Shown one piece after another: positions 1-64,000 of a DNA stretch of 64,000 nucleotides. Location of the stretch: assembly GCF_024223415.1 (NCBI RefSeq), contig NZ_CP100500.1. One strand, written 5' to 3'. Under the pieces are notes generated by a model, which saw only the letters and a list, made by a program, of their open reading frames with translations, made no database searches and had not been told where the DNA came from. The position numbers were made by a program, and so were the translations under genes. The stretch comes from Escherichia coli. Its GTDB lineage: Bacteria > Pseudomonadota > Gammaproteobacteria > Enterobacterales > Enterobacteriaceae. How positions within the stretch are numbered: position 1 is the stretch's first letter; the number at the start of each line of letters is the position of its first letter.

Positions 1-1
1 T

Positions 2-619
2 GAACTCTGCGCCCGGCTGGAAAAAAAGATCGCTTCGTTGCGCGTCGGACCTGGCCTGAACCAGACGCCAGAAAACGAGATGGGGCCGCTGATCTCCGCC
101 GCACACCGCAGCAAAGTGTTGGGCTATATCGACAGTGGCGAAGCTCAGGGGGCTAACCTGCGTGTGGACGGGCGTGGCCTCAGAGTGAAAGGGCACGAGC
201 AGGGCTATTTCGTTGGGCCGACTCTGTTCGATAACGTCACCCCGGAGATGACCATCTATAAAGAAGAAATTTTCGGACCGGTGCTTTCTGTGGTGCGCGT
301 AGCAGATTACGCCAGCGCGGTGGATCTGATTAACCGACACGAATATGGTAATGGCTCGGCCATTTTCACCCGTGACGGTGGCTGCGCACGCCGCTTTTGT
401 GAAGAGGTGCAGGCGGGTATGGTGGGGGTCAACGTGCCGATCCCGGTGCCAATGGCATTCCACTGTTTCGGTGGCTGGAAACGTTCCATTTTTGGCGCGC
501 TCAATGTTCACGGGAACGATGGCGTGCGTTTCTACACCCGAATGAAAACCATCACTGCACGCTGGCCGGAAATGCAGCAGGAGACAGGTGCAGCGTTCTC
601 CATGCCGACGCTGGGCTGA
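2..619 (+). CDS. iolA: methylmalonate-semialdehyde dehydrogenase, C-terminal part (5' end lies outside the window)
   Basis: Reading frame is open from the window edge; aldehyde-dehydrogenase C-terminal sequence; directly upstream of iolD. Confidence 0.8.
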
Positions 620-630
620 CAGGGGGTTTT

Positions 631-2556
631 ATGCAAACCGAACGTATGACTATGGCCCAGGCGCTGGTCAGATTTCTTAACCAACAATATGTTAGCGTTG
701 ATGGTAAAGAAACGCCCTTTGTGGAGGGCGTGGCAACGATCTTTGGGCACGGTAACGTGCTCGGTATCGGCCAGGCGCTGGAGCAGGATCCTGGTCATCT
801 GCAGGTGATGCAAGGCTGTAACGAGCAGGGGATTGCCCATATGGCGACGGGATTCGCCAAACAGCATCGCCGTCAGCGTATTTTTGCTGTCACCTCATCC
901 GTTGGGCCTGGCGCTGCCAATATGGTGACGGCGGCAGCGACGGCCACGGCGAACCGCATTCCACTGCTGCTACTGCCAGGGGATATCTACGCCTGCCGCC
1001 AGCCTGACCCCGTGTTGCAGCAGATCGAGCAGTATCACGATCTCAGCATCAGTACCAACGATTGCTTCCGCCCGGTTTCCCGCTACTGGGACCGCATCAA
1101 CCGTCCTGAACAGCTTATGAGCGCGATGTTAAGTGCGATGCGAACGCTTACTGACCCCGCAAATACAGGAGCGGTGACCATTTGCCTACCTCAGGATGTG
1201 CAGGGGGAGGCCTGGGATTACCCCCTGAGTTTCTTTGCGCGTCGGGTGCATCATATTGAACGCCGTCCGCCTGACCCGCAGCGACTGGCGCAGGCTCATG
1301 CATTGATTTCCCGCAAGCGCCGTCCACTGGTGGTGTGCGGCGGTGGCGTGCGTTACTCCGGTGCGCATGAGGCGTTACGGGAATTTGTTGAAGTGCTGCA
1401 ATTGCCGTTTGCCGAAACCCAGGCCGGTAAGGGGGCGCTGGTAAGTGACCACCCGCTTAATCTGGGCGGGGTGGGCGTGACGGGCGGAATGGCTGCCAAC
1501 CAGCTTGCGCCGCAGGCTGACTTAGTGATTGGCATCGGCACGCGCCTGACGGATTTTACTACCGGCTCTAAGGCGCTCTTTTCTCATCCCGACGTCGAGT
1601 TCCTGCTGCTGAACGTGGCTGAGTTTGACTCCCTGAAGCTGGATGCCACCGCGCTCATTGCCGATGCCCGAACTGGTCTGACAGCGTTGACCCACGCACT
1701 GAAAGATTATCGTAGTGGCTGGGGGGAGGCGATTGCCCATGCGAAATCCGCTTGGCACGATGAATGCTGTCGACTGTGGGAACGCCAGTGGCATCCTGAC
1801 GACGTTCCCGAAGTGGCAGGGCACCTTGATGCACAGCTAATGGAATACGGTGAAACGCTCAACACACACCTGACCCAGACGCGGGTGTTGGGGCTCATTA
1901 ACCAGCATATTGAGGATAACGCCATTGTGGTGGGGGCGGCCGGATCGCTGCCAGGGGATTTGCAACGCCTCTGGCAGGTTAAAACGCCTGACAGTTACCA
2001 TCTGGAGTATGGTTACTCCTGCATGGGGTATGAGGTCGCAGCGGCTATTGGTGCGAAGCTGGCAAAACCTCAGCAGCCGGTGTATGCCATGGTAGGCGAT
2101 GGTTCGTACATGATGCTGCACTCAGAGCTGCAAACTGCCGTACAGGAGGGAATTAAGGTCACCATTCTGCTGTTTGATAACGCCAGCTTCGGCTGCATTA
2201 ATAACCTGCAGATGGGGCACGGAATGGGGAGTTTTGGCACAGAAAATCGTTACCGTAATCCGAAAACAGGTCAGCTTGACGGGCCGTTGGTGAAGGTCGA
2301 TTTTGCGCAAAACGCGGAAAGCTACGGTTGCCGCGCATGGCGGGTACATAATGAGAAAAGCCTGCTGGCGGCGCTGGAAGCCTCGCGCGCTCACCCGGGA
2401 CCGACGCTCCTCGATATCAAAGTGCTACCAAAAACCATGACCCATGATTACGCGTCATGGTGGCGAACCGGCAACGCACAGGTGGCAGAGTCGCCAGCAG
2501 TGCGCCAGGCCGCCGAGCAAACACAGGCTCAGGTGAAAAAAGCTCGTCAGTATTGA
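631..2556 (+). CDS. iolD: 3D-(3,5/4)-trihydroxycyclohexane-1,2-dione hydrolase (TPP enzyme)
   Basis: 641-aa ORF with thiamine-pyrophosphate enzyme architecture; GGGGG RBS 5 nt upstream of ATG; iol context. Confidence 0.85.
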
Positions 2557-2607
2557 GTTTTCCTGTCGTAACGAAATTTTCATTTCATTTTTCTTTTTTC
2601 CCCTCAC

Positions 2608-2638
2608 CCATCCCCTCTCCCAACGGGAGAGGGGATGG
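2608..2638 (+). terminator. GC-rich hairpin (CCATCCCCTCTCC / GGGAGAGGGGATGG) followed by T-rich tract
   Basis: Perfect 13-14 bp stem directly after the iolD stop; a second CCCTCC/GGAGGG hairpin follows at 2651-2677. Confidence 0.4.
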
Positions 2639-2840
2639 TACAGTTTTTATTCCCTCCCCCCCTTGTAATGGAGGGACATATCTTCCTCGGCGTTGTGAGA
2701 TTGATAACAAAATTTATCTAATACATCTCAAAAGTGTTAACTGGCACTCAAAATATAATTTTCACTATTTATAAAAATGAAATAAATGTTTTATTTGTAG
2801 TGTCGTTAGTTCACCGCATTCATCAACACCGGGAGCCGTT

Positions 2841-3827
2841 ATGTTTAACATTGCTTTACTGGGCGCTGGCCGAATTGGCCAGGTACATGCAGCTAACATC
2901 GCCAGCCATAGTGCGACCACGCTCTGGTCTGTGGTAGACCCGAATCAGGAGTTCGCCACGCGTCTAGCGACACAGTATCAGGCGCGCCAGCAGAGCCTGG
3001 ATGAGGCGATGACCGATCCGAACGTTCATGCCGTATTGATCGCCTCCGCGACCGACACCCACGCGGATCTGATTGAAATGGCCGCCCGTTACGGCAAAGC
3101 CATTTTCTGTGAAAAACCGGTACACCTTGATCTTGCCCGCGTACGCGACTGCCTGAAAGTGGTCAAAGAGTATGACGTACCGCTGTTTATCGGTTTTAAC
3201 CGCCGCTTTGACCCACAGTTCCGTCGCGTGAAAACCGACACTCAGGCCGGGCGTATCGGCAAACCGGAATCACTGCTGATCATCTCCCGCGATCCGTCTC
3301 CACCGCCTGCGGAGTACGTGCGTGTTTCCGGCGGCATGTTCCGTGATATGACCATCCACGACTTTGACATGGCACGCTTCATCATGGGTGAAGAGCCGGT
3401 GTCGGTGTATGCCCAGGGCAGCAATCTGGTGGATCCGGCGATTGGCGAAGCGGGAGATATCGACACCGCATTTATCGTTCTGAAATATGCCTCCGGCGCG
3501 ATGGCGACCATCGTCAACAGTCGCCGTTCTTCATACGGCTACGACCAGCGCCTGGAGCTACACGGTTCCGAAGGGCTGCTGTGCGCGGGCAATATCCTTG
3601 AAAACCAGGTGCAGCACTACGGCAAACAGGGTTGCACCAGCGCGCTGCCGGAACACTTCTTCCTGCAACGCTACAAATCCGCTTACGCAGCGGAATGGGA
3701 GCACTTTGTTGCGGTTCTGCGCGGCGAAGCGGTGCCTGATTGCAGCGGCGATGATGGTGAACGTGCGCTGTACCTCGCGGATAAAGCGCTGGAATCACTG
3801 CGTTGCCAGCGTGAGATCGTCCTCTAA
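2841..3827 (+). CDS. iolG: myo-inositol 2-dehydrogenase (Gfo/Idh/MocA family)
   Basis: N-terminal Rossmann motif LLGAGRIGQVHA; 328 aa; iol context. Confidence 0.8.
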   Translation: MFNIALLGAGRIGQVHAANIASHSATTLWSVVDPNQEFATRLATQYQARQQSLDEAMTDPNVHAVLIASATDTHADLIEMAARYGKAIFCEKPVHLDLARVRDCLKVVKEYDVPLFIGFNRRFDPQFRRVKTDTQAGRIGKPESLLIISRDPSPPPAEYVRVSGGMFRDMTIHDFDMARFIMGEEPVSVYAQGSNLVDPAIGEAGDIDTAFIVLKYASGAMATIVNSRRSSYGYDQRLELHGSEGLLCAGNILENQVQHYGKQGCTSALPEHFFLQRYKSAYAAEWEHFVAVLRGEAVPDCSGDDGERALYLADKALESLRCQREIVL

Positions 3828-3858
3828 ACACAACAACCCTACACAGAGAGACATAATA

Positions 3859-4788
3859 ATGAAAAAACTGATCTTAGCCGCCCTAATCGCCATGACATCC
3901 GGGGCCGCCATAGCCGAAAACGAGCAAATTGTTTTCAGTACGCCAAACCTGGCCATGCCGTTTGAAGTTCACATGCAGCGCACGGCGGTGAAAGCCGCAA
4001 AAGAGATGGGGGTGAAACTTCAGGTACTGGACGGTCAGGGCAGCTCACCGAAGCAGGTGGCTGACCTGGAAAACGCCATCACCCGTGGTGCGCAGGGCTT
4101 TATCGTCTCCCCGAACGATGTGAACGCGGTCTCCAGTGTGGTAGATGAAATTCAGGATACGAAGCTGCCGGTCGTTACGCTTGACCGCTCTGTCGACAGC
4201 CAGAAAAAAGTGCCGCACTTTGGTGCCAACAACTACAAGGGCGGCCAGGCGATTGGCGACTTCGTCAAAACCAAATTCCCCAACGGCGCGGAGATCATTC
4301 TGTTGACCGGTCAACCGGGTTCCTCCTCCAACATTGAACGCACCAAAGGGATCCGTGACAGCCTGAAGGCTGGCGGGGATATGTACAAGATCGTCGCCGA
4401 TCAGACCGGCAACTGGATGCGCTCGGAAGGGATGCGCATTGTCGAAAGCGTTTTGCCGTCGCTGCCAAAACGTCCTCAGGTGATCCTCTCTGCCAACGAT
4501 GATATGGCGCTGGGGGCGATTGAAGCGCTGCAGAGTCAGGGTGTGAAACCGGGTGAAATCCTGGTCACCGGTTTTGATGCGGTACCGGAAGCACTGGCCC
4601 GCGTGCGCGACGGCTGGCTGGCGGTTACGGCGGATCAGCGTCCCGGCTTTGCGGTGACCACGGCGATGAGCCAACTGGTGGCTAACGTGCGTGAGAAAAA
4701 AACTATCACCGGGGCGGACTATCCGCCGACGCTGATCACCAAAGAGAACCTGCAACAGGCTGAGCGTATTGCTGAGGCCGGTAACTGA
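3859..4788 (+). CDS. periplasmic sugar-binding protein of an ABC transporter
   Basis: Signal peptide MKKLILAALIAMTSGAAIA then periplasmic binding protein fold; start chosen at ATG 3859, not the long track ORF that overlaps iolG. Confidence 0.8.
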   Translation: MKKLILAALIAMTSGAAIAENEQIVFSTPNLAMPFEVHMQRTAVKAAKEMGVKLQVLDGQGSSPKQVADLENAITRGAQGFIVSPNDVNAVSSVVDEIQDTKLPVVTLDRSVDSQKKVPHFGANNYKGGQAIGDFVKTKFPNGAEIILLTGQPGSSSNIERTKGIRDSLKAGGDMYKIVADQTGNWMRSEGMRIVESVLPSLPKRPQVILSANDDMALGAIEALQSQGVKPGEILVTGFDAVPEALARVRDGWLAVTADQRPGFAVTTAMSQLVANVREKKTITGADYPPTLITKENLQQAERIAEAGN

Positions 4789-4839
4789 TTTGTCTGGAGC
4801 CGCCGTACGGGCGGCTCCCCATAAATAAGGAGCAGGCTG

Positions 4840-6062
4840 ATGTCGCAACCCTTACTGAAAGTAACCGACCTGGCAAAAAGCTTTTCCGGCGTATGGGCGC
4901 TGAGCAGCGCCCAGCTCACCGTCGGCACGGGTGAAATTCACGCTTTGCTGGGCGAAAACGGCGCTGGGAAATCCACGCTGTTGAAGGCACTCGCGGGCGC
5001 ACAGCCACAAACGCGCGGGGAGATCTGGTTCAATGGCGAAACGCTGCCGGTGGACGACTCCCCGGTAGAACGGCAGAACAAGGGCATTATCACCATCTAT
5101 CAGGAATTCAACCTGCTGCCCAATATGACCGTTGCGGAAAACATGTTTCTCGGACGCGAACCGCGTAAACGTAACCTGATCGTCGACGAAAAAGCGGTCA
5201 ATCAGGAAGCGCAGGTGATTCTCGATTATCTGCAGCTGAATGTCGCACCCACCACGCCAGTCGCCCGTCTGAGCGTGGCCCAGCAGCAGATGGTGGAGAT
5301 TGCCCGGGCGCTGACCCTCAATGCCAGGCTGATCATCATGGATGAACCCTCCGCCGCCCTGAGTGACAGCGAGGTGGAAAGCCTGCACCGCGTGGTGCGG
5401 GAGCTTAAAAACCGCGGCGTGAGCATTATTTACGTTACTCACCGTCTGCATGAAGTTTTCCAGCTTTGCGATCGTTTCACCGTTTTCCAGGATGGCCGTT
5501 TCACCGGCACCGGCGCAGTGACGGAGACGAACGTAGAGCAGTTGATCCGCCTGATGGTAGGGCGTGATGTGGCCTTTAACCGCCGCCCTGCCAGCGAAAC
5601 CCACCATGAAGACAAACCTGTCCGTTTGTCGGTGAAGGGGTTAAGCCGGGAAAAACCGCCGCTGGATCCACACGGCATCGCCCTGCATGACATCAGTTTT
5701 CACGTCCATGCAGGGGAAGTTCTGGGTATCGCTGGGCTGGTGGGGGCTGGTCGTACTGAGGTAGCGCGCTGCCTGTTTGGCGCCGACGCCTTTACCACCG
5801 GCAGCTTTGAGCTGGACGGCGTGCCGTACCAGCCGCGTGACCCACTTTATGCGCTGGAGCAAGGGCTGGCGCTGGTGCCGGAAGATCGCAAAAAAGAGGG
5901 GGCGGTGCTGGGTCTGTCGATTCGCGACAACCTGTCGCTCTCCTGCCTCTCCTCGCTGTTGCAGTGGCGCTGGTTTGTGAATACCCGCAAAGAGGACGAC
6001 CTGATTGAGTCCTACCGCCAGGCGCTGCAGATCAAAATGGTCAACAGCACGCAAGAGGTGCG
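4840..6062 (+). pseudogene. sugar ABC transporter ATP-binding protein, 5' part, interrupted by prophage insertion
   Basis: Walker A GENGAGKST, first signature and second Walker A present; homology stops after ...STQEVR at the prophage end; the 3' part resumes at 43682. Confidence 0.85.
6057..6062. repeat. target-site duplication, left copy (GGTGCG; exact length 5 or 6 bp)
   Basis: Both prophage junctions share the octamer AGGTGCGT; duplicated bases flank the element. Confidence 0.6.
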
Positions 6063-6140
6063 TGATGCGCCGCGCGATAAATGCGCTCTATCTTGTGCGA
6101 TAAATGACAACCAATCGGCGTTTCATTATTTGAAAAAGAA
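6063..6140. repeat. prophage end on the gin side (attR-like) with transposase-binding-type motifs
   Basis: TGATGCGCCGCGCGATAAATG...GCGATAAATG plus CGTTTCATTATTTGAAAAAG resembling the Mu end consensus; mirrored at the other end. Confidence 0.6.
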
Positions 6141-6700
6141 TTACATTTCAGGTTGCGTTATGACTGTCCCAGCGGGGTGATAGCGGTAGATCGTTGACAG
6201 TCCAATATCATAGATAATTACCAGCCGCTTTCTGTCATACCCTTTCTGGAGCAATCTTGCGATCTGCTCATGCTGCTCCTTCGTCAGTTTCGGGCGACGC
6301 CCTCCAACTCTCCCTTGTGCTCGCGCAGCAGTCAGTCCTGCCAGCGTGCGCTCAACTATCAGTTCACGTTCCATTTCTGCCAGTGCACCCATCATATGAA
6401 AAAAAGAACCTTCCCATCGGAGTGCTGGTATCGATTAAATCCGTCAGACTGCGAAAATTGACACCTTTTGCGCGTAGCTCTTCTGTGAGCGAAATGAGGT
6501 GTTTCATTCTTCTACCCAACCGTTACAGCTTCCAGACCACCAATGTATCCCCTCTTTTAAGGCACCTTAAAGCGCGTTTCAGGCCTGGTCGTTGCGACTT
6601 AGTTCCGCTCATTTGTCCTCAAAAATTTGTTCACATCCTGCGCACATTAATACATTGCGTTTTGGTCATTTGTTGACACACGTATGTAGCCAATCAGCAT
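6141..6700 (-). pseudogene. gin: Gin/Pin-family serine DNA invertase, inactivated
   Basis: Translation gives MLIGYIRVSTNDQN, CAGCEQIFEDK, RPGLKRAL..GDTLVVWKL, HLISL..GRFFF and the C-terminal HTH in different frames; in-frame TAA, a 7-A homopolymer frameshift (6399-6405) and further indels. Confidence 0.8.
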
Positions 6701-6770
6701 CAAAAACACTCCCTTTTGAGTGGTTAAAGTAGTGAGATAATGTGGGGAAGATTTGAGAGATAACCCGCCC

Positions 6771-6803
6771 CCGCAATATCGCATTTAACTATATTGTGAG
6801 GGC
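6771..6803. repeat. 33-bp inverted repeat, copy A
   Basis: CCGCAATATCGCATTTAACTATATTGTGAGGGC; 31 of 33 identical to the reverse complement of 7437-7469. Confidence 0.7.
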
Positions 6804-6815
6804 GCGTGATACCGT

Positions 6816-7430
6816 TCAGCCAGCAAGCGCCAGTGGCGCTTCCGGCCAGCTGATTTCAGGTGCCTTGCTGATATCCAGTGCGTTCAGATCGTCGATATAA
6901 TCCAGCACGGCATTCAGTTTTGCCGTTTCTTCTGGTGTCAGACTGCGACCTGCCCGCAACTTAAGGTTGATGAGGTCGATGGACTTCATCGCCTGATCCA
7001 CCCGTTCCTGGCGTTGCTGTCTGGCAACCTCCAGCTCTTCGGCTTGCTGCCGTTCTGTATCGGTTACCCACGCCTCACCGTTCCAGGTATCCCATGGTGT
7101 GGCAGGCTGTTTTGTCGTTGTCCCTTCCGGGTAGTCACCTGGTTGGGTAATCTGGACCGGATTACCGTTCTCTGTGCTGTATACCGTCTCTCCACGATGA
7201 TCGGGGACATACTCCCACCCGTCCAGCGTGGACGTCCGGCAAATCACGTAACCCGGCATTGCCTCTGGCGGGGCATCGGCGCATGAATGTGCCGGGGTAC
7301 CCACCCCCAGGGCCAGATACTCCACAGAGGATGAGGTGTATTCCCGGGTTTCCTCATCATAGTGATATACAGTGATATCGCCTGCGAAAGTGGCGATACC
7401 GTTTTCATCCAGAACTGCAGTGTTACTCAT
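6816..7430 (-). CDS. tail fibre assembly protein (Mu U-like)
   Basis: 204-aa tail fibre assembly protein sequence; start ATG overlaps the tail-fibre stop (TAATG). Confidence 0.8.
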   Translation of the reverse strand: MSNTAVLDENGIATFAGDITVYHYDEETREYTSSSVEYLALGVGTPAHSCADAPPEAMPGYVICRTSTLDGWEYVPDHRGETVYSTENGNPVQITQPGDYPEGTTTKQPATPWDTWNGEAWVTDTERQQAEELEVARQQRQERVDQAMKSIDLINLKLRAGRSLTPEETAKLNAVLDYIDDLNALDISKAPEISWPEAPLALAG

Positions 7431-9268
7431 TAAACTGCCCTCACAATATAATTAAAAGCGATATTGCGCGGTCTGATCGCTATCCATCTGTCTTTTTCAT
7501 TACTCACCAGCTTACCGGCTCTGGCTATTGCCCATCTGTCAACTGGTTTTGTGCCGTACAGGATGCCGTTACCGGTTCTGGGTTGATCAGGGGTTATGTT
7601 TATGATGTCGTTATCATGTGATGCAAATGAAATCCCTGCCTGAATATCTGCACCTCCCGCTACGCCGTGGTACGCCTGTATGGAGGTACAAATATATGTT
7701 GCTTCCTGTGTGGATAACAATAAGCGTCCCCTGTCAATCATTCGCAGGTCATCCCATCCACGAATAAATTCCCCGCGCAAATCTGGTAGCCTGAGGTCAG
7801 GGTAGGCCACCGCCAGTTTTGGGTATTTTGTACGCGTGAATGCGGCACCGTTGCACTGTAACCACCCCTCAGGTGGTCTTGACGAAGGCCACGGAACGGG
7901 TACGCCAACTGGCAGCGTCGAGCCTTCTCCTAAACCAAGGTAATCAAGAATATCTTTTATGCTTTGTTTACCCATGATGACGCGGGCAACAGACGAAAAA
8001 ACAGGGGCGTCTGTGATCTGAGCCCAGCGATGAGTGTGGGCTGCCGAGGCTTTGCTGTTGGCAAGGTCATACGCAGCTTTAACAGCTTTTGGTGTGGCCG
8101 CCAGCATTTCGGAATTGCTGTTTGTGGCGCTGCTTAGCTGTACGATGCCTTTGCGTCCGGTGGTTGCATCCTGTCCTGTATACTTGCTCGTCAGCATATC
8201 GTGTAAGGCTTTAACCGCTTTGGGGGTGGCGGCCTCAGTCTCTGACTCACTGTTTGTGGCACTGCTCAGCTGTACGGTGCCTTTTGCCGTCAGCGAGGCT
8301 GATGGCACACCTGTTATCTGATTCCACGGGTGGGTGTGGCTGGCGGGTGCTTTACCGGCTGCAAGGTCATATGCAGCCTTGACGGCTTTTGGTGTGGCCG
8401 CCAGCGTTTCGGAATTGCTGTTTGTGGCGCTGCTCAGCTGTACGATGCCTTTGCGTCCGGTGGTTGCATCCTGTCCTGTATACTTGCTCGTCACCATATC
8501 GTGTAAGGCTTTAACCGCTTTGGGGGTGGCGGCCTCAGTCTCTGACTCACTGTTTGTGGCACTGCTCAGCTGTACGGTGCCTTTTGCCGTCAGCGAGGCT
8601 GATGGCACACCTGTTATCTGATTCCACGGGTGGGTGTGGCTGGCGGGTGCTTTACCGGCTGCAAGGTCATATGCAGCCTTGACGGCTTTTGGTGTGGCCG
8701 CCAGCGTTTCGGAATTGCTGTTTGTGGCGCTGCTCAGCTGTACGATGCCTTTGCGTCCGGTGGTTGCATCCTGTCCTGTATACTTGCTCGTCACCATATC
8801 GTGTAAGGCTTTAACCGCTTTGGGGGTGGCGGCCTCAGTCTCTGACTCACTGTTTGTGGCACTGCTCAGCTGTACGGTGCCTTTTGCCGTCAGCGAGGCT
8901 GATGGCACACCTGTTATCTGATTCCACGGGTGGGTGTGGCTGGCGGGTGCTTTACCGGCTGCAAGGTCATATGCAGCCTTGACGGCCTTCGGTGTGGCGG
9001 CCAGTGTTTCAGAAGTGCTGTTTGTGGCGCTGCTCAGTTGGGTGAATCCTTTTTCTGTCAGTGTCGCGTCAGGGTGGTTACGGGAACGTGCGTGTTCAGC
9101 CAGTGACTGTGCGACTTCCTCCGTTTTCTTCTTCAGCCATTTCGTCCTGTTTGCCAGTTGCCGGGGGGCTCGATTTGATATCCCGTCTGCACCACCCAGA
9201 ACCGGATCTGATGTCTCCAGTTGATAGATATTTTCTTCCCACTTTTCTGTTTCATTCAGGTTTCCCAT
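7430..9268 (-). CDS. tail fibre protein (Mu S-like) with internal 100-aa repeats
   Basis: Repeated SSATNS..ETLAATPKAVKAAYDLA..HTHPW motifs; GGGAG RBS before ATG at 9268. Confidence 0.85.
   Translation of the reverse strand: MGNLNETEKWEENIYQLETSDPVLGGADGISNRAPRQLANRTKWLKKKTEEVAQSLAEHARSRNHPDATLTEKGFTQLSSATNSTSETLAATPKAVKAAYDLAAGKAPASHTHPWNQITGVPSASLTAKGTVQLSSATNSESETEAATPKAVKALHDMVTSKYTGQDATTGRKGIVQLSSATNSNSETLAATPKAVKAAYDLAAGKAPASHTHPWNQITGVPSASLTAKGTVQLSSATNSESETEAATPKAVKALHDMVTSKYTGQDATTGRKGIVQLSSATNSNSETLAATPKAVKAAYDLAAGKAPASHTHPWNQITGVPSASLTAKGTVQLSSATNSESETEAATPKAVKALHDMLTSKYTGQDATTGRKGIVQLSSATNSNSEMLAATPKAVKAAYDLANSKASAAHTHRWAQITDAPVFSSVARVIMGKQSIKDILDYLGLGEGSTLPVGVPVPWPSSRPPEGWLQCNGAAFTRTKYPKLAVAYPDLRLPDLRGEFIRGWDDLRMIDRGRLLLSTQEATYICTSIQAYHGVAGGADIQAGISFASHDNDIINITPDQPRTGNGILYGTKPVDRWAIARAGKLVSNEKDRWIAIRPRNIAFNYIVRAV
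7437..7469. repeat. 33-bp inverted repeat, copy B (inside the last codons of the tail-fibre gene)
   Basis: GCCCTCACAATATAATTAAAAGCGATATTGCGC; partner of 6771-6803. Confidence 0.7.
7985..9000 (-). repeat. in-frame tandem repeat, 300-bp unit, about 3.4 copies
   Basis: Near-identical 95-aa antisense ORFs at 8034, 8334, 8634 and 8934 reveal the 300-bp period; sense strand encodes repeated 100-aa units. Confidence 0.7.
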
Positions 9269-9270
9269 AA

Positions 9271-9849
9271 TCAACTTCTCCCGTGGTTATAACTGCCATC
9301 ATGGATGGCGGTATTGTTATAGCGAATGGCCACAGACTGATACTCCAGGCTGGCCAGATGGCAGCGGGCCGGTGCAAATGCAGTGAGCGTCTGACGCAGC
9401 ATCGCGGCCTGATCGTTAGTAATGGGCTGTTTCAGAATAACGCGATAAACCGCCCAGCCTGCTGTATCTCCATGAACAAACAGTCCGTTATGGCTGCGAT
9501 TGCCGTCGTAACTGAGACGACCTGTGCCTTCAATCAGATCCACTTCACCAAAGCCAAAACGGCGGATAACTTCCCGGATTGACCACGGCGTCCCTTTATA
9601 CCGGTGCAGTTCGATGGCTGCTTTTATAAGCATGCGGCGAACATCGTCCGATTCCGCCAGCTCCCAGCCATCGCCAGACAGTGAGAACTGCTCGCCCAGC
9701 CATGGCAGCGCGGAACTGTCGACGATATCGACGAGAAAGACCATCAGTACGCTCAGGTCGATGTTATCCAGCCGTCCTGCCAGTCTTCCCAGCGTCCTGA
9801 GACTGATATCACCCTCAAGCGGTGGCGGGAGTTGTAATGGCTCAGTCAT
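9271..9849 (-). CDS. baseplate/tail protein (P2 gpI-like, Mu gp48-like)
   Basis: 192 aa; position between baseplate J and tail fibre. Confidence 0.75.
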   Translation of the reverse strand: MTEPLQLPPPLEGDISLRTLGRLAGRLDNIDLSVLMVFLVDIVDSSALPWLGEQFSLSGDGWELAESDDVRRMLIKAAIELHRYKGTPWSIREVIRRFGFGEVDLIEGTGRLSYDGNRSHNGLFVHGDTAGWAVYRVILKQPITNDQAAMLRQTLTAFAPARCHLASLEYQSVAIRYNNTAIHDGSYNHGRS

Positions 9850-10945
9850 CAGACACTCCAGTCATGTTAAGTGTGATCGCCGTACAGTTTGCCCATTCGT
9901 TTTCTGCCACCACCCTCAGTGCCGGTGTCACCAGCTCAACCTGGTACACCCCGGAAACGGACAATGCACTGATAATCTGGCTGGGGACAATATCACGCCC
10001 CAGCGCGGTGGCACGTGATGCCACCCAGTTCTGTATGGCGCTGTTAGCGTTGTCCTTTACCAGCCTTGCATCCTGGTCACGATAGATCGTAATCCTGGCT
10101 TCAATGGTGTAATCCACCTTCACTGGTGTTTTAGCCCGCACGGTATCAGTGAGTGGTCTGACTTTTTCGTCCGAACAGAAACTCTCTACCAGCGTCAGAA
10201 CACCGCTGTCCGGCAGGCCGGTGCTCAGCAGCGGATAAATTTCTACTGTGCCGGGAACCGGGGAAAGTACAGCAACATCGACAATGCCGGGATGGGCCTG
10301 CATGGCATGAAAGCGGTATGCGCCACGGCTTCCGGCATTGGTGAATGACTCCGGGGCCAGCCTGATACGCTCCCGGAGCCTGTCATCGTCTTCCTGTTCT
10401 GAACCGCCGGAGCTGGCCGTCAGATTGCTCACCAGCAGGTCGACGTTATCAATCTCATCGAGTAACTGACTGACCTGCGCAGGTTGCCAGCCGTTACCAG
10501 CAGTACCGGGTTCGGTACAGGTGGCCGTGACATTGACCAGTAGCAATCCGGCCTTCAGTACCACATCTGTATCGGTGGCAAAAATAACGCTGTCGGAAGC
10601 GCTGACGCGGGTGCCTGCCGGGATCAGCACATCAATGGCCAGTGCCTCATCCACAGAGAACTGGAGCGTGGTGGTGGCAGGCTGCGCGGCAAGGCGGTAT
10701 ACACCGACCAGTTCACCGAGGTAATCAATCATCGGCTCACGGGCAAAGGCGACAAGATTCTGCTTTGCTGCCTCCTGTACCGCAACCCTGACCAGCATTT
10801 CGCGATAGGCCCACAGGTCAATCAGCAGACGTTCTGCCTGTGCCGGGTACAACGTTTTGCCGGTATCCGCTTCATATTTCGCAATTATTTCTGCCGTGAT
10901 TTTATCGGCATCGCGTTCAATAAAATCGGGTTCTGTCAGCGCCAT
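9842..10945 (-). CDS. baseplate J-like protein (Mu gp47-like)
   Basis: 367 aa; baseplate J family sequence and position. Confidence 0.85.
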   Translation of the reverse strand: MALTEPDFIERDADKITAEIIAKYEADTGKTLYPAQAERLLIDLWAYREMLVRVAVQEAAKQNLVAFAREPMIDYLGELVGVYRLAAQPATTTLQFSVDEALAIDVLIPAGTRVSASDSVIFATDTDVVLKAGLLLVNVTATCTEPGTAGNGWQPAQVSQLLDEIDNVDLLVSNLTASSGGSEQEDDDRLRERIRLAPESFTNAGSRGAYRFHAMQAHPGIVDVAVLSPVPGTVEIYPLLSTGLPDSGVLTLVESFCSDEKVRPLTDTVRAKTPVKVDYTIEARITIYRDQDARLVKDNANSAIQNWVASRATALGRDIVPSQIISALSVSGVYQVELVTPALRVVAENEWANCTAITLNMTGVSDD

Positions 10946-11283
10946 AGCAGCTCCTGAGTCCGGGTCTGTCCGTCTGAGCCTTTCCAGCTCACCCGGAGCG
11001 TAAGATGTTCGCCGTCGACGGCGGGTTTAACCGACATAAGCTGGCAGCGGGGTTCCCAGCGCCGGATGGCATCGACGGATTCGCGCACCACATGCGGAAT
11101 GGCCCGGTCTACAGGCCAGTCGATATAAAGATGCAGATTGCTGCCGAACTCCGGGCGATGCGGGTCGCTGCCGCGGGGAGTCCGCAGGATAATTTGAATC
11201 GCCTGCCGGATATCATCCAGCCCCCGGACAATTTCGCCGGGAGCCTGCAGGGCTGGTTGCCAGAATACTGAGGTGGTTTTCAT
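10936..11283 (-). CDS. baseplate protein, GPW/gp25 family (Mu gp46-like)
   Basis: 115 aa; family-typical sequence; overlaps J start. Confidence 0.8.
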   Translation of the reverse strand: MKTTSVFWQPALQAPGEIVRGLDDIRQAIQIILRTPRGSDPHRPEFGSNLHLYIDWPVDRAIPHVVRESVDAIRRWEPRCQLMSVKPAVDGEHLTLRVSWKGSDGQTRTQELLWR

Positions 11284-11339
11284 GGGGGCAGTATTGCCCC
11301 CGGGAAGTAAGCGCCGATATTAAAGGCGTTTAAGAAGGT

Positions 11340-11867
11340 TCAATGGGAATGGTGATTAGAGTTCTGACCATCAGCAAATATGTCACCCGTTGCATGGGCG
11401 CTTCCGTTGATTTCCAGATCACCATTGAGTGTCGCGTTGCCGTTGATTGTGGTAACTCCCGTGAGGTCAATGTCTTTCCCTTTGAGAGAGATATCAGCGG
11501 CAACCTCCACCACGATACGCTCAATACCTCCTCTGACCGTCAGCGTATGGGTCGCGCGGTTATAACTGAACTCCGCGCCATCAGCGTATTTCGTACCCCG
11601 GACGCTTTTATCACTGAACGGCGGTTTATCGACGTCTGAGTACACCGCGCCCAGAATAACACCGTCCTCGCCGTTGGCATCGAGCAGCACCTCAACCTGC
11701 TCCCCCACGTCAGGGAGCCAGTAATCCTTGTTATCCTGGGTATTGCGCTGCAGCACGTTAAGCCAGTTTGTGCGCAGGTTATCGCATTCAGGCAGACGAA
11801 CGCGGGCCTGAACCCTGTCGGCATCAACGGCACTGACCGTACCGACCTGACGAGTGACACCAGTCAT
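11340..11867 (-). CDS. baseplate assembly/spike protein (gpV-like, Mu gp45-like)
   Basis: 175 aa; N-terminal OB-like region then Gly/Asn-rich C-terminus. Confidence 0.75.
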   Translation of the reverse strand: MTGVTRQVGTVSAVDADRVQARVRLPECDNLRTNWLNVLQRNTQDNKDYWLPDVGEQVEVLLDANGEDGVILGAVYSDVDKPPFSDKSVRGTKYADGAEFSYNRATHTLTVRGGIERIVVEVAADISLKGKDIDLTGVTTINGNATLNGDLEINGSAHATGDIFADGQNSNHHSH

Positions 11868-13018
11868 TTTTTCTTCTCCTTAATCACCGTCGATGTACTG
11901 CCATCCGGGTGATAAACCGTGAGTTTCTGAGTTTTTTGTTTTTTCCCTCTTGTGACTGGCCCCCGTGCCACTTCCAGCTCTGTGGTGTAGCCGCTGTTAC
12001 GGTCAAACGCATGGCGGGCAGTGGTTATGAGCCATGGCCCGGATAACTGCCCAAAACCCACCAGTTCAATTTTGTTGCCTGCTGTCAGTTGAGGCGTTCC
12101 CGTCAGCGTCAGGGAGCCGTTCTGCTGGTATTCGTTATGTCTGGCCAGTGCTGAATCCGCTTTAATCCGGGCACTGTCCGGGTCGCTGACGCGGCTGTTA
12201 ACTTTAAGTGAGTCAGCGCTGGTAACCTTACCACCTTTGAGCTTTTTGTCGCTTTCACGGGTACCACCATCAGCTTCGTAGACGATCAGTTTTTTACTGC
12301 TGCTTTTCTGGTGTTTTACCTTTGCAGATTTATAGACCCGGTTGATGGTGTCACGCAGGGAAAAGCGGGCCACATCCTGCGGTTTTAACTGCCTGACCGG
12401 CTCCTGACTGCGCAGTGTGGCCAGATGAGAAAAAATCAACTGGTCACTGACCACTTTCACTGCATAACCATACTCGCTGGCCAGCCGGCGCAGAAAACCC
12501 ACGTCGGTTTCAGCATACTGGGTCACCCGGTCGATTCTGATGGACTCAATGCTGCCCACCAGTTTCAGTCGGTGCTTTCTGGCAATCCGCCCCGCAACAG
12601 CTGCCAGAGTGGTGTTCTCAAAACCACGGCTGGATTTAGTCCGCAGAGCACTGTTAACCGAGGTGGCCACCCCACGGATAGCGACAACGGACGCGGGCGA
12701 ACTCACTTCGATCTCGTCTATTGAGAATGTACCGCAGGACAGCAGTTTCTCGCCCTGATAACCCATTTTCAGCGTCAGCGTGTCACCCTTGCCCGGATAC
12801 CACTTATCCAGCCAGCGGCCATCGGTGTCGTCCAGCTCCACCTCAATGGTATCGGACTCATTTTTGATGTTATCGCTCCAGACCACACGGGTGACATAAG
12901 GCGCGATATCAGAGGTGATGTTTTTCTGCAGATACCACATAGTGAACACCGGCGTCAGCACCTCGCTGACGCCGGTTAACGCTGATGTGGCTTGCGCAGT
13001 GCTGTTTATCTCAGCCAT
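11864..13018 (-). CDS. tail/baseplate hub protein (P2 gpD-like, Mu P-like)
   Basis: 384 aa; conserved position after tail protein X. Confidence 0.75.
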   Translation of the reverse strand: MAEINSTAQATSALTGVSEVLTPVFTMWYLQKNITSDIAPYVTRVVWSDNIKNESDTIEVELDDTDGRWLDKWYPGKGDTLTLKMGYQGEKLLSCGTFSIDEIEVSSPASVVAIRGVATSVNSALRTKSSRGFENTTLAAVAGRIARKHRLKLVGSIESIRIDRVTQYAETDVGFLRRLASEYGYAVKVVSDQLIFSHLATLRSQEPVRQLKPQDVARFSLRDTINRVYKSAKVKHQKSSSKKLIVYEADGGTRESDKKLKGGKVTSADSLKVNSRVSDPDSARIKADSALARHNEYQQNGSLTLTGTPQLTAGNKIELVGFGQLSGPWLITTARHAFDRNSGYTTELEVARGPVTRGKKQKTQKLTVYHPDGSTSTVIKEKKK

Positions 13019-13221
13019 GGGGCAATATCCTCTTCTGTACGGGCATCTTCAGCCTCAATAACCGGGATCAGTAACAACAACCCGGAGGGCAGCACCGGCG
13101 TGATAGCCACGTGCGGATTGGCTGCAATAATCCGGGGATAGCCCAGCGGGTCACCGTAGTACTGCCATGCCAGCGAATCCCAGCGCTCTCCGTCACGGGT
13201 AATATGTTCAAGAAACATCAC
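13006..13221 (-). CDS. tail protein X-like
   Basis: 71 aa; small protein between gpU-like and gpD-like genes. Confidence 0.7.
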   Translation of the reverse strand: MMFLEHITRDGERWDSLAWQYYGDPLGYPRIIAANPHVAITPVLPSGLLLLIPVIEAEDARTEEDIAPWLR

Positions 13222-14102
13222 ACACTCCTCGTCAGTATTCTGGCGGCCATTGCACTTAATCGCGGAGACATGCGGTTGAATGCTGTGCCGGCGGCGTTAA
13301 GCTGCCCGGAAACGGTATCCAGAGCACCTGCAATATTTCTTTTGTCCACACCACTCAGCGCAGACTGTGCCTGCTGTATATACGTGGCTGCTTCGCTGGC
13401 TGTTCTGGCCAGACTGATGGCATCGGGCATGGATTCAGAGAGTGCATTAAATGCCGGCACACTTTTCCCCAGAGCGCCGGATATATTACCCAGTCCGCTC
13501 ATCAGTCCCGGCACACGGGTCAGCGCGACAACGGGGTTATCCTTCATTTTCTGCGCCACCCGAACGGCACTGATGGTGGTCTGGAGTACAGACTGCGCCT
13601 GTTTCGCATAGTTGACACCGTTGCGGATGAACTGTGCCCCCCCGGAAGGCGATGGAACGGCACCAGATACGGCCCCGGCACCGGGAACCTGCCTGCGTAT
13701 TGCCGGTGGTTTCAGGGGATTCTTCGGGTCACCGGTGTATTCCCGGAGAGACACGGTTGCGCTGACAGCCAGTACGTTGCCGGTACTGTCAGTCTGCTCG
13801 CTGGTTGCAGTCACATCGGTAATCACGAACCAGGCGCGATAGTCACCGTTGCCGAAGACCAGCGCCAGTGCCTGATGGGCTTTCATGGCTGCCCGAAGTC
13901 TCGCCAGCTCCACGTCGGGCACACAATAATGCTGATGGAAGACCAGACTTATCTGGATTTCGTCCAGCCTGTCGCCGACGAACTGCAGACCGGGCTTACT
14001 CCCGATGCGGGCATGCTCCGCATAATCGACGCCAGACGTGGCCTCGAAGCCGTCCCAGTAGGTAATCAGCTCAAACTCAATATCACCCAGTACGGCAAAC
14101 AT
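13218..14102 (-). CDS. tail protein (P2 gpU-like / Mu N-like)
   Basis: 294 aa; immediately downstream of the tape measure gene. Confidence 0.65.
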   Translation of the reverse strand: MFAVLGDIEFELITYWDGFEATSGVDYAEHARIGSKPGLQFVGDRLDEIQISLVFHQHYCVPDVELARLRAAMKAHQALALVFGNGDYRAWFVITDVTATSEQTDSTGNVLAVSATVSLREYTGDPKNPLKPPAIRRQVPGAGAVSGAVPSPSGGAQFIRNGVNYAKQAQSVLQTTISAVRVAQKMKDNPVVALTRVPGLMSGLGNISGALGKSVPAFNALSESMPDAISLARTASEAATYIQQAQSALSGVDKRNIAGALDTVSGQLNAAGTAFNRMSPRLSAMAARILTRSV

Positions 14103-17100
14103 CAGCGGTACTCCTTACGTTGTTTCTGAGCCAGCAGACGCTCCAGCATTTTTTCCAGCTCATGCAGACTCATATTCAGGGCACCAGTCAGTCCTGCAGG
14201 CGCTGTGGTTTCCCTGCCATTGAGGAAAAACTGAGGATTAAAGCTGACCTGGATACCACCAGACGTTCCACCGCCGGTTGCAGCTGCACCACGGCCTGAA
14301 TATCCGGCAGCCAGGATTTCAGGCGAGGGGATACGGGGAATATCCGGTGCCATCTCATTTGCCAGACGTTGCCCTGGTAAAATCGATGCCCGGGTGGAGA
14401 GCGGAATAGCGGGCATGGAAGACAAACTATTGATTACGGCTCCGATCGCATTTTTAGCAGACGACATAAACCCATTGATATCGGGCAACGGCATACTGAA
14501 GCGAACACCTGAAGTGTTATCCCGTATTTCTGGCCCCTGAATGCTCACGGGCATTTTGGGGAGCAGTTCACTGGCCATTCGCTGCCCGGCCAGAGCTGCA
14601 AGCGGAGTAGTCCGCTGCAGGCCAATGGCGGCCCCCTGCGCGATATTGTCGCCAAAGACCATAAACACGCGGCTCGGCGAATGAATGCCCAGCTTTTCGC
14701 TGAACCAGCCACTGATGCTGTCACCCATTCCGGTTACACTGGATTTGAGCGACTCCCATTTGTTTTTGATACCGTTAATCAGACCATCGACAAGATGGCC
14801 ACCGAAGTCGGTAAACTTTGCCGGCAGATCAACACCAAGATATTTCATCGCAGCTGCAAAGGCTTTATAGAGCAGACCTGCCGGCGACCAGTTAATCAGC
14901 AACTTACCAGTTCCCACAATGCCGCCGTTAAAGGCTTCCTGAATGTCAGCCCAGCACTGTTTAAACCAGCTACTGATGCTGTCACCCATTCCGGTTACAC
15001 TGGATTTGAGCGACCCCCATTTGTTTTTGATACCGTTAATCAGACCGTCGACAAGATGGCCACCGAAGTCGGTGAACTTTGCCGGCAGAGCAACGCCGAA
15101 ATATTTCAGCGCAGCTGCAAAGGCTTTATAGAGCAGGCCTGCCGGCGACCAGTTAATCAGCAACTTACCAGTTCCCACAATGCCGCCGTTAAAGGCTTCC
15201 TGAATGTCAGCCCAGCACTGTTTAAACCAGCTACTGATGCTGTCACCCATTCCGGTTACACTGGATTTGAGCGACCCCCATTTGTTTTTGATACCGTTAA
15301 TCAGACCGTCGACAAGATGGCCACCGAAGTCGGTGAACTTTGCCGGCAGAGCAACGCCGAAATATTTCAGCGCAGCTGCAAAGGCTTTATAGAGCAGGCC
15401 TGCCGGCGACCAGTTAATCAGCAACTTACCAGTTCCCACAATGCCGCCGTTAAAGGCTTCCTGAATGTCAGCCCAGCACTGTTTAAACCAGCTACTGATG
15501 CTGTCACCCATTCCGGTTACACTGGATTTGAGCGACCCCCATTTGTTTTTGATACCGTTAATCAGACCGTCGATAAGATGGCCACCGAAGTCGGTGAACT
15601 TTGCCGGCAGAGCAACGCCGAAATATTTCAGCGCAGCTGCAAAGGCTTTATAGAGCAGACCTGCCGGCGACCAGTTAATCAGCAGCTTACCAGTTCCCGC
15701 GATACCGCCGTTAAAGGCTTCCTGAATGTCAGCCCAGCGCTGTTTAAACCAGCCACTGACTGCCCCCCAGTTGCGGTAGATAAGGTAAGCTGCTGCCGCG
15801 ACAGCGGTGATAACGAGACCGATGGGATTCATCATCAGCGCCCGGCCAATCCAGAGAACGGCACGCCCGGCGATCATAATGCCGCGAACCAGTCCCCCGG
15901 AGAGCACACCACCCAGTGTTCTGACTCCTCTGGCGACGGCACCAAAGCCGGTCACCAACCAGCGAAGCTTACCGCCTTCCCCCAGTGCAAGCGTCAGACG
16001 AAGCCAGTTGGTCCGGAGTAAAACAGCAGTTTTCCAGACGTTCACAAAGGGGGAAATAAGGAGATTCAGCCCCAGTTTGAGACCAATAGTCGCTATCTTA
16101 ATCGCAAGGAGCGCACTGATGAGCTTAAAAGCCCCACTGACAAATTGCGGGTGAGTCGCCACCCAGTGTTTTGCCCCCTGAATGACTGGGATCAGCTCCT
16201 GAGTCAGAGAAATAAAAGAAGGGGCGAGCTGATCGCCCAGCGTAATAGCCAGATCGCGACTGCTGACCATAAGCGCTTTAGTGGCTTCAAGGGGAGATTT
16301 CAGCCGCTGATCGTAAGCACTGGCAAGCAAATCGTTATCCGCAGCCCTGAGAGCACCGGCACGGATCTCGCGATATCTGTCCATGTTGGCCAGCATCGGG
16401 CGGATAAATGCCATGACCTGCATATCCGCGAACATATCGCCCAGACCAAAGTTTTTCGCCAGAGCCTGAAGTGCCTCATCTCTTGCCGTATCATTCTTTA
16501 TTTTCATGGCGGATTTGAAGCCGGCCAGCGCTTCGGGGCTTTTGGCATTGAGGTAACGTTCTATAACACTCAACATCCCTTCAATCGGAGAGATCCCCGC
16601 AGCCTTATAACTCGCAACAGAACCCTGCAAATCAATACCCAGATCAGCAAACTGTTTCTGAGTATCGCGGGCAAAAATTTTGGTAAGAAAGTTTTTAAAA
16701 TTATTGGCTGCTTCGTCGGTGGAGCCCGCACCGATTTTTGCTACCTGGAGACTGGCCCCGATTTCAGCAACAGCCTCTTTTCCACTGGCAATACCCGCCA
16801 TCATTGGGGCCAGGGACTGCATCCACTTGACCTGATCCGGGATTTCAAATGACCCCTGGTCACCGGCATAAGCCATAATATTCTGGACGGCACTAAAATC
16901 TCTGGCGGCACCTTTCAGGGAGTTTTGCCAGACTGCGGCCACTTTTGCCCAGTCCTGAGATGACGTGCGTGTTGCCGTTGCCGCGCGGGCAATATCCGGC
17001 ATCAGAAAACCGATATCTGACAAGTTATCAATATTGTCGCTGATGAGCGAACCCACCGCCTCCTGCAGTTCATCCTGATACTGATTGTATTTTAGCGCCC

Positions 17101-17575
17101 AGCCTTTTATCTGTCCGGCAAGTGCATCCCGCGTTTTATTGTCATATTTTGCGGTGATCGACATATCAATCATTTTGTCCTGAAAAGACATGGACTGCTG
17201 AACGGCAGGGGAAACCGTATGATAAACAGTCTGTGCCATGCCATACGCTTCAATCCCCTGACCATACAGCGCCATGCGGTTAGCTTTCAGCGCATCACTG
17301 GTGGCTGATGCCGCTGACAGACGGCGCTGCTGGCGCTCAATTTGCTCCATGGTGCGGCTTACCCGCAGCAGCTCGCTGTTGAGATGCTGCATCCGGGAAG
17401 AGCCCAGTTGACCATAACGTTCTGTTGCACGGGTTAAAGCGTTCTGACGTTCCTGCAGGCGGCGTGAGGTATCGCTCAGGGAATCAAGCGCACGGCGGGT
17501 ACCGCTCATTGCAGAACGGAATGTGCTGCCAATCATCCCGCCGATAACAACGCCGACTGAAAACTGTCCCGACAT
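14102..17575 (-). CDS. tail tape measure protein with five tandem 87-aa repeats
   Basis: About 1157 aa; coiled-coil N-terminus, hydrophobic core, repeated WFKQCWADIQEAFNGG... unit; start taken at ATG 17575 with GGAGG RBS (track ORF extends to 17635). Confidence 0.85.
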   Translation of the reverse strand: MSGQFSVGVVIGGMIGSTFRSAMSGTRRALDSLSDTSRRLQERQNALTRATERYGQLGSSRMQHLNSELLRVSRTMEQIERQQRRLSAASATSDALKANRMALYGQGIEAYGMAQTVYHTVSPAVQQSMSFQDKMIDMSITAKYDNKTRDALAGQIKGWALKYNQYQDELQEAVGSLISDNIDNLSDIGFLMPDIARAATATRTSSQDWAKVAAVWQNSLKGAARDFSAVQNIMAYAGDQGSFEIPDQVKWMQSLAPMMAGIASGKEAVAEIGASLQVAKIGAGSTDEAANNFKNFLTKIFARDTQKQFADLGIDLQGSVASYKAAGISPIEGMLSVIERYLNAKSPEALAGFKSAMKIKNDTARDEALQALAKNFGLGDMFADMQVMAFIRPMLANMDRYREIRAGALRAADNDLLASAYDQRLKSPLEATKALMVSSRDLAITLGDQLAPSFISLTQELIPVIQGAKHWVATHPQFVSGAFKLISALLAIKIATIGLKLGLNLLISPFVNVWKTAVLLRTNWLRLTLALGEGGKLRWLVTGFGAVARGVRTLGGVLSGGLVRGIMIAGRAVLWIGRALMMNPIGLVITAVAAAAYLIYRNWGAVSGWFKQRWADIQEAFNGGIAGTGKLLINWSPAGLLYKAFAAALKYFGVALPAKFTDFGGHLIDGLINGIKNKWGSLKSSVTGMGDSISSWFKQCWADIQEAFNGGIVGTGKLLINWSPAGLLYKAFAAALKYFGVALPAKFTDFGGHLVDGLINGIKNKWGSLKSSVTGMGDSISSWFKQCWADIQEAFNGGIVGTGKLLINWSPAGLLYKAFAAALKYFGVALPAKFTDFGGHLVDGLINGIKNKWGSLKSSVTGMGDSISSWFKQCWADIQEAFNGGIVGTGKLLINWSPAGLLYKAFAAAMKYLGVDLPAKFTDFGGHLVDGLINGIKNKWESLKSSVTGMGDSISGWFSEKLGIHSPSRVFMVFGDNIAQGAAIGLQRTTPLAALAGQRMASELLPKMPVSIQGPEIRDNTSGVRFSMPLPDINGFMSSAKNAIGAVINSLSSMPAIPLSTRASILPGQRLANEMAPDIPRIPSPEILAAGYSGRGAAATGGGTSGGIQVSFNPQFFLNGRETTAPAGLTGALNMSLHELEKMLERLLAQKQRKEYR
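14640..15750 (-). repeat. in-frame tandem repeat, 261-bp unit, about 4.5 copies
   Basis: Antisense ORFs at 14685, 14943, 15204 and 15465 are near-identical; sense strand repeats an 87-aa unit. Confidence 0.7.
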
Positions 17576-17650
17576 AGTGGTTAACCTCCGGGGAAGGTGA
17601 AAAGACGTGAGGGGATAACGCAGAACAGCCGCCACTGGCGGCTGTCTGTA

Positions 17651-17735
17651 CTACGATTTGTCGCCGTACTCGCTTTTGATTTGCTCTTCAGCCTGCTCCA
17701 GCCACATCTCCAGATCGTCAGTATCGAGGGCATCA
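17651..17735 (-). other. frameshift extension of the tail assembly chaperone (+1, equivalent to -2, frame)
   Basis: Overlapping ORF 17651-17908 is offset by +1 from the chaperone frame; a GGGGG run lies just before the chaperone stop. Confidence 0.5.
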
Positions 17736-18068
17736 ATCTCCCCCGGCTGAAACCGGAACCATCTCGCCAGCAGCCCCTGCGCCTGCGTCAGCGCCCTGGT
17801 TGCTCTCACCCATCCCCGTGATGAGCTGAAATCGTTTCTGTAACTGCAGGTAATCAGCCAGATCCATATTGTCGAGATCTTCCGGGAGAAGACCAGTACT
17901 GCGGGCAATCAGCGGTTCGTCCCAGTCTGCCGGGTTTTTGCTGATTTTGCGCACCTGCTTCAGGTCTTTTACCGTCAGGCGTTTCAGTTCAACCTGCTCA
18001 ATTCTGGTGCCTGCAGCAGTGGTGAAGGGATAAGACAATTTAAAAGTATCGGATGGGGTCTGTGACAT
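17733..18068 (-). CDS. tail assembly chaperone (P2 gpE-like)
   Basis: 111 aa; sits between tube and tape measure genes as in P2/Mu tails. Confidence 0.7.
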   Translation of the reverse strand: MSQTPSDTFKLSYPFTTAAGTRIEQVELKRLTVKDLKQVRKISKNPADWDEPLIARSTGLLPEDLDNMDLADYLQLQKRFQLITGMGESNQGADAGAGAAGEMVPVSAGGD

Positions 18069-18165
18069 GATTGTGCTCCTGTGTAAGTTCAGGGCAGTAT
18101 GTCGGGAGAAGCGCGTGACGGATATTAAAGGAGATTAAGAAGAAGGGGCCGGAGCCCCTGTGATG

Positions 18166-18447
18166 TCAGCAAGTGCGAAAACCCTTGCAGTTACGCAGGA
18201 AAGCGATGAGAAGCGTCTTTCCCTCAGATTTGCCGGTGCCGGAGAACCAGTGGTCAGGCGGCTCCCATGCTTCAATCAAATCGGCCAGTTTGCGGGCCTT
18301 TGAACGTGTGCAGTCAATCGGGTCATTCGTTTTCTGTGTATTAAACAGCGTTTCAACCCCGGGAATATCCAGGATTGCAAACCACGTACCGTTTGACATG
18401 CCCAGTGACGCACAGCGCCCCCCTTTGTCAGTCAGTTCAACGCTCAC
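18166..18447 (-). CDS. hypothetical protein
   Basis: 93-aa ORF with GTG start and GGAGG RBS 6 nt upstream, between tube and chaperone genes. Confidence 0.5.
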   Translation of the reverse strand: MSVELTDKGGRCASLGMSNGTWFAILDIPGVETLFNTQKTNDPIDCTRSKARKLADLIEAWEPPDHWFSGTGKSEGKTLLIAFLRNCKGFRTC

Positions 18448-18449
18448 CG

Positions 18450-18971
18450 TCAGCCTCCGATATTGATACGGTAGTCAGTCAGTTGATCAACGCCACCGAC
18501 GCGGAAGATGTTAGCCAGGTAGTCCAGTTGCAGCAGCTCTTCACCATCCAGTACCTGTCTGATATACGTGCAGGTGAAGCTACTGGAGAACTCGGCGTTC
18601 TCGTGCTGTTTGAACGTCCCCAGCGGGTTCTTCTTGAACATAATCGTCAGGAAGGTGACCAGCGGGATTTCGTCAATCAGCCCCTGCGAGCTGTAGCGCT
18701 GGACGCTGGAGCGACACTGCAGTGCCAGAGACCTGTACGGGTTCGCGACAGACAGCATCGCATCGCGGTAAAAGCTGTTCCATTTGATTTCGCCTTCCAG
18801 TTTGTCAAAACCAGCCGGGAGTTCCACCTTACCCACCATCCCCAGCGCCTTGTGTTCCTGCATAATCATGGAGACATCGGGGAGTTTAACTTCCTCAGCC
18901 CGTCCCAGCAGGTTAGTACCATCCAGATAGATGTTGGCATTCGTGATGCGGTTTATCTCAATCTTTGACAT
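18450..18971 (-). CDS. major tail tube protein (Mu M-like)
   Basis: 173 aa; start overlaps sheath stop (ATGA). Confidence 0.8.
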   Translation of the reverse strand: MSKIEINRITNANIYLDGTNLLGRAEEVKLPDVSMIMQEHKALGMVGKVELPAGFDKLEGEIKWNSFYRDAMLSVANPYRSLALQCRSSVQRYSSQGLIDEIPLVTFLTIMFKKNPLGTFKQHENAEFSSSFTCTYIRQVLDGEELLQLDYLANIFRVGGVDQLTDYRINIGG

Positions 18972-20398
18972 CAGTTGCCCCCTTTCAGGGTTAACAGGTA
19001 TTCCGAGGTGATCTCAGTCTCATACGTCAGTCGCTCCAGCGGTGGCGGCGGCGTGTATTTGTAGCTCAGCAACAGGTGACCGGCTGCCAGTTCCGTCTCC
19101 GGATTACGGGCCGGATCAAACCAGCAGTTGAAACCCAGCAGCGCACCATCACTAATCATCTTTCGACCGTAGGCGTTGACCGACTCCGTCAGTGCATCAA
19201 TCAGCGCCTGAGTAATCGGCATGTCGATGTACTGCTGACTGAAGTAACGAATGGACTCGTTGATCACATCACCGGTGCGGCGAACGTTCTCAAAGTTACG
19301 CATATGGGTGACCGTTGGCCATGCTGCCGTCCGGTTACCCCACAGACGAAGGCCGCTGCCATAACTGCTGAATACCGTGGTGATCCCCTGTTCGTTAAGC
19401 AGGTTCACCTCACTCTGCGGGTCATCAATCATCGCGGACAGCTGGCGCTCCACACCGGTGATCCCCAGAATCTCCTGATTGGAGGACGACCACCAGTAGC
19501 CCTTGTCCAGATCGACTCTGGCACGCAGACCTGCTGCACGCTGGCTGAGCGGCTCCAGACGCTCCGTGTTTGTCACCGGGTCATATACCTTCACATGCGG
19601 ATAGCACAGACGGACGCGGTCGGAGCTGGTATTGAAGTTAATGGTGCCTTCCGGGCCACGACCTGCCAGAGCCTGTGCAAAGGTGGTACCGACAGGCGCA
19701 TCAATGTAGGTTACCGCGCCCAGCTTCTCTGTCATGGCGATAAGCTCAACTGCGACACTCTTCTGGGTGCAGAACACCGGCGCAATCAGAATTTTGGCAA
19801 AATAGCCGTACAGGTTGAAGCTGTCGTTAAGCAGCTTCATGCCGGTTCGGTTTCCGGCGCTGTTCACCCCGCCGATGATGTCCGCCGCAGTCACCTTCGA
19901 CGGGTCCGCGTACTCATAGCTCACCTTCACGCTGCCACTGGCCTCAATAGCCTTGCCCAGGTTCGTGAGCACACCCGTCTGCGCATCAACACGGTAGTCC
20001 GTGTTCGCCGTGTGGGTGGTGCTGCCTTCACTGTTTTTCACCACCACATTAGCGACAACCGGATGCGCCAGTCTGGCCTGCCCTGTCGATTTGTCAAAGG
20101 TAACCACTTCACCCTGGATCGCCGTTTTATGTTTCGCCGGGTCGAGGACGTTAATGACCAGAACGGTGCCTGCACCATGGTCATAAATCGCATCCAGCGC
20201 CTGCGGAATGGTAAAGCCGGTGAACTGGCTGCCAAATGCCGCTGCGTCTTTCTCAGACAGGCACTGTACCAGCGTATTGACGTCCCCCATCGGGGCGGTA
20301 CCAATCAGGCCAATAACGGCAGATTTCACCGTTTTAACCGGGCGGGCTCCGTTTTCCACCTCAATGGTTTCGACGCCATGCAGATAGTTAGCTGCCAT
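18971..20398 (-). CDS. tail sheath protein (Mu L-like)
   Basis: 475 aa contractile sheath family. Confidence 0.85.
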   Translation of the reverse strand: MAANYLHGVETIEVENGARPVKTVKSAVIGLIGTAPMGDVNTLVQCLSEKDAAAFGSQFTGFTIPQALDAIYDHGAGTVLVINVLDPAKHKTAIQGEVVTFDKSTGQARLAHPVVANVVVKNSEGSTTHTANTDYRVDAQTGVLTNLGKAIEASGSVKVSYEYADPSKVTAADIIGGVNSAGNRTGMKLLNDSFNLYGYFAKILIAPVFCTQKSVAVELIAMTEKLGAVTYIDAPVGTTFAQALAGRGPEGTINFNTSSDRVRLCYPHVKVYDPVTNTERLEPLSQRAAGLRARVDLDKGYWWSSSNQEILGITGVERQLSAMIDDPQSEVNLLNEQGITTVFSSYGSGLRLWGNRTAAWPTVTHMRNFENVRRTGDVINESIRYFSQQYIDMPITQALIDALTESVNAYGRKMISDGALLGFNCWFDPARNPETELAAGHLLLSYKYTPPPPLERLTYETEITSEYLLTLKGGN

Positions 20399-20642
20399 GG
20401 GAGTCCTCCGTTTTCACTTCGCTGTCACTGCTGCTTCTGCGCTTTGGTGACTGCACAGCCGGTGCGCCGGCGGGTTTAGTCTCTTCTGGTACCGGCGTCA
20501 GGTGCTTCAGTGCCACCAGTACCTTCACATAGTCATGCTCCTCCGGCAGGGAAACAGTCTTCCCCGGCCAGAGCAGGATTTCGGTTCCGTCCGACAGCGT
20601 GACGCCGCTGGCCGGGCCGGAATAGCGGTATGCTTTCATCAC
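20388..20642 (-). CDS. small Mu-like virion protein
   Basis: 84-aa ORF directly upstream of the sheath gene. Confidence 0.55.
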   Translation of the reverse strand: MMKAYRYSGPASGVTLSDGTEILLWPGKTVSLPEEHDYVKVLVALKHLTPVPEETKPAGAPAVQSPKRRSSSDSEVKTEDSHGS

Positions 20643-21103
20643 TCGCTTTCCTCATAGTTCACTTCGGTTAACAGCGGGCCGGACGGTAAATCGCTGTCTT
20701 CGATAAAGACGCTTTCAGTCGCGAAGTCGAGGGCGTATTGCCACAGCCCCCTGACTTCACCGATAAACACCTCGCGGGTCAGCCAGATACGACGGCGGCA
20801 GCCGGGCGGGGTGTAGCCACCGAGAATGCGGCGGACAGCATCCAGGACATTAATCGCCCCTTTTTTACCGTTGAGCTGGCGGAAGACCACCGTGACGCAG
20901 AGCTGGATAGTCTGAGGCTGGATCACCGCACCGGTATCATCCGGCCTGTCAAAGCGCGAACCGGCATAGCTCAGCAGCAACGCGCCAACCGGATGGTTCA
21001 GGCGATATTCAGCCGGTTTCTCCGGGAAGTACTCCACCTGCAGTTGCGGCAGCTTCTCGCGTAACCGGGCCAGTACCGCATCAAGGACGGGCAGAACGTT
21101 CAT
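20639..21103 (-). CDS. Mu gp37-like head-tail joining protein
   Basis: 154 aa; conserved position. Confidence 0.6.
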   Translation of the reverse strand: MNVLPVLDAVLARLREKLPQLQVEYFPEKPAEYRLNHPVGALLLSYAGSRFDRPDDTGAVIQPQTIQLCVTVVFRQLNGKKGAINVLDAVRRILGGYTPPGCRRRIWLTREVFIGEVRGLWQYALDFATESVFIEDSDLPSGPLLTEVNYEESE

Positions 21104-21549
21104 CAGTATTTCTCCAGTAAACCGTCACGACCGCCGAAAGTGGCCGGGCGACTGCGTACACGAAACTCTCCTGGCTCAGGCACATCTTTCTGAGTGGACG
21201 GCAGCCCCAGCGTGAGCCTGTTATCACGTAACTCCCTGAGTTGCCGCAGCGCTTCTTTGTGGTCATCCTTCACCGTATCCGGGAGGTCACCTTCCGGGCG
21301 GCGGGCGTAGAGCCGGTAACGGACCAGCGTGATGGCAATGTCCCGCAGAACGGTCGGTATCTCCGCCAGCGGCAGGATATAGCGTCCGCGCAGATGGGCA
21401 TCAATCAGCTCGTCGGCATAGCGGATACAGCTGTCCACCACACGGGTATTCACTGTTGCAGGCGAGTCGAAGTCCATATCTTCACTGGTGAGCTCGATCA
21501 GCGTTCGTTCCGGCACCTGCGCAAGCAAATCCTCCAGGGTGCAGTACAT
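21103..21549 (-). CDS. Mu gp36-like protein
   Basis: Start set at ATG 21549 (MYCTLEDLL...), immediately after the stop of the upstream gene. Confidence 0.6.
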   Translation of the reverse strand: MYCTLEDLLAQVPERTLIELTSEDMDFDSPATVNTRVVDSCIRYADELIDAHLRGRYILPLAEIPTVLRDIAITLVRYRLYARRPEGDLPDTVKDDHKEALRQLRELRDNRLTLGLPSTQKDVPEPGEFRVRSRPATFGGRDGLLEKY

Positions 21550-21550
21550 C

Positions 21551-21886
21551 TCACACCCCGCGCAGGATACGGATGATGTCGCCTTCGGCCTTTGCCTCAT
21601 CCAGTGCAATGCCACAGGATTTACCACTGTCAGCCTGAGGAACAGCCCTTGATTTGGCATCAGACTGTACCAGTGCCCCTCTGGAAACTGCCGCTCCCGT
21701 TTCAACTGCAAGGATCCCAGTCACACTCACCGGGGTCAGATCACCTGCACGGGCATCCACCTGGGCGACACCGACGGCAACGGCACCCTGCTTACATGCG
21801 CCGTTATCTGCTCCCACAAACCTCTGCTGAGTAAGTGCAGTACTGGCTGTGACTGTCATGGTCAGAGTGACCTGCTGTGTAGTCAT
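21551..21886 (-). CDS. small Ala/Val-rich head-associated protein
   Basis: 111-aa ORF between major head and gp36-like genes. Confidence 0.5.
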   Translation of the reverse strand: MTTQQVTLTMTVTASTALTQQRFVGADNGACKQGAVAVGVAQVDARAGDLTPVSVTGILAVETGAAVSRGALVQSDAKSRAVPQADSGKSCGIALDEAKAEGDIIRILRGV

Positions 21887-21896
21887 AGACTTCTCC

Positions 21897-22850
21897 TTAC
21901 TTCACTATATTTGTAACGAGATAACCGGCATCCCCGCCCACGACCGCCACCTTATAGATGTCGGTATAACGGCAGTACTTCACCTTTCCGCCCACTCCAT
22001 CGTATTTATCTGCCACCGGCATCCCCTTACGTCGCAGGGTATACCCGAACGATGGTTCATTTTCGTCGGCACTTTCGGCACCTTCTCGCGGTGGAGTGAC
22101 ATAGAAGAGCATGAGATTATCTCCCCAGATGTCCACCGGATATTTGTTCCGGTTGCCTGCATCAGTCATGGATGCCATGGAAACAGGCTCACCCACAATG
22201 ACCTTGTCCAGACCAAAAAGCTCCCTGAGGATTTGCGGGGTGATCCGTTTTCTCTCATTAAGTCCCAGAGCAGTGGTGATGGCTGGATGATATCTCAGCA
22301 GGGGCATCACACTGGCTCCCATGACCATCAGATTGGGTCTGACCCCGATCTTACTTCGCACAGCTTCAATGCCTCCCTCAATGACCTCAACAGGATCACC
22401 ATGGCCTCCTTCCCAGCGTTCAACAGACGTCATCGTCTTTACCGAAGATGCCGGGTACACTTTTTTGTCCTGCGCAAGACGGGCAGCAATAAGCTCACGG
22501 CGAAGATGAATGCCATTTGTCACCCGCCGGATTGCCTTGGCCTCTTCGTTGAACATTGACTCCGTCTGTTCACGGTAGTCCACAGGTGCAGCAAGATCGT
22601 GCTCATGCAACACCAGATCCAGCGTACTGCTCTTTTCCCTGATCAGAACATTACTGTCTGCCCCCACAGCACGGACGGTATCAACTTCCACAAACGCTGA
22701 TCTCCCGAAAACGGGGACCGTTACCGCTTCTTTGTCCGTATACACAACCGGAAATATATGTTCTCCGATGAAGGCTGCATTCCTGTAGCCACGCGCGATG
22801 CTGGTCATAACAGGATCAACAACGCGTTTACTTTTTAAGTAATCAGACAT
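21897..22850 (-). CDS. major head subunit (Mu T-like)
   Basis: 317 aa; Mu-type major capsid protein sequence. Confidence 0.85.
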   Translation of the reverse strand: MSDYLKSKRVVDPVMTSIARGYRNAAFIGEHIFPVVYTDKEAVTVPVFGRSAFVEVDTVRAVGADSNVLIREKSSTLDLVLHEHDLAAPVDYREQTESMFNEEAKAIRRVTNGIHLRRELIAARLAQDKKVYPASSVKTMTSVERWEGGHGDPVEVIEGGIEAVRSKIGVRPNLMVMGASVMPLLRYHPAITTALGLNERKRITPQILRELFGLDKVIVGEPVSMASMTDAGNRNKYPVDIWGDNLMLFYVTPPREGAESADENEPSFGYTLRRKGMPVADKYDGVGGKVKYCRYTDIYKVAVVGGDAGYLVTNIVK

Positions 22851-22859
22851 GCTTTCTCC

Positions 22860-23975
22860 TTACAGGCAGCGTGTGACAGCAGCCTCATAGCTGATGCCTT
22901 CTTTTTTCGACAGTTCCACAGCCTTCTGGTGCAGTGCCAGACGGTCAGGGTCGGCTTCTGCAAACTCCGTCACATCCACTTTCACCGTGTCGCCGACACG
23001 CTCCTTCGTGGCCTGTTCGGCGAAGTTCATCACCGGCTCCCCGTCGGAGAGCAGCGAACGGAAGGCGGTGGCCAGCGGTGTGCGGCTTTCCCCCTCAGCA
23101 AACTCCACCGGCTTGTCGCCACCGGCGACGGCATCCAGCAGGGCAACCACCACGGAGGAGGCGCGGGGAGCCAGACGGCCCTCTGCGACCAGTTTTTCTG
23201 CAAAGGCCACATTGTCCTTATGCAGTTGCTCCTGTCTGACCTGTGCATCACGCGCATCGCGATCAGCAGCCTGCTGCTTCAGGCGGCGGTTCTCCGCCTG
23301 AAGGGCTTCAATCTCTTCTTTTGTCATCGATGATTCCTCGTTACTTGCGGAAGACGGCACCTGGCCTGTCTCACTGAATTGCGCACCTGCTGCATCCTGC
23401 GACGGTGTGTCGCGGTACGCCTCTTCGCGCAGACTGTTGAGCTGCCATTCCGGCAGAACTTTTTCTGCTTCGTCCAGACTGAAGCGGGCGATCAGAAAAT
23501 CGCGCAGCTTTCCCCACAGTGAGGCATTCGTGATGGCCTGCCAGTCGGCGAACTCCACCACACCTTCTTCCTGCTCACTGAAGGAGACCTGTTTCAGCCC
23601 CTTGACGGAAGGTGGCTGTGCCCCGAGAAAGCCCACATGGCGCAGGTAGAGCACGCCGGGCTTCGGATTGGACGGTGAATCCGGGAGGTAGAAAGAGGCA
23701 GACACTTTTTTGAATCGTCCGTCGGTGACCATCTCAGCAAACTGCGGGTCCAGCTGGGCAGGCTCTGCCATCAGATCGACGCCGCTGAGCGACAGGGCTT
23801 TCACCCAGCCCCACGCCGGGTCTTCCGTTCTGGGATGACCAATCACGAGTGGTGCTTCATGGACGGACGGGTCATAGGCTTTCACGCAGGCGGCAAGATC
23901 GTCTGGCGTGAACGGCAGTTTTTTGCCGTGCATATCGGTATGAGTACCGGCTTTAAAAATGTGAATGGCTGACAT
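22860..23975 (-). CDS. head maturation protease / scaffold (Mu I-like)
   Basis: 371 aa; protease N-domain plus coiled-coil, acidic C-terminal scaffold region. Confidence 0.8.
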   Translation of the reverse strand: MSAIHIFKAGTHTDMHGKKLPFTPDDLAACVKAYDPSVHEAPLVIGHPRTEDPAWGWVKALSLSGVDLMAEPAQLDPQFAEMVTDGRFKKVSASFYLPDSPSNPKPGVLYLRHVGFLGAQPPSVKGLKQVSFSEQEEGVVEFADWQAITNASLWGKLRDFLIARFSLDEAEKVLPEWQLNSLREEAYRDTPSQDAAGAQFSETGQVPSSASNEESSMTKEEIEALQAENRRLKQQAADRDARDAQVRQEQLHKDNVAFAEKLVAEGRLAPRASSVVVALLDAVAGGDKPVEFAEGESRTPLATAFRSLLSDGEPVMNFAEQATKERVGDTVKVDVTEFAEADPDRLALHQKAVELSKKEGISYEAAVTRCL

Positions 23976-24189
23976 TTTGCTGTCCCGCGTTATGTTGTCG
24001 GAGACAGTTTGTGAGAAATGCGGGCCCGGCGATTTTAATCTGCTTTAGAAAACATCAGGGGAGAAGGACAGGGAAAGCAATGTGGTGAACCGGAGGCAGT
24101 TATAAAACAGAGGCTGTAAAGCCTTTATAAAGGTAATACAGCCCCTCATTCGCTGGCAATGATAAATCACCCGCCTGAAGAGAGAAAAC

Positions 24190-24648
24190 TCAGCGACGGG
24201 CCGCTGATTCAAGATGGCGGACAATGGTATCGAGGATGGGGATTACCACTTCAGGCTGTAGTTCTCCATCCCCCGTCACCGGCAGGAACGGGCGGGCCGG
24301 AAGTTCAACAGACTCATTACGCCCCGTTTTACCCCCGAACTGGTGAATGGCACCGTAAACAACGTTGGTCCCCACAACCGCCTGCCGGTCGTCATGGTCG
24401 GTTGATACTGACCCCATCAGACGCCCGGTATCCTGCAGTGTCTGTCCGTCACGTTCTTCCGCTGCCAGCGAGGGCATCCACCCCGGACGCCCCTCATCAA
24501 GAAAGTTAAACTGTGTTTCCGCCAGCAGGGTTCCGGCGATTTTGCGCATCGCGGGCTCCATGTCTGTGGCAGCCAGATCCAGCGCACGGAGGCTCCGGCG
24601 CAGGGATTTATCATTAATGGTGATACTGACCAGGTTATCGGAAGCCAT
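24190..24648 (-). CDS. virion morphogenesis protein (Mu G-like)
   Basis: 152 aa; position between F and I. Confidence 0.7.
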   Translation of the reverse strand: MASDNLVSITINDKSLRRSLRALDLAATDMEPAMRKIAGTLLAETQFNFLDEGRPGWMPSLAAEERDGQTLQDTGRLMGSVSTDHDDRQAVVGTNVVYGAIHQFGGKTGRNESVELPARPFLPVTGDGELQPEVVIPILDTIVRHLESAARR

Positions 24649-24650
24649 TG

Positions 24651-25472
24651 TTATCCTCTCAGTTCCTGTTGTGCCAGTGTCTGAAGCGTACCCTGATAGC
24701 GGGCCAGGTCGGGACGGTATGCTGCCCCCGGTGCATAAGACCAGCCGACGTCGGTGGTCACCTTCGTGGTGCCGGTATTAAAGGTGGCCACGTTCCGCAT
24801 TTCGCCGGTTTTCTCTGAGACCAGTTTCAGTTCCTGGCCCATGGCAGAGCCGGAGCTGATAACCTTCAGGCCACGGGCACGTACATCCGCCGCACTCAGG
24901 GCAATTACACTACAGCGGCAGCGCCAGCCGTTCGGCGGGTAAAATGCCTGCCAGAACGGGTCATCCCAGCGCAGCACCAGACCATGCAGCGCCAGATGGC
25001 TCCTGCGGGTATGGCTGTCGTTGATGCCGGTATACATCCAGTACGGCCTGTCGTCGACGTTTTCCATCTGCTCCGCCCAACGACCGGCGCTGTAGAGTAC
25101 GGACATATTGGTGCGAAAGATGGTATCGAGCCGCCACGGACTGCCCTGCTGAATGGTGACCGGCTCACCCGTTACCGGGTCAGTCGTGTCACGCGGTCCC
25201 CACCATCCCCTGCGCTTCAGCGCCGGCTCCAGCTCCTGCCGGAACCAGCGATCGGTTTTTCCTTCATCAACAGCCTGCTGCAGTGTCCCGCGAATATCTT
25301 CCAGAATATCCAGGCGGGTCACTTTAGCGACGGTAAAGGCGCGGGCATGGGCTTCCTGCCACATTTCTTCCTGGTCCCAGGTAATCTGATACCCTTTGGA
25401 CTTCAGGTAGCTGACTGCCCGCTTCGGGGGAAGCGTCATGCAGTACGCCAGTTCAGCCGTTGTCACGCTCAT
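24651..25472 (-). CDS. minor head morphogenesis protein (Mu F-like)
   Basis: About 273 aa; start at ATG 25472 overlapping the portal gene end. Confidence 0.75.
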   Translation of the reverse strand: MSVTTAELAYCMTLPPKRAVSYLKSKGYQITWDQEEMWQEAHARAFTVAKVTRLDILEDIRGTLQQAVDEGKTDRWFRQELEPALKRRGWWGPRDTTDPVTGEPVTIQQGSPWRLDTIFRTNMSVLYSAGRWAEQMENVDDRPYWMYTGINDSHTRRSHLALHGLVLRWDDPFWQAFYPPNGWRCRCSVIALSAADVRARGLKVISSGSAMGQELKLVSEKTGEMRNVATFNTGTTKVTTDVGWSYAPGAAYRPDLARYQGTLQTLAQQELRG

Positions 25473-26949
25473 GCAGATGCCCCCAGATATTTGCCACAAA
25501 GAGAATGCGGGCCAGCCGCTCCTGCAGATCGTCCGTGTTCATCTGAGGGTAGAGCTCCGCCAGTTCGCCCAGCAGCTCAGACGGGTTAACCCCGTTTTCG
25601 ACCCGTCTGAACAGAGGTGCCAGGACGGGTTCCAGCGTGCCATTTAACACACCTCCGTTCATCAGAATGTCCAGCGCGTCGTCAAGCTGCTGCTGAGCCT
25701 GAATATCGGCATCAATCGCCTCGGCAAATGACAGCGGCAGCATGTTCTTCTCGCATTCTGACGGTGGTGTCTCGTCAATATCGCCGTCCTGCAGCTGGTA
25801 CTCACGCTTGAAGTATTGCGGGGTCAGACGCAGACCCGCCCGGGTGAGTTTTTCATCGCGGGTGGCACGGGTGTCATCAATGGCCTCCTGTTCCCACATG
25901 GCCCAGACCGGACACGGCACATCGCCGAAGTTCAGGGTGACCACCGTTCTTATGACCTGATTCACTGCCGCCTGAATGATGTCCGCATCCGCATCGCGGA
26001 TATCAGCCGTCACCTCCAGCCCGGCCTGTGCAGAGGCCTTGTTACTGTTCGCTTCCGTGGTCTGATTCTGACCGAGTAATGCAATGGAGATCTCACTGCG
26101 TGACAGTGTGATCAGCTCGCGGAATACCTCGCTGCTGTCCGCCTTGCCATCCGCTGCTTTGAGTTCGATGCTGCTGTCATCAGGGATGGCGGCCACCGCG
26201 TCCTCCACCATCTGCTCCATGGAGTCCAGCAGTTTTTCAATCTCTGCATCATTTGCACCCCTCGGGTGCTTACCGATGACCCAGGGGGAGCCAAACTTTT
26301 CGGCAAAGCGGAGCCAGAATTTCATCCCGCCTTTCTTGAAGGCGACCGGCCAGAAGCACATGGACAGGTCCGGGAAACCGTAAGGATTGTCATACGAGGC
26401 ATCCTGTGCCGGCACCACGAATTTTGACGGTGACAGCAGCTCACCCTCCACACCCGCATCACGAGCCCGGAAGCGCAGGCAGTTGTCCGTATCAAACTGA
26501 AACCACTCAGGCGGTTTGCCGACAATATCCGTCACCGTCCACGCCCTGACCGAACGGCCCCACATGATTTCACAGGGCTGATACCCGTAGAGCACGGCAT
26601 CGCTCATCTCACCGATGATGCGGGACAGATCCAGATCGTCGAGCATGTCGCGGATGAAACGGAAGACCCGGGCAGAAGCGTGACCGCGCTCCAGTCCACG
26701 CTCCAGTGATTTGAGCGCTGCTTTACGTCTGCGGATACAGCCCCCGACCAGCGGGTCGGTGCGCAGTTCGCGGTAGATACGGATATCCCGTCCCTGAGCC
26801 TTGAGAATGGGATCAGGATTGGGCAGATACATGCCCAGAGCGTAAAAATCAATGGCTCGACTGCGGGAGGCAATCTGCGCGGTCAGTGATTTTTTGGGTT
26901 CGGCGAACGCCACGAACTCATCGGGTGAAACCCAGATGCCTTTTGCCAT
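25453..26949 (-). CDS. portal protein (Mu H-like)
   Basis: 498 aa; follows the large terminase gene. Confidence 0.85.
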   Translation of the reverse strand: MAKGIWVSPDEFVAFAEPKKSLTAQIASRSRAIDFYALGMYLPNPDPILKAQGRDIRIYRELRTDPLVGGCIRRRKAALKSLERGLERGHASARVFRFIRDMLDDLDLSRIIGEMSDAVLYGYQPCEIMWGRSVRAWTVTDIVGKPPEWFQFDTDNCLRFRARDAGVEGELLSPSKFVVPAQDASYDNPYGFPDLSMCFWPVAFKKGGMKFWLRFAEKFGSPWVIGKHPRGANDAEIEKLLDSMEQMVEDAVAAIPDDSSIELKAADGKADSSEVFRELITLSRSEISIALLGQNQTTEANSNKASAQAGLEVTADIRDADADIIQAAVNQVIRTVVTLNFGDVPCPVWAMWEQEAIDDTRATRDEKLTRAGLRLTPQYFKREYQLQDGDIDETPPSECEKNMLPLSFAEAIDADIQAQQQLDDALDILMNGGVLNGTLEPVLAPLFRRVENGVNPSELLGELAELYPQMNTDDLQERLARILFVANIWGHLHERDNG

Positions 26950-28265
26950 CAGAATCCCTCCAGCATGCGGGCGGCTTCACGGCGGCGGCGCGAACGCGCC
27001 ACTACCGGCCCTGACGGTCCGTCAGTGGCGTTAATAGCCAGAAAACAGGCCCATGTACGGTCGGCGTGACCTGCTGCATCACTTTCCGCCACAAAGCGAG
27101 GCGCTCCGGTAGGTCCGGTGATCTTACGGAGCTTATGCAGATCACTGCGCAGTACCACATCTCCCGCGGGAATACGCAGGCGGCGGTCCTCAAACATCTC
27201 CCTGCCACGGGTCGCGAGGGTGAGCTTGTTCGGGCTGTTAAATATCACCCCCTCCACACGACTCCTGCCGTGGCGCTCCTGAGCATCTTCCACAGGCTTT
27301 TCCCCCATTCCTGTCTGATCCATACAGCAGCGCAGCACGCGATAACGGAAAAATACGTCATCCAGCAAAGCATCCTGCTCAGCAAAGGTGGCCCGTTTAC
27401 GGGTGATGATTTCCCGGGTCCAGTAGACATCCCCCACCTGTTCAAGCACCCAGATGACAAACAGGTCATTACGAACAGCAATATCCACCCCCACAAAGCA
27501 GGGGCCACCCGTATAGTGCACCGGCAGCCCGGCAGCATCGTGCTCCACGCCGTCAATCAGTTCAAACGTCAGCCAGGCCGATGCCTCATCCAGCCACTTC
27601 AGTTCAAACTCCTGTGCCCAGGCGTCATCATCGTTGAGCGCCTGTCGCATCTGTGCAATATCACGCGGAAGGCCGTCGCGCACGGCACGGTAAATATCCA
27701 CGATGTGACGTGACCAGACATTTTCAAGGGCGTTGCTGGTCATCAGTTCATAAAACTTGTTTCCCTTGCCGTTCGGCGTCGATGTCACACGCAGTCTGTA
27801 GCCGTTGGAAATGACCGGAAACAGAGCGGTCCAGATTTTGCGACTGTCGGCATGGAAGGCGAACTCATCCAGAAAGACGTTAGCCGCAAACCCACGGGCC
27901 GTGTCGGCATTGGCCGGCAGGGCCGTGATACGGGAGCCACCGGGTAACTCCACCTCAAGCATGGTATAGCGTTCGCCACTTTCGGCCCTGTAATAACTCT
28001 CCATTTCACGGGCTGCCATCCGGTAGGCGCTGCAGTGTTTTTTCACCCCCTCCACCATGGCTTCTTTTGCCTGGCGCTCCCCGCGCGAGAGGATCACCCA
28101 GCGTGTACGTCCCCCTGAGGCCTCCGTTTCAAAACAGTCATCAACCAGCTCCAGCGTGGTGGTGAACGTCTTGCCCGTCTGACGGGCAAACATACCAATC
28201 TTGAAACGGGCACGATCCAGAAACCACGACTGCTGATAGGGATACAGCTGAATGGCCGCTGTCAT
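26949..28265 (-). CDS. terminase large subunit
   Basis: 438 aa; Walker A-like ARQTGKT near the N-terminus, nuclease-like C-terminus. Confidence 0.8.
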   Translation of the reverse strand: MTAAIQLYPYQQSWFLDRARFKIGMFARQTGKTFTTTLELVDDCFETEASGGRTRWVILSRGERQAKEAMVEGVKKHCSAYRMAAREMESYYRAESGERYTMLEVELPGGSRITALPANADTARGFAANVFLDEFAFHADSRKIWTALFPVISNGYRLRVTSTPNGKGNKFYELMTSNALENVWSRHIVDIYRAVRDGLPRDIAQMRQALNDDDAWAQEFELKWLDEASAWLTFELIDGVEHDAAGLPVHYTGGPCFVGVDIAVRNDLFVIWVLEQVGDVYWTREIITRKRATFAEQDALLDDVFFRYRVLRCCMDQTGMGEKPVEDAQERHGRSRVEGVIFNSPNKLTLATRGREMFEDRRLRIPAGDVVLRSDLHKLRKITGPTGAPRFVAESDAAGHADRTWACFLAINATDGPSGPVVARSRRRREAARMLEGF

Positions 28266-28816
28266 GAGATCACCCCGTAAATCTGTTCCCGCACCATCTT
28301 CAGGGTTTCCAGACTCAGGCGGGTGTCGCCGGACTTCGCCTGTTTTTCCAGAGCATTCATCCGTGCCTCAATTTTTGCCAGCACCTCGGCCCGGAATCGC
28401 TTGTGGGTCACCGAAGCACGGACAAGAGTGGCTATGCTTTCCGAAGCAGTGGCCAGCAGTTTTGCGCGTTTTGCAGGATCATCACTTTCTCCGATTTCCT
28501 GCAGACGCATCAGAACATCCAGCATCTCGGTCTGAATCAATGCCATCATCCCGGCAGAACGATCGTCCGCCTCGTCACCGGCTTCCTGCGCCATCAGACG
28601 CGCGGCCTCGGTGGCGGCGCGGATGCGGGCCAGTTGTCGCTCCATTTTGTACCCGAACCGCTGCAGGGAGGAACGGGTGATGACGTATCCCTTCTCCTTC
28701 AGCAGGGCTTCCAGCCGGGCGTAGCCGCTGAAGTTATTCTCCGTCAGGGCTCGCTCCAGCCAGCGGCTCACCTCTGTCGGGAGGGTATCAATGCTGCTGC
28801 GACGTCCCATAATCAC
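28262..28816 (-). CDS. Mu gp27-like protein (terminase small subunit candidate)
   Basis: 184 aa; overlaps the large terminase start. Confidence 0.65.
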   Translation of the reverse strand: MIMGRRSSIDTLPTEVSRWLERALTENNFSGYARLEALLKEKGYVITRSSLQRFGYKMERQLARIRAATEAARLMAQEAGDEADDRSAGMMALIQTEMLDVLMRLQEIGESDDPAKRAKLLATASESIATLVRASVTHKRFRAEVLAKIEARMNALEKQAKSGDTRLSLETLKMVREQIYGVIS

Positions 28817-29124
28817 TCACTCCAGTACTTTTCCGGGCGGGCAATACCCGGGCCGCATTCCACGGTGTATTCCACAATATCCACACCAAGGCGACTCAGA
28901 TCGGCAAACCAGTCACCGGAAGGTCTCTTCTCCAGCTCCACCATTTTGCGATCTGCCAGATAATCAAGCTCCCGGCGCAGCTCCAGTTGCGTGGTGTCCG
29001 GGTAGATGGCGCGGGACACTTCCAGCAGCAACGTCTCGCTGGCGGTGTAAGGGCGGGTTTTGTTAAGGGCAACCAGCAGACTCCAGCGCAGGGATTCACG
29101 GCGTACCCGGGTAATATCGACCAT
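28813..29124 (-). CDS. hypothetical phage protein
   Basis: 103-aa ORF in the operon, overlapping stop/start codons. Confidence 0.5.
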   Translation of the reverse strand: MVDITRVRRESLRWSLLVALNKTRPYTASETLLLEVSRAIYPDTTQLELRRELDYLADRKMVELEKRPSGDWFADLSRLGVDIVEYTVECGPGIARPEKYWSE

Positions 29125-29450
29125 TATTGACCTCCGGTATTGCGGTACTGCTGTACCACTTCCAGTTTGTTGTAAAGCGCGTCCAGTTTGGCCTCGATGA
29201 CTGTCTGGCCACGGATATAATCCTCGCGACGGACATAATTCAGCGGTAAATCCGCTTTAAATCGCATCAATTCTTTTTCCAGCTCGCCCCAACTGGAGGC
29301 GGACTGCTGCAGTGACTGCTCAAGAGAGGCAAAACGTGCAGCCTGACGTTCCTCCGCTTTACTGAACAGCCATTTGGCCATACCGCCAACAAAGCTCATG
29401 AAGGTGATGAGAAAGCCCACCACCGTCCAGAATTCAACCTGCAGTGTCAT
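29124..29450 (-). CDS. membrane protein with N-terminal TM helix (Mu gp25-like)
   Basis: 108 aa; hydrophobic N-terminus then charged coiled-coil. Confidence 0.55.
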   Translation of the reverse strand: MTLQVEFWTVVGFLITFMSFVGGMAKWLFSKAEERQAARFASLEQSLQQSASSWGELEKELMRFKADLPLNYVRREDYIRGQTVIEAKLDALYNKLEVVQQYRNTGGQ

Positions 29451-30100
29451 TTATGTAATCCTTCCCGTTCATCCAGCAACGCGTTTATCTGGTTCCGCCA
29501 GCGACGACATTGTCCTGCGTTGTCGATGATGTTGGCGAGAACGTCACGCTGGGAGACACCCGAATCGCGTAACCGGGTATCAGCGGTTTCAGGTTGCCCG
29601 GTCGCTGCGCCAGTGCCGGTGCCAGCGGTGGCAGTTGCGTCTGAATGACCGGTGTCGACGGATGCGTTGTCATATCCGAGTGCGGCGTTGTACTGGCGCA
29701 CGAAACCGCGAGTAAACACGCACTCAATGGGATGGCTCTTACCTTTTTCATCAATCCAGCGCTGTGTGACATCGTTAATTTGCCCCTGTAGTTGTTTGTT
29801 CCGGCTCTCCAGTTGAGCAATCTGCTCAAGGTAACTGGCTTCAGCCCGTTGCCCGGCGGCTACCTGCTCCTGATACCGTTTTGCCCATGCTCGCAATGCA
29901 GCGTTCTCAAGCATTGCCTGCTCCGTTTTGTATGTGTCGAATGCTGACTGCAACTCACTGATCGCCTTATCGCCGTTGCGCGTGGCGTTTTCATGCCCGC
30001 TTTTGTAGCCCAGGTAATAAAGTCCAATCAGAAAAGCATTTATGAGCACTGCCAGCAGCAGACTGCGCCACGGCAGATTTTTTAGCAGGTTAGTCCACAC
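29447..30100 (-). CDS. inner-membrane spanin candidate (Rz-like)
   Basis: N-terminal TM helix, long coiled-coil, sits after the endolysin; contains an embedded lipoprotein ORF. Confidence 0.6.
   Translation of the reverse strand: MWTNLLKNLPWRSLLLAVLINAFLIGLYYLGYKSGHENATRNGDKAISELQSAFDTYKTEQAMLENAALRAWAKRYQEQVAAGQRAEASYLEQIAQLESRNKQLQGQINDVTQRWIDEKGKSHPIECVFTRGFVRQYNAALGYDNASVDTGHSDATATAGTGTGAATGQPETADTRLRDSGVSQRDVLANIIDNAGQCRRWRNQINALLDEREGLHK
29485..29751 (-). CDS. outer-membrane spanin candidate (Rz1-like lipoprotein), embedded in the Rz-like gene
   Basis: MKKVRAIPLSACLLAVSC lipobox-type signal then proline-rich sequence, in the +1 frame inside 29447-30100. Confidence 0.5.
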   Translation of the reverse strand: MKKVRAIPLSACLLAVSCASTTPHSDMTTHPSTPVIQTQLPPLAPALAQRPGNLKPLIPGYAIRVSPSVTFSPTSSTTQDNVVAGGTR

Positions 30101-30824
30101 AGCTGCCGCCCCCCCATGTCAGATAACGGGGGGCCAGTTCGTGCAGGATGCGCTGCGGATAATGACGGTTCTCCCGCCAGCTGGCAGCATTGCGTCCGGC
30201 ATTCACCGTGGCGACATGTCCGAACCAGCGCTGACTGTCCAGCCCCAGATTTGCGGCGAGCCGCTGGTCACGACGCACCCAGCCCGGGCCACCGTTATAG
30301 CCCGACAGTGTCATGGCCATACGCTCGCAGTCACTGGCGGCGCTGATGCGCTGCCACAGCCAGCGGTCATAGCTGACCAGCGCCCGGATGGCCCATGCCG
30401 GATTAAACGGCTCACGACTGCTCAGCGCCGGCATCAACTGGCTTATCCAGTCAGCGGTGGCGGGCATAAACTGCGCCAGCCCCTGAGCGCCCACCGGCGA
30501 GACCGCATCAGGCCGCCAGCCGCTTTCCTGATGCAGTTGCGCGGCGAAATCGGCCACCGGCGCAGACAGCCCCCATTCAAGCCGGGCATTACGGATCACA
30601 TCATCGCGATACTGCAGCGCAGCCTGCGGAGGCTGCGCTGCGCGGGCCTGACTGAAGAAGCCGCCACACCAGAGCAACATTGCGACAAAGAATACCCATG
30701 CCATATGAACCAGAAAGGTCCCGACACGGACTGACAGGCGTTCGGTTCTGATGAAGACCAGAAAGGCTTCGAAAGCCAGTTTCAGGGACATGCATACAAT
30801 CCAGGTGCTCTGTGGCCAGTTCAT
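30090..30824 (-). CDS. endolysin, lytic transglycosylase type, with N-terminal membrane anchor/SAR-like segment
   Basis: SLT-like catalytic region (..EWGLSA..QLHQESGW..); hydrophobic N-terminus; true start may be ATG 30704. Confidence 0.75.
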   Translation of the reverse strand: MNWPQSTWIVCMSLKLAFEAFLVFIRTERLSVRVGTFLVHMAWVFFVAMLLWCGGFFSQARAAQPPQAALQYRDDVIRNARLEWGLSAPVADFAAQLHQESGWRPDAVSPVGAQGLAQFMPATADWISQLMPALSSREPFNPAWAIRALVSYDRWLWQRISAASDCERMAMTLSGYNGGPGWVRRDQRLAANLGLDSQRWFGHVATVNAGRNAASWRENRHYPQRILHELAPRYLTWGGGSCVD

Positions 30825-30826
30825 GA

Positions 30827-31177
30827 TTAAAGCCCCATCGCAACAGCCAGACAGACAGCTGCAACAATCAGTGCACGGCGGATTAACGCAGCAGAAAAAA
30901 CCAGGTGAAGGCCGGTCTGTACGGGCCAGCGCCCCTCAGCCATGAGGCGCTCGTCATGCTTCAGGTACTGCCCCGGACGGGCCTTCGGGAAGAGTGAGCG
31001 GTCCAGCCAGTAGCCGAGCACGGCGGCGAGGGAGATGAGAGAGAGCTTGTACACCACCACCGGCAACTGCTGGGGCGAGACCAGCGCGATGATGAGGAGT
31101 AGCAGCACGGCCGCAACAAGCCATCCACGCAGGCGGGTTTTTTGTACGTCAGCGATAAGGGAAGTGAATGGTTTCAT
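30827..31177 (-). CDS. holin-like membrane protein, first gene of the leftward late operon
   Basis: 116 aa with 2-3 predicted TM helices directly upstream of the endolysin. Confidence 0.55.
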   Translation of the reverse strand: MKPFTSLIADVQKTRLRGWLVAAVLLLLIIALVSPQQLPVVVYKLSLISLAAVLGYWLDRSLFPKARPGQYLKHDERLMAEGRWPVQTGLHLVFSAALIRRALIVAAVCLAVAMGL

Positions 31178-31308
31178 GAAAATGTCTCCTTGTTGTGTGG
31201 AGACAGCATGGCAAAAGCGTGGCGCGGAGGATTTTAAAGCGCGTTAAGAGAGAGGCGTGTTCGGGGTATGCAGAATACACGCTGGATCACTCACAAAGGA
31301 GATACAGA

Positions 31309-31857
31309 ATGACAGTCACACCGAAGCCGACCATCACCGTCAGAGTGTCCGGGCCTGTGGGCAGCGGTAAAAGTTACGTTCTGACGCGTATAAAAGAGAT
31401 GGTGAAAAAGGAATTTGGAAAAAGCGTCATTGTCGATGCCGCAGTTGTGGACGACGAGCGTATCTGTCGGACGAATGAGCTGCTTCAGGAGCAACTCATG
31501 AAGGTGTTACGCAAACTCACCGGTCAGACAACAAAATGTTTTTCAGCCCCGGAGTACGGGATACAGGAACACATCCCGGTGAACATGCCCCCCGTTAACC
31601 AGCCTCCCCGGTTCTTCGACGAATACATTCTGACACCGGAAAATAAAGCTGAGCATGAAGAGATCAAAGCGGCGTTGTTCCGGGAAATCAGGAAGATTGC
31701 TGAAATGCAGCTGGAGGGCGGGCTGGACAGAGTGATGGCGAGAGGAGAATGGGAATCGCTGTTTGAAAGAGTTTCCCCGGAATTGCTTCCCCTCGCACTG
31801 GCTATCGGGATTATGCAGACAGCGGATAAACCTCACTTACGTTCATTAAACACGTAA
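31309..31857 (+). CDS. small P-loop NTPase/kinase-like protein, unknown function
   Basis: Walker A GPVGSGKS at residues 14-21, hhhhDD-type VIVDAAVVDDE; AAGGAG RBS 7 nt before ATG; opposite strand to the flanking late genes. Confidence 0.6.
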   Translation: MTVTPKPTITVRVSGPVGSGKSYVLTRIKEMVKKEFGKSVIVDAAVVDDERICRTNELLQEQLMKVLRKLTGQTTKCFSAPEYGIQEHIPVNMPPVNQPPRFFDEYILTPENKAEHEEIKAALFREIRKIAEMQLEGGLDRVMARGEWESLFERVSPELLPLALAIGIMQTADKPHLRSLNT

Positions 31858-32237
31858 CGCATAATCCGGGATACGCATTCAGCGATGACTGCATTTTCAC
31901 CGGTTTTTACTGCATCCAGAAGTGACTCTTTAAATGGTACGGGCCGGGGCTGCAGAAAGGTCGGCATGGCATTGAGCAGACAGAGCGTTTTTTCCGTGAG
32001 GACGACATCAGCCGCTCCCACAGCCAGCAACTGAGAGTAACGAATATAGCTGTTATCCCGAAGCCATATCAGCGTATCAATAAAATACCGGCACTTTTTC
32101 TGATCGTGATCAACCTGGTCCGGGATATCGAAAAAACCAGAATAAATCAAAACCTGAGGAGCCGGATGCGTGTTCAGTAATCGGCAGAATATTTTGCCGG
32201 TGAGTACATAAAAATCATCATTTAAGGAGTGCATCAT
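31833..32237 (-). CDS. hypothetical protein (134 aa)
   Basis: ORF convergent with the P-loop gene (25-nt 3' overlap) and divergent from the next gene; weak RBS; coding status uncertain. Confidence 0.4.
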   Translation of the reverse strand: MMHSLNDDFYVLTGKIFCRLLNTHPAPQVLIYSGFFDIPDQVDHDQKKCRYFIDTLIWLRDNSYIRYSQLLAVGAADVVLTEKTLCLLNAMPTFLQPRPVPFKESLLDAVKTGENAVIAECVSRIMRYVFNERK

Positions 32238-32451
32238 GAATCCCCGATTAACGTTAACAGAACATCAGCGCCGTGCCGAAGCAGTGAACAATGTTCTGGA
32301 AGATATTATCCGGTTACATCGCGGAGAACTGAGTGTCTGTCGTGCCACTGTTCATTTTCAGGAAATACAAAAGCAGTTTGATACTTCTGTTTTTGCAGAA
32401 GGGATCACTTATGCCCTGGACCAGATAAGGTCAGAAAATCGCCCCGGATAA
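32236..32451 (+). CDS. small hypothetical protein (71 aa)
   Basis: AAGGAG RBS 6 nt upstream of ATG; start overlaps the start of the divergent ORF by 2 nt. Confidence 0.5.
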   Translation: MNPRLTLTEHQRRAEAVNNVLEDIIRLHRGELSVCRATVHFQEIQKQFDTSVFAEGITYALDQIRSENRPG

Positions 32452-32643
32452 TCCCTAAACCACATTAACAGAAATCACTTCATCCCTGCCGCATCATGAA
32501 AGAACGACCAGCCCGGTGCTTCGGACCCACCAGGCTGGCCATCGTCCCACAGGAATGCGCTGTGAGCCGACCGGGGTTCAGTCAGTCTCGCGAGACCAGA
32601 CTAGCCTGCCATATTTTTAATAATTGTAAAAGGCTTACAGATT

Positions 32644-33408
32644 ATGAAAATGCAGACATTACCCATCGTTCCATGGATTGGTGGCAAACGTCGCCTGGCA
32701 AAACACATCCTGCCGCTGTTTCCGGCGCATGAATGTTACGTGGAGCCGTTCTGCGGCGCAGCAGCGCTCTATTTTCTTAAGACACCTGGTAAGCTCGAAG
32801 TCATTAACGATATCAATGGTGAACTGGTAAATCTGTATCGGGTGGTAAAACATCATCTGGAAGAATTTGTCCGCCAGTTCAAATGGGCGCTGGTCAGCCG
32901 GCAGATCTACAAATGGCTGCAGATCACCCCGACAGAAACACTGACGGATATCCAGCGTGCAGCACGGTTCTACTACCTCCAGAAGCAGGCGTTTGGCGGC
33001 AAGGTGGCAGAGCACAGCTTCGGCACCTCCACCACATCCCCGCCACGCTTCAACCTGCTGCGTATCGAGGAAGAACTGTCAGCGGCACACCTGCGGCTTT
33101 CCAGAACGGTGATAGAACACATGGACTGGCAACAGTGCATTGAGCGCTATGACCGTCCGCACACGCTGTTCTACTGTGACCCGCCGTATCTGGGTACAGA
33201 AGGCTATGGTGTGGATTTTCCTGAAGGGAACTACTCGCGGCTGGCAGAGCTGGCCCGGTGCATCAGAGGAAAGATGATAATTTCGGTGAACGACATCCCG
33301 CAGATGCGCGAGGTGTTCACTGGACTGAACATACAGACAGTGAACATCAACTACAGTCTGGCAGGCAAATCAACTCCACGCCGTGAGCTGGTGATCTGCA
33401 ATTTCTAA
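32644..33408 (+). CDS. DNA N6-adenine methyltransferase (Dam-like)
   Basis: Motifs FCGAAALYF and DPPY; 254 aa; no partner nuclease gene adjacent. Confidence 0.85.
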   Translation: MKMQTLPIVPWIGGKRRLAKHILPLFPAHECYVEPFCGAAALYFLKTPGKLEVINDINGELVNLYRVVKHHLEEFVRQFKWALVSRQIYKWLQITPTETLTDIQRAARFYYLQKQAFGGKVAEHSFGTSTTSPPRFNLLRIEEELSAAHLRLSRTVIEHMDWQQCIERYDRPHTLFYCDPPYLGTEGYGVDFPEGNYSRLAELARCIRGKMIISVNDIPQMREVFTGLNIQTVNINYSLAGKSTPRRELVICNF

Positions 33409-33526
33409 AAGCCATAACCGGAAAGTACAGTGCTTTCCGGTAAGCCCGCCGATTTCTGCCATGCTACTGACGGCGTTTTCTGAAAGCATCCAGATCAACC
33501 ACCTGTCCTTTCTGTCCAGGTCAGAA

Positions 33527-33865
33527 TCAGCCTGCGAGTTTGCCTGGTTTGGGTTGAATGAAGACTTTGCCGACCTCAAGAATTGCCCTCCGTTGTTCGG
33601 GGCTCATCTCGTCGAATGCATCCATTAACTCTTTCTTTTCTTGTGACATATAAGGTGCAACAACAGGCTGACTCCGCACCCCAGTAACTACATACAAAAC
33701 ATCTACACCGATTTCTGATAGTGCAGATAACTGCACTGCAGTAGGAGAAGTGCGATCTTTTTCCCAATCAATAAAAGTTCTCTTTGCCACACCGATAGCA
33801 TCAGCCAACCCTTGCTGTGTAAGAGATAGACGCTCTCTTTCTTCTTTAATACGTAACCCGATCAT
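33527..33865 (-). CDS. XRE-family HTH regulator, prophage repressor candidate (c-like)
   Basis: Cro/CI-type HTH (LTQQGLADAIGVAKRTFIDWEKDR); divergent from the early operon; start set at ATG 33865 so it does not overlap the Ner-like gene. Confidence 0.65.
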   Translation of the reverse strand: MIGLRIKEERERLSLTQQGLADAIGVAKRTFIDWEKDRTSPTAVQLSALSEIGVDVLYVVTGVRSQPVVAPYMSQEKKELMDAFDEMSPEQRRAILEVGKVFIQPKPGKLAG

Positions 33866-33965
33866 GTGAGTTTTTCTGCACTCTTTAAGTTGACTGGTGA
33901 GATAATCTGCACCATAATCTATCACACATAAGGCAAACATCATTGCATCAACAAAGGAGACAACG
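33866..33965. promoter_or_regulatory. divergent early control region between repressor and Ner-like gene
   Basis: 100-bp AT-rich spacer with repeated CTGCAC motifs; geometry matches the Mu c/ner switch. Confidence 0.4.
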
Positions 33966-34154
33966 ATGACTGCAGAACAAGTCAAAGCTCTCTTCCGCCA
34001 GCGCGGGATCACTTTCACCCGCTGGGCAGAAGAAAACGGCTACAACCGCAATGAGGTATACCGCGTTCTCAATGGGCAGAGCAAAGCACGTTACGGTAAA
34101 TCCCATGAAATCGCCGTGAAACTGGGGCTGAAATCAACAGCTCAGGCAGCCTGA
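33966..34154 (+). CDS. Ner-like small DNA-binding protein
   Basis: 62 aa; residue pattern parallels Mu Ner; AAAGGAG RBS. Confidence 0.55.
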   Translation: MTAEQVKALFRQRGITFTRWAEENGYNRNEVYRVLNGQSKARYGKSHEIAVKLGLKSTAQAA

Positions 34155-34206
34155 ATATTTTGATTCTTTGTAAAAGGTTATCACATATCGCAAAAGAGGT
34201 ATGCAG

Positions 34207-34515
34207 ATGAGTAAGACGAATGTTTCAAGCTCCGGCAGTCGCATCCTCCGGGTACTCAAAGCGCTGCGCGGTCATGCCCTGAACGGTATTTCCAATGGTG
34301 AACTGGCGGCAGCACTGCACGAGTCACCGGCAAACATCAACCGGGCACTCAACACCCTCATTGAAGAAGGACTGGCCCTGAAACTGGAAAACGGGCGTTT
34401 CGCACCGGGCATCCAGTTGCTGCAGATCGCCATGGCCCACAGTAACGAGATGGCACGTGCACAGGATCGCATTAACGAAATCAACCAACGTGTCATTTCA
34501 GGTAGTCGTTTGTAA
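34207..34515 (+). CDS. winged-helix DNA-binding protein, hypothetical
   Basis: About 102 aa; HTH-like ISNGELAAALHESPANINRALNTL. Confidence 0.5.
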   Translation: MSKTNVSSSGSRILRVLKALRGHALNGISNGELAAALHESPANINRALNTLIEEGLALKLENGRFAPGIQLLQIAMAHSNEMARAQDRINEINQRVISGSRL

Positions 34516-34525
34516 GGAGTAATCA

Positions 34526-35443
34526 ATGGGACGCACCAAATCACCGGTTAACACTGAACTGAACGCCGAGGTACCGCTGTCGGATGATCTCAACGTCAGC
34601 CTGAATGCCATGACACAGCATCGCATGGAGATCATGCAGCAGTTTGGTGATGGACTGCCTTATGAACGTGATCGCATCGTTCACGAAGCACGTTTTTATA
34701 TGGCGCAGAGTGCTGAATCTATGCTGGAAGCGGGTAAACGGCTGATCATCTTAAAAGAAAATGAGCCACACGGGGACTTTGTTGGAATTGTAGAAGAACA
34801 ACTTGGTTTGCACGTGCGCGCAGCACAACGAATGATGAAAGCATCTTTGAAATACCTTTCACCAAAACTAGAGCCAAAAGCGACAACGTTGTCGCTTTTG
34901 GGTAAGGCAAAATTATTTGAACTTGTTGCTGAAGACGATGAAGACCTTGCCGAACTGGCCGACGGCGGCACAGTTGCCGGCCTGACGCTTGATGATGTTG
35001 ATCGCATGTCAGTACGTGAACTTCGCCAGGCCCTGCGTGAAGCGCGCGAAACTAACGCAGCTCAGCAACAGGTGCTTGCCGGAAAGGACGAAAAAATCAA
35101 CGAACTGGCCACAAAACTGGAGAAGAAATCCCGTATTCAACCGCCTGAGCCTGATGAAGAGGTGAAGAAGCTGCGGGCGGAAGTGACCGCATTAGCGGTT
35201 GAGGCGGAATCTGCCATCGCCGTCCGGCTCTCCGGTGCCTTTGAAACCCTGTGTGAATACTGCAGTAAAAACATGATTGATACCCCCAGAGATTTCATGG
35301 CCGGTCTGGTCTGCCAGATTGAACGCAGTGTTCATGCATTGCGTGAGACGTTCGACCTTGATGCCGCACCATCGGGTAACGATGCCCCCGCCTGGCTGAC
35401 CGAACCGGAGCCTGAAATCAACCGACCGGAGGGCATGCAGTAA
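34526..35443 (+). CDS. hypothetical early protein (305 aa)
   Basis: ORF in the early operon; acidic coiled-coil regions. Confidence 0.55.
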   Translation: MGRTKSPVNTELNAEVPLSDDLNVSLNAMTQHRMEIMQQFGDGLPYERDRIVHEARFYMAQSAESMLEAGKRLIILKENEPHGDFVGIVEEQLGLHVRAAQRMMKASLKYLSPKLEPKATTLSLLGKAKLFELVAEDDEDLAELADGGTVAGLTLDDVDRMSVRELRQALREARETNAAQQQVLAGKDEKINELATKLEKKSRIQPPEPDEEVKKLRAEVTALAVEAESAIAVRLSGAFETLCEYCSKNMIDTPRDFMAGLVCQIERSVHALRETFDLDAAPSGNDAPAWLTEPEPEINRPEGMQ

Positions 35444-35760
35444 TGAACACGGATAACACACAAAATATCCTGATGGACAGCCCGGAAGCACTGGGGCACG
35501 CACTGTGTAATCTGCTGCCGGAGATGGTGCAGGGTTTCCGCGTGGTGACACCTTCCGGTGAAATCTGCGTACCCGCACAGGAGGCGCATCCGTTTGTACT
35601 GACGATGGAAGTGATGCTGATGCAGCAGATAAGACGTCTGCAGCATCAGTCAGCATTGCGCCCGGCAGTTGCGCCGCAACCGGTAAATAACGTGGTGAAA
35701 ACCTGCGATGGCGAAACACTGTACGACCTCGCCAGAAAAATTGCCGCCAGAATCGGATAA
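35443..35760 (+). CDS. hypothetical early protein (105 aa)
   Basis: ATGA stop-start overlap with the upstream gene. Confidence 0.5.
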   Translation: MNTDNTQNILMDSPEALGHALCNLLPEMVQGFRVVTPSGEICVPAQEAHPFVLTMEVMLMQQIRRLQHQSALRPAVAPQPVNNVVKTCDGETLYDLARKIAARIG

Positions 35761-35775
35761 CAGGGAAGACAAGCT

Positions 35776-37545
35776 ATGACCCCGGCACTGACTGAAAAAC
35801 TTGTTGAAACAGCCCGCGCGGCACGTAATGCAGGGCATGGTAAACGCGGTGCAATATACGACGCTGCCTGTGCTGAACTTGGCATGTCCCGCGCCACTCT
35901 GCTGCGCAGGCTGAAGGAGGTCTCTGTGACTGATAAACGCAAAAAACGCGCCGATGCCGGACGCAGCACCCTGACCCGCGACGAAGCCGCGCTGATATCT
36001 GCCACACTACGTGAGGCCACCCGCAAGAACGGTAAGCGTCTCTATTCCATCGCGGATGCAGTGGAAACCCTGCGGGCTAACGGCTTTATCTCCGCAGGCA
36101 GAACAGATGAAACCACCGGTGAGTTTTTCCCGTTGTCCGAAGATGCCATCAGTCGTGCCCTGCGTAACTATGGCCTGCACCCGGAACAACTGGATGCCCC
36201 TGCACCGCATACCGAAGTGGCCAGTCTGCACCCCAATCATGTCTGGCAGATTGACGCCTCACTCTGCACGCTTTACTACCTGAGCAATGGACATAAAGGG
36301 CTGCAGGTGATGGACAGCGCGAAATTCTACAAGAACAAGCCCGCTAACCTTGCCCGTATCGCCAGTGACCGCGTGTGGAGTTACGAGATTACCGACCATG
36401 CCAGCGGCTGGATTTACGTTGAGTATGTGACGGGTGCGGAATCCGGTGAGAACCTGTGTTCTGTGCTTATCAACGCCATGCAGGAGCGTGGCGGCGCAGA
36501 CGTGCTGCACGGCGTGCCAAAAATACTCTATCTCGACCCCGGCTCGGCAAACACCGCGGGTATGACGAAAAACATGTGCCGCTCACTGGGCATCGACCTG
36601 ATAGCGCACAAGCCGCATAACGCCCGCGCCACCGGACAGGTGGAAAAGGCGCGTGACATTATCGAACGCAAGCTGGAGCCGGGTCTGAAGTTCCGGCCGG
36701 TTCACAGTCTGGAAGAACTCAACGCGCTGGCCGCGAAATGGCGCAGCCACTTTAACGCCACGGCTGTTCACAGCCGCCACGGTAAAACCCGCACGGATAT
36801 CTGGCTGAAGATTACTGCTGAGCAGCTGAAAAAAGCGCCTTCCGTTGAGGTATGTCGTGAACTGGCTGTGGCGGCACCAGAACTCCGCAAAGTCACGCCA
36901 AAACTTCGTGTCTCGTTCCGGGGCACTGAATTTGACGTATCAACGGTACCGGGCGTACTGGTCGGTGAAAAACTGATGATTACCCGTAACCCGTGGCGCA
37001 GCGATGTGGCACAGGTGGTTCTGACCGGTGAGGACGGCCACGAGACGTTCTTCCTGGTCGAAGAGGTCAGAAAGAACGAGTTTGGCTTTGCTGAAGGCGC
37101 GGCGGTATTTGGCGAAAGTTACAAAGCCCTGCCGGAAACCCCGGCGCAGATGGCGGCAAAAGAAACCGAAGCGCTGGTCACCGGTACAGACAACGCCGCA
37201 GATGCAGCTGCCGCACGCAAGGCGAAGGCGCTGCCGTTCGGCGGGCGGCTTGACCCGTATAAACATATTGATGACGCCACACTTCCGGCCTGTATACCGA
37301 AGCGTGGTCAGGCCTCTGACGTACGCGGACCGCGCACTGAACAGCGTCCCATGACTCATGTGGAGGCCGCGAAAGCCCTGCGCGGGAAGTTTAGCGCAAA
37401 CGGCCTGACCTGGACGCCGGAACATTACCGCCAGTTAACGGCACAGTACCCGGACGGCGTACCGGAAGCCGCACTGGATGAAGTCATGGCCACGCTGACC
37501 ACGCCGGCCCGCAGCAGCGTTATCAGCATTGTTAACGGCAACTGA
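35776..37545 (+). CDS. DDE transposase (Mu A-like)
   Basis: 589 aa; N-terminal HTH, integrase-core-like region (HVWQIDASL...), followed by the B-like ATPase. Confidence 0.85.
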   Translation: MTPALTEKLVETARAARNAGHGKRGAIYDAACAELGMSRATLLRRLKEVSVTDKRKKRADAGRSTLTRDEAALISATLREATRKNGKRLYSIADAVETLRANGFISAGRTDETTGEFFPLSEDAISRALRNYGLHPEQLDAPAPHTEVASLHPNHVWQIDASLCTLYYLSNGHKGLQVMDSAKFYKNKPANLARIASDRVWSYEITDHASGWIYVEYVTGAESGENLCSVLINAMQERGGADVLHGVPKILYLDPGSANTAGMTKNMCRSLGIDLIAHKPHNARATGQVEKARDIIERKLEPGLKFRPVHSLEELNALAAKWRSHFNATAVHSRHGKTRTDIWLKITAEQLKKAPSVEVCRELAVAAPELRKVTPKLRVSFRGTEFDVSTVPGVLVGEKLMITRNPWRSDVAQVVLTGEDGHETFFLVEEVRKNEFGFAEGAAVFGESYKALPETPAQMAAKETEALVTGTDNAADAAAARKAKALPFGGRLDPYKHIDDATLPACIPKRGQASDVRGPRTEQRPMTHVEAAKALRGKFSANGLTWTPEHYRQLTAQYPDGVPEAALDEVMATLTTPARSSVISIVNGN

Positions 37546-37555
37546 GGAGGGAAAC

Positions 37556-38722
37556 ATGCTGGTACTGAAGCAGCAACTGAAAGAGGCCCGTATTCCACAG
37601 GCGGTGGCGGCGAGAGCTGTCGATGTTTCTGAGGCCACGCTGGCCCAGATTGTGAATCATAACGCGTGGCCCCGCACCAGCCCCGGAGAAGTGCGCCGGC
37701 GTCTTGCGTCCTGGCTGGAAAGTCAGGGGATTGATACAACGAAGAGTTTTGATGCTGTACAGGGCGCGGCCACGCCCCGTACAGCGAGTACCACAGATAA
37801 AACGAGCCTCAGTGAGGAAGAGAATATGTTACTCAAAAAACAGGTGTTATTTCCAGCAACCAAAAAAGCGTTTGGTCTTTTCCGTGACCCGTTCGCCGAC
37901 GAAGCCATGCAGGGTTCTGATGATGTGTTCACCACCCCGGACATTCGCTACGTGCGTGAGGCGCTGTACCAGACAGCCCGTCATGGTGGGTTTATGGCCG
38001 TCATCGGTGAGTCCGGTGCGGGTAAATCCACGCTGCGCCGCGACCTGACTGAACGTATTAACCGCGAGAATGCGCCGGTAATTGTTATCGAGCCATACAT
38101 CATTGCCATGGAAGACAACGATGTGAAAGGGAAAACCCTGAAGGCTGCAGCGATTGCCGAAGCCATTATCAGTACCATCGCACCACTGGAAAGCATCAGA
38201 CGCAGTCAGGACGCCCGCTTTCGCCAGTTGCATCGCGTCCTGAAAGGCAGCAGCCAGGCGGGGTTCAGCCACGTTCTGGTGATTGAGGAGGCCCACAGTC
38301 TGCCCATTCCGACACTGAAACACCTCAAACGCTTTTTTGAGCTGGAGTCCGGTTTCAAAAAACTGCTGTCCATCGTGCTGATTGGCCAGCCGGAACTGGC
38401 GACAAAACTGTCTGAACGCAATATGGAAGTCCGTGAAGTCGTTCAGCGCTGTGAGGTGGTCGAACTTCTGCCTCTGGACAATAACCTTGAAGAATTTCTG
38501 ACGTTCAAACTGCAACGGGCCGGTAAACAACTGACGGACATTATGGACGCCAGCGCAGTGGATGCCATACGTGCCCGCCTGAGCAATCCGGGAAGTCATC
38601 GTAAAAATATGGTCAGCCTGCTGTATCCGCTGGCCGTCAGTAACCTGGTAATAGCCGCCATGAATCTGGCCGCTGAAATCGGGGTTCCACAGGTCAACGC
38701 TGACGTTGTCAAAGGAGTTTAA
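37556..38722 (+). CDS. transposition ATPase (Mu B-like, AAA+)
   Basis: Walker A GESGAGKST, Walker B HVLVIEEAH; GAGGAGG RBS before ATG 37556. Confidence 0.85.
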   Translation: MLVLKQQLKEARIPQAVAARAVDVSEATLAQIVNHNAWPRTSPGEVRRRLASWLESQGIDTTKSFDAVQGAATPRTASTTDKTSLSEEENMLLKKQVLFPATKKAFGLFRDPFADEAMQGSDDVFTTPDIRYVREALYQTARHGGFMAVIGESGAGKSTLRRDLTERINRENAPVIVIEPYIIAMEDNDVKGKTLKAAAIAEAIISTIAPLESIRRSQDARFRQLHRVLKGSSQAGFSHVLVIEEAHSLPIPTLKHLKRFFELESGFKKLLSIVLIGQPELATKLSERNMEVREVVQRCEVVELLPLDNNLEEFLTFKLQRAGKQLTDIMDASAVDAIRARLSNPGSHRKNMVSLLYPLAVSNLVIAAMNLAAEIGVPQVNADVVKGV

Positions 38723-38724
38723 TA

Positions 38725-38994
38725 ATGAAATCCACCACAGGTATCAACCAGCAAATCAGCAAAGTGCAGTCAGCCATTATGGCGCTTAAGGCGACGAACA
38801 CGGATGTACAAAGCATCACCATCAGGGGTAACAAACCTGTCATCCGCGTTTCCCGGAGTGCGCATTGCATGCGCATGCTTGAGCAGGGAAAGGCCTGTTA
38901 TCTGTATACCGGACATGACCACAGGGGATATTTCCGTCAGGGCGTTTTCGAACTGCACGGCTGTCGCGTCGTGTGGCCGGAATCTTTGTGGTAA
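38725..38994 (+). CDS. hypothetical early protein (kil-position)
   Basis: 89-aa ORF between B and gam. Confidence 0.5.
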   Translation: MKSTTGINQQISKVQSAIMALKATNTDVQSITIRGNKPVIRVSRSAHCMRMLEQGKACYLYTGHDHRGYFRQGVFELHGCRVVWPESLW

Positions 38995-39021
38995 TCAGCA
39001 CAACCGGAGAAATCATAAAAT

Positions 39022-39552
39022 ATGGCAAAAAGTACAAAAGGGGCAAAACGTATCAAGGCCGCAGCGGCACTCTGGGTACCAGGGACACGCGAAGAGGTCA
39101 TTGAGGGAATCAGACTACTCGGTGACGCACAACGTGAACTGGTCAGGGCTGAAACAGAAATGAATGACGCCATTGGCGATATCACCGCACGTTATGCCCC
39201 GCTCACCGAGAGCCTGAAAAAACGCATGGCCGAACTGCAGTCCGGTATTCAGACATGGTGTGAGGCACACCGTGATGAACTGACCGGCAACGGGAAGGTG
39301 AAGTTCGCTAACCTCACCACCGGCGAGGTGCAGTGGCGAAACCGTCCGCCATCAGTCAGTATCCGTGGGGCGGATAATGTTATTGAATTACTGAGACGTC
39401 TGGGGCTTGAGCGCTTTATTCGTGTAAAAGAGGAAATAAATAAAGACGCTATCCTGAATGAAAAAGAGGCCGTGAAAAATATTCCCGGTATTTCCATTAA
39501 AAGCGACATTGAGGATTTTTCAATAATTCCTTTTGAGCAGGATGTGCAGTAA
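39022..39552 (+). CDS. gam: host-nuclease inhibitor Gam
   Basis: Closely parallels Mu Gam along its length (..SIRG.D.V.E.L.RLGL.RFIR.K.EINK.AIL.. and C-terminal IEDFSIIPFEQ). Confidence 0.85.
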   Translation: MAKSTKGAKRIKAAAALWVPGTREEVIEGIRLLGDAQRELVRAETEMNDAIGDITARYAPLTESLKKRMAELQSGIQTWCEAHRDELTGNGKVKFANLTTGEVQWRNRPPSVSIRGADNVIELLRRLGLERFIRVKEEINKDAILNEKEAVKNIPGISIKSDIEDFSIIPFEQDVQ

Positions 39553-39649
39553 ACACACCACGTTAATTATTTAATAAAAACATTTTCTTTTTTATTCCGG
39601 CGTCAGCGCCGCGGGCTTCTGCACGCCGGAAACAGAGGAGAATTAAATC

Positions 39650-39844
39650 ATGATATTTAAATGTATTCAGTGCGAGAGGGATATAACAGCCCTGCGTTTT
39701 CACAGCGCCATCGCCGTGATGTCCGGTAAATACCACATCCCTGCGGTACGCGTCACCCTGGTCTGTCCGTACTGCAGCCAGCATTTTTCGGCAGACGTGC
39801 CCGTCATGGAATTCTCCCGCCCTGACAGGGAGGACGCGCAATGA
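39650..39844 (+). CDS. Com-like zinc-finger protein candidate
   Basis: CxxC...CxxC (CIQC..CPYC) in 64 aa; stop overlaps the start of the next ORF (ATGA). Confidence 0.5.
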   Translation: MIFKCIQCERDITALRFHSAIAVMSGKYHIPAVRVTLVCPYCSQHFSADVPVMEFSRPDREDAQ

Positions 39845-40113
39845 TTACCCCACAGGAAGCACGACAGCGCACCCGAACCCTTGTTGAACACTATGTCAAC
39901 GAGTGTGAATGTCGCGACCTCACCGATGTGAAGCACGTCCTGACGGCGCTAATCAGCATGGCCACACAGGCCATTGTGGCAACCAACGGAAAGGCGGCTG
40001 CCCTGCAGGTACTGATGAACACACTCACCCACACGGCAGAGCATGAGGTGCCGTACCGGATGGAAACCACTGCAGAAGGCGGCCTGCACATCACCGTCAG
40101 CCGGAAGCACTGA
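39841..40113 (+). CDS. hypothetical protein (90 aa)
   Basis: Translationally coupled to the Com-like ORF. Confidence 0.5.
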   Translation: MITPQEARQRTRTLVEHYVNECECRDLTDVKHVLTALISMATQAIVATNGKAAALQVLMNTLTHTAEHEVPYRMETTAEGGLHITVSRKH

Positions 40114-40122
40114 GGGTGCGGC

Positions 40123-40419
40123 ATGACACGAAACACCGAACTCACCCGCACCGCCCTCTACCGTCTGGCCCTGCAGCGTTTCGGGCCGGATGCACAGGCC
40201 CTGAAACTGACAGAAGAGGCCGCTGAACTGGCGGCCAGTGCTGCCCGCAACCTGAACGGACAGGGCAGCGAAAGTGACCTCGCGGCAGAGCTGGCAGACG
40301 TGGAAATCATGACAGAGCAACTGCGCCTTCAGGGGATGGACCGGCTGATTGACTTCCACAAACAGAAAAAACTGGAACGTCTGGCTGCACGACTGGGCGT
40401 GATTTACACGAACGAGTAA
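40123..40419 (+). CDS. MazG-like nucleotide pyrophosphohydrolase candidate
   Basis: EExxE ... ExxD acidic motif pattern (EEAAELAAS ... AAELADVE) in a 98-aa all-alpha protein. Confidence 0.5.
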   Translation: MTRNTELTRTALYRLALQRFGPDAQALKLTEEAAELAASAARNLNGQGSESDLAAELADVEIMTEQLRLQGMDRLIDFHKQKKLERLAARLGVIYTNE

Positions 40420-40645
40420 CCGGGAGGCATTCAATGGCTGACATACTCAGGGAAATCACCGCATGGACACTGATTCTTACTGGTCTGGCGACATGCCTCA
40501 GTGCGGGAGCAGCCCTGGCTGCCCTGCTGATGCACATAACAACACAGTGGTTATGAGAAAAGCTTAAAGCAGCATACAGCCTGAAAGAGCTGTCCGACGC
40601 TGTCCGGGCATGGAAACGGCAGAAAAATACCGGAGATACAGAACA

Positions 40646-41329
40646 ATGACAGACCAGAATAAACACATTGAGAAACTGAAAAAGTTGCTGGCGCTGGCCG
40701 CATCCGGCAACCCGCATGAGGCTGCTCTGGCACTGCGCCGCGCCCGTAAACTGATGGATGTTCACGGCATCACACATTCCGACATCGCCATGAGTGATAT
40801 TGATGAAACCATCAGTCACTACTGGCCGACAGGCAGCCTCCGTCCGCCGCGCTACATGCCAGGGCTGATGAACATCATCCGCGAGGCATTTGGTGTTAAC
40901 TCCATCATTCACCCCGGCACATATCCGGGTGTGGGGTTCTACGGCAAACGGGAACGGGCCGCACTGGCCGCGTACACCTGGGAAGTGCTGGCCCGTCAGC
41001 TGAAAAAGGCGCGTCAGCAGTATATCAGTGCACAGAACAAAAGAATAAAAACCGCCACCCGCACCAGCCGTGGAGACCAGTTTGCTGAAGGCTGGGTGCT
41101 GGCCGTTATCAGTGAAATACAGTCCTTCGCCCTGACCAATGACGAACGTGAACTGATGCAGCAGTGGCTGGAACATAAATACCCGCAGACGCAAACCACC
41201 AGGGCGCGTAAACCGGGAAGAAGTCGCAATGGCGACGCCTCGCGCTATGCGGGGTTTCGAGAAGGGCAGAACGTCAGACTGCACCGACCGGTCAGTGGGC
41301 GGGAACAGCAGAAACTGGAGGCCAGATGA
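40646..41329 (+). CDS. hypothetical early protein with conserved N-terminal helical domain
   Basis: Start at ATG 40646; N-terminal IEKLKKLLALAASGNPHEAALALRRARKLM. Confidence 0.55.
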   Translation: MTDQNKHIEKLKKLLALAASGNPHEAALALRRARKLMDVHGITHSDIAMSDIDETISHYWPTGSLRPPRYMPGLMNIIREAFGVNSIIHPGTYPGVGFYGKRERAALAAYTWEVLARQLKKARQQYISAQNKRIKTATRTSRGDQFAEGWVLAVISEIQSFALTNDERELMQQWLEHKYPQTQTTRARKPGRSRNGDASRYAGFREGQNVRLHRPVSGREQQKLEAR

Positions 41330-41556
41330 TGACGTTATCAGGTAACAGCCGGAAATTAAAAGCCTGCCGAATATCTGCCAGATACCTTTTTGCCCGCGCC
41401 TTTTTTAAGAACGTCAGGCCGGGGATCACAATTGGTGTTATTGCCGGACGCGAACAGGTTGAAAAATACATGTCAGGTGCATGGTGGAATAAAGACCCTG
41501 TCATTGCTGCCCGTAATATTCATATCAGTTGGGGAGATATTCAGAATGACTGCTGA
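41326..41556 (+). CDS. hypothetical small protein
   Basis: 76-aa ORF; weak support. Confidence 0.35.
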   Translation: MMTLSGNSRKLKACRISARYLFARAFFKNVRPGITIGVIAGREQVEKYMSGAWWNKDPVIAARNIHISWGDIQNDC

Positions 41557-41761
41557 ATCTGTTGTATGTGCCCTGTTCTGGTATTGTTTTGTCGGTTGGT
41601 GTACTGCTGAACTGCACCGCCGTTCAGGGTTTTATTCACGTTACAGTGGTGCCGGTTACTGGATTAGCTGGTCGGTGATGTTCCTGTGCTGGCCTGTGGC
41701 ATTTCCTTTATATGTCGATTATATCGGTGATGCAGGCAGAAGGAGCAACGATGATGACTAA
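41546..41761 (+). CDS. small membrane protein
   Basis: GGGGAG RBS; two hydrophobic helices in 71 aa. Confidence 0.45.
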   Translation: MTAESVVCALFWYCFVGWCTAELHRRSGFYSRYSGAGYWISWSVMFLCWPVAFPLYVDYIGDAGRRSNDDD

Positions 41762-42203
41762 ACAACGTCTTATCCAGCTTATCCATATTGCCCGTAATGA
41801 ACTGGGTATGGATGAAGACACCTACCGCCAGATGTTACAGGGGCTGACCGGTAAAGCCTCAACCAAAGGAATGGATACCACACAACTAAACTGCGTGCTG
41901 GAATCCATGAAAAGGAAAGGCTTTCGCGTTAAGCCTGCCGGAAAAGCCAGCTCCGGTTTACCGCTGGATAACCATCCGCAGTCCAGGAAAATCCGTGCGC
42001 TATGGCTTGAAATGGCTGCTGCCGGCATTGTTCGTGACCGTTCAGAAAATGCATTAGCGCGGTGGATCAAGCGGGAAACGGGCATCAGCGCCCTGCGCTG
42101 GCTCAATACTGAACAGGCAAGCAGTGTTATTGAGAAACTGAAGAAGTGGCAGCACAGAGCTGCGGGAGTAAAACATGAGCGACCTGAATCAGTTTCGAAG
42201 TAA
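41751..42203 (+). CDS. gemA: GemA-like regulatory protein (Mu gp16 family)
   Basis: AGGAG RBS before ATG 41751; GemA-family N-terminal sequence; directly upstream of mor. Confidence 0.7.
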   Translation: MMTKQRLIQLIHIARNELGMDEDTYRQMLQGLTGKASTKGMDTTQLNCVLESMKRKGFRVKPAGKASSGLPLDNHPQSRKIRALWLEMAAAGIVRDRSENALARWIKRETGISALRWLNTEQASSVIEKLKKWQHRAAGVKHERPESVSK

Positions 42204-42573
42204 AGGGCCGGAACTCCTGGTGGAGCTGGCACAGCATACCTCTGAGACCGTTCGCGAGATTATTGATATTGAGCCCGCAATTGCCGACCAGATTGGTCAG
42301 GCCGTCGCGAACCGAATGATGCAGGTCTGGGGCGGGCAAAACGTTTATTTCCCGATGGGCATGGTATGGAAGGTCAGTCAGCGCGACCGGGAAATCTTCA
42401 GGGAGTTTAACGGACGCAACCACCACGAACTGGCCCGCAAGTTTGGTGTTTCGCTTCAGTGGGTCTACAGCGTGGTTAAGCGGGTCAGAAAAGAAGAACT
42501 GGATCGGATGCAGGGCAGGTTGTTTGATGAAGATCTGCCAGAGGAGACGAAAGACGTTAACAAATCCAGATAA
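42175..42573 (+). CDS. mor: Mor-family transcriptional activator
   Basis: 132 aa; C-terminal ..FNGRNHHELARKFGVSLQWVYSVVKR.. parallels Mu Mor (..FNGRNVSELTTRYGVTFNTVYKAIRR..). Confidence 0.75.
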   Translation: MSDLNQFRSKGPELLVELAQHTSETVREIIDIEPAIADQIGQAVANRMMQVWGGQNVYFPMGMVWKVSQRDREIFREFNGRNHHELARKFGVSLQWVYSVVKRVRKEELDRMQGRLFDEDLPEETKDVNKSR

Positions 42574-42618
42574 TTCCTGCTTGTTAAAGTCCTTTCAAAA
42601 ATCTCCTTATTGTATAAA

Positions 42619-42650
42619 AGCACGGTAGACCCCGTACCGTGCTTTTTTTA
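42619..42650 (+). terminator. rho-independent terminator
   Basis: AGCACGGTA-loop-TACCGTGCT stem followed by 7 T. Confidence 0.6.
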
Positions 42651-42687
42651 TGCTCTCTCTTTAGTATTCAGGATGCAGGGAGAAAAT

Positions 42688-43320
42688 ATGTTTGACGTTT
42701 CGTTGTTAAATCTGCCATGGGCAACACTGGTGACCCTGACCAGTGGCTATATTGGGTATTTTATTGCGAATGTGGGACTGAAGGATCACCACAAGCCCAT
42801 TGAGGTGACTTTTTCTTCGCTGATTTTTGGCCTGACAGCAATGATGGCTTACCAGGCTGTTATGTGGGCAGGTCTGAATGCCTGGCTGGCAACACCACCA
42901 GCACTTCTGTGTGCCGTTACATGCGGTGCGTGGTGGCGCAGGTACGGTCGCAAATGGATGTACAGATTACTGTGGAATAATGATATTTCATGGTCTGACG
43001 ATACCAGCTCAGCATGGCAGGCAATGTTTGATCAAACAGGCTTCAGCGTTACCGAGGTCAGAGTGATTCTTCGCGATGGTTCCGGTATGATGTCACGGCT
43101 GCCAGGGAACTTTGAACAGTGGCCTAACGGTCCGTTTACCCTGGGGAATAAAGGCGATATGGTTCTTTACGTCACGCACAGCAGCCCTTCAGGCAGTAAC
43201 GAATGGGAAGAGTATAAAGGCGTGGTTGATAAGTACTGGGGAGCTCTGGCAACCTATATTCCAGCAGATCAGATTGCCAGAGTGGAGATCAGGCGCGTTC
43301 GTGCAACGAACGATGAATGA
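42688..43320 (+). CDS. membrane protein of unknown function (moron candidate)
   Basis: 210 aa; 2-3 N-terminal TM helices plus soluble C-terminal domain; downstream of the mor terminator, about 360 bp from the prophage end. Confidence 0.6.
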   Translation: MFDVSLLNLPWATLVTLTSGYIGYFIANVGLKDHHKPIEVTFSSLIFGLTAMMAYQAVMWAGLNAWLATPPALLCAVTCGAWWRRYGRKWMYRLLWNNDISWSDDTSSAWQAMFDQTGFSVTEVRVILRDGSGMMSRLPGNFEQWPNGPFTLGNKGDMVLYVTHSSPSGSNEWEEYKGVVDKYWGALATYIPADQIARVEIRRVRATNDE

Positions 43321-43599
43321 TGTTTATTTTTTCCCTGGGGCAGGGGCTGCCGGCATAGTGGTTTTATTGGCAGAGGAAGACGATTCTCCTTTTCTACCGG
43401 AATCGCGCTCGAACGTCACGATGTGCTTGCTTTTGGGATTTTCTGAGTAATCCAGGCTATCATGCTTATTGTTTTGAGTAGTCATTGGAATCATCCTTTT
43501 TGTTGCGGGTCATGTTTCAGCAAACTCGATTCTAAGTTGCCAGGAAGGATGATTTCAATGCCCGACTTATCTATCGTATAGCGGAAAAGAATTTCAGTT

Positions 43600-43681
43600 C
43601 TGTTCACCAGAACCCATGTTAACCCACTCCAATTCGTTATTTATCTCACGGATCCCCCTTCATTTATCTCATGTCTGATCA
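43600..43681. repeat. prophage end distal to gin, with transposase-binding-type motifs
   Basis: Reverse complement reads TGATCAGACATGAGATAAATG...GTGAGATAAATA, mirroring the other end (TGAT, 9 nt, GATAAATG, 15 nt, GATAAAT). Confidence 0.55.
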
Positions 43682-43687
43682 GGTGCG
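43682..43687. repeat. target-site duplication, right copy (GGTGCG)
   Basis: Matches 6057-6062. Confidence 0.6.
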
Positions 43688-44012
43688 TAAGCTCTCTGGC
43701 GGCAACCAGCAGAAAGTTATCCTCGCGCGCTGCATGGCGCTCAATCCACGGGTGTTGATTGTCGATGAGCCGACGCGTGGCATCGACGTTGGAACCAAAT
43801 CGGAAGTGCACCAGGTGTTGTTTGATATGGCGAAAAAGGGCGTGGCGGTGATCGTGATCTCCTCCGATCTGCTTGAAGTGATGGCGGTGTCTGACCGGAT
43901 CATCACCCTTAGTGAAGGCCGGTTAACTGGCGAGATCCACGGTGACGACGCTAACGAAGAACGGCTGATGACGATGATGGCTATCAACCACAACGCCCTG
44001 AACGCGGCATAA
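43682..44012 (+). pseudogene. sugar ABC transporter ATP-binding protein, 3' part
   Basis: Begins in frame with the second ABC signature (LSGGNQQKV) and Walker B (LIVDEPT); continues the ORF broken at 6062. Confidence 0.85.
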
Positions 44013-44023
44013 CGGAGTTTCTC

Positions 44024-45052
44024 ATGACGCAGATGATTCCTAAAACGCAGGTCCCGGTAAAACGCGTCGGACGCATCGATCCCATTGCCTTCTTCGAGCG
44101 CTTCGGGGTACTGATTTTCATGATCCTGCTGCTGATCTTCTTTCAGTCGCAGAACAGTAATTTTTTCTCTGAACGCAATATTTTCAACATCCTGACCGAA
44201 GTCTCCATCTACGGGATCATGGCCGTGGGGATGACCTTCGTCATTCTGACCGCTGGGATCGACCTCTCCGTGGGCTCTATTCTGGCAGTGTGCGCCATGA
44301 CAGCGGCGTACGTGATCAAAGGCGACAATTTCACCACAGTCGATCCGAACGCTTGGGGCGGTATGAGCTGGCTGATTGGGCTGGGGATTTGTCTGACCAT
44401 GGGTACAGCGATTGGCTTCCTGCACGGTCTGGGCGTCACTCGCCTGCGCCTACCACCGTTCATCGTCACCCTTGGCGGGATGACCATCTGGCGTGGTCTG
44501 ACGCTCGTGATTAACGACGGTGCGCCGATTGCCGGCTTCGATCAGGGTTATCGCTGGTGGGGACGAGGGGAATTGCTCGGCATCTCCATTCCGATCTGGA
44601 TCTTCGCCATCGTTGCCATTGGTGGTTATCTGGCACTGCATAAAACCCGTTGGGGGCGCTTCGTCTATGCCATCGGTGGCAACCCGGAGGCGGCACGTCT
44701 GGCTGGGGTAAACGTGAAGCGTGTGCTGGTTAGCGTCTATGTGCTGATTGGCTGTCTGGCGGGGCTGGCGGGCTTCATCCTGAGCGCTCGTCTGGGGAGC
44801 GCTGAGGCGGTTGCCGGGATCTCCTTTGAGCTGCGTGTTATTGCCTCGGTGGTTATTGGCGGCACGTCGTTGATGGGGGGATATGGGCGCATCGGCGGCA
44901 CTATCATCGGCTCCATCATCATGGGCATTCTGATTAATGGCCTGGTACTGATGAACGTCTCGGCCTACTACCAGCAAATTATCACCGGATTAATTATCGT
45001 TCTGGCGGTGGCATTCGACACCTATGCCAAGAGCCGTCGCGGCGCACTGTGA
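44024..45052 (+). CDS. sugar ABC transporter permease
   Basis: 342 aa; multiple TM helices; RbsC-type permease sequence. Confidence 0.85.
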   Translation: MTQMIPKTQVPVKRVGRIDPIAFFERFGVLIFMILLLIFFQSQNSNFFSERNIFNILTEVSIYGIMAVGMTFVILTAGIDLSVGSILAVCAMTAAYVIKGDNFTTVDPNAWGGMSWLIGLGICLTMGTAIGFLHGLGVTRLRLPPFIVTLGGMTIWRGLTLVINDGAPIAGFDQGYRWWGRGELLGISIPIWIFAIVAIGGYLALHKTRWGRFVYAIGGNPEAARLAGVNVKRVLVSVYVLIGCLAGLAGFILSARLGSAEAVAGISFELRVIASVVIGGTSLMGGYGRIGGTIIGSIIMGILINGLVLMNVSAYYQQIITGLIIVLAVAFDTYAKSRRGAL

Positions 45053-45060
45053 GGATCACG

Positions 45061-46194
45061 ATGAAAGAGGTTCGTATTGGATTGATTGGCACCGGGTATA
45101 TTGGCAAGGCGCATGCCATTGCCTATGCCCAGGCACCGACGGTGTTCAATCTGCGCGGCAAACTGGTGCGCGAGATGGTGGCTGAGGTGAACCCGGCGCT
45201 GGCGGCAGAACGCGCGCAGGCGTTTGGCTTCAATCGCTCAACCGGAGACTGGCGGGTGCTCGTGGCCGACCCGGCCATTGATGTGGTGGATATTTGCTCC
45301 CCTAACCATCTTCACAAAGAGATGGCGCTGGAGGCGATCCGCCACGGCAAGCACGTCTATTCGGAAAAGCCGCTGGCACTGAATGCCCACGACGCGCGTG
45401 AGATGGTCGACGCTGCGAAGCGGGCAGGGGTGAAAACGCTGGTGGGTTTCAATTACATGAAAAACCCGACGGCACAGTTGGCGAAAGAGATTATTGCGCG
45501 CGGCGAAATTGGTGAGGTGATCCACTTCTACGGAACCCACAACGAAGACTATATGGCCGACCCGCTTTCCCCTATTCACTGGCACTGTTTTAAAGAGACC
45601 GCCGGACTGGGGGCTCTGGGTGACTTGGCGGCACATATCGTCAATATGGCCCAGTATCTGGTGGGAGAGATTGAGCAGGTCTGTGGCGATCTGAAAATTG
45701 TGGTGCCGGCACGTCCGGCAAAGGCCGGATCGTCGGAAATGGTCACCGTGGAAAATGAAGATCAGGCCCACGCGATGGTGCGCTTTGCGGGCGGGGCGCA
45801 GGGCGTCATTGAAACTTCCCGCGTCGCCTGCGGCCGCAAGATGGGGCTGTCATATGTCATTACTGGTACCAAAGGAGCGATCAGTTTTACCCAAGAGCGG
45901 ATGGCAGAGATAAAGCTCTATCTACATGATGATCCGGTGAACCGTCAGGGGTTCCGGACACTGTTGGTCGGTCCGGCACACCCGGATTACGGCGCGTTTT
46001 GCATGGGCGCAGGTCATGGTATCGGCTTTAACGATCAAAAAACGGTGGAAGTGCGTGATCTGGTAGACGGCATTGCCACCGACGCACCGATGTGGCCGGA
46101 CTTCGAAGAGGGCTGGAAGGTCTCGCGCGTGCTGGATGCCATCGCACTCTCACACCAGCAGGGCCTCTGGCTGAACGTGAATGACATTGTCTGA
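45061..46194 (+). CDS. Gfo/Idh/MocA-family oxidoreductase (inositol dehydrogenase-like)
   Basis: Rossmann motif GLIGTGYIGKAH; GAGGA RBS before ATG 45061. Confidence 0.8.
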   Translation: MKEVRIGLIGTGYIGKAHAIAYAQAPTVFNLRGKLVREMVAEVNPALAAERAQAFGFNRSTGDWRVLVADPAIDVVDICSPNHLHKEMALEAIRHGKHVYSEKPLALNAHDAREMVDAAKRAGVKTLVGFNYMKNPTAQLAKEIIARGEIGEVIHFYGTHNEDYMADPLSPIHWHCFKETAGLGALGDLAAHIVNMAQYLVGEIEQVCGDLKIVVPARPAKAGSSEMVTVENEDQAHAMVRFAGGAQGVIETSRVACGRKMGLSYVITGTKGAISFTQERMAEIKLYLHDDPVNRQGFRTLLVGPAHPDYGAFCMGAGHGIGFNDQKTVEVRDLVDGIATDAPMWPDFEEGWKVSRVLDAIALSHQQGLWLNVNDIV

Positions 46195-46206
46195 AGAGGG
46201 TTCAAC

Positions 46207-48111
46207 GTGGAAAAGCAGTTTGATGTGATATGCATGGGCCGCGTGGCGGTAGACCTCTACAGCCAGCAAATTGGTGCCCGCCTGGAGGATGTGTCGAGCT
46301 TCGCCAAATATCTCGGCGGCTCGTCCGGCAACGTGGCGTACGGTACCGCGCGTCAGGGCTTACGCTCGTCAATGCTGGCGCGCGTTGGCGATGAACATAT
46401 GGGGCGCTTCCTGCGGGAAGAGTTAAACCAGGTGGGCTGCGATACCAGCCATCTGATCACCGATAAAGAACGCCTTACGGCGCTGGTGCTACTCGGCATT
46501 AAAGACCGGGACACCTTTCCTCTGATTTTTTATCGCGATAACTGCGCGGATATGGCGATTACTGCCAGCGATGTGGACGAAAGCTACATTGCCTCCGCAC
46601 GGTGTATTGCCATCACCGGGACTCACCTTTCTCACCCGCAGACCCGCGAGGCGGTGCTGACGGCGCTGAATTACGCCCGCCGTCACGGCGTGCGCACGGT
46701 GCTGGACATCGACTACCGTCCGGTGCTGTGGGGACTAACCTCTCTAGGAGACGGCGAAACGCGTTTTATCGTTGCCGAACAGGTTACCCGTGAACTTCAG
46801 GAGGTGCTACACCTTTTCGACGTCGTTGTCGGCACCGAAGAGGAGTTTCACATTGCGGGGGGCAGCACCGATACGTTGCAGGCGCTGGCGCAGGTGCGCC
46901 ACGTCAGCAAGGCGACACTGGTTTGCAAGCGCGGCGCGCTGGGCTGTTCGGTGTATACCGATGCCATTCCACCTCGGCTGGATGACGGTCTGACGGTGAC
47001 CGGCGTGCGTGTGGAGGTGCTTAACGTCCTTGGCGCGGGAGATGCGTTTATGTCTGGCCTGCTGCGCGGTTACCTGAACGACGAGGGCTGGGAGCAGGCG
47101 TGCCGCTACGCCAACGCCTGTGGGGCGCTGGTGGTCTCGCGCCACGGCTGTGCACCGGCGATGCCGAGCAAAATTGAGCTGGATGATTACCTCTCCCGCG
47201 CCGCGCTCGTTCCGCGCCCGGACATTGACCCGCGTCTTAACCATCTGCACCGGGTGACCACCCGCCGCCGCGAATGGCCGGAGCTGTGCGTGATGGCGTT
47301 CGATCACCGCAGTCAACTGGAAGATATGGCGCTGCAGTGCGGCGCGTCGCTTAAGCGTATTCCGGCGCTGAAACAGCTGATCCTGCAGGCCAGCCGAGAG
47401 GCGGCAAGCTCTGCCGGGCTGGAGGGGAAAGCCGGCCTGCTGTGCGATGGCACCTTTGGTCAGGATGCGCTGAACGCCATTACCGGCGAAGGGTGGTGGA
47501 TTGGTCGTCCCATTGAACTGCCAGGCTCGCGTCCGCTGGAGATGGAGCACGGTAACATTGGTACCCAGCTTATCAGTTGGCCGCAGGAGCATGTGGTGAA
47601 GTGCCTGGTCTTTTTCCATCCGGAAGATGCCCACGGCTTGCGTCTGGAGCAGGAGCAGAAAATCGCCGAGGTGTACCACGCCTGCTGTCAGTCCGGACAT
47701 GAACTGCTGCTGGAGGTGATATTACCCGCCACTATGCCGCGCAGTGACGAACTTTATCTGCGTGCCATTTCCCGCTTCTACAACCTTGGCATTTACCCCG
47801 ACTGGTGGAAACTGCCGCCGCTCTCCGCCGAAGGCTGGACGGCACTGAGCGAGATTATCGCGCGCCGGGACCCGCACTGCCGCGGCGTGGTGATCCTCGG
47901 TCTGGATGCTCCGGCGGAACAGCTGCGTGCCGACTTCAAAGCTGCCGCGGGGCAGGCGCTGGTGAAAGGCTTCGCCGTGGGGCGCACGCTGTTTGGCGAT
48001 GCCTCCCGCGCATGGCTGAAACACGATATTGACGATGCGCAGCTGGTGGCGCGCATCCGGGACAACTACCTGCAGCTTATCGCCTGGTGGCGCGAGCGCG
48101 GACACGCATAA
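46207..48111 (+). CDS. iolC: 5-dehydro-2-deoxygluconokinase (PfkB kinase with C-terminal extension)
   Basis: 634 aa; PfkB motifs (GGxxxN, VLGAGDAF); GTG start with AGAGGG RBS. Confidence 0.8.
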   Translation: MEKQFDVICMGRVAVDLYSQQIGARLEDVSSFAKYLGGSSGNVAYGTARQGLRSSMLARVGDEHMGRFLREELNQVGCDTSHLITDKERLTALVLLGIKDRDTFPLIFYRDNCADMAITASDVDESYIASARCIAITGTHLSHPQTREAVLTALNYARRHGVRTVLDIDYRPVLWGLTSLGDGETRFIVAEQVTRELQEVLHLFDVVVGTEEEFHIAGGSTDTLQALAQVRHVSKATLVCKRGALGCSVYTDAIPPRLDDGLTVTGVRVEVLNVLGAGDAFMSGLLRGYLNDEGWEQACRYANACGALVVSRHGCAPAMPSKIELDDYLSRAALVPRPDIDPRLNHLHRVTTRRREWPELCVMAFDHRSQLEDMALQCGASLKRIPALKQLILQASREAASSAGLEGKAGLLCDGTFGQDALNAITGEGWWIGRPIELPGSRPLEMEHGNIGTQLISWPQEHVVKCLVFFHPEDAHGLRLEQEQKIAEVYHACCQSGHELLLEVILPATMPRSDELYLRAISRFYNLGIYPDWWKLPPLSAEGWTALSEIIARRDPHCRGVVILGLDAPAEQLRADFKAAAGQALVKGFAVGRTLFGDASRAWLKHDIDDAQLVARIRDNYLQLIAWWRERGHA

Positions 48112-48122
48112 TGGAGACGACA

Positions 48123-49013
48123 ATGAGTGTACAACTGGGCATCAACCCGCTGACGTGGACGAACGATGATCTGCCTTCACTGGGCGCGGAGACATCTCTG
48201 GAGACCTGCCTGAGTGAAGGGAAAGAGGCCGGTTTTGCCGGCTTCGAACTGGGCAATAAATTCCCGAGAGAAGCGCGCCTGCTCGGCCCCATTTTGCAGC
48301 GCCACGACCTGCAGTTGGTCTCCGGCTGGTATTCCGGCCGCCTGTTGGAACGCAGTGTAGAGGACGAGATTGCTGCTGTGCAGTCGCATCTGACGCTGCT
48401 GCGAGAGCTGGGTGCAAAAGTACTGGTTTTTGCGGAAGTGAGTGGCTGCATTCACGGTGAGCAGCAGACGCCGGTTCACCTGCGCCCACGTTTCCCGCAG
48501 GAATGCTGGAAAGAGTATGGTGAGAAACTCACCGTGTTCGCCCGCTATACGCAGCAACAGGGGGTACAGATTGCTTACCACCATCATATGGGCACGGTGA
48601 TTGAGTCCGCTCAAGACGTGGACAACCTGATGCTCCACACGGGTGAGGAGGTTGGTTTACTGCTGGATACTGGCCACCTGACCTTTGCCGGGGCCGATCC
48701 GCTGGCGGTGGCACAGCGATGGGCATCGCGCATCAATCATGTTCACTGCAAAGATGTGCGCGCCGACGTGCTGGCGGACGTCAAAAACCGTAAAACCAGC
48801 TTCCTCGACGCGGTGCTGAGCGGCGTGTTTACCGTGCCGGGTGACGGCTGCGTGGATTATCCGCCGATTATGCAACTGCTGAAAACGCAGGATTATCACG
48901 GTTGGCTGGTGGTGGAGGCTGAACAGGACCCGGCGATCGCCCATCCGCTGACCTACGCCCGTCTGGGATATAACAATCTGAGCCGCCTGGCGCGCGACGC
49001 CGGGCTTATCTGA
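48123..49013 (+). CDS. iolE: inosose dehydratase (xylose-isomerase-like TIM barrel)
   Basis: About 296 aa; start at ATG 48123 just after the iolC stop. Confidence 0.8.
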   Translation: MSVQLGINPLTWTNDDLPSLGAETSLETCLSEGKEAGFAGFELGNKFPREARLLGPILQRHDLQLVSGWYSGRLLERSVEDEIAAVQSHLTLLRELGAKVLVFAEVSGCIHGEQQTPVHLRPRFPQECWKEYGEKLTVFARYTQQQGVQIAYHHHMGTVIESAQDVDNLMLHTGEEVGLLLDTGHLTFAGADPLAVAQRWASRINHVHCKDVRADVLADVKNRKTSFLDAVLSGVFTVPGDGCVDYPPIMQLLKTQDYHGWLVVEAEQDPAIAHPLTYARLGYNNLSRLARDAGLI

Positions 49014-49022
49014 GGAGGTGAC

Positions 49023-49844
49023 ATGTCACGTCTGTTATCACGCTGGCAACAGCCGAACGCTGAGGGGCGGACTCAGTCTGTCACGCCGGAAAGCGCCGGA
49101 TGGGGATATGTTGGCTTTGAGGCCTATGAACTTGAGGAAGGGCAGCAACTGACGCTGCCCGCTGTCAGTGAAGAGCGCTGTCTGGTGCTGGTGGCCGGGC
49201 GCGCTTTCATCAGCACTCCTTCTGCACAGTTTATTGATATCGGGGAGCGGATGAGCCCGTTCGAGCGCATCAAACCTTGGGCGGTTTACGTCACCCCGCA
49301 GGAGGCAGTGCAGGTGAAGGCGCTGACGAAACTGGAGCTGGCAGTCTGTACCGCTCCGGGAAAAGGGACATACCCGACGCGGTTGATTGCACCTCAGGAT
49401 ATCGATGGCGAAGCGCGCGGTAACGGCCACAACCAGCGTTATGTGCATAATATTTTGCCGGAAGACAAGCCCGCTGACAGCCTGCTGGTCGTCGAGGTCT
49501 GGACCAACGAAGGCTGTACCAGTTCGTACCCGAGCCATAAACACGATACGAATAACCCGCCTCAGGAGAGCTATCTGGAGGAGACCTATTACCATCGCCT
49601 CAACCCGGAACAGGGGTTCTGCATGCAGCGGGTGTATACCGATGACCGCACACTTGATGAATGTATGGCGGTCTATAACCGTGACGTGGTCATGGTGCCG
49701 AAAGGGTACCACCCGGTGGCGACGATGGCCGGGTATGACAGTTATTACCTTAACGTGATGGCCGGACCAGTACGTAAATGGATATTCACCTGGGAAAAGG
49801 AACACTCATGGATAAACACAGAGTATTCTGCCATTTCTTTATAA
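49023..49844 (+). CDS. iolB: 5-deoxy-glucuronate isomerase
   Basis: 273 aa; IolB-type sequence; last gene of the cluster. Confidence 0.8.
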   Translation: MSRLLSRWQQPNAEGRTQSVTPESAGWGYVGFEAYELEEGQQLTLPAVSEERCLVLVAGRAFISTPSAQFIDIGERMSPFERIKPWAVYVTPQEAVQVKALTKLELAVCTAPGKGTYPTRLIAPQDIDGEARGNGHNQRYVHNILPEDKPADSLLVVEVWTNEGCTSSYPSHKHDTNNPPQESYLEETYYHRLNPEQGFCMQRVYTDDRTLDECMAVYNRDVVMVPKGYHPVATMAGYDSYYLNVMAGPVRKWIFTWEKEHSWINTEYSAISL

Positions 49845-49859
49845 ACTGAGTACCTAAGC

Positions 49860-49886
49860 TAAAAAAGGGGAATGACTCCCCTTTTG
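49860..49886 (+). terminator. rho-independent terminator after iolB
   Basis: AAAAGGGGA-loop-TCCCCTTTT hairpin. Confidence 0.55.
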
Positions 49887-50588
49887 TATAATATGACTCG
49901 ACAATGTTATTTCAAAGTCTGAGTGATGATTTTTCTCTCAGGCAGTATGTTCCTCAATAAGGATGAGAATGTATTCTGTTCATTGGCATATGCATTTATA
50001 TTCTAATGAGCTGAATTTTATAAAGGTTGTGGCTATTCTGGAGTATAAATATTTTTTTTCATTAGACATGAAAGTCTATATGATGGTGTATTAATATTTT
50101 TAGCAATTATGAACGGTTTGTCATGAACCAGTGACCAATTCGTTATGGTGGTGTGCGGTTATATGGTACCTGCTTATGGTGTTATGTTTTTGTCACGTTT
50201 TTGCTGGGGGGTAACATATGTATTGTTTATTTTATATGGTTTATTAAAAAGCTATGAACTCTTTTCAGAGTAATCTCTCACAGTTTTTTTTAATGTTTTA
50301 AAGTTGGTAGTGGTTTGTTATTTTATTTAACTATGTGTTCTTGAAAAAGAACAATGTTTTAAGTGTTGGTTTTTTATCCTTATGATTTTTTAAATGAACT
50401 ATTCAACAATTTACGCTGTGCTGTCCTACAGTTAAAGAGCGTTAATGTAATATCAAATGTAATTATTACGGACAGGCTGAAATCTGGTTGTGTACATCAG
50501 TTGGTGCAAAAAGGCTTATCAAAGTACTGAAATAATAGTAAGTACAATAATAATGATGAATATTGCTACATGGAGATTGGATTTGCCC

Positions 50589-51494
50589 CTATATTTCCAG
50601 ACACCTGTTATCACTTAACCCATTACTGGCTTGCTGCCGTAGATATTCCCGTGGCGAGCGATAACCCAGTGCACTATGCGGATGCCATTCGTTATAATGC
50701 TCGAACGCCTCTGCAAGGTTCTTTGCTGCCGTTAACCCGTCTGGTTTGGGCATGACACTGATGTAGTCACGCTTTATCGTTTTCACGAAGCTCTCTGCTA
50801 TGCCGTTACTCTCCGGACTCCGCACCGCCGTGCTCTTCGGTTCAAGCCCCAACATCCGGGCAAACTGCCGTGTTTCATTAGCCCGGTAGCATGAACCATT
50901 ATCCGTCAGCCACTCTACTGGAGACGCCGGAAGCTCGTTGCCGAAGCGGCGTTCCACCGCTCCTGGCATGACGTCCTGTACTGTTTCACTGTTGAAGCCG
51001 CCCGTAGTGACCGCCCAGTGCAGTGCCTCACGGTCACAGCAGTCCAGCGCGAACGTGACTCGCAGTTTTTCTCCGTTATCACAGCGGAACTCGAACCCGT
51101 CAGAGCACCATCGCTGATTACTTTCTTTCACAGCCACTCTGCCTGTATGTGCCCGTTTCGATGGCGGTACAGCAGGTTTTCGCTCAAGCAACAGCGCATT
51201 CTGGCGCATGATCCGGTAAACACGTTTGGCATTGATCGCAGGCATACCATCAAGTTCGGCCTGTCTGCGAAGCAGCGCCCATACCCGACGATAACCATAC
51301 GTGGGCAGCTCTCCGATAACATGGTGTATACGGAGAAGCACATCCGTATCATCAGTGTGACGACTGCGGCGGCCATCCATCCAGTCATCGGTTCGTCTGA
51401 GAATGACGTGCAACTGCGCACGCGACACCCGGAGACAACGGCTGACTAAGCTTACTCCCCATCCCCGGGCAATAAGGGCGCGTGCGCTATCCAC
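50589..51494 (-). CDS. insD: IS2 transposase OrfB (DDE domain)
   Basis: 301-aa IS3-family integrase-core sequence. Confidence 0.85.
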
Positions 51495-51817
51495 TTTTTT
51501 GCCCGTCCATATTCAACGGCTTCTTTGAGGAGTTCATTTTCCATCGTTTTCTTGCCGAGCAGGCGCTGGAGTTCTTTAATCTGCTTCATGGCGGCAGCAA
51601 GTTCAGAGGCAGGAACAACCTGTTCTCCGGCGGCGACAGCAGTAAGACTTCCTTCCTGGTATTGCTTACGCCAGAGAAATAACTGGCTGGCTGCTACACC
51701 ATGTTGCCGGGCAACGAGGGAGACCGTCATCCCCGGTTCAAAGCTCTGCTGAACAATTGCGATCTTTTCCTGTGTGGTAAGCCGTCTGCGTTTCTCCGGT
51801 CCTAAGACATCAATCAT
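51452..51817 (-). CDS. insC: IS2 OrfA (HTH protein)
   Basis: [12 protein letters not shown]... HTH/leucine-zipper protein overlapping OrfB. Confidence 0.85.
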
Positions 51818-52030
51818 CTGCTCTCCAATGACTAGTCTAAAAACTAGTATTAAGACTATCACTTAAATAAGTGATACTGGTTGTCTGGAGATTCAGGGGG
51901 CCAGTCTAGAGATATAAAGAGCGTCTAGCTCCGGATATATCTTTGACACTACGACAGTACTTGCAAAACGGGGTTGGTAATGCTGCCAACTTACTGATTT
52001 AGTGTATGATGGTGATTTTAAGGTGCTTGC

Positions 52031-52306
52031 GTGGCTTCCATTTCCATCAGATGTCCTTCCTGCTCCGCTACTGAAGGCGTGGTGCGTAACGGCAAAAGCA
52101 CTGCCGGACATCAGCGCTATCTCTGCTCTCATTGCCGTAAAACATGGCAACTACAGTTCACTTACACCGCCTCTCAGCCCGGTACGCACCAGAAAATCAT
52201 TGATATGGCCATGAATGGCGTCGGATGTCGCGCCAGTGCACGCATTATGGGCGTTGGCCTCAACACGGTTTTACGTCACTTAAAAAACTCAGGCCGCAGT
52301 CGGTAA
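52031..52306 (+). CDS. insA: IS1 InsA
   Basis: 91-aa zinc-finger protein typical of IS1. Confidence 0.85.
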
Positions 52307-52728
52307 CCTCGCGCATACAACCGGGCAGTGATGTGATTGTCTGCGCTGAAATGGACGAACAGTGGGGCTACGTCGGTGCTAAATCACGTCAGCGCTGGCT
52401 GTTTTACGCGTATGACAGGATACGGAGGACGGTTATGGCGCACGTATTCGGTGAACGCACTCTGGCCACACTGGAGCGTCTTCTGAGCCTGCTGTCGGCC
52501 TTTGACGTGGTGATATGGATGACGGATGGCTGGCCACTGTATGAATCCCGCCTGAAGGGAAAGCTGCACGTAATCAGCAAGCGATATACGCAGCGAATTG
52601 AGCGGCATAACCTGAATCTGAGGCAGCACCTGGCACGGCTGGGACGGAAGTCGCTGTCGTTCTCAAAATCGGTGGAGCTGCATGACAAAGTCATCGGGCA
52701 TTATCTGAACATAAAACACTATCAATAA
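52225..52728 (+). CDS. insB: IS1 InsB (expressed as an InsAB' frameshift fusion)
   Basis: Overlapping -1 frame ORF with IS1 transposase sequence. Confidence 0.8.
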
Positions 52729-52743
52729 GTTGGAGTCATTACC

Positions 52744-53432
52744 AGGAACGAGTACAGGAAAAATTCAGTTCTTTTTTAATTGCCTTTAAAGATGGTGTCA
52801 TCGGAGGGATACTGTCAGGTATTACCACAACGCTGTTAAATATATTCCTGACGACGGAAAGAATGATTGTCCGGCTTATCAGGGAAATGTGGAACAACCT
52901 CGTTCAGGCCTTTAAAGTCCTGGTATTTAACCCGGAGGGATTATCGCCGGGGCAGTTAGCCAAAGCGGTCACTAAACTGATAGCAGCAGGTGTGGCTGTT
53001 GCCGGTGGGGTGATGATAAATGAGGCGATGGCGCAGATCCTTATTTTTCCATTTGGTTCAGAGCTTGCTGCCTTTTGTGGTGCGCTGACGACAGGTATTC
53101 TCGGGCTGGTGATGAATTATTATCTCGAATATAGCGAGGTTATGCAGCGGGTATGGGCATTTCTGGACAAATTTAAGGACAAATTCCAGCGGTCACTGGA
53201 ATACTTTCAGGCAGTCAATGCTGAACTTGATCGCTATCTTGTGGAACTTACTGCACTGGAATTTTCTGTTGATGCTGCCGCGTTAAATCATTTTTCACTT
53301 CATCTGGATAGCGTAAACAGTGAGATAGAGCGCGGACTTCTGCTGAGAGAAGAAGTCAGCCGACGAGGGATTGCGTTGCCGTTTGAGTCAGGAAATGTGG
53401 CTTCTGTTCGTGACTGGTTAAATAAGCGATGA
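52744..53432 (+). pseudogene. 3' fragment of a gene truncated by IS1
   Basis: Reading frame is open from the IS1 boundary; no start codon or RBS until internal ATG 52863. Confidence 0.5.
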
Positions 53433-53695
53433 AATTACACCCTCCATTTCCCTGTAACCAGTGTGGGGCCTGTTGTCGTCATGTCAACAGGGCGGGTGAA
53501 ACGCAATGTCTGGATCGTGGTGACGGTATTTGCCGTCACTATCAGACTGATTCTCATTTGTGTGCAATTTATGATAAACGCCCACAGATTTGCCGGGTTG
53601 AAGACCAGTATTTACTGAATTATCAGTCTCAGTACAGCTGGCAGGAGTTTATTGCATTAAACCAGGCCGCCTGCCTTATTCTGAATAAACTGTAA
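53429..53695 (+). CDS. small Cys-rich protein (CxxCxxCC motif)
   Basis: 88 aa; CNQCGACC ... CAIY pattern typical of small metal-binding proteins. Confidence 0.5.
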   Translation: MKLHPPFPCNQCGACCRHVNRAGETQCLDRGDGICRHYQTDSHLCAIYDKRPQICRVEDQYLLNYQSQYSWQEFIALNQAACLILNKL

Positions 53696-53834
53696 TGCCA
53701 TTAATGGCGGCGTCAGGACAGAAACTGAGAGAACATAAAACAGTAAAATGTCATTCCGTTCAGCAGCCAGCGTTGCTTTCTCCGGCTGCTGTTATTGTAA
53801 GGCATTTTCGTTAAGAACGCAGAAGGAGAGGATC

Positions 53835-54032
53835 GTGAGATTGCTGTTAAAAGGGCTCGTCGGAATGGCGCTGGTCTGGCTTGTTATTGGTTTCGGGATG
53901 GAGTTATTTTTTCTCGCCGATCGGGTTCATCCGGCATTAAGAGTAATCGTTGGCCTGGGGATGTTATTCCTGATGATAATGATTGCGGGTGGTATGTGCG
54001 GTTCTCTTCTGTCACGAAAGAAAACATCATGA
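53835..54032 (+). CDS. small membrane protein
   Basis: GTG start with GGAGAGG RBS; two hydrophobic helices. Confidence 0.35.
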   Translation: MRLLLKGLVGMALVWLVIGFGMELFFLADRVHPALRVIVGLGMLFLMIMIAGGMCGSLLSRKKTS

Positions 54033-54166
54033 CGTTCCTGTTTACGCCGTTACATTTGTGGCGGCGGATGATACCTGTTTTATGATTATTCAGAAAAATG
54101 TATTTACCTGTCACGGCATGTTCAGCGAGCGGCGCCGGACAGAAATATCGCTTTTACTCAATTATT

Positions 54167-55771
54167 ATGAAAATTAATCTTCCATTCATACACTGGCCAC
54201 GGATTAGCAATGATAAGCGCCTCGTGTTATCAGTGGTTGTCTTTATCCTTTTTAATCTCCTTGTATCCTCAGGAGCGCATCTGATTTACCGGATATTATT
54301 CTTTATCCTGGCGCTTCTTATTATTAAGGCAATGAAATCGCTTACGTTGCGTTTGATTCTTGCCTTCCCGTTCACATTACTGACTGCTGCAGATATCAGT
54401 ATCAGCCTGTATTCATGGTGTACATTTGGCACAACATTTAATGATGGTTTTGCAATCAGTATCCTTCAGACAGATCCTGATGAAGTAATAAGAATGTTCA
54501 GGATGTATGTTGTTTATGTTATCGCATTTATTATCCTCTTTTTATTGTTCTTCTGTTCAGCAATAAATAAAACGTCCTCATTGCCATCGGAAAAGGTCAC
54601 GGTAATTACATTTTTATTGTTAATTACAGTAACGTTATATTCTTCCTTCCAGTTTGCGTTGAAGAAACAGTATCAAATAAATGAAGTTGATCCTTACATA
54701 GTCGCTTCCCGGTTTGCCACATATACCTCTTTCTTTAATCTGAACTATTTTGCACTGGCCGCAAAGGAGCATCAGAGATTAATGACGATTGCTGATACCA
54801 TACCTCACTACGATCTGGTGATTACGGATAACAACACTGACGTATTTGTTCTGGTGATTGGTGAATCTGCAAGGACTGATAACATGTCCATTTACGGGTA
54901 TTCGCGCCCTACCACACCAGAGCTTCAGAAACAGAAATCACGACTGAAACTGTTCACTCAGGCAATCAGCGGGGCACCTTATACCGCTCTTGCGGTACCG
55001 CTGGCATTATCTGCTGATACCGTGCTGCATCATGATGTTCGCCGTTACCCCGATAATATTATCAACATGGCGAATCAGGCGGGGTTCGATACCTGGTGGC
55101 TCAGTGCGCAGTCCGCTTTCCGACAGAACGGAACGGCTGTGGCCAGTATCGCCATGCGGGCCAGAAACAGAATTTATGTCAGAGGCTATGATGAATTACT
55201 GCTCCCACACCTGGCTGAAGCACTGAACAGTAATCCGGGGAGCAGGAAACTGATTGTTCTGCATCTGACGGGCAGCCATGAGCCAGTCTGCAGTAACTGG
55301 CCCAGAGATAAAGCCGTGTTTAAACCGCTGGATACAGAAGAAGTCTGCTACGATAATTCCATTCATTATACCGACAGTTTGTTGGGACAGGTTTTCACCA
55401 TGCTGGAAACGCGTCAGGCATCCGTCATGTATTTTTCAGATCATGGCCTGGAGTATGACCCGACAAAAGAGCATGCCTATTTTCATGGCGGAATAAAACC
55501 CAGCCAGCAGGCTTATCATGTTCCGATGTTTATCTGGTACAGCCCGGCACTGGGAGAGCATGTCGATCGCCAGACGGTGAACAGCGTTTTTTCCACTGCG
55601 TATAATGATTATCTGATTAATGCATGGATGGGCGTAACCAGACCGGCTCAACCGAAAACGCCGGAGGAGGTGATTACCCGCTGGCAGGGGAAATCCGTGG
55701 TTTTTGATGCCAGTCATAACGTGTTTGATTACAAAGTATTACGAAAGAACTTTAATGAACTCCAGGAATAA
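54167..55771 (+). CDS. phosphoethanolamine transferase family protein (sulfatase-like)
   Basis: N-terminal multi-TM region then sulfatase-type domain (VIGESARTD ... LHLTGSHEP ... SDHG); start at ATG 54167 is approximate. Confidence 0.7.
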   Translation: MKINLPFIHWPRISNDKRLVLSVVVFILFNLLVSSGAHLIYRILFFILALLIIKAMKSLTLRLILAFPFTLLTAADISISLYSWCTFGTTFNDGFAISILQTDPDEVIRMFRMYVVYVIAFIILFLLFFCSAINKTSSLPSEKVTVITFLLLITVTLYSSFQFALKKQYQINEVDPYIVASRFATYTSFFNLNYFALAAKEHQRLMTIADTIPHYDLVITDNNTDVFVLVIGESARTDNMSIYGYSRPTTPELQKQKSRLKLFTQAISGAPYTALAVPLALSADTVLHHDVRRYPDNIINMANQAGFDTWWLSAQSAFRQNGTAVASIAMRARNRIYVRGYDELLLPHLAEALNSNPGSRKLIVLHLTGSHEPVCSNWPRDKAVFKPLDTEEVCYDNSIHYTDSLLGQVFTMLETRQASVMYFSDHGLEYDPTKEHAYFHGGIKPSQQAYHVPMFIWYSPALGEHVDRQTVNSVFSTAYNDYLINAWMGVTRPAQPKTPEEVITRWQGKSVVFDASHNVFDYKVLRKNFNELQE

Positions 55772-55867
55772 TTCATTAAAGTAATTTACTTCGCTATCCT
55801 TTTTCCAGTTACTCACAAAGAAAAATATTCAGAAAATAATTCCCGGGTTGGCAGCCCGGGATGATTA

Positions 55868-56143
55868 CTATTTTAATGGATTGTTAATCTTTGCATATTC
55901 AAACGGGCTGATACATTGTTCTCTGTTCGCATCCAGAAAATCTGCCCACCACTGTAGCATCAGTCGACGTTCTTCCAGATGTTCTGCTTTATGGATATAC
56001 GCAGCACGTACACCATTACGCTCCTGATGACTCATCTGACGTTCCACTGCATCGCGGGACCACAAACCTGATTTAATCAATGCACTGCACGCCATCGCCC
56101 GGAATCCATGGCCACAGACCTCTTCCTGCGTATTGTATCTCAT
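55868..56143 (-). pseudogene. C-terminal remnant of a tyrosine integrase
   Basis: ..GHGFRAMA..RQMSH..R..YIH..LQWWADFLD.. parallels the C-terminus of the intact integrase at 59068-60252; no N-terminal domain. Confidence 0.6.
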
Positions 56144-56451
56144 CAGTCTCAGTGCGTTATTGACCGTATTTTAACTAACGAGCTTGTGCCTGATTACCAA
56201 TAATTATCAGTTCATATTTTATGCAGACTTGTGCCAATCACTTGTTTTGAAAGAGGTTCTAAGATTCGTTGCATGCATTCTTGACCCTCAATGGTAATGT
56301 CTCGTTAAATATGATAGATATTAGCCGTAATTTTATTTTAGCGGGGTCGGTAAATTGGGGTGGAATTAGTCGATAAAAATATTAGAATACACTATTTTGC
56401 AGGCAAAATAGTGATATGATACATTTTTGTGTAAATTTATAAGGAGATAAG

Positions 56452-57375
56452 ATGGATAAGTTAAGGGCGCTAATTAGCCGAGCATCTAAGCTTTATAACA
56501 GGAATATAGATCATCTTCCAATAACTTTAGAACTAATCGAGTATTCAATGGGGCTTTTGGATAAGAAAGCAAGTTACGGTTATTTTGGTTCATTTGAAGG
56601 GAAAAAAGAAATAGACTACTATGCATTCTTTAGTAATAACGAGATCTCAAGACCTATTAGAGATGATTTATATATCAGAGATGTAAGTATCTATAAGAAA
56701 TTAAGTGACAACTTGTTTGTCGATTTAAAACAGTTCCGTTCTGTCTGGAGTTCAGATAAATCAATAGTAGCAAATAAAATTATATATACATCAGTTATGT
56801 CAGTTGCCTGCGCTTTTGATTTGTGGAAGAAAGGTAGTAGAAAAACACCTGGTACATTTTTTGAGATTTATATTGCTGCTCTATTGAAAGTAATGCTTCC
56901 GAATGAAGTTTTTTCAAAGCATATCCCATTGATTGATTCGATGAAAAATGATGAGGGGCTTAGAGATTCGGCGAATATTTCTACTGATCTGGTAATAAAA
57001 AGCCGCGCAAATGTTAATCGCGGAGTAGTTATCCCATTAAAAATAACAACAAGAGAGCGTATTGTTCAGCCATTTGCTCATCAACGAATTCTGGATTCAT
57101 ATTTTGGGAATGGTTTTTTTCATTCTTTCTTGGCATGCATTAGTGAAACTCAACAAGATAAGTTTAATCGAGAAGTAAACCATATATGTGTTCCTGGAAC
57201 AATACGATTGTATCAGAAATATTTATCAAGTATTGCGGGAATATATTATTGTGATATTCCAGAGAGATATTTACAAGCTGATTTGACCAGTATAATACCG
57301 GTCAAATCAATGGGGGAGTTTTTGTCAGATATAAATGATTTTTTTATGGAAATAGCTGAATCTGATCCTCATTAG
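56452..57375 (+). CDS. hypothetical protein, candidate restriction endonuclease
   Basis: 307-aa ORF in AT-rich DNA, convergent with and overlapping the cytosine-5 methyltransferase gene by 32 bp; no recognisable family by eye. Confidence 0.6.
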   Translation: MDKLRALISRASKLYNRNIDHLPITLELIEYSMGLLDKKASYGYFGSFEGKKEIDYYAFFSNNEISRPIRDDLYIRDVSIYKKLSDNLFVDLKQFRSVWSSDKSIVANKIIYTSVMSVACAFDLWKKGSRKTPGTFFEIYIAALLKVMLPNEVFSKHIPLIDSMKNDEGLRDSANISTDLVIKSRANVNRGVVIPLKITTRERIVQPFAHQRILDSYFGNGFFHSFLACISETQQDKFNREVNHICVPGTIRLYQKYLSSIAGIYYCDIPERYLQADLTSIIPVKSMGEFLSDINDFFMEIAESDPH

Positions 57376-58468
57376 TCTTCTCAACAGGGTTTTGATAGTT
57401 GCTTTTTTCATAATTTTGTTTATTAAGACATTTAATAATTGCTGTTCCTGCCGCTTTAGCTACTGGCGGCGGAACAGCATTCCCAATTTGTAATCTTATG
57501 GCATCTCTTTTACCATAAAACCGATAGTCAACAGGGAATCCTTGTAACATTGCACCCTCTCTAAGAGTTATAGCTCTGTTCTGAGAAGGATGTCCATATC
57601 TGCCTCTGGTGAAGCTATCAAATCCCGCAGTAATTGTTGGACATTGTTTATCCCATTCAAGCCTCCCGTACACGTCAGGCCATCCGCCGGAGTTAGTATC
57701 AACATTTTGATGGCATTTTAGTCTCAAATCATGCGGAATATCCTTCCACCCCCCTCCGGGGGGAACATAAGAGAACCTTTCTTCATTAAGTTTAGTTATT
57801 TTACACTTAATATGATTAGGTATCTCGCAATGTTCACTATAATCGTCAGGAGGGGGAGGAAGATTACCAATAACATCTTTGATAGTAAGTTCGTTATCAA
57901 CTTTCTCCAGTTTAGGATAATCGCAGTTCTCAGATTTATCTATTCCGATCATAATAAAGCGCCCTCTCTTCTGGGCAACGCCAAAATCTGAAGAGCAAAT
58001 GAAAAAAGTGAATATGTTATATTTAAATAATTTCTCTTTTACTTCTCTTATTAAATCCTGTCCTCTCTTTTGTCCAAAAATTTCGACATTTTCAAACAGA
58101 AAAGCCCGGGGGTTTAGCTCATTTACCAGTCTGGAATATTCCAGTACTAACTTATTTCTTTCATCATTTAACAGATGAGCTCCTTTTCTTTGTTTGGAAA
58201 AGCCCTGACATGGCGGCCCGCCGCTAAAAAGATCCAGTCGGGAGTTTATTCCCGCTTTGTCTAAAAGAAACTTACCGCTAATAACCGAAGCATCTAATTG
58301 AAGACAATGCCCTCCAAGATTATTATTATATGTTTTCACGGCATCCTCATTGATATCAAATGCTAATTTGATATCGAACCCCGCTTGCTTAAGCCCAAGG
58401 GACATTCCTCCAGCACCACAGAAGCCTTCAATGCATGTAAGTTTTTGAACAGTATCAGCTTTACTCAT
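57344..58468 (-). CDS. DNA cytosine-5 methyltransferase
   Basis: Motif I FCGAGG, motif IV PPCQGFS, motif VI ENV, motif VIII QKRGR, motif X GNAV. Confidence 0.85.
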   Translation of the reverse strand: MSKADTVQKLTCIEGFCGAGGMSLGLKQAGFDIKLAFDINEDAVKTYNNNLGGHCLQLDASVISGKFLLDKAGINSRLDLFSGGPPCQGFSKQRKGAHLLNDERNKLVLEYSRLVNELNPRAFLFENVEIFGQKRGQDLIREVKEKLFKYNIFTFFICSSDFGVAQKRGRFIMIGIDKSENCDYPKLEKVDNELTIKDVIGNLPPPPDDYSEHCEIPNHIKCKITKLNEERFSYVPPGGGWKDIPHDLRLKCHQNVDTNSGGWPDVYGRLEWDKQCPTITAGFDSFTRGRYGHPSQNRAITLREGAMLQGFPVDYRFYGKRDAIRLQIGNAVPPPVAKAAGTAIIKCLNKQNYEKSNYQNPVEKTNEDQIQLFP

Positions 58469-59067
58469 GTTAACTCACTTAATGCTCATTAATCTTCCTA
58501 GTATAACGATATTTATCAAACAAAACCATAGCTACATTTTAAACTAAAAGTAGCTAATAAGAACGATTGAATGACTTAATTTATATAAATAAGATATCCA
58601 GTATTGATACATCATGTGTTCAGCATGATGTATGTGCAACTGAAGCATCATTCGAAGTTTTCCTCAATATTCATATTCTGCATATATGCTATTCCAGATA
58701 ACTGGCCTGCCATTCGATATTATGACGAAGCCTGATTATGCTAATGCATCATACGCTATAACCCGGTATTTATGGCCACAGATATTTTGGATTGTGTCAT
58801 CTCCTGTAACCTTAAGGGGGGGATTGACGGTGTTTTATCTGCTTGCCCTGTGAGTACATGCATTTCCATAACATTCAGGCTATTTTCACCTACCGGAATC
58901 TGAAGTTCAGTCAGTATGCCTGCAACCTGTTTATGGTGTTGAACAGGGTTCAATAGCAGAATTTGGGCTTCTGGAGTGAGTTCAGAATGTGTTGGTAAAT
59001 CAAGCCACAATAAAACCGTTCAGTGGTCTGACTGGATGGCTCGTTATTATATCCACAGAGCTCTCAT

Positions 59068-60252
59068 TTATAGTGCGCACCTGGAGAGCGAATCAATGTA
59101 ATCTGCGTACCATTGCATCATTTCACGACGACCATCCAGGTACTGCGCATGGTTATAGGTACCCCTGATGGAATTTTTATCCACATGAGCTAACTGCATT
59201 TCAATCCAGGCAGAATTAAAGCCCTGTTCGTGCAGAATGGTACTCATGGTGTGACGAAAACCATGACCGGTTGCCCTGCCATCGTAACCGATACGTTTGA
59301 GCACCATATTGATGCTGGCTTCGCTCATTGGCTTGTTGATATCACAACGTCCCGGAAAAACCAGCCGGTATTGCCCGGAGAAAGTTTTGAGCTGCAGCAG
59401 AATGTCAGTGGCCTGTCGTGACAGTGGTACGACATGTTTACGTCGCATTTTCATGCGGCTTTCAGGGATTGTCCACAGGGCATTATCAAAATCAATTTCT
59501 GACCATTCAGCGAACCGTAGCTCAATGGTTCTGAGACCTGTCAGAAGCAGAAGATTTGTCGCCATGCGGGTAACAGGACTGCCATGATATTCAGCGAGCT
59601 TCCGGATAAAAGCTGGGAGCTCATCTGCTCTCAGGTGAGGGAAATGCGCCGCTTTTGGTGCCGCCAGTGTACTGGTCAGTTCAGATGCCGGATTGACAGT
59701 GGCTCGTCCGGTGGCGATGGCATAACGAAAAATCTGATTACAGTATTGGCGTACCTTACGAAGTTTCTCCAGCGAGCCACGTTTTTCTATGCGGCGCAGA
59801 ATTTCCAGCATTTCCAGCGGGAGGATATCAGTAACGCTTCGTTTGCCCAGATACGGAAAAATATCTTTATCCAGAGCCTCCAGTACGCTTCTGGCGTAAC
59901 TTTCAGACCATGACAAAGATTTATGCTGGTGCCATTCCGTAGCGAGGGCATGGAACGTATTGGTGGCAGAGATTTTCTGAGTGAGTTTTTCCTTTCGCTT
60001 CTTTTCGCCCGGGTCACCACCTTCGGAGATGATTTTTCGGGCATCGTCGCGTTTGATTCTGGCCTCAGCAAGGGAGACGTCGGGATAGACGCCGAGGGCC
60101 AGTTTTTTCTCTTTTCCTGCTATCCGGTATTTAAGCCGCCAGTAGCGGGCTCCCGTGGTTTTTACCAGCAGATATAAACCACGTTCGTCAGAGAGTTTAT
60201 AGTCTTTTTCTTTAGGTCTGGCTGTTTCGACCTGTCTGGCTGTAAGTGCCAT
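59068..60252 (-). CDS. P4-type tyrosine integrase
   Basis: MALTARQVETARPKEKDYKLSDERGLYL... N-terminus and HxxR...Y catalytic region; AGGAG RBS; adjacent to the tRNA-Phe 3' end. Confidence 0.85.
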   Translation of the reverse strand: MALTARQVETARPKEKDYKLSDERGLYLLVKTTGARYWRLKYRIAGKEKKLALGVYPDVSLAEARIKRDDARKIISEGGDPGEKKRKEKLTQKISATNTFHALATEWHQHKSLSWSESYARSVLEALDKDIFPYLGKRSVTDILPLEMLEILRRIEKRGSLEKLRKVRQYCNQIFRYAIATGRATVNPASELTSTLAAPKAAHFPHLRADELPAFIRKLAEYHGSPVTRMATNLLLLTGLRTIELRFAEWSEIDFDNALWTIPESRMKMRRKHVVPLSRQATDILLQLKTFSGQYRLVFPGRCDINKPMSEASINMVLKRIGYDGRATGHGFRHTMSTILHEQGFNSAWIEMQLAHVDKNSIRGTYNHAQYLDGRREMMQWYADYIDSLSRCAL

Positions 60253-60320
60253 ATGGGGGCTCCTGAAACTGACTGAACACAATGAGCCCCCACCGGTGCC
60301 CCCAATGAACGCTTGATTGA

Positions 60321-60410
60321 GAGAGAGTTCAGTAGAGTTCGGTGGAGTTCAGGATGTTCAGATTGCTTGTAACGATGTGATTATACTTGAGTTTCGTGGA
60401 GTTCGGGAGA
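60321..60410. repeat. phased GAGTTC-type direct repeats (candidate integrase arm-type sites)
   Basis: GAGTTC at 60325, 60335 and 60345 with 10-bp spacing, further GTTC variants to 60407, between int and tRNA. Confidence 0.4.
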
Positions 60411-60428
60411 TGAATCTGGAAGTGAAAG

Positions 60429-60504
60429 TGGTGCCCGGACTCGGAATCGAACCAAGGACACGGGGATTTTCAATCCCCTGCTCTACCGACTGAGCTATCC
60501 GGGC
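60429..60504 (-). tRNA. pheV: tRNA-Phe (anticodon GAA)
   Basis: 76-nt sequence identical to E. coli tRNA-Phe with CCA end; named pheV from yqgA/speC synteny. Confidence 0.95.
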
Positions 60505-60609
60505 AACGGGGCGAATTAAACCTGATTCGCCTCGTCTCGTCAATCAAATTTCTTCAATTTACTGCAGACTGCACAATCTATCATCACTTTGCCGCTATTG
60601 CACGCATTG

Positions 60610-61317
60610 TCAGGCAAACCAGGCGGTCCAGGCGGCGGAAAGCGGCATTGCCAGAAGGAGTGCTGGAAGCATGTTGACCACCGGGAACATTTTAATGCCA
60701 CAGATGCGTAATCCGGTTGCCAGCAGCAATAAACCGCCTACGGCGCTGAAGTCTGCCATCATCGACGGTGTGGTCAGCGGTAATATCAGCGCGGCAGCCC
60801 ACGCCAGCGTTAACTGGATGATCAGTAATGGGATACTAATCACCGATACCGCAATACCCAGCGAGCAGGCGAAGATCATCGCCGTAAAGAAATCAAGAAA
60901 TGACTTGGCGATTAAAATACTCGGATCGCCGGTCATCCCTTCGTTCATCGCCCCGAAGATCCCGGTGCCGCTGGCGCAAAACAGGACAATAATCGCGACA
61001 TAATTCTGAATAAAAGATTCATGCGCTGGCTTCTTACGTGAGTGACGAAACAGATTTTGTGCTTTGGCGACCGCTGTATTGACGCCTTTCTCCAGCAGAC
61101 AAATTTCGCCGATTAATGCTCCGAGTAAGGTTGCTAAAACCATCGCTGGAAGGTTGGCGCATTTCACCACCAGTAAAATACCAATCCCCAGCGATGCCAG
61201 ACCAAAAATTGATGTCATGGAGACGCGGATACGTTCCGGTAAGCGTTGGCTAAGCAGTGCACCGAGCATGCCACCCAGTAATATTGCACTTGCGTTGATA
61301 AAAGGGCCGATGACCAC
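60610..61317 (-). CDS. yqgA: inner membrane protein YqgA-like
   Basis: 235 aa; multi-TM; conserved position between speC and pheV. Confidence 0.8.
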   Translation of the reverse strand: MVIGPFINASAILLGGMLGALLSQRLPERIRVSMTSIFGLASLGIGILLVVKCANLPAMVLATLLGALIGEICLLEKGVNTAVAKAQNLFRHSRKKPAHESFIQNYVAIIVLFCASGTGIFGAMNEGMTGDPSILIAKSFLDFFTAMIFACSLGIAVSVISIPLLIIQLTLAWAAALILPLTTPSMMADFSAVGGLLLLATGLRICGIKMFPVVNMLPALLLAMPLSAAWTAWFA

Positions 61318-61715
61318 AAGAGTTCCTGTTAACTGTATTGTTTGATTTTCTTATTATGAACTTTTTGCCTTGTTGATGGCTTGTCTGGTCGCAAAGTCCT
61401 GGCTTGCACGTCTTAGCGAAAGGTGCCATGATTGCGCGAATTTTCTCCTCTCTGTACGGAGTTTGCCCGATGCACGCCATCTCCTTACATTCTCTCGCTT
61501 ATCGCCGTTTCGCGCGAAACCCTTCTCTTTTTATGCTACTGCTCATGCGGTGAAGTTAACGCACGTTCACTGCAGGACAACAGTAAAATCAGAGCGTTTC
61601 TGCTTTTACTGATGTCTGGCGGTCGGAGCTGGTGACCAGTTTGACCCATATCTCATGGGGCAGGGTTTTACACCTTGTCCGGTATTCTTACTTCCCCGAA
61701 ACGGGTTTTGCGCTT

Positions 61716-63851
61716 ATGAAATCAATGAATATTGCCGCCAGTAGTGAACTGGTATCCCGACTTTCTACTCATCGCCGCGTGGTGGCGTTGGGAGATACTG
61801 ATTTTACGGACGTCGCGGCAGTCGTCATTACCGCTGCGGATAGTCGCAGTGGCATTCTTACGTTGCTTAAGCGCACCGGTTTTCATCTACCGGTGTTTTT
61901 GTATTCCGAACATGCTGTTGAATTACCTGCGGGCGTTACGGCGGTAATCAACGGCAACGAGCAGCATTGGCTGGAGCTGGAATCCGCAGCCTGTCAGTAT
62001 GAAGAGAATTTGCTGCCACCGTTTTATGACACGCTGACGCAGTACGTTGAGATGGGCAACAGCACCTTTGCTTGCCCTGGGCATCAACATGGTGCGTTTT
62101 TTAAAAAGCATCCTGCCGGACGCCATTTTTACGATTTCTTTGGTGAGAACGTCTTTCGCGCCGATATGTGTAACGCTGACGTAAAATTGGGCGATCTGCT
62201 TATTCATGAAGGATCGGCGAAAGATGCGCAGAAATTCGCAGCCAAAGTCTTTCATGCCGATAAAACCTATTTTGTACTGAACGGCACATCGGCAGCGAAT
62301 AAAGTGGTGACGAATGCGCTGTTAACGCGTGGCGATCTGGTGCTCTTCGACCGTAACAACCATAAGTCGAATCATCACGGCGCGCTGATTCAGGCGGGGG
62401 CGACGCCGGTCTATCTGGAAGCTTCACGCAACCCGTTTGGTTTCATTGGCGGTATTGATGCGCACTGTTTTAATGAAGAGTATCTGCGCCAGCAAATTCG
62501 CGACGTTGCGCCAGAAAAAGCCGACCTGCCGCGCCCGTTTCGCCTGGCGATTATTCAGCTGGGAACCTATGACGGCACTGTCTATAACGCCCGTCAGGTG
62601 ATCGATACCATTGGGCACCTGTGTGATTACATTCTGTTTGATTCCGCGTGGGTCGGTTACGAACAGTTTATCCCGATGATGGCGGATAGCTCGCCGCTGC
62701 TGTTAGAACTTAACGAAAACGATCCAGGGATCTTTGTGACTCAGTCGGTGCACAAACAGCAGGCGGGATTCTCACAGACGTCGCAGATCCATAAAAAAGA
62801 TAACCATATCCGCGGACAGGCGCGTTTTTGCCCGCATAAGCGATTGAATAACGCCTTTATGTTCCATGCTTCTACCAGCCCTTTCTATCCGCTGTTTGCT
62901 GCACTGGATGTTAACGCCAAAATTCATGAAGGGGAGAGTGGGCGTCGGCTGTGGGCTGAGTGCGTTGAGTTGGGTATTGAGTCGCGCAAGGCTATTCTTG
63001 CGCGCTGTAAGCTGTTCCGCCCGTTTATCCCGCCCGTTGTTGATGGCAAATTGTGGCAGGATTATCCGACATCAGTGTTAGCCAGCGACCGCCGTTTTTT
63101 CAGTTTTGAGCCGGGGGCGAAGTGGCACGGCTTTGAAGGATATGCCGCGGATCAGTATTTTGTTGATCCGTGCAAGCTGTTACTCACTACACCAGGTATC
63201 GATGCCGAAACCGGCGAATATAGCGACTTTGGCGTTCCGGCGACGATTCTGGCGCACTATCTGCGTGAGAACGGCATTGTGCCGGAGAAGTGCGATCTCA
63301 ACTCCATTCTGTTCTTATTAACTCCGGCGGAAAGCCACGAGAAGCTGGCACAACTGGTGGCGATGCTGGCGCAATTTGAACAGCATATTGAGGATGACTC
63401 GCCGCTGGCTGAGGTGTTGCCGAGCGTTTATAACAAATATCCGGTGCGCTATCGCGACTACACCCTGCGCCAGTTGTGTCAGGAGATGCACGATCTGTAT
63501 GTCAGTTTCGACGTCAAAGACCTACAAAAAGCGATGTTCCGCCAGCAGAGTTTCCCGTCAGTGGTGATGAACCCCCAGGATGCGCATAGCGCTTATATTC
63601 GCGGTGACGTGGAGTTGGTGCGGATTCGTGATGCCGAAGGGCGAATTGCGGCAGAAGGGGCGTTGCCTTATCCACCTGGCGTGCTTTGCGTGGTACCCGG
63701 GGAAGTCTGGGGTGGGGCGGTTCAACGTTATTTCCTTGCACTGGAAGAAGGGGTGAATTTGTTGCCGGGATTTTCGCCGGAGCTGCAAGGTGTTTATAGC
63801 GAAACCGATGCGGATGGCATGAAACGGTTGTACGGTTATGTGTTGAAGTAA
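61716..63851 (+). CDS. speC: ornithine decarboxylase, constitutive
   Basis: 711-aa protein starting MKSMNIAASSELVSRL..., near-identical to E. coli SpeC. Confidence 0.9.
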   Translation: MKSMNIAASSELVSRLSTHRRVVALGDTDFTDVAAVVITAADSRSGILTLLKRTGFHLPVFLYSEHAVELPAGVTAVINGNEQHWLELESAACQYEENLLPPFYDTLTQYVEMGNSTFACPGHQHGAFFKKHPAGRHFYDFFGENVFRADMCNADVKLGDLLIHEGSAKDAQKFAAKVFHADKTYFVLNGTSAANKVVTNALLTRGDLVLFDRNNHKSNHHGALIQAGATPVYLEASRNPFGFIGGIDAHCFNEEYLRQQIRDVAPEKADLPRPFRLAIIQLGTYDGTVYNARQVIDTIGHLCDYILFDSAWVGYEQFIPMMADSSPLLLELNENDPGIFVTQSVHKQQAGFSQTSQIHKKDNHIRGQARFCPHKRLNNAFMFHASTSPFYPLFAALDVNAKIHEGESGRRLWAECVELGIESRKAILARCKLFRPFIPPVVDGKLWQDYPTSVLASDRRFFSFEPGAKWHGFEGYAADQYFVDPCKLLLTTPGIDAETGEYSDFGVPATILAHYLRENGIVPEKCDLNSILFLLTPAESHEKLAQLVAMLAQFEQHIEDDSPLAEVLPSVYNKYPVRYRDYTLRQLCQEMHDLYVSFDVKDLQKAMFRQQSFPSVVMNPQDAHSAYIRGDVELVRIRDAEGRIAAEGALPYPPGVLCVVPGEVWGGAVQRYFLALEEGVNLLPGFSPELQGVYSETDADGMKRLYGYVLK

Positions 63852-63857
63852 GAATAA

Positions 63858-63895
63858 AAAAAACGGGTCGCCTTCTGGCGACCCGTTTTTCTTTG
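63858..63895. terminator. bidirectional rho-independent terminator
   Basis: AAAACGGGTCGCC-loop-GGCGACCCGTTTT with A-run before and T-run after; between convergent speC and the next gene. Confidence 0.6.
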
Positions 63896-63902
63896 CGTAA
63901 TT

Positions 63903-64000
63903 AGTGGCTAACCGTCTGTGTACCTGTCGGGACACGAACGTGTTTATATTTGAACATCGCCATGAACGCGAAGGCCAGAACCACGGAGTAACCAGCGAAA
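63903..64000 (-). CDS. nupG: 3' end of a membrane transporter gene, likely nucleoside permease (5' part outside the window)
   Basis: Hydrophobic C-terminal peptide ...FAGYSVVLAFAFMAMFKYKHVRVPTGTQTVSH; classical nupG-speC linkage; symbol is tentative. Confidence 0.5.

Follow-up and report, generated by a model that had tools for sequence, protein, structure and literature searches.

The host choice of a phage is set by its tail fibres. The PF03406 repeat (Phage_fiber_2, 'Pf2') occurs in the fibres of P2 (gpH), Mu (S), P1 (S) and lambda and the lambdoid phages (Stf), with the motif ..KG.VQLSSAT.S.SE..AATPKAVK.. in common. P2 gpH contains two of these repeats, and Mu S contains a single copy (residues 110-149). 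In the Mu- and P2-type phages, the fibre gene is placed after gpI/gp48 and before the gene of the Tfa chaperone. The Mu and P1 fibres have, in addition, an invertible-segment machinery. Mosaic sharing of fibre genes between unrelated phages has reportedly been recognised since 1992. The N-terminus of the Mu fibre docks onto the gp48/gpI-like wedge protein (PMC11915804). The Pf2 repeat is described in lambda Stf and in the fibres of EHEC prophages, whose side-tail-fibre collagen/coiled-coil domains, some of them accompanied by Pf2, vary by whole repeat periods (PMC3368898). In T4, the duplication of a small fibre domain widens the host range and, in the gp37 of T-even phages, the distal adhesin is swapped at conserved fibre motifs (the 'His-box'), according to the passages of PMC3157838 that cite Tetart 1996 and 1998. 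A literature search retrieved no dedicated study on the copy-number variation of PF03406 arrays.

The locus described here is placed in a window of 64,000 nucleotides, the whole stretch of Escherichia coli DNA that was analysed, and its host element is a Mu-like prophage. The fibre gene occupies the same position as in the Mu/P2-type phages, and its product shares the PF03406 motif. It differs from Mu in having a higher-order unit of 100 aa (A+B) repeated as a near-perfect 3.4-copy DNA array, against one repeat, and in the degraded state of the invertible-segment machinery. The likeness to T-even gp37 lies in the in-frame duplication of modules via conserved motifs, the HxH of the A units and a gp37-related collar tip. 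On the other hand, the repeat family is another one, and the repeated modules of the window lie in a shaft upstream of the tip instead of in the tip needle. In T4, the duplications were experimentally selected for host range, whereas the window array is known from sequence comparison. The EHEC side-tail-fibre repeats have a period of 3 or 7 residues; the window has one of 100 (56+44) residues, with identical DNA copies. The PF03406 repeat, the mosaic make-up of fibres and the duplication of fibre domains are already established, and the window array is a clear but ordinary example that does not overturn the current understanding. It brings together in one gene two routes of fibre evolution, namely steps in shaft length by whole modules and tip replacement by crossover within a repeat.

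The fibre gene and its repeat units

The tail-fibre gene (7430..9268, minus strand) is intact and encodes 612 aa, starting with MGNLNETEKW as in the database homologues. Of the two candidate starts, the TTG at 9274 given in the list of open reading frames and the ATG at 9268, the latter is more probably used and has GGAG upstream. The gene overlaps the gpI stop with its start and the chaperone start with its stop (TAATG). The order of the tail module is D-V-W-J-I-fibre-chaperone, with gpD, V, W, J and I upstream and Tfa downstream. This module, traced by its baseplate genes, is present in 637 of 5426 complete E. coli genomes (~12%). The Pfam search identified seven PF03406 domains (i-Evalue 4.5e-20 to 7e-16, each covering positions 1-40/42 of the 42-residue profile HMM) and one Collar domain (PF07484). 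PHROG tail-fibre families match the product with E down to 1e-146, and the best match is phrog_10372, of unknown function (4.6e-206). The domains, the PHROG matches and the position between gpI and the chaperone confirm the assignment as a tail fibre that a sequence-only reading of this DNA had made.

The N-terminal anchor (9103..9268, minus strand; ~55 aa) is specific to the Mu-like tail module by sequence comparison, and the homology to P2-type fibres ends at 9103. The distal tip (7430..7996, minus strand) contains the Collar domain (aa 457-504, E 5.5e-13), ends in ...NIAFNYIVRAV and is a relative of the T4 gp37 tip. In a PDB search it matches T4 gp37 (2XGF) with E 4.1e-13, the C-terminal motif being a second, weak match. 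The subsequent gene (6816..7430, minus strand) encodes a tail-fibre assembly chaperone of 204 aa (phrog_105, E 2.2e-88). The chaperone gene of the related prophage L013, identical in length, contains PF02413 (Caudo_TAP).

Between anchor and tip, the gene contains a tandem array (8015..9037, minus strand) in which a 300-bp (100-aa) unit recurs 3.3-3.4 times, in frame and free of indels. About 3.4 in-frame copies of such a repeat had been proposed in the sequence-only reading. Tandem Repeats Finder reports a single array (8061-9037, period 300, 3.3 copies, 98% matches, 0% indels, score 1863), and a shift-300 identity scan delimits gene nt 241-1260, window ~9034-8015, with 3.4 copies. The span first given, 7985-9000, located the array properly but misplaced both ends by ~30 bp, the actual limits being ~8015-9037. 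The longest perfect stretch at shift 300 has 492 nt (8986-8495 paired with 8686-8195). The near-perfect repetition across ~1 kb far exceeds chance.

Each 100-aa unit comprises two PF03406 repeats, an A type of 56 aa that contains HTHPW and a B type of 44 aa. The 100-aa module first proposed was correct in size, whereas its HTHPW belongs to the 56-aa member only. What that reading had not recognised is the dimeric nature of the 300-bp unit, which consists of two repeats of a known Pfam family. The layout is A-B-A-B-A-B-A, followed by the T4-gp37-like collar and tip and by the chaperone gene. All units are on the minus strand, and their residues are numbered from the TTG start. A1 (8897..9064, aa 71-126) is a PF03406 repeat with an HTHPW linker, and B1 (8765..8896, aa 127-170) is a PF03406 repeat that lacks HxH. 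They are followed by A2 (8597..8764), B2 (8465..8596), A3 (8297..8464), B3 (8165..8296) and the diverged terminal unit A4 (7997..8164). The array records a recent duplication: A2 and A3 are 100% identical in DNA over 168 nt, and B1 and B2 over 132 nt, with zero differences in either pair. B3 differs from B1/B2 by 1 nt and 1 aa and equals the last B unit of the P2-like prophage L006. A4 is 79% identical to A2/A3 and 99% identical to the last A unit of L006. The cores of A and B are ~60% identical.

The HTHPW of A1-A3 and the HTHRW of A4 place an HxH motif at regular intervals along the fibre, and HxH is present in 22 of 36 diverse homologous segments. Metal binding by HxH is possible. The HxH sites of the T4 gp37 needle and the P2 gpV apex consist of six His from three chains with an octahedral metal; what the window shares with them is the sequence motif. 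The shaft may be trimeric. Searched by sequence against the PDB, neither the entire fibre nor the repeat region by itself returned anything but the collar of T4 gp37 and of the short fibre, and the one repeat of Mu S. An AlphaFold2 model of three linked copies of the B-A unit, built from a tripled alignment of 26 sequences, was unusable (mean pLDDT 43, pTM 0.31), and its short strands and ~13-residue helix per repeat are only a hint.

The array as a joint for distal cassettes

The array probably forms the fibre shaft, built of alternating A and B repeats of PF03406, with a recent in-place duplication of the B-A pair, and its repeats provide homology for cassette swaps. The 300-bp B-A pair was duplicated in place very recently, giving A-B-A-B-A-B-A, presumably either by unequal homologous recombination or by replication slippage between adjacent units. 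Each step would gain or lose a whole module of 100 aa (or of 56 or 44 aa); therefore, neither the reading frame nor the two ends of the protein, the baseplate anchor at the N-terminus and the receptor-binding tip at the C-terminus, would be lost. The number of shaft modules alone would vary, and the shaft length presumably follows. The conserved repeats would, in addition, offer homologous stretches at which unrelated phages can exchange the distal shaft together with tip and chaperone.

The window and the sister Mu-like prophage L012 show zero mismatches from 9500 to 8878 and are divergent afterwards. The breakpoint (8878/8877) is inside B1, directly after SLTAKG. The distal cassette that begins there (6833..8877, minus strand; ~2 kb, comprising B1 onward, the tip and the chaperone) is unlike that of the sister prophage and is 98-99% identical to the fibres of P2-like prophages, with 98.9% identity to L006 over 6833-8474. 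Judged by these alignments, the window fibre is a Mu-like anchor joined to a cassette common to P2-like prophages. The same repeats and tip are found behind Mu-like, P2-type (PF12571) and P1-type (PF25060) anchors. The PF12571 anchor (MSTRKFRTLI) was also considered as a lambdoid side-tail-fibre anchor, and this was rejected, since its genomic context, with gpV-W-J-I genes of P2 sizes, identifies it as P2 gpH-type. The role of the array as a crossover point for fibre-tip exchange is absent from the sequence-only reading. For engineering purposes, the repeat boundaries (e.g., after SLTAKG) are natural frame-safe joints for chimeric fibres.

The breakpoint within a repeat, the near-identical distal 2 kb, the occurrence behind three types of anchor and the T4 precedent (Tetart 1998, in the passages of PMC3157838 that cite it) speak for an explanation in which the repeats are chiefly a recombination adapter for tip swapping across phage families and the copy-number change is a neutral by-product. 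Such an adapter is compatible with the shaft explanation and not exclusive of it. However, it leaves the repeated independent expansion (up to 14 motifs and up to 17 stretches) unexplained, one or two repeats being sufficient for homology. Taken as the chief role, it is possible rather than probable. A more far-reaching proposal, rather unlikely as a whole, is that the A+B pair is a stackable shaft module whose copy number works as a fast contingency switch, and which is also a universal splice site for tip cassettes. If this were true, lysogens would switch at ~1e-4 to 1e-3 per generation via the perfect repeats of 300-500 nt, and Mu-like, P2-like and P1-like phages would adapt the length of their fibres to how deep the O-antigen or capsule of the host is. 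The module would then let tip-plus-chaperone cassettes move among these three families.

Copy number among related prophages

The explanation of the array as a duplicating shaft also covers the copy-number polymorphism of the fibre genes. Among prophages whose sequence flanking the array matches the window at 99.4-99.6% identity on either side, the number of units is 1.4 (L013) or 2.8 (L014/L015), against 3.4 in the window; the 1.4- and 2.8-unit alleles of this closest lineage are from draft assemblies, in which perfect repeats can collapse. The members of this allelic series share the phage end at 6063 and the same broken invertase. The 412-aa allele P0028 was considered as a collapsed window allele. 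Its B unit reads DMVTSK, whereas a simple collapse would leave DMLTSK before A4, and its A1 also differs from the expectation. That origin was rejected, and on these differences the allele is probably real.

The comparison is based on E. coli chromosomes because the phage GenBank collection gave only four partial DNA matches. In the complete genomes, the span changes in regular 300-bp steps (4254/4554/4854, 4572/4872 and 5745/6045), and one step is of 168 bp (4254/4422). In the complete genome of a separate lineage (L002), a B-A pair of its own is duplicated with copies 100% identical, while its units are only 62-82% identical to those of the window; this duplication is an independent one. Other fibres have the layouts ABABAB, ABAAB, AB, ABAAA and AB-A'[insert]-ABA, in which A' is an A unit shortened by the insert. 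P2-type fibres occur with lengths of 756 and 812 aa. The number of motifs is 3-11 behind the anchor of the window, 5-9 behind the P2-type and 6-14 behind the P1-type anchor. Family-wide, PF03406 forms 1-17 repeat stretches in 1,723 representative clusters. The in-frame copy-number change foreseen in the sequence-only reading is thereby supported, with numbers that differ between close relatives and ladders in complete genomes. The effect suggested there on fibre length, and possibly on receptor reach, may follow from it, and adsorption or host range may be affected as well.

Since short-read assembly easily collapses or breaks perfect 300-bp repeats, draft genomes are no reliable source of fibre lengths. 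The array of 3.4 copies might likewise be an assembly artefact, with a copy number mis-estimated across the repeats: two of the units show no difference along 300 bp, more than a short read spans, and the exact 614-aa product has no record among ~15 billion proteins. This is very unlikely, as complete genomes, L002 among them, hold the same architecture with 100% identical internal units and show the 300-bp ladders, and the outer units of the window bear unit-specific differences that match the orthologues in L006/L007. Still less probable is that the repeat is structural, of old standing and at present fixed in number, with purifying selection on the fold maintaining the similarity of its units. 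The protein sequence of PF03406 is indeed strongly conserved across many phages, but selection at the protein level would not hold the synonymous sites of A2/A3 and B1/B2 without a difference, and the copy number differs between near-identical prophages; on this comparison the static repeat appears already largely refuted. The near-identical 95-aa plus-strand frames at 8034, 8334, 8634 and 8934, which were noticed first and do exist, are open and match phrog_26766 and phrog_24241, both of unknown function, but there is next to no chance that they are genuine genes in repeated copies, with the fibre frame as an incidental feature: the opposite strand is an unbroken 612-aa frame that Pfam, PHROG and PDB matches strongly support and whose start and stop overlap its neighbours as in an operon, the PHROG matches of the plus-strand frames are most simply explained by other phage genomes in which this antisense shadow was wrongly called as a gene, and the PHROG search together with the coding evidence of the fibre strand rules these frames out as genes.

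The invertase and the tape-measure array

The variation of Mu- and P1-type fibres by Gin/Cin requires an intact invertase and an opposed cassette with an alternative C-terminus, and the window holds neither. The invertase frame (6141-~6715) is interrupted by two or more frameshifts and a stop, and only an 84-aa C-terminal frame is left. The ~430-bp cassette of the relatives (L001, 3677-4109) is absent, its sole remnant being the relic ..RPRNIAFNYIVRA on the plus strand at ~6770-6810. Invertase-driven variation of this fibre was accordingly rejected, the invertase being a pseudogene and the alternative cassette deleted. With the invertase a pseudogene, selection on fibre length may have ceased in this prophage.

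Tape-measure repeats, which set the tail length, resemble the fibre array in that a length-determining structural protein is built of modular repeats; they differ in the protein and in the repeat family. The same prophage contains a second in-frame array in its tape-measure gene (261 bp x 4.0), and the copy number of this array is equal in the window and in LR-31.

The 300-bp array and its gene

The repeat lies in an uninterrupted minus-strand ORF at 7430-9274. Translation probably starts at an ATG at 9268 with GGAG ahead of it; the product then begins MGNLNETEKW, as do the database homologues. The gene overlaps both of its neighbours, with its start on the upstream stop codon and its stop on the downstream start codon (TAATG). 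The product contains seven PF03406 "Phage tail fibre repeat" domains (Pfam, E 4.5e-20 to 7e-16) and a Collar domain at aa 457-504 (Pfam, E 5.5e-13), and matches PHROGs tail-fibre families at E down to 1e-146; its top PHROG match, phrog_10372 (4.6e-206), is of unknown function. The tip matches the receptor-binding tip of T4 gp37 (PDB 2XGF, E 4e-13), including the C-terminal NIAFNYIVR motif. A tail-fibre assembly chaperone gene (6816-7430; phrog_105, E 2e-88) lies downstream, and gpI-, gpJ-, gpW-, gpV- and gpD-like genes, then tape measure, tube and sheath, are placed upstream. The domains, family matches and tail-gene neighbours bear out the tail-fibre assignment of the sequence-only reading.

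That reading had also described a strict 300-bp period in about 3.4 copies. Tandem Repeats Finder reports one array at 8061-9037 (period 300, 3.3 copies, 98% matches, 0 indels, score 1863). A position-by-position comparison of the coding strand at a shift of 300 places it at gene nt 241-1260 (window ~9034-8015), with 3.4 copies. Both confirm the period and, for the sequence as assembled, the copy number; the coordinates first assigned were ~30 bp off. Neighbouring copies are 100% identical over the central ~540 nt, with a longest perfect run of 492 nt in the shifted comparison. The plus-strand ORFs listed at 8034, 8334, 8634 and 8934 are present (95-96 aa each) and are the antisense image of the repeat. 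These shadow ORFs (8034-9224) match phrog_26766 (E 2e-15) and phrog_24241 (E 1.5e-10), both of unknown function and probably the same antisense ORF miscalled across other phage genomes.

The proposed 100-aa in-frame module proved to combine two PF03406 repeats: type A has 56 aa, with a 40-aa core and a 16-aa linker, ASHTHPWNQITGVPSA, and type B has 44 aa, with the core and a 4-aa linker. Their order in the gene is anchor (1-70), A1 B1 A2 B2 A3 B3 A4 and tip. At the DNA level A2 and A3 are identical (168/168), as are B1 and B2 (132/132); B3 differs from B1/B2 by 1 nt, and the differences between A1 and A2 are confined to the 5' half of A1. A4 is 79% identical to A2/A3, and the A and B cores are about 60% identical. 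These comparisons therefore demonstrate a very recent in-situ duplication of a B-A pair on top of an old A/B divergence. The identity of the units at synonymous sites is beyond what protein selection would maintain.

The 64-kb window contains only two long arrays. The second one, at 14703-15759, is also in frame (261 bp, 87 aa, 4.0 copies, 97% match) and belongs to the minus-strand tape-measure gene (14102-17635). It has 4.0 copies in the sister prophage of strain LR-31 as well, and the draft contig L013, which carries 1.4 fibre units, ends exactly within it.

Copy number among relatives

In the best 120 protein homologues, fibres with any one anchor type differ in how many repeat motifs they contain, mostly with alternating 56/44 spacing. 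Fibres with the MGNLNETEKW anchor, as in the window, contain 3-11 motifs, those with the P2 gpH-type anchor (PF12571) 5-9 and those with the P1-type anchor (PF25060) 6-14. The homologue P0028 (412 aa) agrees with the window protein at its two ends and has exactly 200 aa fewer, P0018 (568 aa) lacks 44 aa, and P0004 joins a P2-type anchor to the window's repeats and tip with one unit fewer. The P0028 and P0018 contigs show 99.4-99.6% identity with the window on both array flanks, to the shared phage end at 6063, and have the same 204-aa chaperone and broken invertase. Their insertion sites differ. They are of the same prophage lineage as the window, and this lineage holds an allelic series of 1.4 (P0028 contig), 2.8 (P0018 contig) and 3.4 units (window), the first two in draft assemblies.

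Complete genomes were therefore examined separately. Their fibres have the layouts ABABAB (587 aa), ABAAB (543 aa), AB (327 aa), ABAAA (626 aa) and AB-A'[130-aa insert]-ABA (744 aa); A' denotes an A unit shortened by the insert. P2-type fibres of 756 and 812 aa are also found. In an evenly spaced sample of 711 matching records from complete genomes, the distances between fixed query end-points include exact 300-bp steps (4254/4554/4854, 4572/4872 and 5745/6045) and a 168-bp step of one A unit (4254/4422). The repeat is real, and the suggestion that its copy number changes in frame is supported by relatives that differ by whole units, both within one lineage and along this 300-bp ladder.

In strain AR_0085 (L002) the units are 62-82% identical to those of the window and have their own B-A pair duplicated at 100% identity, so that the duplication arose independently there. 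Tandem 168-bp arrays (56 aa, A-A-A) replace or overlap the 300-bp array in the relatives' loci L001 5981-6409, L003 5981-6409 and L007 4082-4559; a single A sub-repeat thus amplifies too. Across the family, one unit matches 1,723 representative clusters (E<=1e-3), whose proteins each contain between 1 and 17 matched stretches.

Crossover in the array and the host prophage

Between 8807 and 22500 the prophage of E. coli LR-31 (L012, NZ_AP027520.1) shares 99.6% identity with the window. There is no mismatch from 9500 down to 8878, through the anchor and A1 and across the first 18-19 nt of B1 ("SLTAKG"). From 8877, inside the repeat, L012 departs to a short distal fibre (327 aa, two repeats) with another tip and chaperone. 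The window matches the fibre, tip and chaperone of a P2-like prophage at 98.9% over 6833-8474 and 97.2% over 8672-9102; this homology ends at 9103, where the anchors differ. P2-like prophages sharing the window's distal fibre occur in 26 complete genomes. The L012 breakpoint and the P2-like matches show that a ~2-kb distal cassette was exchanged between a P2-like and a Mu-like prophage; the alignments place one crossover within the repeat and the second at the chaperone gene's 3' end.

RefSeq annotates two pseudogene fragments for the sister fibre at L012 8700-9690. An uninterrupted 327-aa ORF (MGNLNETEKW...YVVGVGRV) in the same stretch encodes the anchor, two repeats and another tip, and the pseudogene call may therefore be wrong. 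The P2-like fibre at L006 3501-5735 (NZ_CP033635.1) and the identical L008-L011 fibres share the window's tip. In these, a non-repeat domain (SDALSMAFVKP...WSEWVEVTNTDA) inserted within an A unit divides the array in two, with a motif spacing of 174 aa in place of 44; it resembles a globular knob added to the shaft.

The E. coli myo-inositol (iol) island matches the window at 99.6-99.8% identity over 1-6063 and 43681-49688, and the 37.6-kb insert at 6063-43681 interrupts a sugar ABC-transporter ATPase gene of this island. Both junctions carry up to 8 bp of target sequence (5-8 bp duplicated, within AGGTGCGT), and GATAAAT motifs are repeated at both prophage ends. With its MuA-like transposase (35776-37545; phrog_310, E 8e-147) and MuB-like transposition protein (37529-38722; phrog_296, E 5e-93), the insert is a Mu-like transposable prophage. 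Relatives are placed beside truncated upaG, yfaL or yejF, or within other prophages, and the tail module is found in 637 of 5426 complete E. coli genomes. The invertase adjoining the fibre genes is a pseudogene (at least two frameshifts and a stop), of which an 84-aa C-terminal ORF remains at 6141-6395. The ~430-bp alternative fibre C-terminus cassette of relatives (L001 3677-4109) is absent from the 6141-6816 region, and a relic, '..RPRNIAFNYIVRA', lies on the plus strand at about 6770-6810. This leaves the fibre tip fixed in a single orientation.

Mechanism and relation to known fibres

Where tandem direct repeats are identical over several hundred bases, they undergo unequal exchange that depends on RecA and slippage that does not. 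Following this established knowledge, either event between the repeats would gain or lose whole units, and the shaft would gain or lose modules of 100, 56 or 44 residues while anchor and tip are kept. Copy number may affect fibre length, receptor reach or host range.

It is a classical finding, reported by Haggard-Ljungquist and by Sandmeier in 1992, that P2, Mu, P1 and lambda share fibre segments as mosaics. The curated family PF03406 ("Pf2") has been described in lambda Stf and E. coli prophage fibres (PMC3368898); its structure and function were termed little known in 2012, and the structure was still unsolved in 2021. According to the passages of PMC3157838 that cite Tetart 1996 and 1998, small fibre-domain duplications widen the host range of T-even phages, and their fibre exchanges take place at conserved motifs. 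The window locus agrees with all of these; the higher-order 300-bp unit, the perfectly identical internal copies and the clear ladder among relatives are its particular traits. Literature searches turned up no study dedicated to copy-number variation in PF03406 arrays, but such variation is an expected case of known principles.

None of the solved structures covers such a repeat array; cryo-EM and crystal work on Mu resolves only the N- and C-terminal parts of the fibre (PMC11915804). Mu S contains a single PF03406 repeat, at residues 110-149. A trimer prediction for the repeats gives a pLDDT of 43, too low to be usable. The HxH of the A units is conserved in 22 of 36 diverse homologues and present in every A unit of the window; its resemblance to the metal-binding HxH motifs of trimeric fibres and spikes is a lead rather than a result.

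Follow-up and report, generated by a model that had tools for sequence, protein, structure and literature searches.

Natural copy-number variation of a 261-bp repeat in the tape measure gene of Mu-like Escherichia coli prophages

We have found a tandem array of four in-frame units in the tail tape measure gene of a Mu-like E. coli prophage whose relatives carry one, two or three. We put the probability at roughly 0.75 that we are dealing with a variable-number tandem repeat (VNTR) within a working tail-length ruler. Two properties of a VNTR were found, namely whole-unit differences in copy number between closely related alleles, and chimeric internal copies with concerted evolution within the array. 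The window, to which all coordinates refer, is the whole stretch of 64,000 nucleotides that was analysed.

The array, its gene and the host prophage

The array consists of 4.0 tandem units of 261 bp (87 aa), all in-frame and on the minus strand. Tandem Repeats Finder reported it at 14703-15759 (period 261, 4.0 copies, 97% matches, zero indels, score 1988), the upper limit coinciding with the upstream copy of a short boundary homology. The array and its borders are as follows:

14708-15751, minus: tandem array of four in-frame units (Tandem Repeats Finder and copy comparison across alleles)
15491-15751, minus: copy c1 (boundary and pairwise comparison)
15230-15490, minus: copy c2 (boundary and pairwise comparison)
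14969-15229, minus: copy c3 (boundary and pairwise comparison)
14708-14968, minus: copy c4 (boundary and pairwise comparison)
15747-15759, minus: 13-nt boundary homology TCAGTGGCTGGTT, upstream copy, coding for ..SG/WF (boundary comparison)
14703-14715, minus: 13-nt boundary homology TCAGTGGCTGGTT, downstream copy (boundary comparison)
14663-14689, minus: conserved GIHSPSRVF motif directly after the array (40-sequence alignment; 80alpha profile match)

Copies c2 and c3 are identical (0 of 261 nt differ), while c1 differs from c2 at 7 nt per unit, c2 from c4 at 10 and c1 from c4 at 15. The longest exact self-match at an offset of 261 extends over 436 nt, far above chance for 64 kb. Since the copies are 94-100% identical, the expansion is taken to be recent, in line with the near-perfect copies and recent growth proposed by a sequence-only reading of the same DNA. 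That reading had rightly recognized a tandem 261-bp in-frame repeat in the tape measure gene, and the 87-aa unit that it quoted is the exact sequence of c2 and c3, but its count of ~4.5 (or five) copies has to be lowered to 4.0, and its array start of 14640 falls ~65 nt past the array end, within the non-repeated WFSEKLGIHSPSRVF region. A half or fifth copy was rejected, as 78 of the 87 aa beyond the array mismatch the unit and the only shared stretch is the initial WF, part of the 13-nt homology. Also rejected as genes were a plus-strand ORF at 14681-16021 (446 aa) and four plus-strand ORFs of 61-62 aa, which are shadow ORFs that arise because the repeat is stop-free.

The gene, its tail-gene neighbours and the prophage are as follows:

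14102-17575, minus: tail tape measure protein gene, 1157 aa (PHROG, Pfam, homologue annotation)
16541-17101, minus: PhageMin_Tail (PF10145) domain of this protein, aa 159-345 (Pfam)
17651-18068: chaperone E/E' pair (gene order)
17733-18068, minus: tail assembly chaperone, gpE / Phage_TAC_7 (phrog_166, PF10109)
17651-17908, minus: E' frame overlapping chaperone E at offset +1/-2 (sequence)
18450-18971: tube gene (gene order)
18971-20398: sheath gene (gene order)
13218-14102: gpU-like gene, after the tape measure gene (gene order)
11864-13018: gpD-like gene, with gpX between it and the gpU-like gene
6063-43681: BcepMu/Mu-like transposable prophage, 37,619 bp (37.6 kb), ends TG...CA (junction sequences)
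35776-37545: rve-type transposase, 589 aa, with the ATPase next

The open frame of the tape measure gene spans 14102-17635 (1177 codons) and reaches an upstream GTG at 17635; the start at 17575 was taken from the annotation of phage PhiKM and strain LR-31. The protein matches phrog_28 (E = 1.9e-132) and over 15 further PHROG tape-measure families, its homologues bear the NCBI name 'phage tail tape measure protein', and the exact 1157-aa protein is present in two further assemblies. Its sole Pfam match is PF10145, far upstream of the array, and no Pfam domain was found for the 87-aa unit. Gene position agrees with sequence family in placing it among tape measure proteins, as had been proposed, since it follows the chaperone pair and precedes the tail-completion and baseplate genes (gpU/X/D-like). 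A CCGGGGGAG run stands immediately ahead of the chaperone E stop codon, and relatives carry an annotated 'GpE family' ORF at this locus; in phage Mu, -2 frameshifting occurs at the tail chaperone gene (PMC5009743).

The prophage ends (TGATGCG...TGATCA) are flanked by a 6-bp target-site duplication, GGTGCG, at 6057-6062 and 43682-43687. The reconstructed empty site is a single uninterrupted match at an identity of at least 99% in 44 complete E. coli genomes, and a second prophage (in L013) is identical up to exactly position 6063. The transposase matches IS481 and IS21 transposase models, both below curated cut-offs, and its orthologue in LR-31 bears the annotation of a DDE-type integrase/transposase/recombinase. 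Together with the ATPase partner, the Mu-type head genes (Portal_Mu, Phage_Mu_F, Mu_Gp36 and Gp37) and the marks of transposition (TG...CA ends, short target duplication and near-identical phages at three different loci), this upholds the assignment to a Mu-like, BcepMu-like prophage. The related phage PhiKM is classified in Bcepmuvirus; a literature search for a publication on it with virion dimensions gave phiKMV-type matches only.

Another repeat, a 300-bp array, lies in the tail-fibre gene. Covariation of this array with the tape-measure copy number was considered and rejected, as the fibre array is confined to the window and a 99.95% relative, and is absent from LR-31 and from the 2- and 3-copy prophages.

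Copy number among relatives and origin of the array

Lengths of the gene were compared among related prophages, and the length polymorphism anticipated by the sequence-only reading was found in the form of an allelic series, in which every allele examined keeps its reading frame open:

1 copy, 821 aa: E. coli 8178, E. coli 21KM1392 and a Klebsiella phage KP12 contig
2 copies, 983 aa: A20 and ST131 strain 5506
3 copies, 1070 aa: EC11 and SCU-101
4 copies, 1157 aa: the window and LR-31

Counts across the population were obtained with flank-only queries, hits being joined by the search tool's joining threshold; flanks of 1200 nt returned 584 records at a coverage of at least 80%, and flanks of 700 nt returned 585. 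Among 5,426 complete E. coli genomes, ~468 carry two copies or fewer and 585 three or fewer, leaving ~117 with three. Because longer flanks drop a few mosaic prophages, the 4-copy count rests on other evidence: LR-31 is the sole match at an identity of 99% or more, and has the sole 3534-bp span among the 40 best and 60 spread hits. LR-31 is the only carrier of four copies seen among the 5,426 genomes (~1/586 close alleles), and a 5-copy allele was not seen in this set. The prophage family occurs in ~12% of complete E. coli genomes, including ST131 strains; 633 genomes were positive. Across E. coli lineages, 2-copy alleles stand beside 3-copy alleles at ~80:20. In a search of 5.8 billion proteins, the 120 best all have two or three copies. 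The window allele is the longest known in the E. coli prophage lineage; the rarity of four copies, with nothing longer seen, may reflect a mild disadvantage of long alleles.

The sampled spans differ nearly always by exact multiples of 261 bp, and alleles of different copy number can be closely related, the gene flanks of EC11 (three copies) and ST131 (two copies) being 0.6% apart. Background divergence between alleles amounts to 3-5%. The 1-copy alleles found all belong to a ~88% identical group with a shorter C-terminus, and no 1-copy allele of the close type (expected length 896 aa) was seen. Homologues that keep this multi-copy layout but whose copies have drifted apart were not encountered in the E. 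coli lineage; the sequence-only reading had named such homologues as evidence against a recent expansion. Apart from the copy count, the interpretation given by that reading was supported wherever sequence analysis could test it.

The copies themselves point to how the array may have grown. First copies begin with WFKQR, last copies have YLGVDL..KWESLK..ISG, and internal copies join a 5' part of last-copy type to a 3' part of first-copy type. Judged from their sequence, such hybrids are the signature of unequal crossover, and the DNA identity among copies (94-100%) makes homologous unequal crossover the likely driver. The internal copy of EC11 was built at another crossover point, so the expansions are independent. 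The 1-copy alleles share a boundary core, TCAGT...CTGGTT, and in every multi-copy allele the internal junction matches the TCAGT join predicted from these boundaries. Change among 4-copy alleles is concentrated in the internal copies: the window and LR-31 differ at 5 of 2430 flanking nt and at 8 of 522 nt in the internal copies, with no difference in c1 or c4, and most of what separates two further relatives (L011 and L012) from the window falls on unit positions 92 and 113 in the internal copies.

From these patterns we infer a recombination mechanism. A single-copy ancestor would have gained its second copy by illegitimate crossover at the TCAGT microhomology flanking the unit. The 261-bp copies would then have served as substrate for homologous unequal crossover or replication slippage, adding or removing whole in-frame units and yielding the hybrid internal copies, which gene conversion would continue to reshuffle.

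Predicted effect on tail length and competing explanations

A tape measure protein is extended within the tail tube, and polymerisation of tube and sheath ends at its tip; each extra unit should therefore lengthen the tail. A ruler ratio of 0.15 nm per residue has been given in a paper on AIEC LF82 prophages, which contains no Mu-like phage of the present type (PMC9928086). Deletion of 347 aa from the tape measure protein of TP901-1 shortens the tail from 118 to 65 nm (PMC5099701), and the Mu-like myovirus KS10 combines an 811-aa tape measure protein with a tail of ~140 nm (PMC2628397). At 0.15-0.17 nm per residue, each copy is predicted to add ~13-15 nm of contractile tail, and the inferred tails would measure ~175-200 nm with four copies versus 147-170 nm with the common two. 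Tube rings rise by ~4 nm, and one unit would span about 3.3 rings, a non-integer increment.

In the protein, the module follows the hydrophobic central segment and precedes the C-terminal GIHSPSR region. In an AlphaFold2 model, residues 845-1001 are elongated and mainly alpha-helical (~90% helix, mean pLDDT 82.8), and the pTM of 0.40 indicates a non-globular segment. The helix is broken three times per unit, at the GG, SP and GVDLPAK positions. A 40-sequence alignment revealed invariant module residues (G41, P54, P74, F77 and G81), a near-invariant NWSP.GL motif, and invariant S122, P123 and S124 in the GIHSPSRVF region. Searching the PDB by sequence profile showed the module plus GIHSPSR to be homologous to the 80alpha tape measure (6v8i_CF residues 918-1074, E = 2.8e-14).

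These features also feed the strongest competing explanation, in which extra copies lengthen the protein without lengthening the tail and copy number alters something else: the units might form helical hairpins, lie outside the ruler part, bind the chaperone, or contribute to a membrane or periplasmic DNA conduit. The model's three helix breaks per unit and low pTM fit such a role, and the breaks could let the module fold back and add less than 0.15 nm per residue; module conservation is likewise unusually high for a mere spacer, and the module sits directly between the hydrophobic segment and the conserved GIHSPSR motif. Even so, we consider this unlikely. Internal in-frame insertions without an effect on tail length are not known for any tape measure protein. 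The single-copy relatives, at 821 aa, come close in size to the KS10 protein with its 140-nm tail, and TP901-1 deletions in the repeat and hydrophobic regions both shorten the tail linearly (PMC5099701).

It is very unlikely that the variation is neutral noise without phenotype in decaying, particle-less prophages. Some decay of the window prophage is evident from its frameshifted invertase gene, which is split over three frames; the fibre genes of LR-31 are annotated as pseudogenes, and NCBI's PGAP labels many 3-copy tape measure genes in the same way. The PGAP labels are artefacts, given that SCU-101 has the gene as one unbroken ORF of 1070 codons, and the tape measure gene is under purifying selection (dN/dS 0.16-0.21, about 0.2, outside the array). 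Decay is further at odds with the preponderance of exact 261-bp multiples among the sampled length differences, with the deposition of PhiKM as a phage isolate, and with near-identical 4-copy phages, bearing intact ends and target duplication, at three chromosomal sites (an iol ABC ATPase gene, a DeoR/MFS locus and yejF), from which the long allele is seen to belong to a phage that spread.

A miscounted 1-kb array in the window assembly is highly improbable: although the 436-nt exact repeat created by the identical inner copies c2 and c3 exceeds short reads, the tape-measure repeat coincides exactly with a sequencing gap in the PhiKM record, and the contig of GCA_958326765.1 breaks inside the fibre-gene repeat, four copies occur in four independent assemblies (the window, LR-31, GCA_013421655.1 and GCA_958326765.1), of which LR-31 is a complete genome with distinguishable internal copies and GCA_013421655.1 offers a 1.37-Mb contig, and assemblers collapse repeats more often than they expand them.

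Relation to known rulers and repeats

A VNTR within a tail-length ruler is a clear example of an already known phenomenon. The lambda gpH ruler and the TP901-1 tape measure were reportedly altered experimentally, the former by Katsura and Hendrix in 1984 and the latter by Pedersen in 2000 and Mahony in 2016 (PMC5099701). Like the present protein, both are long helical proteins encoded after a frameshifted chaperone gene, and in-frame deletions or duplications in them shift tail length proportionally, by ~0.15 nm per residue. Those changes were engineered in siphoviruses, whereas the series of one to four units described here is natural, segregates among E. coli prophages and resides in a contractile-tailed Mu-like phage, for which the tail effect is predicted. 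In the type III secretion needle ruler YscP, repeat duplications and deletions are said to alter length linearly (Journet et al. 2003); as protein and machine are unrelated, this is a mechanistic analogy only.

Natural tandem gain and loss of units within tape measure genes, traceable by comparing related phages, is known from tape measures that differ in their number of 11-aa aromatic-marked units (Belcaid, Bergeron and Poisson 2011, PMC3271669). The present units differ in being 87 aa (261 bp) long and 94-100% identical in DNA, with population frequencies that can be counted. Gp57 of Staphylococcus phage 80alpha (PDB 6v8i, 9mu2; 1154 residues) shares the homologous module plus GIHSPSR and its C-terminal, baseplate-proximal position, but this phage, a siphovirus, infects a Gram-positive host, and its protein has short W-marked repeats upstream in place of near-identical 87-aa units. 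Among the 150 best representative clusters, 26 (e.g. P0122 and P0123) have two to four occurrences of the module per protein. Copies in such arrays are 30-70% identical and spaced 48-114 aa, which indicates old, independent duplications; compared with these clusters, near-identical copies and ongoing polymorphism are confined to the E. coli lineage.

A more far-reaching idea, which we regard as improbable, is that the array is a contingency locus for tail length. Units would then be gained and lost frequently, favoured by the many genome copies in replicative transposition, and a population would sample tail lengths in steps of ~13-15 nm, which might be selected by the thickness of the host capsule or O-antigen. 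Such a locus would explain the ~80:20 coexistence of 2- and 3-copy alleles and the spread of the 4-copy allele to several hosts.

Tail-length rulers are textbook biology, with evidence nearly all from engineered mutants of a few siphoviruses. The locus provides a natural, nearly isogenic series of one to four units in a contractile-tailed prophage family, which could test the ruler rule in a Mu-like myovirus, show how a non-integer increment (~3.3 rings) is rounded, and test for an effect of tail length on infection of encapsulated hosts. On the practical side, the repeat breaks short-read assemblies, as in the PhiKM gap, and misleads PGAP into pseudogene labels for intact 3-copy genes.

Repeat array in the tape measure gene of a Mu-like prophage

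A single tandem array with a period of 261 bp occupies positions 14703-15759 (4.0 copies, 97% matches, no indels, score 1988; Tandem Repeats Finder). It lies on the minus strand within an ORF at 14102-17635, in which annotated homologues place the start of the tape measure gene at 17575 (MSGQFSVG...), giving a protein of 1157 aa. Phasing the unit boundaries on the protein resolved four copies:

15491-15751, minus strand, first copy (c1)
15230-15490, minus strand, second copy (c2)
14969-15229, minus strand, third copy (c3)
14708-14968, minus strand, last copy (c4)

No nucleotide distinguishes c2 from c3, while c1 and c2 differ at 7, c2 and c4 at 10, and c1 and c4 at 15; the longest exact self-match at an offset of 261 spans 436 nt. 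The 87 aa following the array mismatch the unit at 78 positions and are therefore neither a half copy nor a fifth copy. The sequence-only reading had described about 4.5 tandem copies; the in-frame 261-bp array stands, the count is corrected to 4.0, and the start it gave, 14640, falls ~65 nt past the array. A plus-strand ORF of 446 aa spanning the array was rejected as a gene, being a shadow ORF that arises because the repeat contains no stops.

The protein matches PHROG tape measure families (phrog_28, E = 1.9e-132, plus many more) and Pfam PF10145 at aa 159-345; the 87-aa unit itself matched no Pfam domain. Gene order is sheath, tube, gpE-type chaperone with an overlapping E' frame, tape measure, gpU-/gpX-/gpD-like genes and baseplate genes. 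At the chaperone locus (17651-18068, minus strand) the E' frame is offset by +1/-2 relative to E, not -1, and a CCGGGGGAG run stands directly ahead of the E stop codon. A -2 frameshift has been reported for the tail chaperone of phage Mu; run and offset would fit a frameshift of this type, with the run as candidate slip site.

The surrounding prophage was delimited by its junction sequences (...CAAGA GGTGCG [TGATGCG...TCTGATCA] GGTGCG TAAGC...), with TG...CA ends:

6063-43681, prophage, 37,619 bp
6057-6062 and 43682-43687, 6-bp target duplication GGTGCG
from 4840, N-terminal part of an interrupted sugar ABC-transporter ATPase gene
43671-44012, C-terminal part of the same gene

The ATPase gene sits in a myo-inositol cluster (iolD, iolG, iolC) and becomes whole again when the element is deleted in silico. 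An uninterrupted match to the reconstructed empty site, at an identity of at least 99%, occurs in 44 complete E. coli genomes, and the insertion is therefore private to this strain. Prophage genes include a DDE transposase and Mu-type head genes (Portal_Mu, Mu_F, Gp36, Gp37), and the nearest deposited phage is PhiKM, classified in Bcepmuvirus. In PhiKM (PQ738613.1, 11521-14386), the only deposited isolate of the type, the tape measure gene is annotated as "disrupted by sequencing gap", and the gap coincides exactly with the repeat. The prophage is a mosaic: its late region (8807-27012) is 99.0% identical to that of E. coli LR-31, identity falls to 90-94% in the lysis and early regions, and megablast finds nothing in LR-31 to match 27012-28443. 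A Gin/Cin-type serine invertase gene (6141-6784, minus strand) is broken into pieces in three different frames (6647-6784, 6364-6519 and 6141-6395), and an alternative fibre segment is absent; related prophages carry an intact 190-aa recombinase and opposite-strand alternative fibre ends, as in the Mu G segment.

Copy-number alleles in E. coli and beyond

Of 5,426 complete E. coli genomes searched by megablast with the gene, 635 contain it, with matched spans of 3534, 3273 or 3012 bp, in steps that are multiples of 261; a separate group, ~88% identical, spans 2454 bp. The fetched loci hold alleles of one to four copies, which bears out the predicted length polymorphism among related prophages.

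Tape measure alleles in fetched loci, with tail lengths predicted from published calibrations
1 copy: 821 aa; E. coli 8178, E. coli 21KM1392, Klebsiella phage KP12 contig; predicted tail ~123-142 nm
2 copies: 983 aa; A20, ST131 strain 5506; predicted tail ~147-170 nm
3 copies: 1070 aa; EC11, SCU-101; predicted tail ~160-185 nm
4 copies: 1157 aa; window, LR-31; predicted tail ~174-200 nm

Alleles were counted with flank-only queries, pieces being joined if the gap was at most half the query length plus 500 bp; flank gaps are 551 bp (two copies), 812 bp (three) and 1073 bp (four). By this count 468 complete E. coli genomes carry two copies or fewer and 585 carry three or fewer, so that two-copy alleles make up roughly 80% and three-copy alleles roughly 20%; about 49 genomes hold the divergent single-copy type or partial matches. 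LR-31 is the only complete genome in which four copies were seen, and is both the sole match with at least 99% identity and the sole 3534-bp span among the matches listed. The best 120 protein matches in 5.8 billion all have two or three copies, and two more assemblies, GCA_013421655.1 and GCA_958326765.1, encode the exact 1157-aa protein. No allele of five or more copies was found in these searches.

PGAP splits the three-copy genes of SCU-101 and many others into two 'incomplete' pseudogene fragments; the SCU-101 ORF is an uninterrupted 1070 codons, and the labels are apparently an annotation artefact of the repeat. OM835952.1 ('Klebsiella phage KP12 clone KP12_2'), filed as Vequintavirinae, carries a P2/Mu-type tail module with the one-copy 821-aa protein at 86% DNA identity to the E. 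coli prophage, and appears to be prophage DNA that was co-assembled, not a piece of a Vequintavirinae genome.

A second in-frame array (8061-9037; 3.3 copies of a 300-bp, 100-aa unit, 98% identity) lies in the tail-fibre gene at 7430-9274, minus strand, each unit comprising two 'QLSSATNS.SE..AATPKAVK' fibre motifs. The GCA_958326765.1 contig stops within this array. The GCA_013421655.1 prophage shares it; LR-31 and the two- and three-copy prophages lack it, and it therefore does not co-vary with tape measure copy number.

Module conservation and predicted tail length

Searching 1.84 billion representative proteins with one unit returned 583 clusters at E <= 0.001. Among the best 150 of these, near-full modules occur once in 123, twice in 24, three times in one and four times in one; in these other lineages the copies share 30-70% identity and lie 48-114 aa from one another, and near-identical copies occur only in the E. 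coli lineage. The module is thus widespread and has undergone repeated ancient duplication. In an alignment of 40 sequences it is strongly conserved (W..AF.GG...NWSP.GL...LP.KF..FG...GL..GI...WFK..LGI.SPSRVF), and the AlphaFold2 model built on that alignment (mean pLDDT 82.8, pTM 0.40) is ~90% helical, the helix being interrupted at GG, SP and GVDLPAK. A PDB profile search matched three tape measure proteins, including that of 80alpha (6v8i, residues 918-1074 of 1154, E = 2.8e-14), a result that locates the array close to the baseplate-proximal end of the ruler.

Calibrations in the literature are 0.15 nm per residue (PMC9928086), a TP901-1 tail shortened from 118 to 65 nm on deletion of 347 residues (PMC5099701), and, for the Mu-like myovirus KS10, a tail of ~140 nm with 811 aa (0.17 nm per residue; PMC2628397). 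From these, each unit is predicted to add 13-15 nm of tail; the modelled helix breaks would allow a smaller increment. It is unlikely, though the most credible of the alternatives, that extra units lengthen the protein and not the tail.

In lambda gpH and the TP901-1 tape measure protein, tail length responds linearly to engineered duplications and deletions, and tape measure proteins are described as varying naturally in how many 11-aa units they contain (PMC3271669). The locus is an instance of this known phenomenon; unlike the 11-aa units, its unit is larger and near-identical, and unlike lambda and TP901-1 it concerns a Mu-like myovirus prophage whose tail length is predicted. Its population frequencies, moreover, can be counted.

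Spread and growth of the array

The GCA_013421655.1 prophage is 99.95% identical to that of the window between 27575 and 6063, the exact end of the prophage, beyond which it adjoins another host locus (DeoR regulator, MFS transporter). The LR-31 prophage is inserted in yejF. Near-identical four-copy phages at three insertion sites imply independent integrations by a phage that already had four units, and so indicate indirectly that a long ruler is compatible with spread. Neutral variation in defective prophages, which the frameshifted invertase gene of the window prophage would favour, is quite improbable given selection (dN/dS 0.16-0.21 between alleles, outside the array), the open frame of every allele examined and the several insertion sites. 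A miscount in assembly is very improbable, as four independent assemblies agree.

Variable sites across alleles distinguish first copies (WFKQR start, ...YFGVAL...KWGSLK...ISS end) from last copies (WFKQC start, ...YLGVDL...KWESLK...ISG end); in single-copy alleles the ancestral WFKQR start goes with a YLGVDL...E...G/D end. Internal copies join the 5' part of the last-copy type to the 3' part of the first-copy type, the chimera that would be expected if the last copy of one molecule paired and crossed over with the first copy of another. The internal copy of EC11 is nearly a duplicate of c1, which implies that the crossover fell at another point and hence that this expansion was independent. 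In all multi-copy alleles the internal junction (...ATCAGT/AGC TGGTTTAAACAG...) equals the TCAGT join predicted from the two boundaries of a one-copy allele, pointing to microhomology as the mediator of the founding duplication.

Close lineages differ in copy number: the flanks of EC11 (three) and ST131 (two) are 0.6% apart, and those of SCU-101 (three) and A20 (two) 1.8%. We propose that a founding duplication at TCAGT was followed by last-copy/first-copy crossovers that would add units, and by conversion that would reshuffle internal copies. Between the window and LR-31, the 2430 nt of flanking sequence contain 5 differences and the 522 nt of c2 and c3 contain 8; c1 and c4 contain none. Differences between the window and two further four-copy loci (L011, L012) are largely confined to positions 92 and 113 of the unit in c2 and c3, which toggle between states that other copies already have. 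Changes so focused on the internal copies of four-copy alleles form the pattern of intra-array conversion and show that c2 and c3 became identical in the window only after its lineage and that of LR-31 had split.

Follow-up and report, generated by a model that had tools for sequence, protein, structure and literature searches.

Introduction

Frameshifted tail chaperones are textbook knowledge, and the closest characterised homologue of the pair treated here is that of bacteriophage P2, gpE/gpE+E', encoded in the FI-FII-E-E'-T operon. In P2 a short product of 91 aa and an extended one of 142 aa are made, the latter by -1 tandem slippage on U_UUU_UUG, and no E' is made apart from the E+E' fusion (GenBank annotation; PMC3931495). 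The functional paradigm is lambda gpG/gpGT with a -1 shift on G_GGA_AAG, where the short form and the N-part bind the tape measure, the extension binds the tube protein and the products are kept in a fixed ratio (PMC5009743), although protein family, shift direction and site all differ from those of the locus described below.

Programmed shifts in the +1 direction are known from the tail chaperones of other phages (PRFect paper; HSTV-2). In a different context, +1 sites of the type UUU_Y or UUU_CGN include the E. coli UUU-pyrimidine sites, the site UCC_UUU_CGU of influenza A PA-X, established by mass spectrometry (PMC3498833), and the motif UUU_CGN of plant amalgaviruses (PMC5052127). They share a UUU in the P site that is followed by C and re-pairs to UUC, they have no obligatory downstream structure, and their efficiency is low; in the eukaryotic UUU_CGN cases the rare CGU/CGN codon in the A site is thought to give a pause. 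For Mu gp41/Mu_56, a -2 frameshift was reportedly verified by Xu, Hendrix & Duda in 2004. Mu's shift site is a run of five G (CGG_GGG_CGA) at the start of the extension, within an overlap of 35 nt.

In the present study a stretch of 64,000 nucleotides of Escherichia coli DNA (contig NZ_CP100500.1, assembly GCF_024223415.1; hereafter the window) was analyzed with regard to a tail assembly chaperone gene and an overlapping ORF, for which a first-pass annotation had pointed to a frameshift beside a run of five G and suggested a comparison with Mu. The proposed chaperone frameshift of this locus varies a strategy well known from phages and does not constitute a new kind of system; our interest lay in its direction and in the site at which it probably takes place.

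Results

Tail locus and host phage

According to the ORF listing and translation all genes at the tail locus lie on the minus strand, to which all coordinates given here refer unless stated otherwise. The genes for tail sheath (20398-18971; ORF listing and annotation) and tail tube (18450..18971; ORF listing and PGAP) are followed by a 93-aa ORF (18447-18166), the chaperone gene and the tail tape measure gene (14102..17575, with ATG 17575 as the PGAP start), as in a contractile-tail operon. The position of the chaperone between the tube and tape measure genes, as first proposed, was confirmed by the ORF listing together with the annotation. By analogy, the tape measure protein is presumably the client of the chaperone, and the extension domain presumably partners the tube protein.

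Escherichia phage PhiKM, an isolated phage classified under Bcepmuvirus, shares 97% identity with the region, and Klebsiella phage KP12, likewise an isolated phage, about 82%. Of 5426 complete E. coli genomes, 636 (about 12%) contain it, mostly with at least 99% identity. As part of the best explanation of the locus, the host element is very probably a BcepMu-like E. coli prophage (Mu-head, P2-tail) with a chaperone pair of the gpE/gpE+E' type. Between the stop of the extension and the ATG of the tape measure gene lies a GC-rich hairpin, ACAGCCGCC-AGU-GGCGGCUGU (17625..17645); the segment 17660-17570 folds with an MFE of -29.8 kcal/mol (z -4.05), and a similar hairpin is present in KP12.

Chaperone ORF and overlapping +1 ORF

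The frame-0 chaperone ORF (17733..18068) begins with ATG, ends with TGA 17735-17733, is preceded by the SD AGGAG at 18080-18076 and encodes a gpE-like short product of 111 aa. Its coordinates as well as its identity as a tail assembly chaperone agree with the first description: Pfam Phage_TAC_7 (PF10109), a family described as 'tail assembly chaperone proteins E, or 41 or 14', covers residues 8-81 with E 8.3e-22, phrog_166 ('tail protein') is matched with E 3e-33, and PGAP labels the ORF 'phage tail assembly protein'. In NCBIfam neither the chaperone nor the +1 ORF nor the 93-aa ORF had a match, and a PDB sequence search gave none either. The conserved N-terminal TAC_7 domain (17826..18047) would be common to both products up to Phe80. 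It is followed by the frame-0 tail of the short product, QLITGMGESNQGADAGAGAAGEMVPVSAGGD (17733..17825), a low-complexity and unconstrained segment of varying length, since the first frame-0 stop in relatives is found at codon 15, 17, 21, 31, 36 or 38 after the DY anchor, the window having it at codon 38. At its 3' end the chaperone ORF reads GCC GGG GGA GAT TGA.

The second ORF, 85 aa from TTG to TAG (17908-17651; ORF listing), overlaps the chaperone ORF by 176 nt. Counted modulo 3, chaperone codons start at 2 and those of the second ORF at 1, which on the minus strand places the latter in the +1 (equivalent to -2) frame. The register read by the first-pass annotation, with codons starting one nucleotide 3' of those of the chaperone, therefore stands, and so does its statement that only a +1 or -2 shift gives access to the extension. 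As decoded after a slip, the extension would comprise 58 aa, SSSRGW...EYGDKS (17651..17827, stop TAG 17653-17651), and it carries a probable GpE'-type domain core, LARWFRFQPGEIDALDTDDLEMWLEQAEEQIKS (17672..17770), assigned by Pfam Phage_P2_GpE (PF06528) and by BLASTP to P2. With the extension of the window alone the PF06528 match is weak (E 0.015-0.036); across the family, 12 of 24 diverse homologous extensions reach E<=1e-3 (best 4e-10). BLASTP against residues 107-133 of P2 E+E' yields E 0.03, and the +1 ORF matches phrog_8286 with E 8e-34. In some genomes PGAP annotates the +1 frame on its own, as a 52-aa 'GpE family phage tail protein', and the fusion is annotated in none of the inspected records (RefSeq/PGAP, PhiKM, KP12, BcepMu).

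Conservation and selection

Related loci with a recognisable N-domain, 170 in total, were drawn from two IMG/VR scans with chaperone alignments and from phage and genome records. An extension HMM placed the extension in the +1 frame in 162 of them and in the -1 frame in five, and found none in three; these sequences share ancestry, and their counts overstate the number of independent observations. A downstream frame not conserved in related phages had been named at the outset as an argument against a frameshift, and the prevalence of the +1 frame speaks for conservation. When the conceptual fusion was used in tblastn, diverged phages were matched in two pieces lying in two frames, with identities of 51% (Salmonella), 46% (Ralstonia) and 39% (Pasteurella).

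Selection was followed in an enterobacterial set of 58 unique, gaplessly alignable sequences, in all of which the +1 frame is free of stops. Variability switches phase along these sequences: upstream it falls on frame-0 third positions, downstream on frame-0 first positions, which are the third positions of the +1 frame. In pairwise codon differences the nonsynonymous fraction of the N-domain is 0.53 in frame 0 versus 0.90 in +1, whereas in the 13 codons that overlap the end of the chaperone ORF it is 0.92 in frame 0 versus 0.22 in +1; over the frame-0 tail it amounts to 0.83-0.92. A +1-frame Trp six codons downstream of the UUU discussed below never changes, whereas the frame-0 codon overlapping it specifies M, L or V, and codons 7-11, between UUU and this Trp, are clearly constrained in neither frame. 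Purifying selection switches from frame 0 to the +1 frame along the chaperone locus. Because of the match to phrog_8286, the conserved stop-free frame in 58/58 sequences and the purifying selection in +1, the overlap is more than chance, and these comparative data speak strongly for a programmed shift to the +1 frame.

Three further candidates were rejected. The ORF in the -1 frame continues for 152 nt beyond the stop, but lacks conservation (nonsynonymous fraction 0.87-0.97). An antisense ORF (17597-17821, plus strand) has the variable positions on its first codon positions, and the Pfam and PHROG matches belong to the minus-strand +1 frame. Natural in-frame fusions of 138-144 aa occur in a set of 5.8 billion proteins, with junctions at many positions including G5-to-G4 deletions, and were judged to be indel or sequencing artefacts, as they stem from fragmented Logan assemblies with other broken genes.

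Proposed shift site

In Ralstonia, Pseudomonas, the L109-type and several metagenomic lineages a +1-frame stop is found three codons before a conserved Phe codon, and in several lineages (L148, L109) a frame-0 stop follows only 5-7 codons after it. Since stops of the two frames bound both sides, the shift is confined to about nine codons around UUU, the intersection of permissive windows reaching from three codons before UUU to about five or six after it. The only conserved element in this intersection is TTT_C, which is present in frame inside the permissive window of 111 of the 112 unique +1-type sequences; one distant relative (L170) has no UUU_C. In the window the proposed +1 site is CGA_UUU_C (17828..17834), with CGA (17834-17832) in the E site, UUU of Phe80 (17831-17829) in the P site, and C 17828 as the first base of the A-site codon CAG.

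The amino acid after Phe varies (Gln, Arg or Leu), but the first base of its codon is always C (CGC 39, CAG 36, CAA 15, CGG 11, CGT 4, CTG 1, CGA 1). The Phe codon itself is never TTC, and this holds for 40 contexts of high-GC loci (GC>=0.58) as well; a control Phe conserved in the same gene is TTC in 43 of 61 cases overall and in 11/11 at high GC, and other Phe codons in long ORFs of the loci with GC>=0.58 are about 23% TTT. The preceding codon is CGA throughout the enterobacterial set (58/58), in which the third-position entropy of both CGA and TTT is zero and that of neighbouring third positions H 0.5-1.9. Outside the enterobacterial relatives UUU_C is preceded by UCC, GCC or UGG and the A-site codon is CGN. 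The five relatives of the -1 type have TTT_A or no Phe at this position and carry further on the lambda-type heptamer G_GGA_AAG, which within the chaperone family is confined to them. None of the A-site codons (CAG/CAA in enterobacterial sequences; CGC/CGG/CGT in others) is obviously rare in the host. CGA is a rare Arg codon in E. coli, and we conjecture that in the E-site position it may act as an enhancer.

Around the site no conserved SD-like stimulatory element was found, RNAalifold on seven diverse sequences gave no covarying structure (-2.3 kcal/mol), the window segment near the site folds no better than shuffled sequences (z -1.5), and Rfam returned no match. As neither an SD-like stimulator nor a conserved downstream RNA structure was found, the efficiency may be very low; this lack of a stimulator fits a low-efficiency site that works by slippage only, as expected if the fusion is needed in small amounts. 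Slippage during transcription was rejected because there is no homopolymer longer than five and the conserved element is only TTT.

The run of five G

A run of five G just before the chaperone stop, as seen in the first reading of the sequence, does exist (17744-17740). In the extension it encodes part of Pro-Gly-Glu (CCG GGG GAG) and sits inside the stretch most strongly constrained in +1, LLARWFRFQPGEID. At this position CCT GGG GAG, CCA GGG GAA, CCG GGT GAG, CCC AGT GAA, CCG AGT GAG and CCC AAT GCC occur as variants, and relatives from Salmonella, Ralstonia and Pseudomonas as well as of BcepMu, all of which are devoid of the run, have CCC AGT GAA or CCG AGT GAG. A frame-0 stop lies upstream of it in 20 of the 58 enterobacterial sequences, with KP12-like relatives ending frame 0 in GTT TAG 18 nt upstream, and in six more sequences 10-21 codons earlier. 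Since frame-0 stops precede it, since it is absent in relatives and since it falls within the +1-constrained stretch, the run is not a conserved shift site.

Discussion

On comparative grounds the slip almost certainly takes place at the conserved CGA_UUU_C and not at the run of five G. We give a probability of roughly 0.8 to a +1 slip of the P-site tRNA-Phe at UUU_C, which would produce a 138-aa fusion resembling E+E'. Standard decoding of 18068-17733 would yield the 111-aa chaperone. In a minority of ribosomes the peptidyl-tRNA-Phe on UUU in the P site would move one base forward onto UUC, where the invariant C 17828 would make re-pairing perfect for the GAA anticodon, the wobble pair being improved by the change from UUU to UUC; at this site re-pairing after a -2 shift is impossible, and a -1 shift is excluded by frame geometry. 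Shifted ribosomes would then read the +1 frame to TAG 17653-17651, and the predicted fusion (complement(join(17651..17827,17829..18068))) would consist of 80 + 58 residues, namely M1-F80 followed by SSSRGWVRATRALTQAQGLLARWFRFQPGEIDALDTDDLEMWLEQAEEQIKSEYGDKS, with a domain of the P2 GpE' type as its C-terminus. If P2 E/E+E' and lambda G/GT are taken as a guide, both products would coat the tape measure protein, the rarer fusion would recruit tube subunits, and the efficiency of the slip would set a fixed low product ratio. We infer from these comparisons that the slip is ribosomal, located at UUU_C and of low efficiency, and likewise the roles of the two proteins.

Other entries into the +1 frame have to be weighed. 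A +1 slip elsewhere in the linker of this E. coli lineage, for example on GGG_A (17816-17813) before the +1 Trp, with UUU_C being kept for other reasons, is unlikely. GGG_N does occur within the permissive window of 51 of 112 sequences, codons 7-11 lack a clear frame preference, and a tRNA-Gly(UCC) could read GGA after a +1 slip; yet codon 11 is Ser, Thr or Asn (AGC, ACC, AAC) in 18 of the 58 close relatives whose +1 sequence further downstream is the same, and it would be left unexplained why TTT is never TTC, why C always follows and why CGA is invariant.

A reading without any frameshift, in which the +1 ORF has its own internal start and is made as a separate protein (the 52-aa 'GpE family phage tail protein', phrog_8286), is less probable still. 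PGAP and phage annotators sometimes call a separate CDS, and a +1-frame GTG with an upstream GGGGA is found at 17810-17808, but in the window this GGGGA is a mere 3 nt from the GTG. The extension mostly has no start of its own: upstream of the E' domain, ATG, GTG or TTG together with an SD-like motif occurs in only 13 of 107 unique contexts and ATG plus SD in four, and start positions vary among relatives. Moreover, the homologous E' of P2 is made as the E+E' fusion only (PMC3931495).

The slip implied by the first-pass annotation, a Mu-like -2 (or +1) shift on the run of five G (GCC_GGG_GGA_G), is highly improbable in view of the variants described above. Its fusion product would have about 139 aa (...VSAGG-EIDALD...), the junction being VSAGGEIDALDTDDLEMW after a -2 slip and ...VSAGEIDAL... 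after a +1 slip. The run is correctly placed for an entry into the open +1 frame, a tRNA-Gly decoding GGA could pair anew with GGG two bases back, and in Mu the -2 shift on such a run is said to be verified. However, relatives of the Salmonella, Ralstonia, Pseudomonas and BcepMu type keep the same +1 extension without the run, frame 0 often ends before it is reached, and a slip there would omit the most conserved part of GpE' (LLARWFRFQP), which is under purifying selection in +1 upstream of the run. The analogy with Mu was likewise not supported, as the register of Mu's site differs and no similarity of the Mu protein is detectable (BLASTP E 36). The span 17733-17790 that had been suggested for reporter constructs excludes the likely site at 17834-17828, which lies about 90 bases upstream of the run. 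As a caution, a conspicuous homopolymer beside a stop codon need not be a recoding site.

Finally, many E. coli prophages are defective and some database entries have indels here, but an overlap that is merely the relic of a decaying prophage, its extended product neither made nor needed, is scarcely credible given strong +1-frame purifying selection across genera, near-identical sequence in the isolated phages PhiKM and KP12, the frequency and near-identity of the region among complete E. coli genomes, and the origin of the indel variants in fragmented, error-prone assemblies.

A +1 slip at UUU_C, the reading preferred here, leaves P2 as the closest characterised relative of the locus. The two share Phage_TAC_7 as N-domain, the position between tube and tape measure, and probably Phage_P2_GpE as the Pfam family of the extension (weakly matched by the window alone). 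In both, the extension overlaps the chaperone gene without a conserved start or RBS of its own, the shift (in the window, the proposed one) falls on a Phe codon right where the TAC domain ends, and about 20 linker residues come before a W/F-x-x-P-S/G-E-L/I motif; the products are similar in size, with 111 and 138 aa here versus 91 and 142 aa in P2. In contrast to the -1 tandem slippage of P2, the extension of the window lies in +1 and is preceded by a bare CGA_UUU_C with no T6G, and pairwise similarity to P2 is marginal and restricted to E' (E 0.03).

Mu gp41/Mu_56 is, judged from sequence comparison, an analogue only. Its extension also lies in the +1/-2 frame, it also belongs to the tail chaperone of a myophage, encoded between tube and tape measure, with five G near the end of the 0-frame gene, and the prophage has Mu-like head and transposition modules. 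Unlike the run of Mu, that of the window lies within the extension domain and in another codon register, and it is not conserved; with the N-domain aligner the Mu locus remained below threshold.

Homologues in BcepMu (GenBank AY539836) are gp41 as the chaperone and gp42 as the +1 extension ORF. The record describes gp42 as the equivalent of lambda G, with slippage into gp43, whereas our alignments indicate that a slip would join gp41 to gp42 at UCC_UUU_CGC, which as the site of BcepMu-type relatives is nearly the PA-X cassette. Much of the 'gp43' region is also covered by an unannotated ORF of the opposite strand; the C-terminal part of this ORF resembles a small membrane protein. In relation to the UUU_Y and UUU_CGN sites, the window has the same P-site UUU followed by C, with a low efficiency that is likely here as well; instead of a rare A-site CGN codon it has the common CAG, and the conserved CGA lies upstream. 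In the literature compared, apart from which stand Schwartz & Curran 1997, Christie 2002, Xu 2004 and the P2 review, no paper was found that names UUU_C as the site in this chaperone family.

Conclusions

Beyond the window, UUU_C is rather probably a stimulator-free programmed +1 signal in a large clade of gpE-type chaperones from Enterobacterales, Burkholderia, Pseudomonas and Ralstonia, preceded by CGA among the enterobacterial phages and, elsewhere, by UCC/GCC/UGG in combination with an A-site CGN. With regard to annotation, the 138-aa product is missing from the RefSeq, PhiKM, KP12 and BcepMu records, or is otherwise split into spurious small CDS. If the reading is true, these phages would use the same minimal cassette (UCC_UUU_CGN) as eukaryotic RNA viruses such as influenza A with PA-X, and recoding within one protein family would have switched repeatedly between -1 (U6G, G_GGA_AAG) and +1 (UUU_C). 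Homologous chaperones with a -1 shift (two heptamers) or a +1 shift (UUU_C) would then represent a natural comparative series for a minimal, low-level bacterial +1 signal.

Alternative recoding sites in the chaperone family

Among the related chaperone loci collected for comparison, five homologous ones (L008, L150-L152 and L155) were found to reach the GpE'-type extension via the −1 frame; they carry a lambda-type heptamer, G_GGA_AAG, close to the frame-0 stop, and the homologous Phe codon is either TTT_A or missing. Therefore, at least three different recoding sites are used within one chaperone protein family. L170 is the sole +1-type relative lacking UUU_C, and its linker sequence reads CTT CAG GGG CTT CTT CGG.

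Natural variants of the chaperone gene

Two IMG/VR contigs (L028, L029) are near-identical to the window apart from a CAG-to-TAG nonsense change, which ends frame 0 at residue 90 but leaves the amino acids encoded in the +1 frame unaltered (ACC AGG to ACT AGG). They represent a natural experiment showing the frame-0 tail of the chaperone to be dispensable. Variants in which the run of five G just before the chaperone stop is shortened to four, and frame 0 is thereby joined directly to the distal extension (...VSAGEIDAL...), were encountered in Logan assemblies (L173-L178, proteins P0003-P0007). Because their source contigs are short and contain further broken genes, these variants are probably homopolymer sequencing errors and not real alleles.

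Genes and structures flanking the chaperone

The tube and chaperone genes are separated by an inserted 93-aa ORF (18166-18447, minus strand), which was assigned to phrog_1239 with an E-value of 6e-48 and also has a weak match to DUF7739. A GC-rich hairpin resembling a terminator (18144-18159) comes after it. Since this ORF is present in the isolated Escherichia and Klebsiella phages PhiKM and KP12 but missing from the Salmonella relative L006, it is moron-like. On the other side of the chaperone, the 76-nt gap from the extension stop to the tape measure start harbours a strong hairpin on the minus strand (ACAGCCGCC-AGU-GGCGGCUGU, 17625-17645, fold z-score −4.05), of which KP12 carries a similar version with a different loop. 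This hairpin may act as an attenuator or an mRNA-stability element.

The tape measure gene itself contains a tandem repeat of four 261-bp units (14703-15759, minus strand), near-perfect with 97% matches and corresponding to an 87-aa repeat in the protein. As tape measure homologues in RefSeq measure 3474 and 2952 nt, a difference of exactly two units, this suggests that copy number, and perhaps tail length, differs between strains.

In BcepMu (L091, AY539836, 6603-7364), where the record has ribosomal slippage from gp42 to gp43, an ORF that the record does not annotate runs antisense across much of the gp43 region, and the C-terminal part of this ORF looks like a small membrane protein. Judged by eye, the gap between extension and tape measure gene in the relatives from Ralstonia, Pseudomonas and Pasteurella (L007, L010 and L008) has a similar appearance.

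Implications for the chaperone family

With regard to the literature, PMC5581363 and PMC12029163 would point to an unexpected second life for this gpE-type chaperone family.

Follow-up and report, generated by a model that had tools for sequence, protein, structure and literature searches.

The lysis genes of a probable BcepMu-like prophage of Escherichia coli: a Mu-like cassette with an embedded Rz1 and a two-helix endolysin N-terminus

Five tightly packed or overlapping genes on the minus strand (29124-31177) of a 64,000-nucleotide stretch of Escherichia coli DNA (GCF_024223415.1 NZ_CP100500.1, hereafter the window) encode, in this order, a holin, an SLT lytic transglycosylase, an Rz-type i-spanin, an Rz1 embedded in the Rz gene and a 108-aa protein (Table 1). 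They very probably make up the lysis cassette of an E. coli prophage that is transposable, Mu-like and akin to BcepMu (Bcepmuvirus-type). The order of the cassette is already known from the Burkholderia phage BcepMu, and it is an ordinary lysis set for a Mu-like prophage. An earlier note on this DNA had proposed a phage lysis cassette here, which is borne out by the family matches of the holin, the endolysin and Rz and by the annotation of the same arrangement in BcepMu. All the ORFs that it named were recovered on the minus strand in the ORF listing; its four genes stand, and it had left out a fifth, which lies within the same coordinates and is separate from Rz. The prophage of E. coli NRZ14408 is 100% identical to the window, Escherichia phage PhiKM (classified as Bcepmuvirus) shows 89% identity, and the cassette is carried by 636 of 5426 complete E. 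coli genomes. The strong HMM matches, the resampling of synonymous codons and the diversity by codon position described later in the text indicate that the features of the cassette are above chance.

Table 1. Position of the lysis genes, of their notable elements and of the neighbouring genes in the window
Feature	Coordinates	Strand	Basis
Holin, 116 aa, BcepMu gp21 homologue	30827..31177	-	PF13272 Holin_2-3, phrog_1528
SLT-family lytic transglycosylase endolysin precursor, 244 aa	30090..30824	-	PF01464, phrog_669
Endolysin two-helix membrane module, codons 1-59 (MNWPQ-TM1-basic loop RTERLSVR-TM2-WCGGFFSQ)	30648..30824	-	Hydropathy, relation to phrog_5479
A60-R61-A62, putative signal peptidase I recognition motif, predicted cut A62/A63	30639..30647	-	Motif conservation
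Codon of putative catalytic Glu100, motif HQES	30525..30527	-	phmmer alignment to Slt70
Rz-type i-spanin, 217 aa, GTG start	29447..30100	-	phrog_1403
Rz1-type o-spanin, wholly within Rz, +1 frame	29485..29772	-	ORF, lipobox, conservation
gp25-like protein, 108 aa, TMD and long helices	29124..29450	-	phrog_462 6.6e-35
gp26-like protein, 103 aa, synteny anchor with Mu	28813..29124	-	phrog_436 3.2e-40
Mu gp27-type small terminase subunit	28262..28816	-	PF11985 Phage_Mu_Gp27 1.3e-43

Gene junctions are packed or overlapping throughout: 2 nt separate the holin stop from the endolysin ATG (TAATCATG), the Rz start overlaps the 3' end of the endolysin gene by 11 nt, the start of the gp25-like gene overlaps the Rz stop (ATGA), and a TAATG junction follows. 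Mu gp26 matches the same family as the gp26-like protein of the window (phrog_436, 7.3e-43). Upstream of the holin gene lie a 131-bp gap and a divergent gene, and the genes downstream are all packed or overlapping. A search for a sigma-70 consensus upstream of the holin found none. It is plausible that a late operon starts at the holin, and the cassette would in that case form the 5' end of a late/packaging operon on the minus strand.

The holin gene, named 'putative holin' in RefSeq, is preceded by a Shine-Dalgarno sequence (AAGGAG). Its product matches PF13272 Holin_2-3 (E 1.7e-41, 141.2 bits for a cutoff of 27) and phrog_1528 'holin' (8.7e-51), and the three peaks of its hydropathy profile correspond to two or three hydrophobic segments (16-34, 40-58, 92-116). 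The small multi-TM holin-like protein reported previously is thus confirmed, and its above-threshold HMM score, small size, two or three TMDs and adjacent endolysin gene are those of a Holin_2-3 protein. A literature search retrieved no experimental paper on the Holin_2-3 family or on this prophage.

The endolysin joins a hydrophobic N-terminus to an SLT domain, in agreement with its first description (PF01464, phrog_669, two hydropathy peaks). The two peaks span residues 7-25 and 34-57 with a basic loop between them, and helices are placed at residues 3-27 and 30-53 in an AF2 model of low confidence (pLDDT 62), of which the lowest pLDDT falls at residues 60-64. The motif at residues 60-62 is widely shared: 118 of the 120 homologues have [A/S/V]-x-[A/S] ahead of A-[Q/E]-P-P, with position -2 free, which fits the (-3,-1) rule. 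Conservation of A62 is at least 90%, and A63 does not vary. Conservation of an A-x-A/A motif obeying this rule argues for processing by signal peptidase. Moreover, relatives carry at the same position plain Sec signal peptides or lipoboxes, namely short classical signal peptides in P0105-P0119 and BcepMu gp22, and a lipobox in place of the hairpin in P0120 (LLSGC) and JBD25 (LLSAC). Most simply, the endolysin looks secreted and clipped by signal peptidase I.

The proposal that this endolysin is of the signal-anchor-release (SAR) type is not borne out by these data. Two hydrophobic helices are found instead of a single N-terminal TMD, and the helices of the window allele are far from a weakly hydrophobic, Gly/Ala/Ser/Thr-rich composition: their fraction of these four residues is 0.13-0.21 (LIVFMW 0.71-0.80), as compared with 0.5-0.67 in the SAR domains of P1 Lyz, R21 and Mu gp22. 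Helix 2 is less hydrophobic in other alleles (median summed Hessa-scale value of about +2.8 over 19 residues), so the result on composition is allele-dependent. The earlier note had named a predicted cleavable signal peptide as the observation that would count against a SAR endolysin, and the A-x-A/A motif comes close to this, as judged from the motif pattern.

We nevertheless consider it possible, if not likely, that the protein is a true SAR endolysin, whose helix 2 or whole hairpin would stay uncleaved and hold the enzyme tethered and inactive until depolarisation by the holin allowed the helix to escape from the bilayer, possibly with the gp25-like protein as releasin, as in Mu. Helix 2 is only marginally hydrophobic in most alleles, and it contains Gly-Gly and an often conserved Cys (WCGGFF), which resembles the Cys in the SAR domain of P1 Lyz. 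In addition, a membrane-tethered cytoplasmic protein is predicted to fill the releasin slot, and related SLT endolysins of Pseudomonas Mu-like siphophages have been classed as SAR and paired with DUF2730 releasins (PMC9239132). However, the window protein has two helices instead of one, its helix 2 is strongly hydrophobic and aromatic (Gly/Ala/Ser/Thr 0.2 versus 0.5-0.65), the (-3,-1) motif is conserved with -2 free, paralogues begin with an ordinary signal peptide or a lipobox, and the gp25-like protein is not detectably a DUF2730 protein.

A different fate for the hairpin, which we regard as quite unlikely, is that it anchors the endolysin permanently, as in the membrane-bound lytic transglycosylases of the host; after holin triggering, murein would then be degraded by an enzyme sitting at the membrane surface, and A-x-A would just mark where the catalytic domain, conserved at this point, begins. 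Cleavage by signal peptidase can be prevented when the hydrophobic stretch is long, which then acts as a signal anchor, and the stretch ahead of the A-x-A motif is long (about 20-24 residues), with two clearly hydrophobic helices in the window allele; the lipobox relatives P0120 and JBD25 would also give a tethered enzyme. On the other hand, the short classical signal peptides of many relatives would yield a soluble enzyme, and the variability pattern at -3/-2/-1 is that imposed by signal peptidase I. Secretion followed by signal peptidase I cleavage remains our preferred reading.

The N-terminus of the endolysin is modular in origin. A free-standing phrog_5479 protein (52-53 aa), encoded between the holin and the endolysin in Pseudomonas B3-like phages, is homologous to the endolysin hairpin, and its 52-aa form is present as a separate gene in JBD25 as well as in 47 further phage records from Pseudomonas. 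The KP12-type endolysin allele matches phrog_5479 over its full length (4.6e-15); the match of the window allele covers residues 42-58 only (E 0.001).

The catalytic part is a family 1 lytic transglycosylase domain. It matches PF01464 with 4e-15 and 55.8 bits (cutoff 21.3), has phrog_669 'endolysin' as its best PHROG (1.5e-67) and is 62.6% identical to BcepMu gp22 over residues 72-242, the homology starting at residue 72. All the motifs of the family (PF01464 / GH23), E-S, GLAQ and YNGG, are present. In a phmmer alignment, Glu100-Ser101 faces Glu478-Ser479 of E. coli Slt70 (1qsa), and Glu100 is the putative catalytic acid. Glu100, GLAQFMP, YNGG and the C166/C242 pair are invariant in an alignment of 37 homologues; the invariant cysteines are consistent with a periplasmic, oxidised enzyme. 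SLT domains also occur in tail or internal virion proteins, and weaker matches to phrog_342 and phrog_2013 were obtained. That the SLT protein is instead associated with the virion, or is a transglycosylase of host type present as a moron, is very improbable: the gene sits between the holin and Rz/Rz1, tight to the stop of the former and overlapping with the start of Rz, its top PHROG is the endolysin family, the prophage annotation contains no other muralytic gene, and BcepMu and B3 have the same arrangement.

The third gene fits its initial reading as an Rz-like protein with a TM segment and a coiled coil. Rz, whose GTG is preceded by GGGGGG as a plausible Shine-Dalgarno sequence, matches phrog_1403 'Rz-like spanin' over its full length (3e-88); its synteny and its PHROG make it a homologue of BcepMu gp23 'Rz'. 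It has one hydropathy peak, a TMD at residues 13-31, followed by a predicted helical periplasmic domain, and residues 29-136 give weak matches to coiled-coil families. A lipoprotein ORF with a lipobox-like LAVSC and a proline-rich body had been proposed in another frame of this gene and is indeed there, in the +1 frame. That frame is open over 29829..29485, and the functional Rz1 start is probably the ATG at 29772 (95 aa) or at 29751 (88 aa). Rz1 begins at an offset of 349 nt in Rz, and its end lies 38 nt short of the stop of Rz.

By pattern matching, the signal of Rz1 is MKKVRAIPLSACLLAVSC, followed by ASTTP, with the lipobox A-V-S-C at 29698-29709. The LAVSC stretch fits the lipoprotein pattern (PROSITE PS51257), with Cys at 18 and K/R in the first 7 residues, and AVSC falls within the range accepted for a lipobox. 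The +2 residue is Ala, not Asp. The mature protein (71 aa, 15% Pro, 27% Ser+Thr) aligns with BcepMu gp24, with PLIPGYA in common, and is also homologous to the embedded ORF of B3. Cys127 and Cys198 are present in Rz, and mature Rz1 has no Cys beyond the lipidated one; in 507 of 528 two-component spanin systems, one or the other subunit likewise has a periplasmic Cys, or several, for intermolecular disulfides (PMC6139136). The pair therefore shows the properties of an embedded spanin set, with a type II i-spanin with one TMD, a Pro-rich o-spanin with a lipobox, the +1 frame and selection on both frames, and comparison with the curated spanin set, as the earlier note had advised, places BcepMu among the embedded two-component spanins (PMC6139136).

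Selection acts on both overlapping frames. Outside the overlap, the diversity of the Rz frame at codon positions 1/2/3 is 0.165/0.113/0.297, whereas inside it falls to 0.116/0.046/0.101; the most variable position over the first half of mature Rz1 is the third of the Rz1 codons, and the stretch encoding the signal and lipobox is almost invariant. Each of the 57 related IMG/VR loci (Rz identity 68-95%) retains the lipobox. The fall in third-position diversity from 0.297 to 0.101 and the retention of the lipobox indicate that the Rz1 frame is under selection. In resamples of Rz with synonymous codons, a lipobox ORF of at least 70 aa arose in 62 of 5000. That the embedded ORF is a chance open frame, the outer-membrane step being absent or done by something else, is hardly credible, since, although in some relatives the open +1 frame of Rz runs far past the end points of the proposed gene and reaches 184 codons, a lipobox ORF is kept in 1-4% of synonymous-codon resamples and the RefSeq annotation of the locus has no Rz1, third-position diversity drops threefold in the overlap while the most variable position switches to the Rz1 wobble, the signal peptide and lipobox are invariant in the 57 loci, the mature part has homologues in BcepMu gp24 and the B3 embedded ORF, and BcepMu belongs to the curated embedded set.

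The fifth gene product carries a TMD at residues 7-25, with Glu6 before it and Lys/Arg after it, and is predicted to be N-out/C-in with cytoplasmic helices; its AF2 model (pLDDT 91.7) shows a helix at 7-71, a kink and a helix at 75-104. It is 43.9% identical to BcepMu gp25 and also has a homologue in B3 ORF28. The family comprises at least 624 representative clusters matching at E <= 1e-3 and extends to Mu-like phages of Firmicutes. Its gene is the second downstream of the endolysin and directly precedes gp26/gp27, as does that of the Mu releasin gp25. However, the two proteins belong to different PHROGs (phrog_462 for the window, phrog_736 for Mu gp25), and BLASTP found no similarity between them. 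PF10805 (DUF2730) matches Mu gp25 (2.5e-13) and JBD25 AFR52234 (4.6e-9), whereas no match at E <= 10 was obtained for the window protein, BcepMu gp25 or B3 ORF28, nor for any of 73 members of the gp25-like family. In an hhalign comparison of the family with DUF2730, 41 columns were aligned at a probability of 27%, and these took in no more than the TMD and the beginning of the helix. Judged from its position and architecture, this membrane-tethered, cytoplasmic protein, encoded where Mu has its releasin, probably acts on the release of the endolysin or on the timing of lysis, which is the least firmly founded of the roles proposed here.

BcepMu offers the closest parallel. Its genes gp21-gp25 (AY539836) follow the same order of holin, SLT, Rz, embedded Rz1 and inner-membrane protein, then gp26, TerS and TerL, its holin is of the same Pfam family, and its record uses the labels 'Rz1, out of frame, embedded proline-rich protein' and 'putative inner membrane protein'. 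However, gp22 of BcepMu has 203 aa and a single short signal-like N-terminus (MRVLIAFVVALLGAAAPVAA, followed by QVP), whereas the window endolysin has 244 aa and the two-helix module; the hosts also differ (Burkholderia and E. coli), and the TerL of the window is of another type. The B3-like phages (B3, JBD25, Fc02 and others; Beetrevirus) similarly encode a Holin_2-3 protein, an SLT enzyme with a catalytic domain ∼61% identical, Rz with embedded Rz1 and, after the spanins, a TM and coiled-coil protein followed by gp26 and gp27; unlike the window, they have an extra small gene between the endolysin and Rz. B3 ORF25 has the hairpin fused, as in the window endolysin. In JBD25-type phages, by contrast, the hairpin is the separate 52-aa gene, the endolysin has its own lipobox signal and the fifth slot is occupied by the DUF2730 protein.

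Mu shares the order of endolysin, spanins (gp23/gp23.1), small membrane-tethered cytoplasmic protein, gp26 and gp27 TerS. Its gp26 and gp27 are homologous to those of the window, and its gp25 agrees with the fifth protein in size, in having a TMD at the N-terminus and in predicted N-out/C-in topology. However, Mu has no holin, and its gp22 is a muramidase of the glycoside hydrolase 24 type, whose SAR domain is canonical and rich in Gly/Ala. The Mu lysis genes have been described as the SAR endolysin gp22, the spanins gp23/gp23.1 and the releasin gp25 (PMC9239132). The lambda S-R-Rz/Rz1 genes follow the same scheme in three steps, with a holin, a lytic transglycosylase and a two-component spanin, although the holin and spanin families of lambda are unrelated in sequence to those of the window. 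Lambda R stays in the cytoplasm and depends on large holes made by the holin, whereas the window endolysin carries its own export module. As in the window, lambda Rz1 is wholly embedded in the +1 frame of Rz (PMC6139136). In P1 Lyz and R21, an N-terminal hydrophobic segment exports the muralytic domain without holin holes, as proposed for the window; theirs is a single, weakly hydrophobic, Gly/Ala/Ser/Thr-rich and uncleaved TMD, in contrast to the two helices and A-x-A motif found here.

From these elements, a course of lysis can be proposed. The holin, as suggested by its family membership, would accumulate in the inner membrane and permeabilise or depolarise it at a set time. The SLT enzyme would not wait in the cytoplasm for holes; a hairpin with a short N-tail out and the basic loop in would place the catalytic domain in the periplasm by a Sec/YidC route. 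A signal peptidase I cut at A-x-A/A after helix 2 would then release a soluble periplasmic enzyme and leave a membrane hairpin of ∼62 residues; the enzyme might be cleaved constitutively and held inactive until de-energisation, or stay tethered until then. Rz in the inner membrane and the Rz1 lipoprotein in the outer membrane, as expected from Ala at +2, would assemble into a periplasm-bridging complex, which would fuse the two membranes once the murein is cut.

A reading that combines these observations, unlikely as we hold it to be, is that the endolysin is a natural fusion of hairpin and enzyme, that it is a precursor of two products and that the gp25-like family is a second releasin-like class. 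If this were true, a phrog_5479 two-TM protein would have replaced the hydrophobic core of the endolysin signal peptide, and a single precursor would give rise to a soluble transglycosylase and to a hairpin acting on lysis timing, as a holin partner or an antiholin. Moreover, phrog_462 would constitute a second, sequence-unrelated class of releasin-like regulators, which alternates with DUF2730 at one and the same locus in closely related phages.

The genes at 29124-31177 were confirmed on the minus strand by their ORFs and family matches (see table), and the earlier note was correct to read them as a lysis cassette. The holin matches PF13272 Holin_2-3 (1.7e-41) and phrog_1528 (8.7e-51), the endolysin PF01464 SLT (4e-15) and phrog_669 'endolysin' (1.5e-67), and the i-spanin phrog_1403 'Rz-like spanin' over its whole length (3e-88). 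A fifth gene, which lies within the coordinates of that note yet is absent from its description, encodes a gp25-like protein matching phrog_462 (6.6e-35). The gene order is that of BcepMu, whose GenBank record lists gp21 as holin, gp22 as 'putative soluble lytic murein transglycosylase', gp23 as Rz, gp24 as 'Rz1, out of frame, embedded proline-rich protein' and gp25 as 'putative inner membrane protein'. Beyond gp25, the BcepMu order gp26, gp27 (TerS) and gp28 (TerL) also recurs in the window, as a gp26-like gene, a Mu gp27-type small terminase and the large terminase. The arrangement of holin, SLT endolysin and embedded Rz/Rz1 was reportedly described for BcepMu as early as 2004. Comparison with a curated spanin set bears the embedded arrangement out, since the survey of Kongari et al. 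lists BcepMu and phiE255 as an embedded two-component spanin group (PMC6139136). Given this synteny and the survey listing, the cassette belongs to an already described kind and, as first reported, is routine annotation.

Features of the lysis cassette and its surroundings in the window
Feature	Coordinates	Strand	Remarks
Holin ORF, 116 aa	31177..30827	minus	ORF call
SLT endolysin ORF, 244 aa	30824..30090	minus	ATG two bases past holin stop (TAATCATG)
Hairpin DNA of endolysin gene	30675-30810		two alleles
Rz-type i-spanin ORF, 217 aa	30100..29447	minus	GTG start; 11-nt overlap with endolysin gene
Embedded ORF, +1 frame of Rz	29829..29485	minus	likely starts: ATG 29772 or 29751
Rz1	29485-29772	minus	left unannotated by RefSeq for the identical E. 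coli prophage
Fifth gene, 108 aa	29450..29124	minus	ATG overlaps Rz stop (ATGA)
Large terminase, 438 aa	26949-28265	minus	
Small genes upstream of holin	31309-31857	plus	
Small genes upstream of holin	31833-32237	minus	
Small genes upstream of holin	32236-32451	plus	
Mu-like prophage	~5383-43557		roughly 5.4-43.6 kb
Invertase-type recombinase	6355-6926		annotated as frameshifted
Remnants of second prophage	43900-64000		lambdoid type

The stop of the fifth gene and the start codon of its downstream neighbour overlap (TAATG), and this tight packing indicates that the cassette genes would form a single translationally coupled operon. A promoter scan upstream of the holin found no sigma-70-like site, but such a scan carries no information on a late promoter that depends on an activator. 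The stretch that separates the holin from a dam methylase gene (31178-32451) holds three small genes without assigned function, their strands alternating; this region differs from the gp19/gp20 region of BcepMu, and the genes look like moron insertions.

The chromosome of E. coli NRZ14408 contains the cassette stretch at 100% identity, and at ≥80% identity the stretch turns up in 636 of the 5426 complete E. coli genomes (~12%). Its host element is a Mu-like transposable prophage encoding a DDE transposase, a MuB-like ATPase, Gam, gp16/GemA and Mor, together with a DUF935 portal and a P2/Mu-type contractile tail; its invertase-type recombinase is annotated as frameshifted. Among isolated phages, Escherichia phage PhiKM (89% identity; assigned to Bcepmuvirus) and a clone named 'Klebsiella phage KP12' (91%) come closest. 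The large terminase shows only 24% identity to the 507-aa TerL of KP12, whereas the adjacent lysis genes are ~90% identical to those of KP12, and the packaging enzyme has thus been swapped by mosaic replacement. prfC and a dinI-like gene adjoin the prophage on one side, and the remnants on the other flank include an Ail/Lom family protein, a tail fibre and a truncated immunoglobulin-binding protein.

Because the AlphaFold model of the endolysin was too poor for a fold search (pLDDT 62), its catalytic domain was aligned by sequence with E. coli Slt70. Glu100-Ser101 falls on the catalytic Glu478-Ser479, GLAQ and YNGG are present, and the domain is a family 1 lytic transglycosylase. These residues are all invariant among 37 homologues. 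So is the pair Cys166/Cys242, suggestive of an exported enzyme with a disulfide. Statements on topology, lipoboxes and cleavage in what follows come from hydropathy scales, pattern rules and comparative evidence. The N-terminus carries two hydrophobic helices (7-25 and 34-57 by hydropathy; 3-27 and 30-53 in the low-confidence model) with a basic loop, RTERLSVR, between them, so that the positive-inside rule predicts an N-out, loop-in, catalytic domain-out topology.

From the hydrophobic N-terminal segment, the earlier note had suggested an endolysin of the signal-anchor-release (SAR) type. The SLT domain and the hydrophobic N-terminus stand; the SAR assignment is not supported, although SAR behaviour keeps some, lower probability. 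There are two helices, and helix 2 of the window allele consists of 71-80% Leu/Ile/Val/Phe/Met/Trp and only 13-21% Gly/Ala/Ser/Thr, where P1 Lyz, R21 and Mu gp22 have SAR domains with 50-67% of the latter (the sequence of Mu gp22 was taken from its record). Moreover, directly behind helix 2 lies S-Q-A-R-A↓A-Q-P-P, an A-x-A↓A motif that recurs as [A/S/V]-x-[A/S], then A-[Q/E]-P-P, in 118 of the 120 best homologues. A62 is conserved at ≥90% and A63 is invariant, and position -2 is free (N, R, H, D, S, C, Q, A and Y are seen). Signal peptidase I, through its (-3,-1) rule, imposes such a small-residue pattern with a free -2, and the endolysin is thus probably cleaved at this predicted site between A62 and A63. 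An internal start at Met41, leaving a plain 22-residue signal peptide, fails as a general solution, since Met is missing from that position in the common allele, and the conserved ATG directly past the holin stop also opposes it.

At the same position, relatives carry other export signals. A plain Sec signal peptide occurs in the homologue P0105 (MARRIHYNGSGSGWLFLLLILLLTGAFGSNA↓AQPP) and in BcepMu gp22 (MRVLIAFVVALLGAAAPVAA↓QVP), and the homologue P0106 (MTMRWTQITLIVLLWCSGFLTQAHA↓AQP) has an apparent hairpin with an internal deletion. Lipoboxes are found in the homologue P0120 (LLSGC, in LLCLLSGC) and in the signal of the SLT endolysin of the Pseudomonas phage JBD25 (LLSAC, in MKRLLTLGLLGLLSAC; locus L066, 598-1227), and both enzymes are therefore predicted to be lipoprotein endolysins. 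The JBD25-type enzyme has been classed as SAR (PMC9239132) despite this lipobox. The common denominator of the family would be that the catalytic domain is exported, with a processing site ~9-10 residues before a conserved YR motif.

The two-helix hairpin itself has relatives outside the endolysin. In JBD25, a 52-aa gene between the holin and SLT genes overlaps the SLT start, and its product (MGAPQIIWIVLAAVVLVTSYACDGLTNVISFKQRVFDVIAMTALVWWGGFFG) has a WPQI...WxGGFF layout in common with the enterobacterial N-termini. This protein is a member of phrog_5479 (53 positions; PHROG function unknown), a profile that the common KP12-type enterobacterial allele matches end to end (4.6e-15) and the window allele in its last part only (residues 42-58, E 0.001). 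The free-standing gene was found in 48 Pseudomonas phage records, in all of them beside an SLT endolysin, and is labelled 'holin' or 'lysis protein' by some annotators. In phage B3 the hairpin is fused to the endolysin as in the window, and so it is in 87 of 115 full-length enterobacterial endolysin homologues; it is absent from BcepMu and a Pectobacterium prophage. In view of the phrog_5479 homology and the free-standing gene, the 'membrane-anchored endolysin' is best described as a fusion of a small two-TM lysis-cassette protein to an exported SLT enzyme. An incomplete literature search returned no published description of such a fusion. Between flanks that do not differ, the hairpin DNA exists as two sharply different alleles, one of the window/PhiKM and one of the KP12 type, which indicates a probable cassette-like exchange inside the endolysin gene. 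The window hairpin is not a frameshifted KP12-type allele, as the DNA from gene nt ~16 to ~150 is replaced between identical flanks.

The lipoprotein ORF that the earlier note had seen in another frame of the Rz-like gene held up well. This Rz1 frame encodes ...MKKVRAIPLSACLLAVSC↓ASTTP..., with a basic n-region, a hydrophobic core and an A-V-S-C lipobox; position +2 is Ala, and hence there is no predicted inner-membrane retention signal. The mature protein (71 aa; Pro 15%, Ser/Thr 27%) aligns with mature BcepMu gp24, PLIPGYA being common to both, and with the embedded ORF of phage B3. Signal and lipobox are kept in all 57 related IMG/VR loci (full-length Rz; 68-95% Rz identity). Over 39 distinct Rz genes, nucleotide diversity at Rz codon positions 1/2/3 was 0.165/0.113/0.297 upstream of the overlap and 0.116/0.046/0.101 within it. 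Over the first half of mature Rz1, variability peaked at Rz position 1, the wobble position of Rz1 (0.163 vs 0.058 and 0.058), and the signal-lipobox stretch was near-invariant at all three. This pattern argues that both overlapping frames are under purifying selection and that Rz1 is a real gene. When synonymous codons of Rz were resampled, a conservative null, a lipobox ORF of ≥70 aa was retained in 62 of 5000 trials. Rz has one TMD (13-31) and periplasmic cysteines 127 and 198, in agreement with a published disulfide rule (PMC6139136). The PhiKM and KP12 records give the label 'putative lipoprotein' to Rz itself.

In the fifth protein, long helices come after a TMD at the N-terminus (7-25). 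Its AlphaFold model (pLDDT 91.7) has a helix at 7-71, a kink at the conserved LP..YVRREDY and a helix at 75-104, and the charges around the TMD predict an N-out, C-in topology. The family comprises 624 representative clusters at E ≤ 1e-3 and reaches Mu-like phages of Firmicutes (FP_Mushu, BalMu-1); its C-terminal motif LP..YVRREDYIRGQ.VIEAKLD is strongly conserved, including in these phages. phrog_462 and several RefSeq phage records label the family, BcepMu gp25 and B3 ORF28 included, 'lipoprotein'. The fifth protein has no cysteine and no lipobox, and because it lacks cysteine the label is unfounded.

Mu has gp25 in the equivalent slot, which lies between its spanins and gp26/gp27; gp25 was shown to be the 'releasin' required to release the SAR endolysin gp22 (Chamblee et al., PMC9239132); Mu gp26 and the gp26-like gene of the window are homologous, each matching phrog_436. 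Membership of the fifth gene in the family of Mu gp25 (DUF2730, PF10805) was considered and dropped, and homology is not claimed: neither the fifth protein (E ≤ 10) nor any of 73 relatives matches PF10805, BLASTP found no similarity to Mu gp25 or to the JBD25 DUF2730 protein, and hhalign of the two families gave a probability of only 27%. A Foldseek search of the model against BFVD returned no matches, a two-helix protein being an uninformative query. Among the B3-like phages, although they are closely related, some have a phrog_462 protein in the slot (B3 ORF28) and others a DUF2730 protein (JBD25 AFR52234), the latter paired with an SLT endolysin in Table S1 of Chamblee et al. (PMC9239132). 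With the same slot and architecture in different families, the two appear to be positional and architectural equivalents, and we infer that they may be equivalent in function.

The best-supported reading of the cassette is canonical three-step lysis of a Gram-negative host. The holin would trigger; the exported SLT transglycosylase, probably clipped between A62 and A63 and possibly tethered until the membrane is de-energised, would then act; and the embedded Rz/Rz1 spanin pair would disrupt the outer membrane, with the fifth gene supplying a putative membrane-tethered accessory protein in the releasin position.

In practical terms, the cassette is common in E. coli, its Rz1 gene is absent from RefSeq, and in relatives Rz or the gp25-like protein is mislabelled 'lipoprotein'. 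Some novelty attaches only to the modular endolysin N-terminus and to the different protein found in the releasin slot, both of modest interest to lysis specialists. In Mu-like phages this slot is held by at least two families of like architecture with no detectable sequence similarity. The export device is modular within one endolysin family: members have a plain signal peptide or a lipobox, a signal accompanied by a separate hairpin gene, or a hairpin fused to the enzyme. These N-termini offer a natural series in which to test how exported endolysins are held in check.
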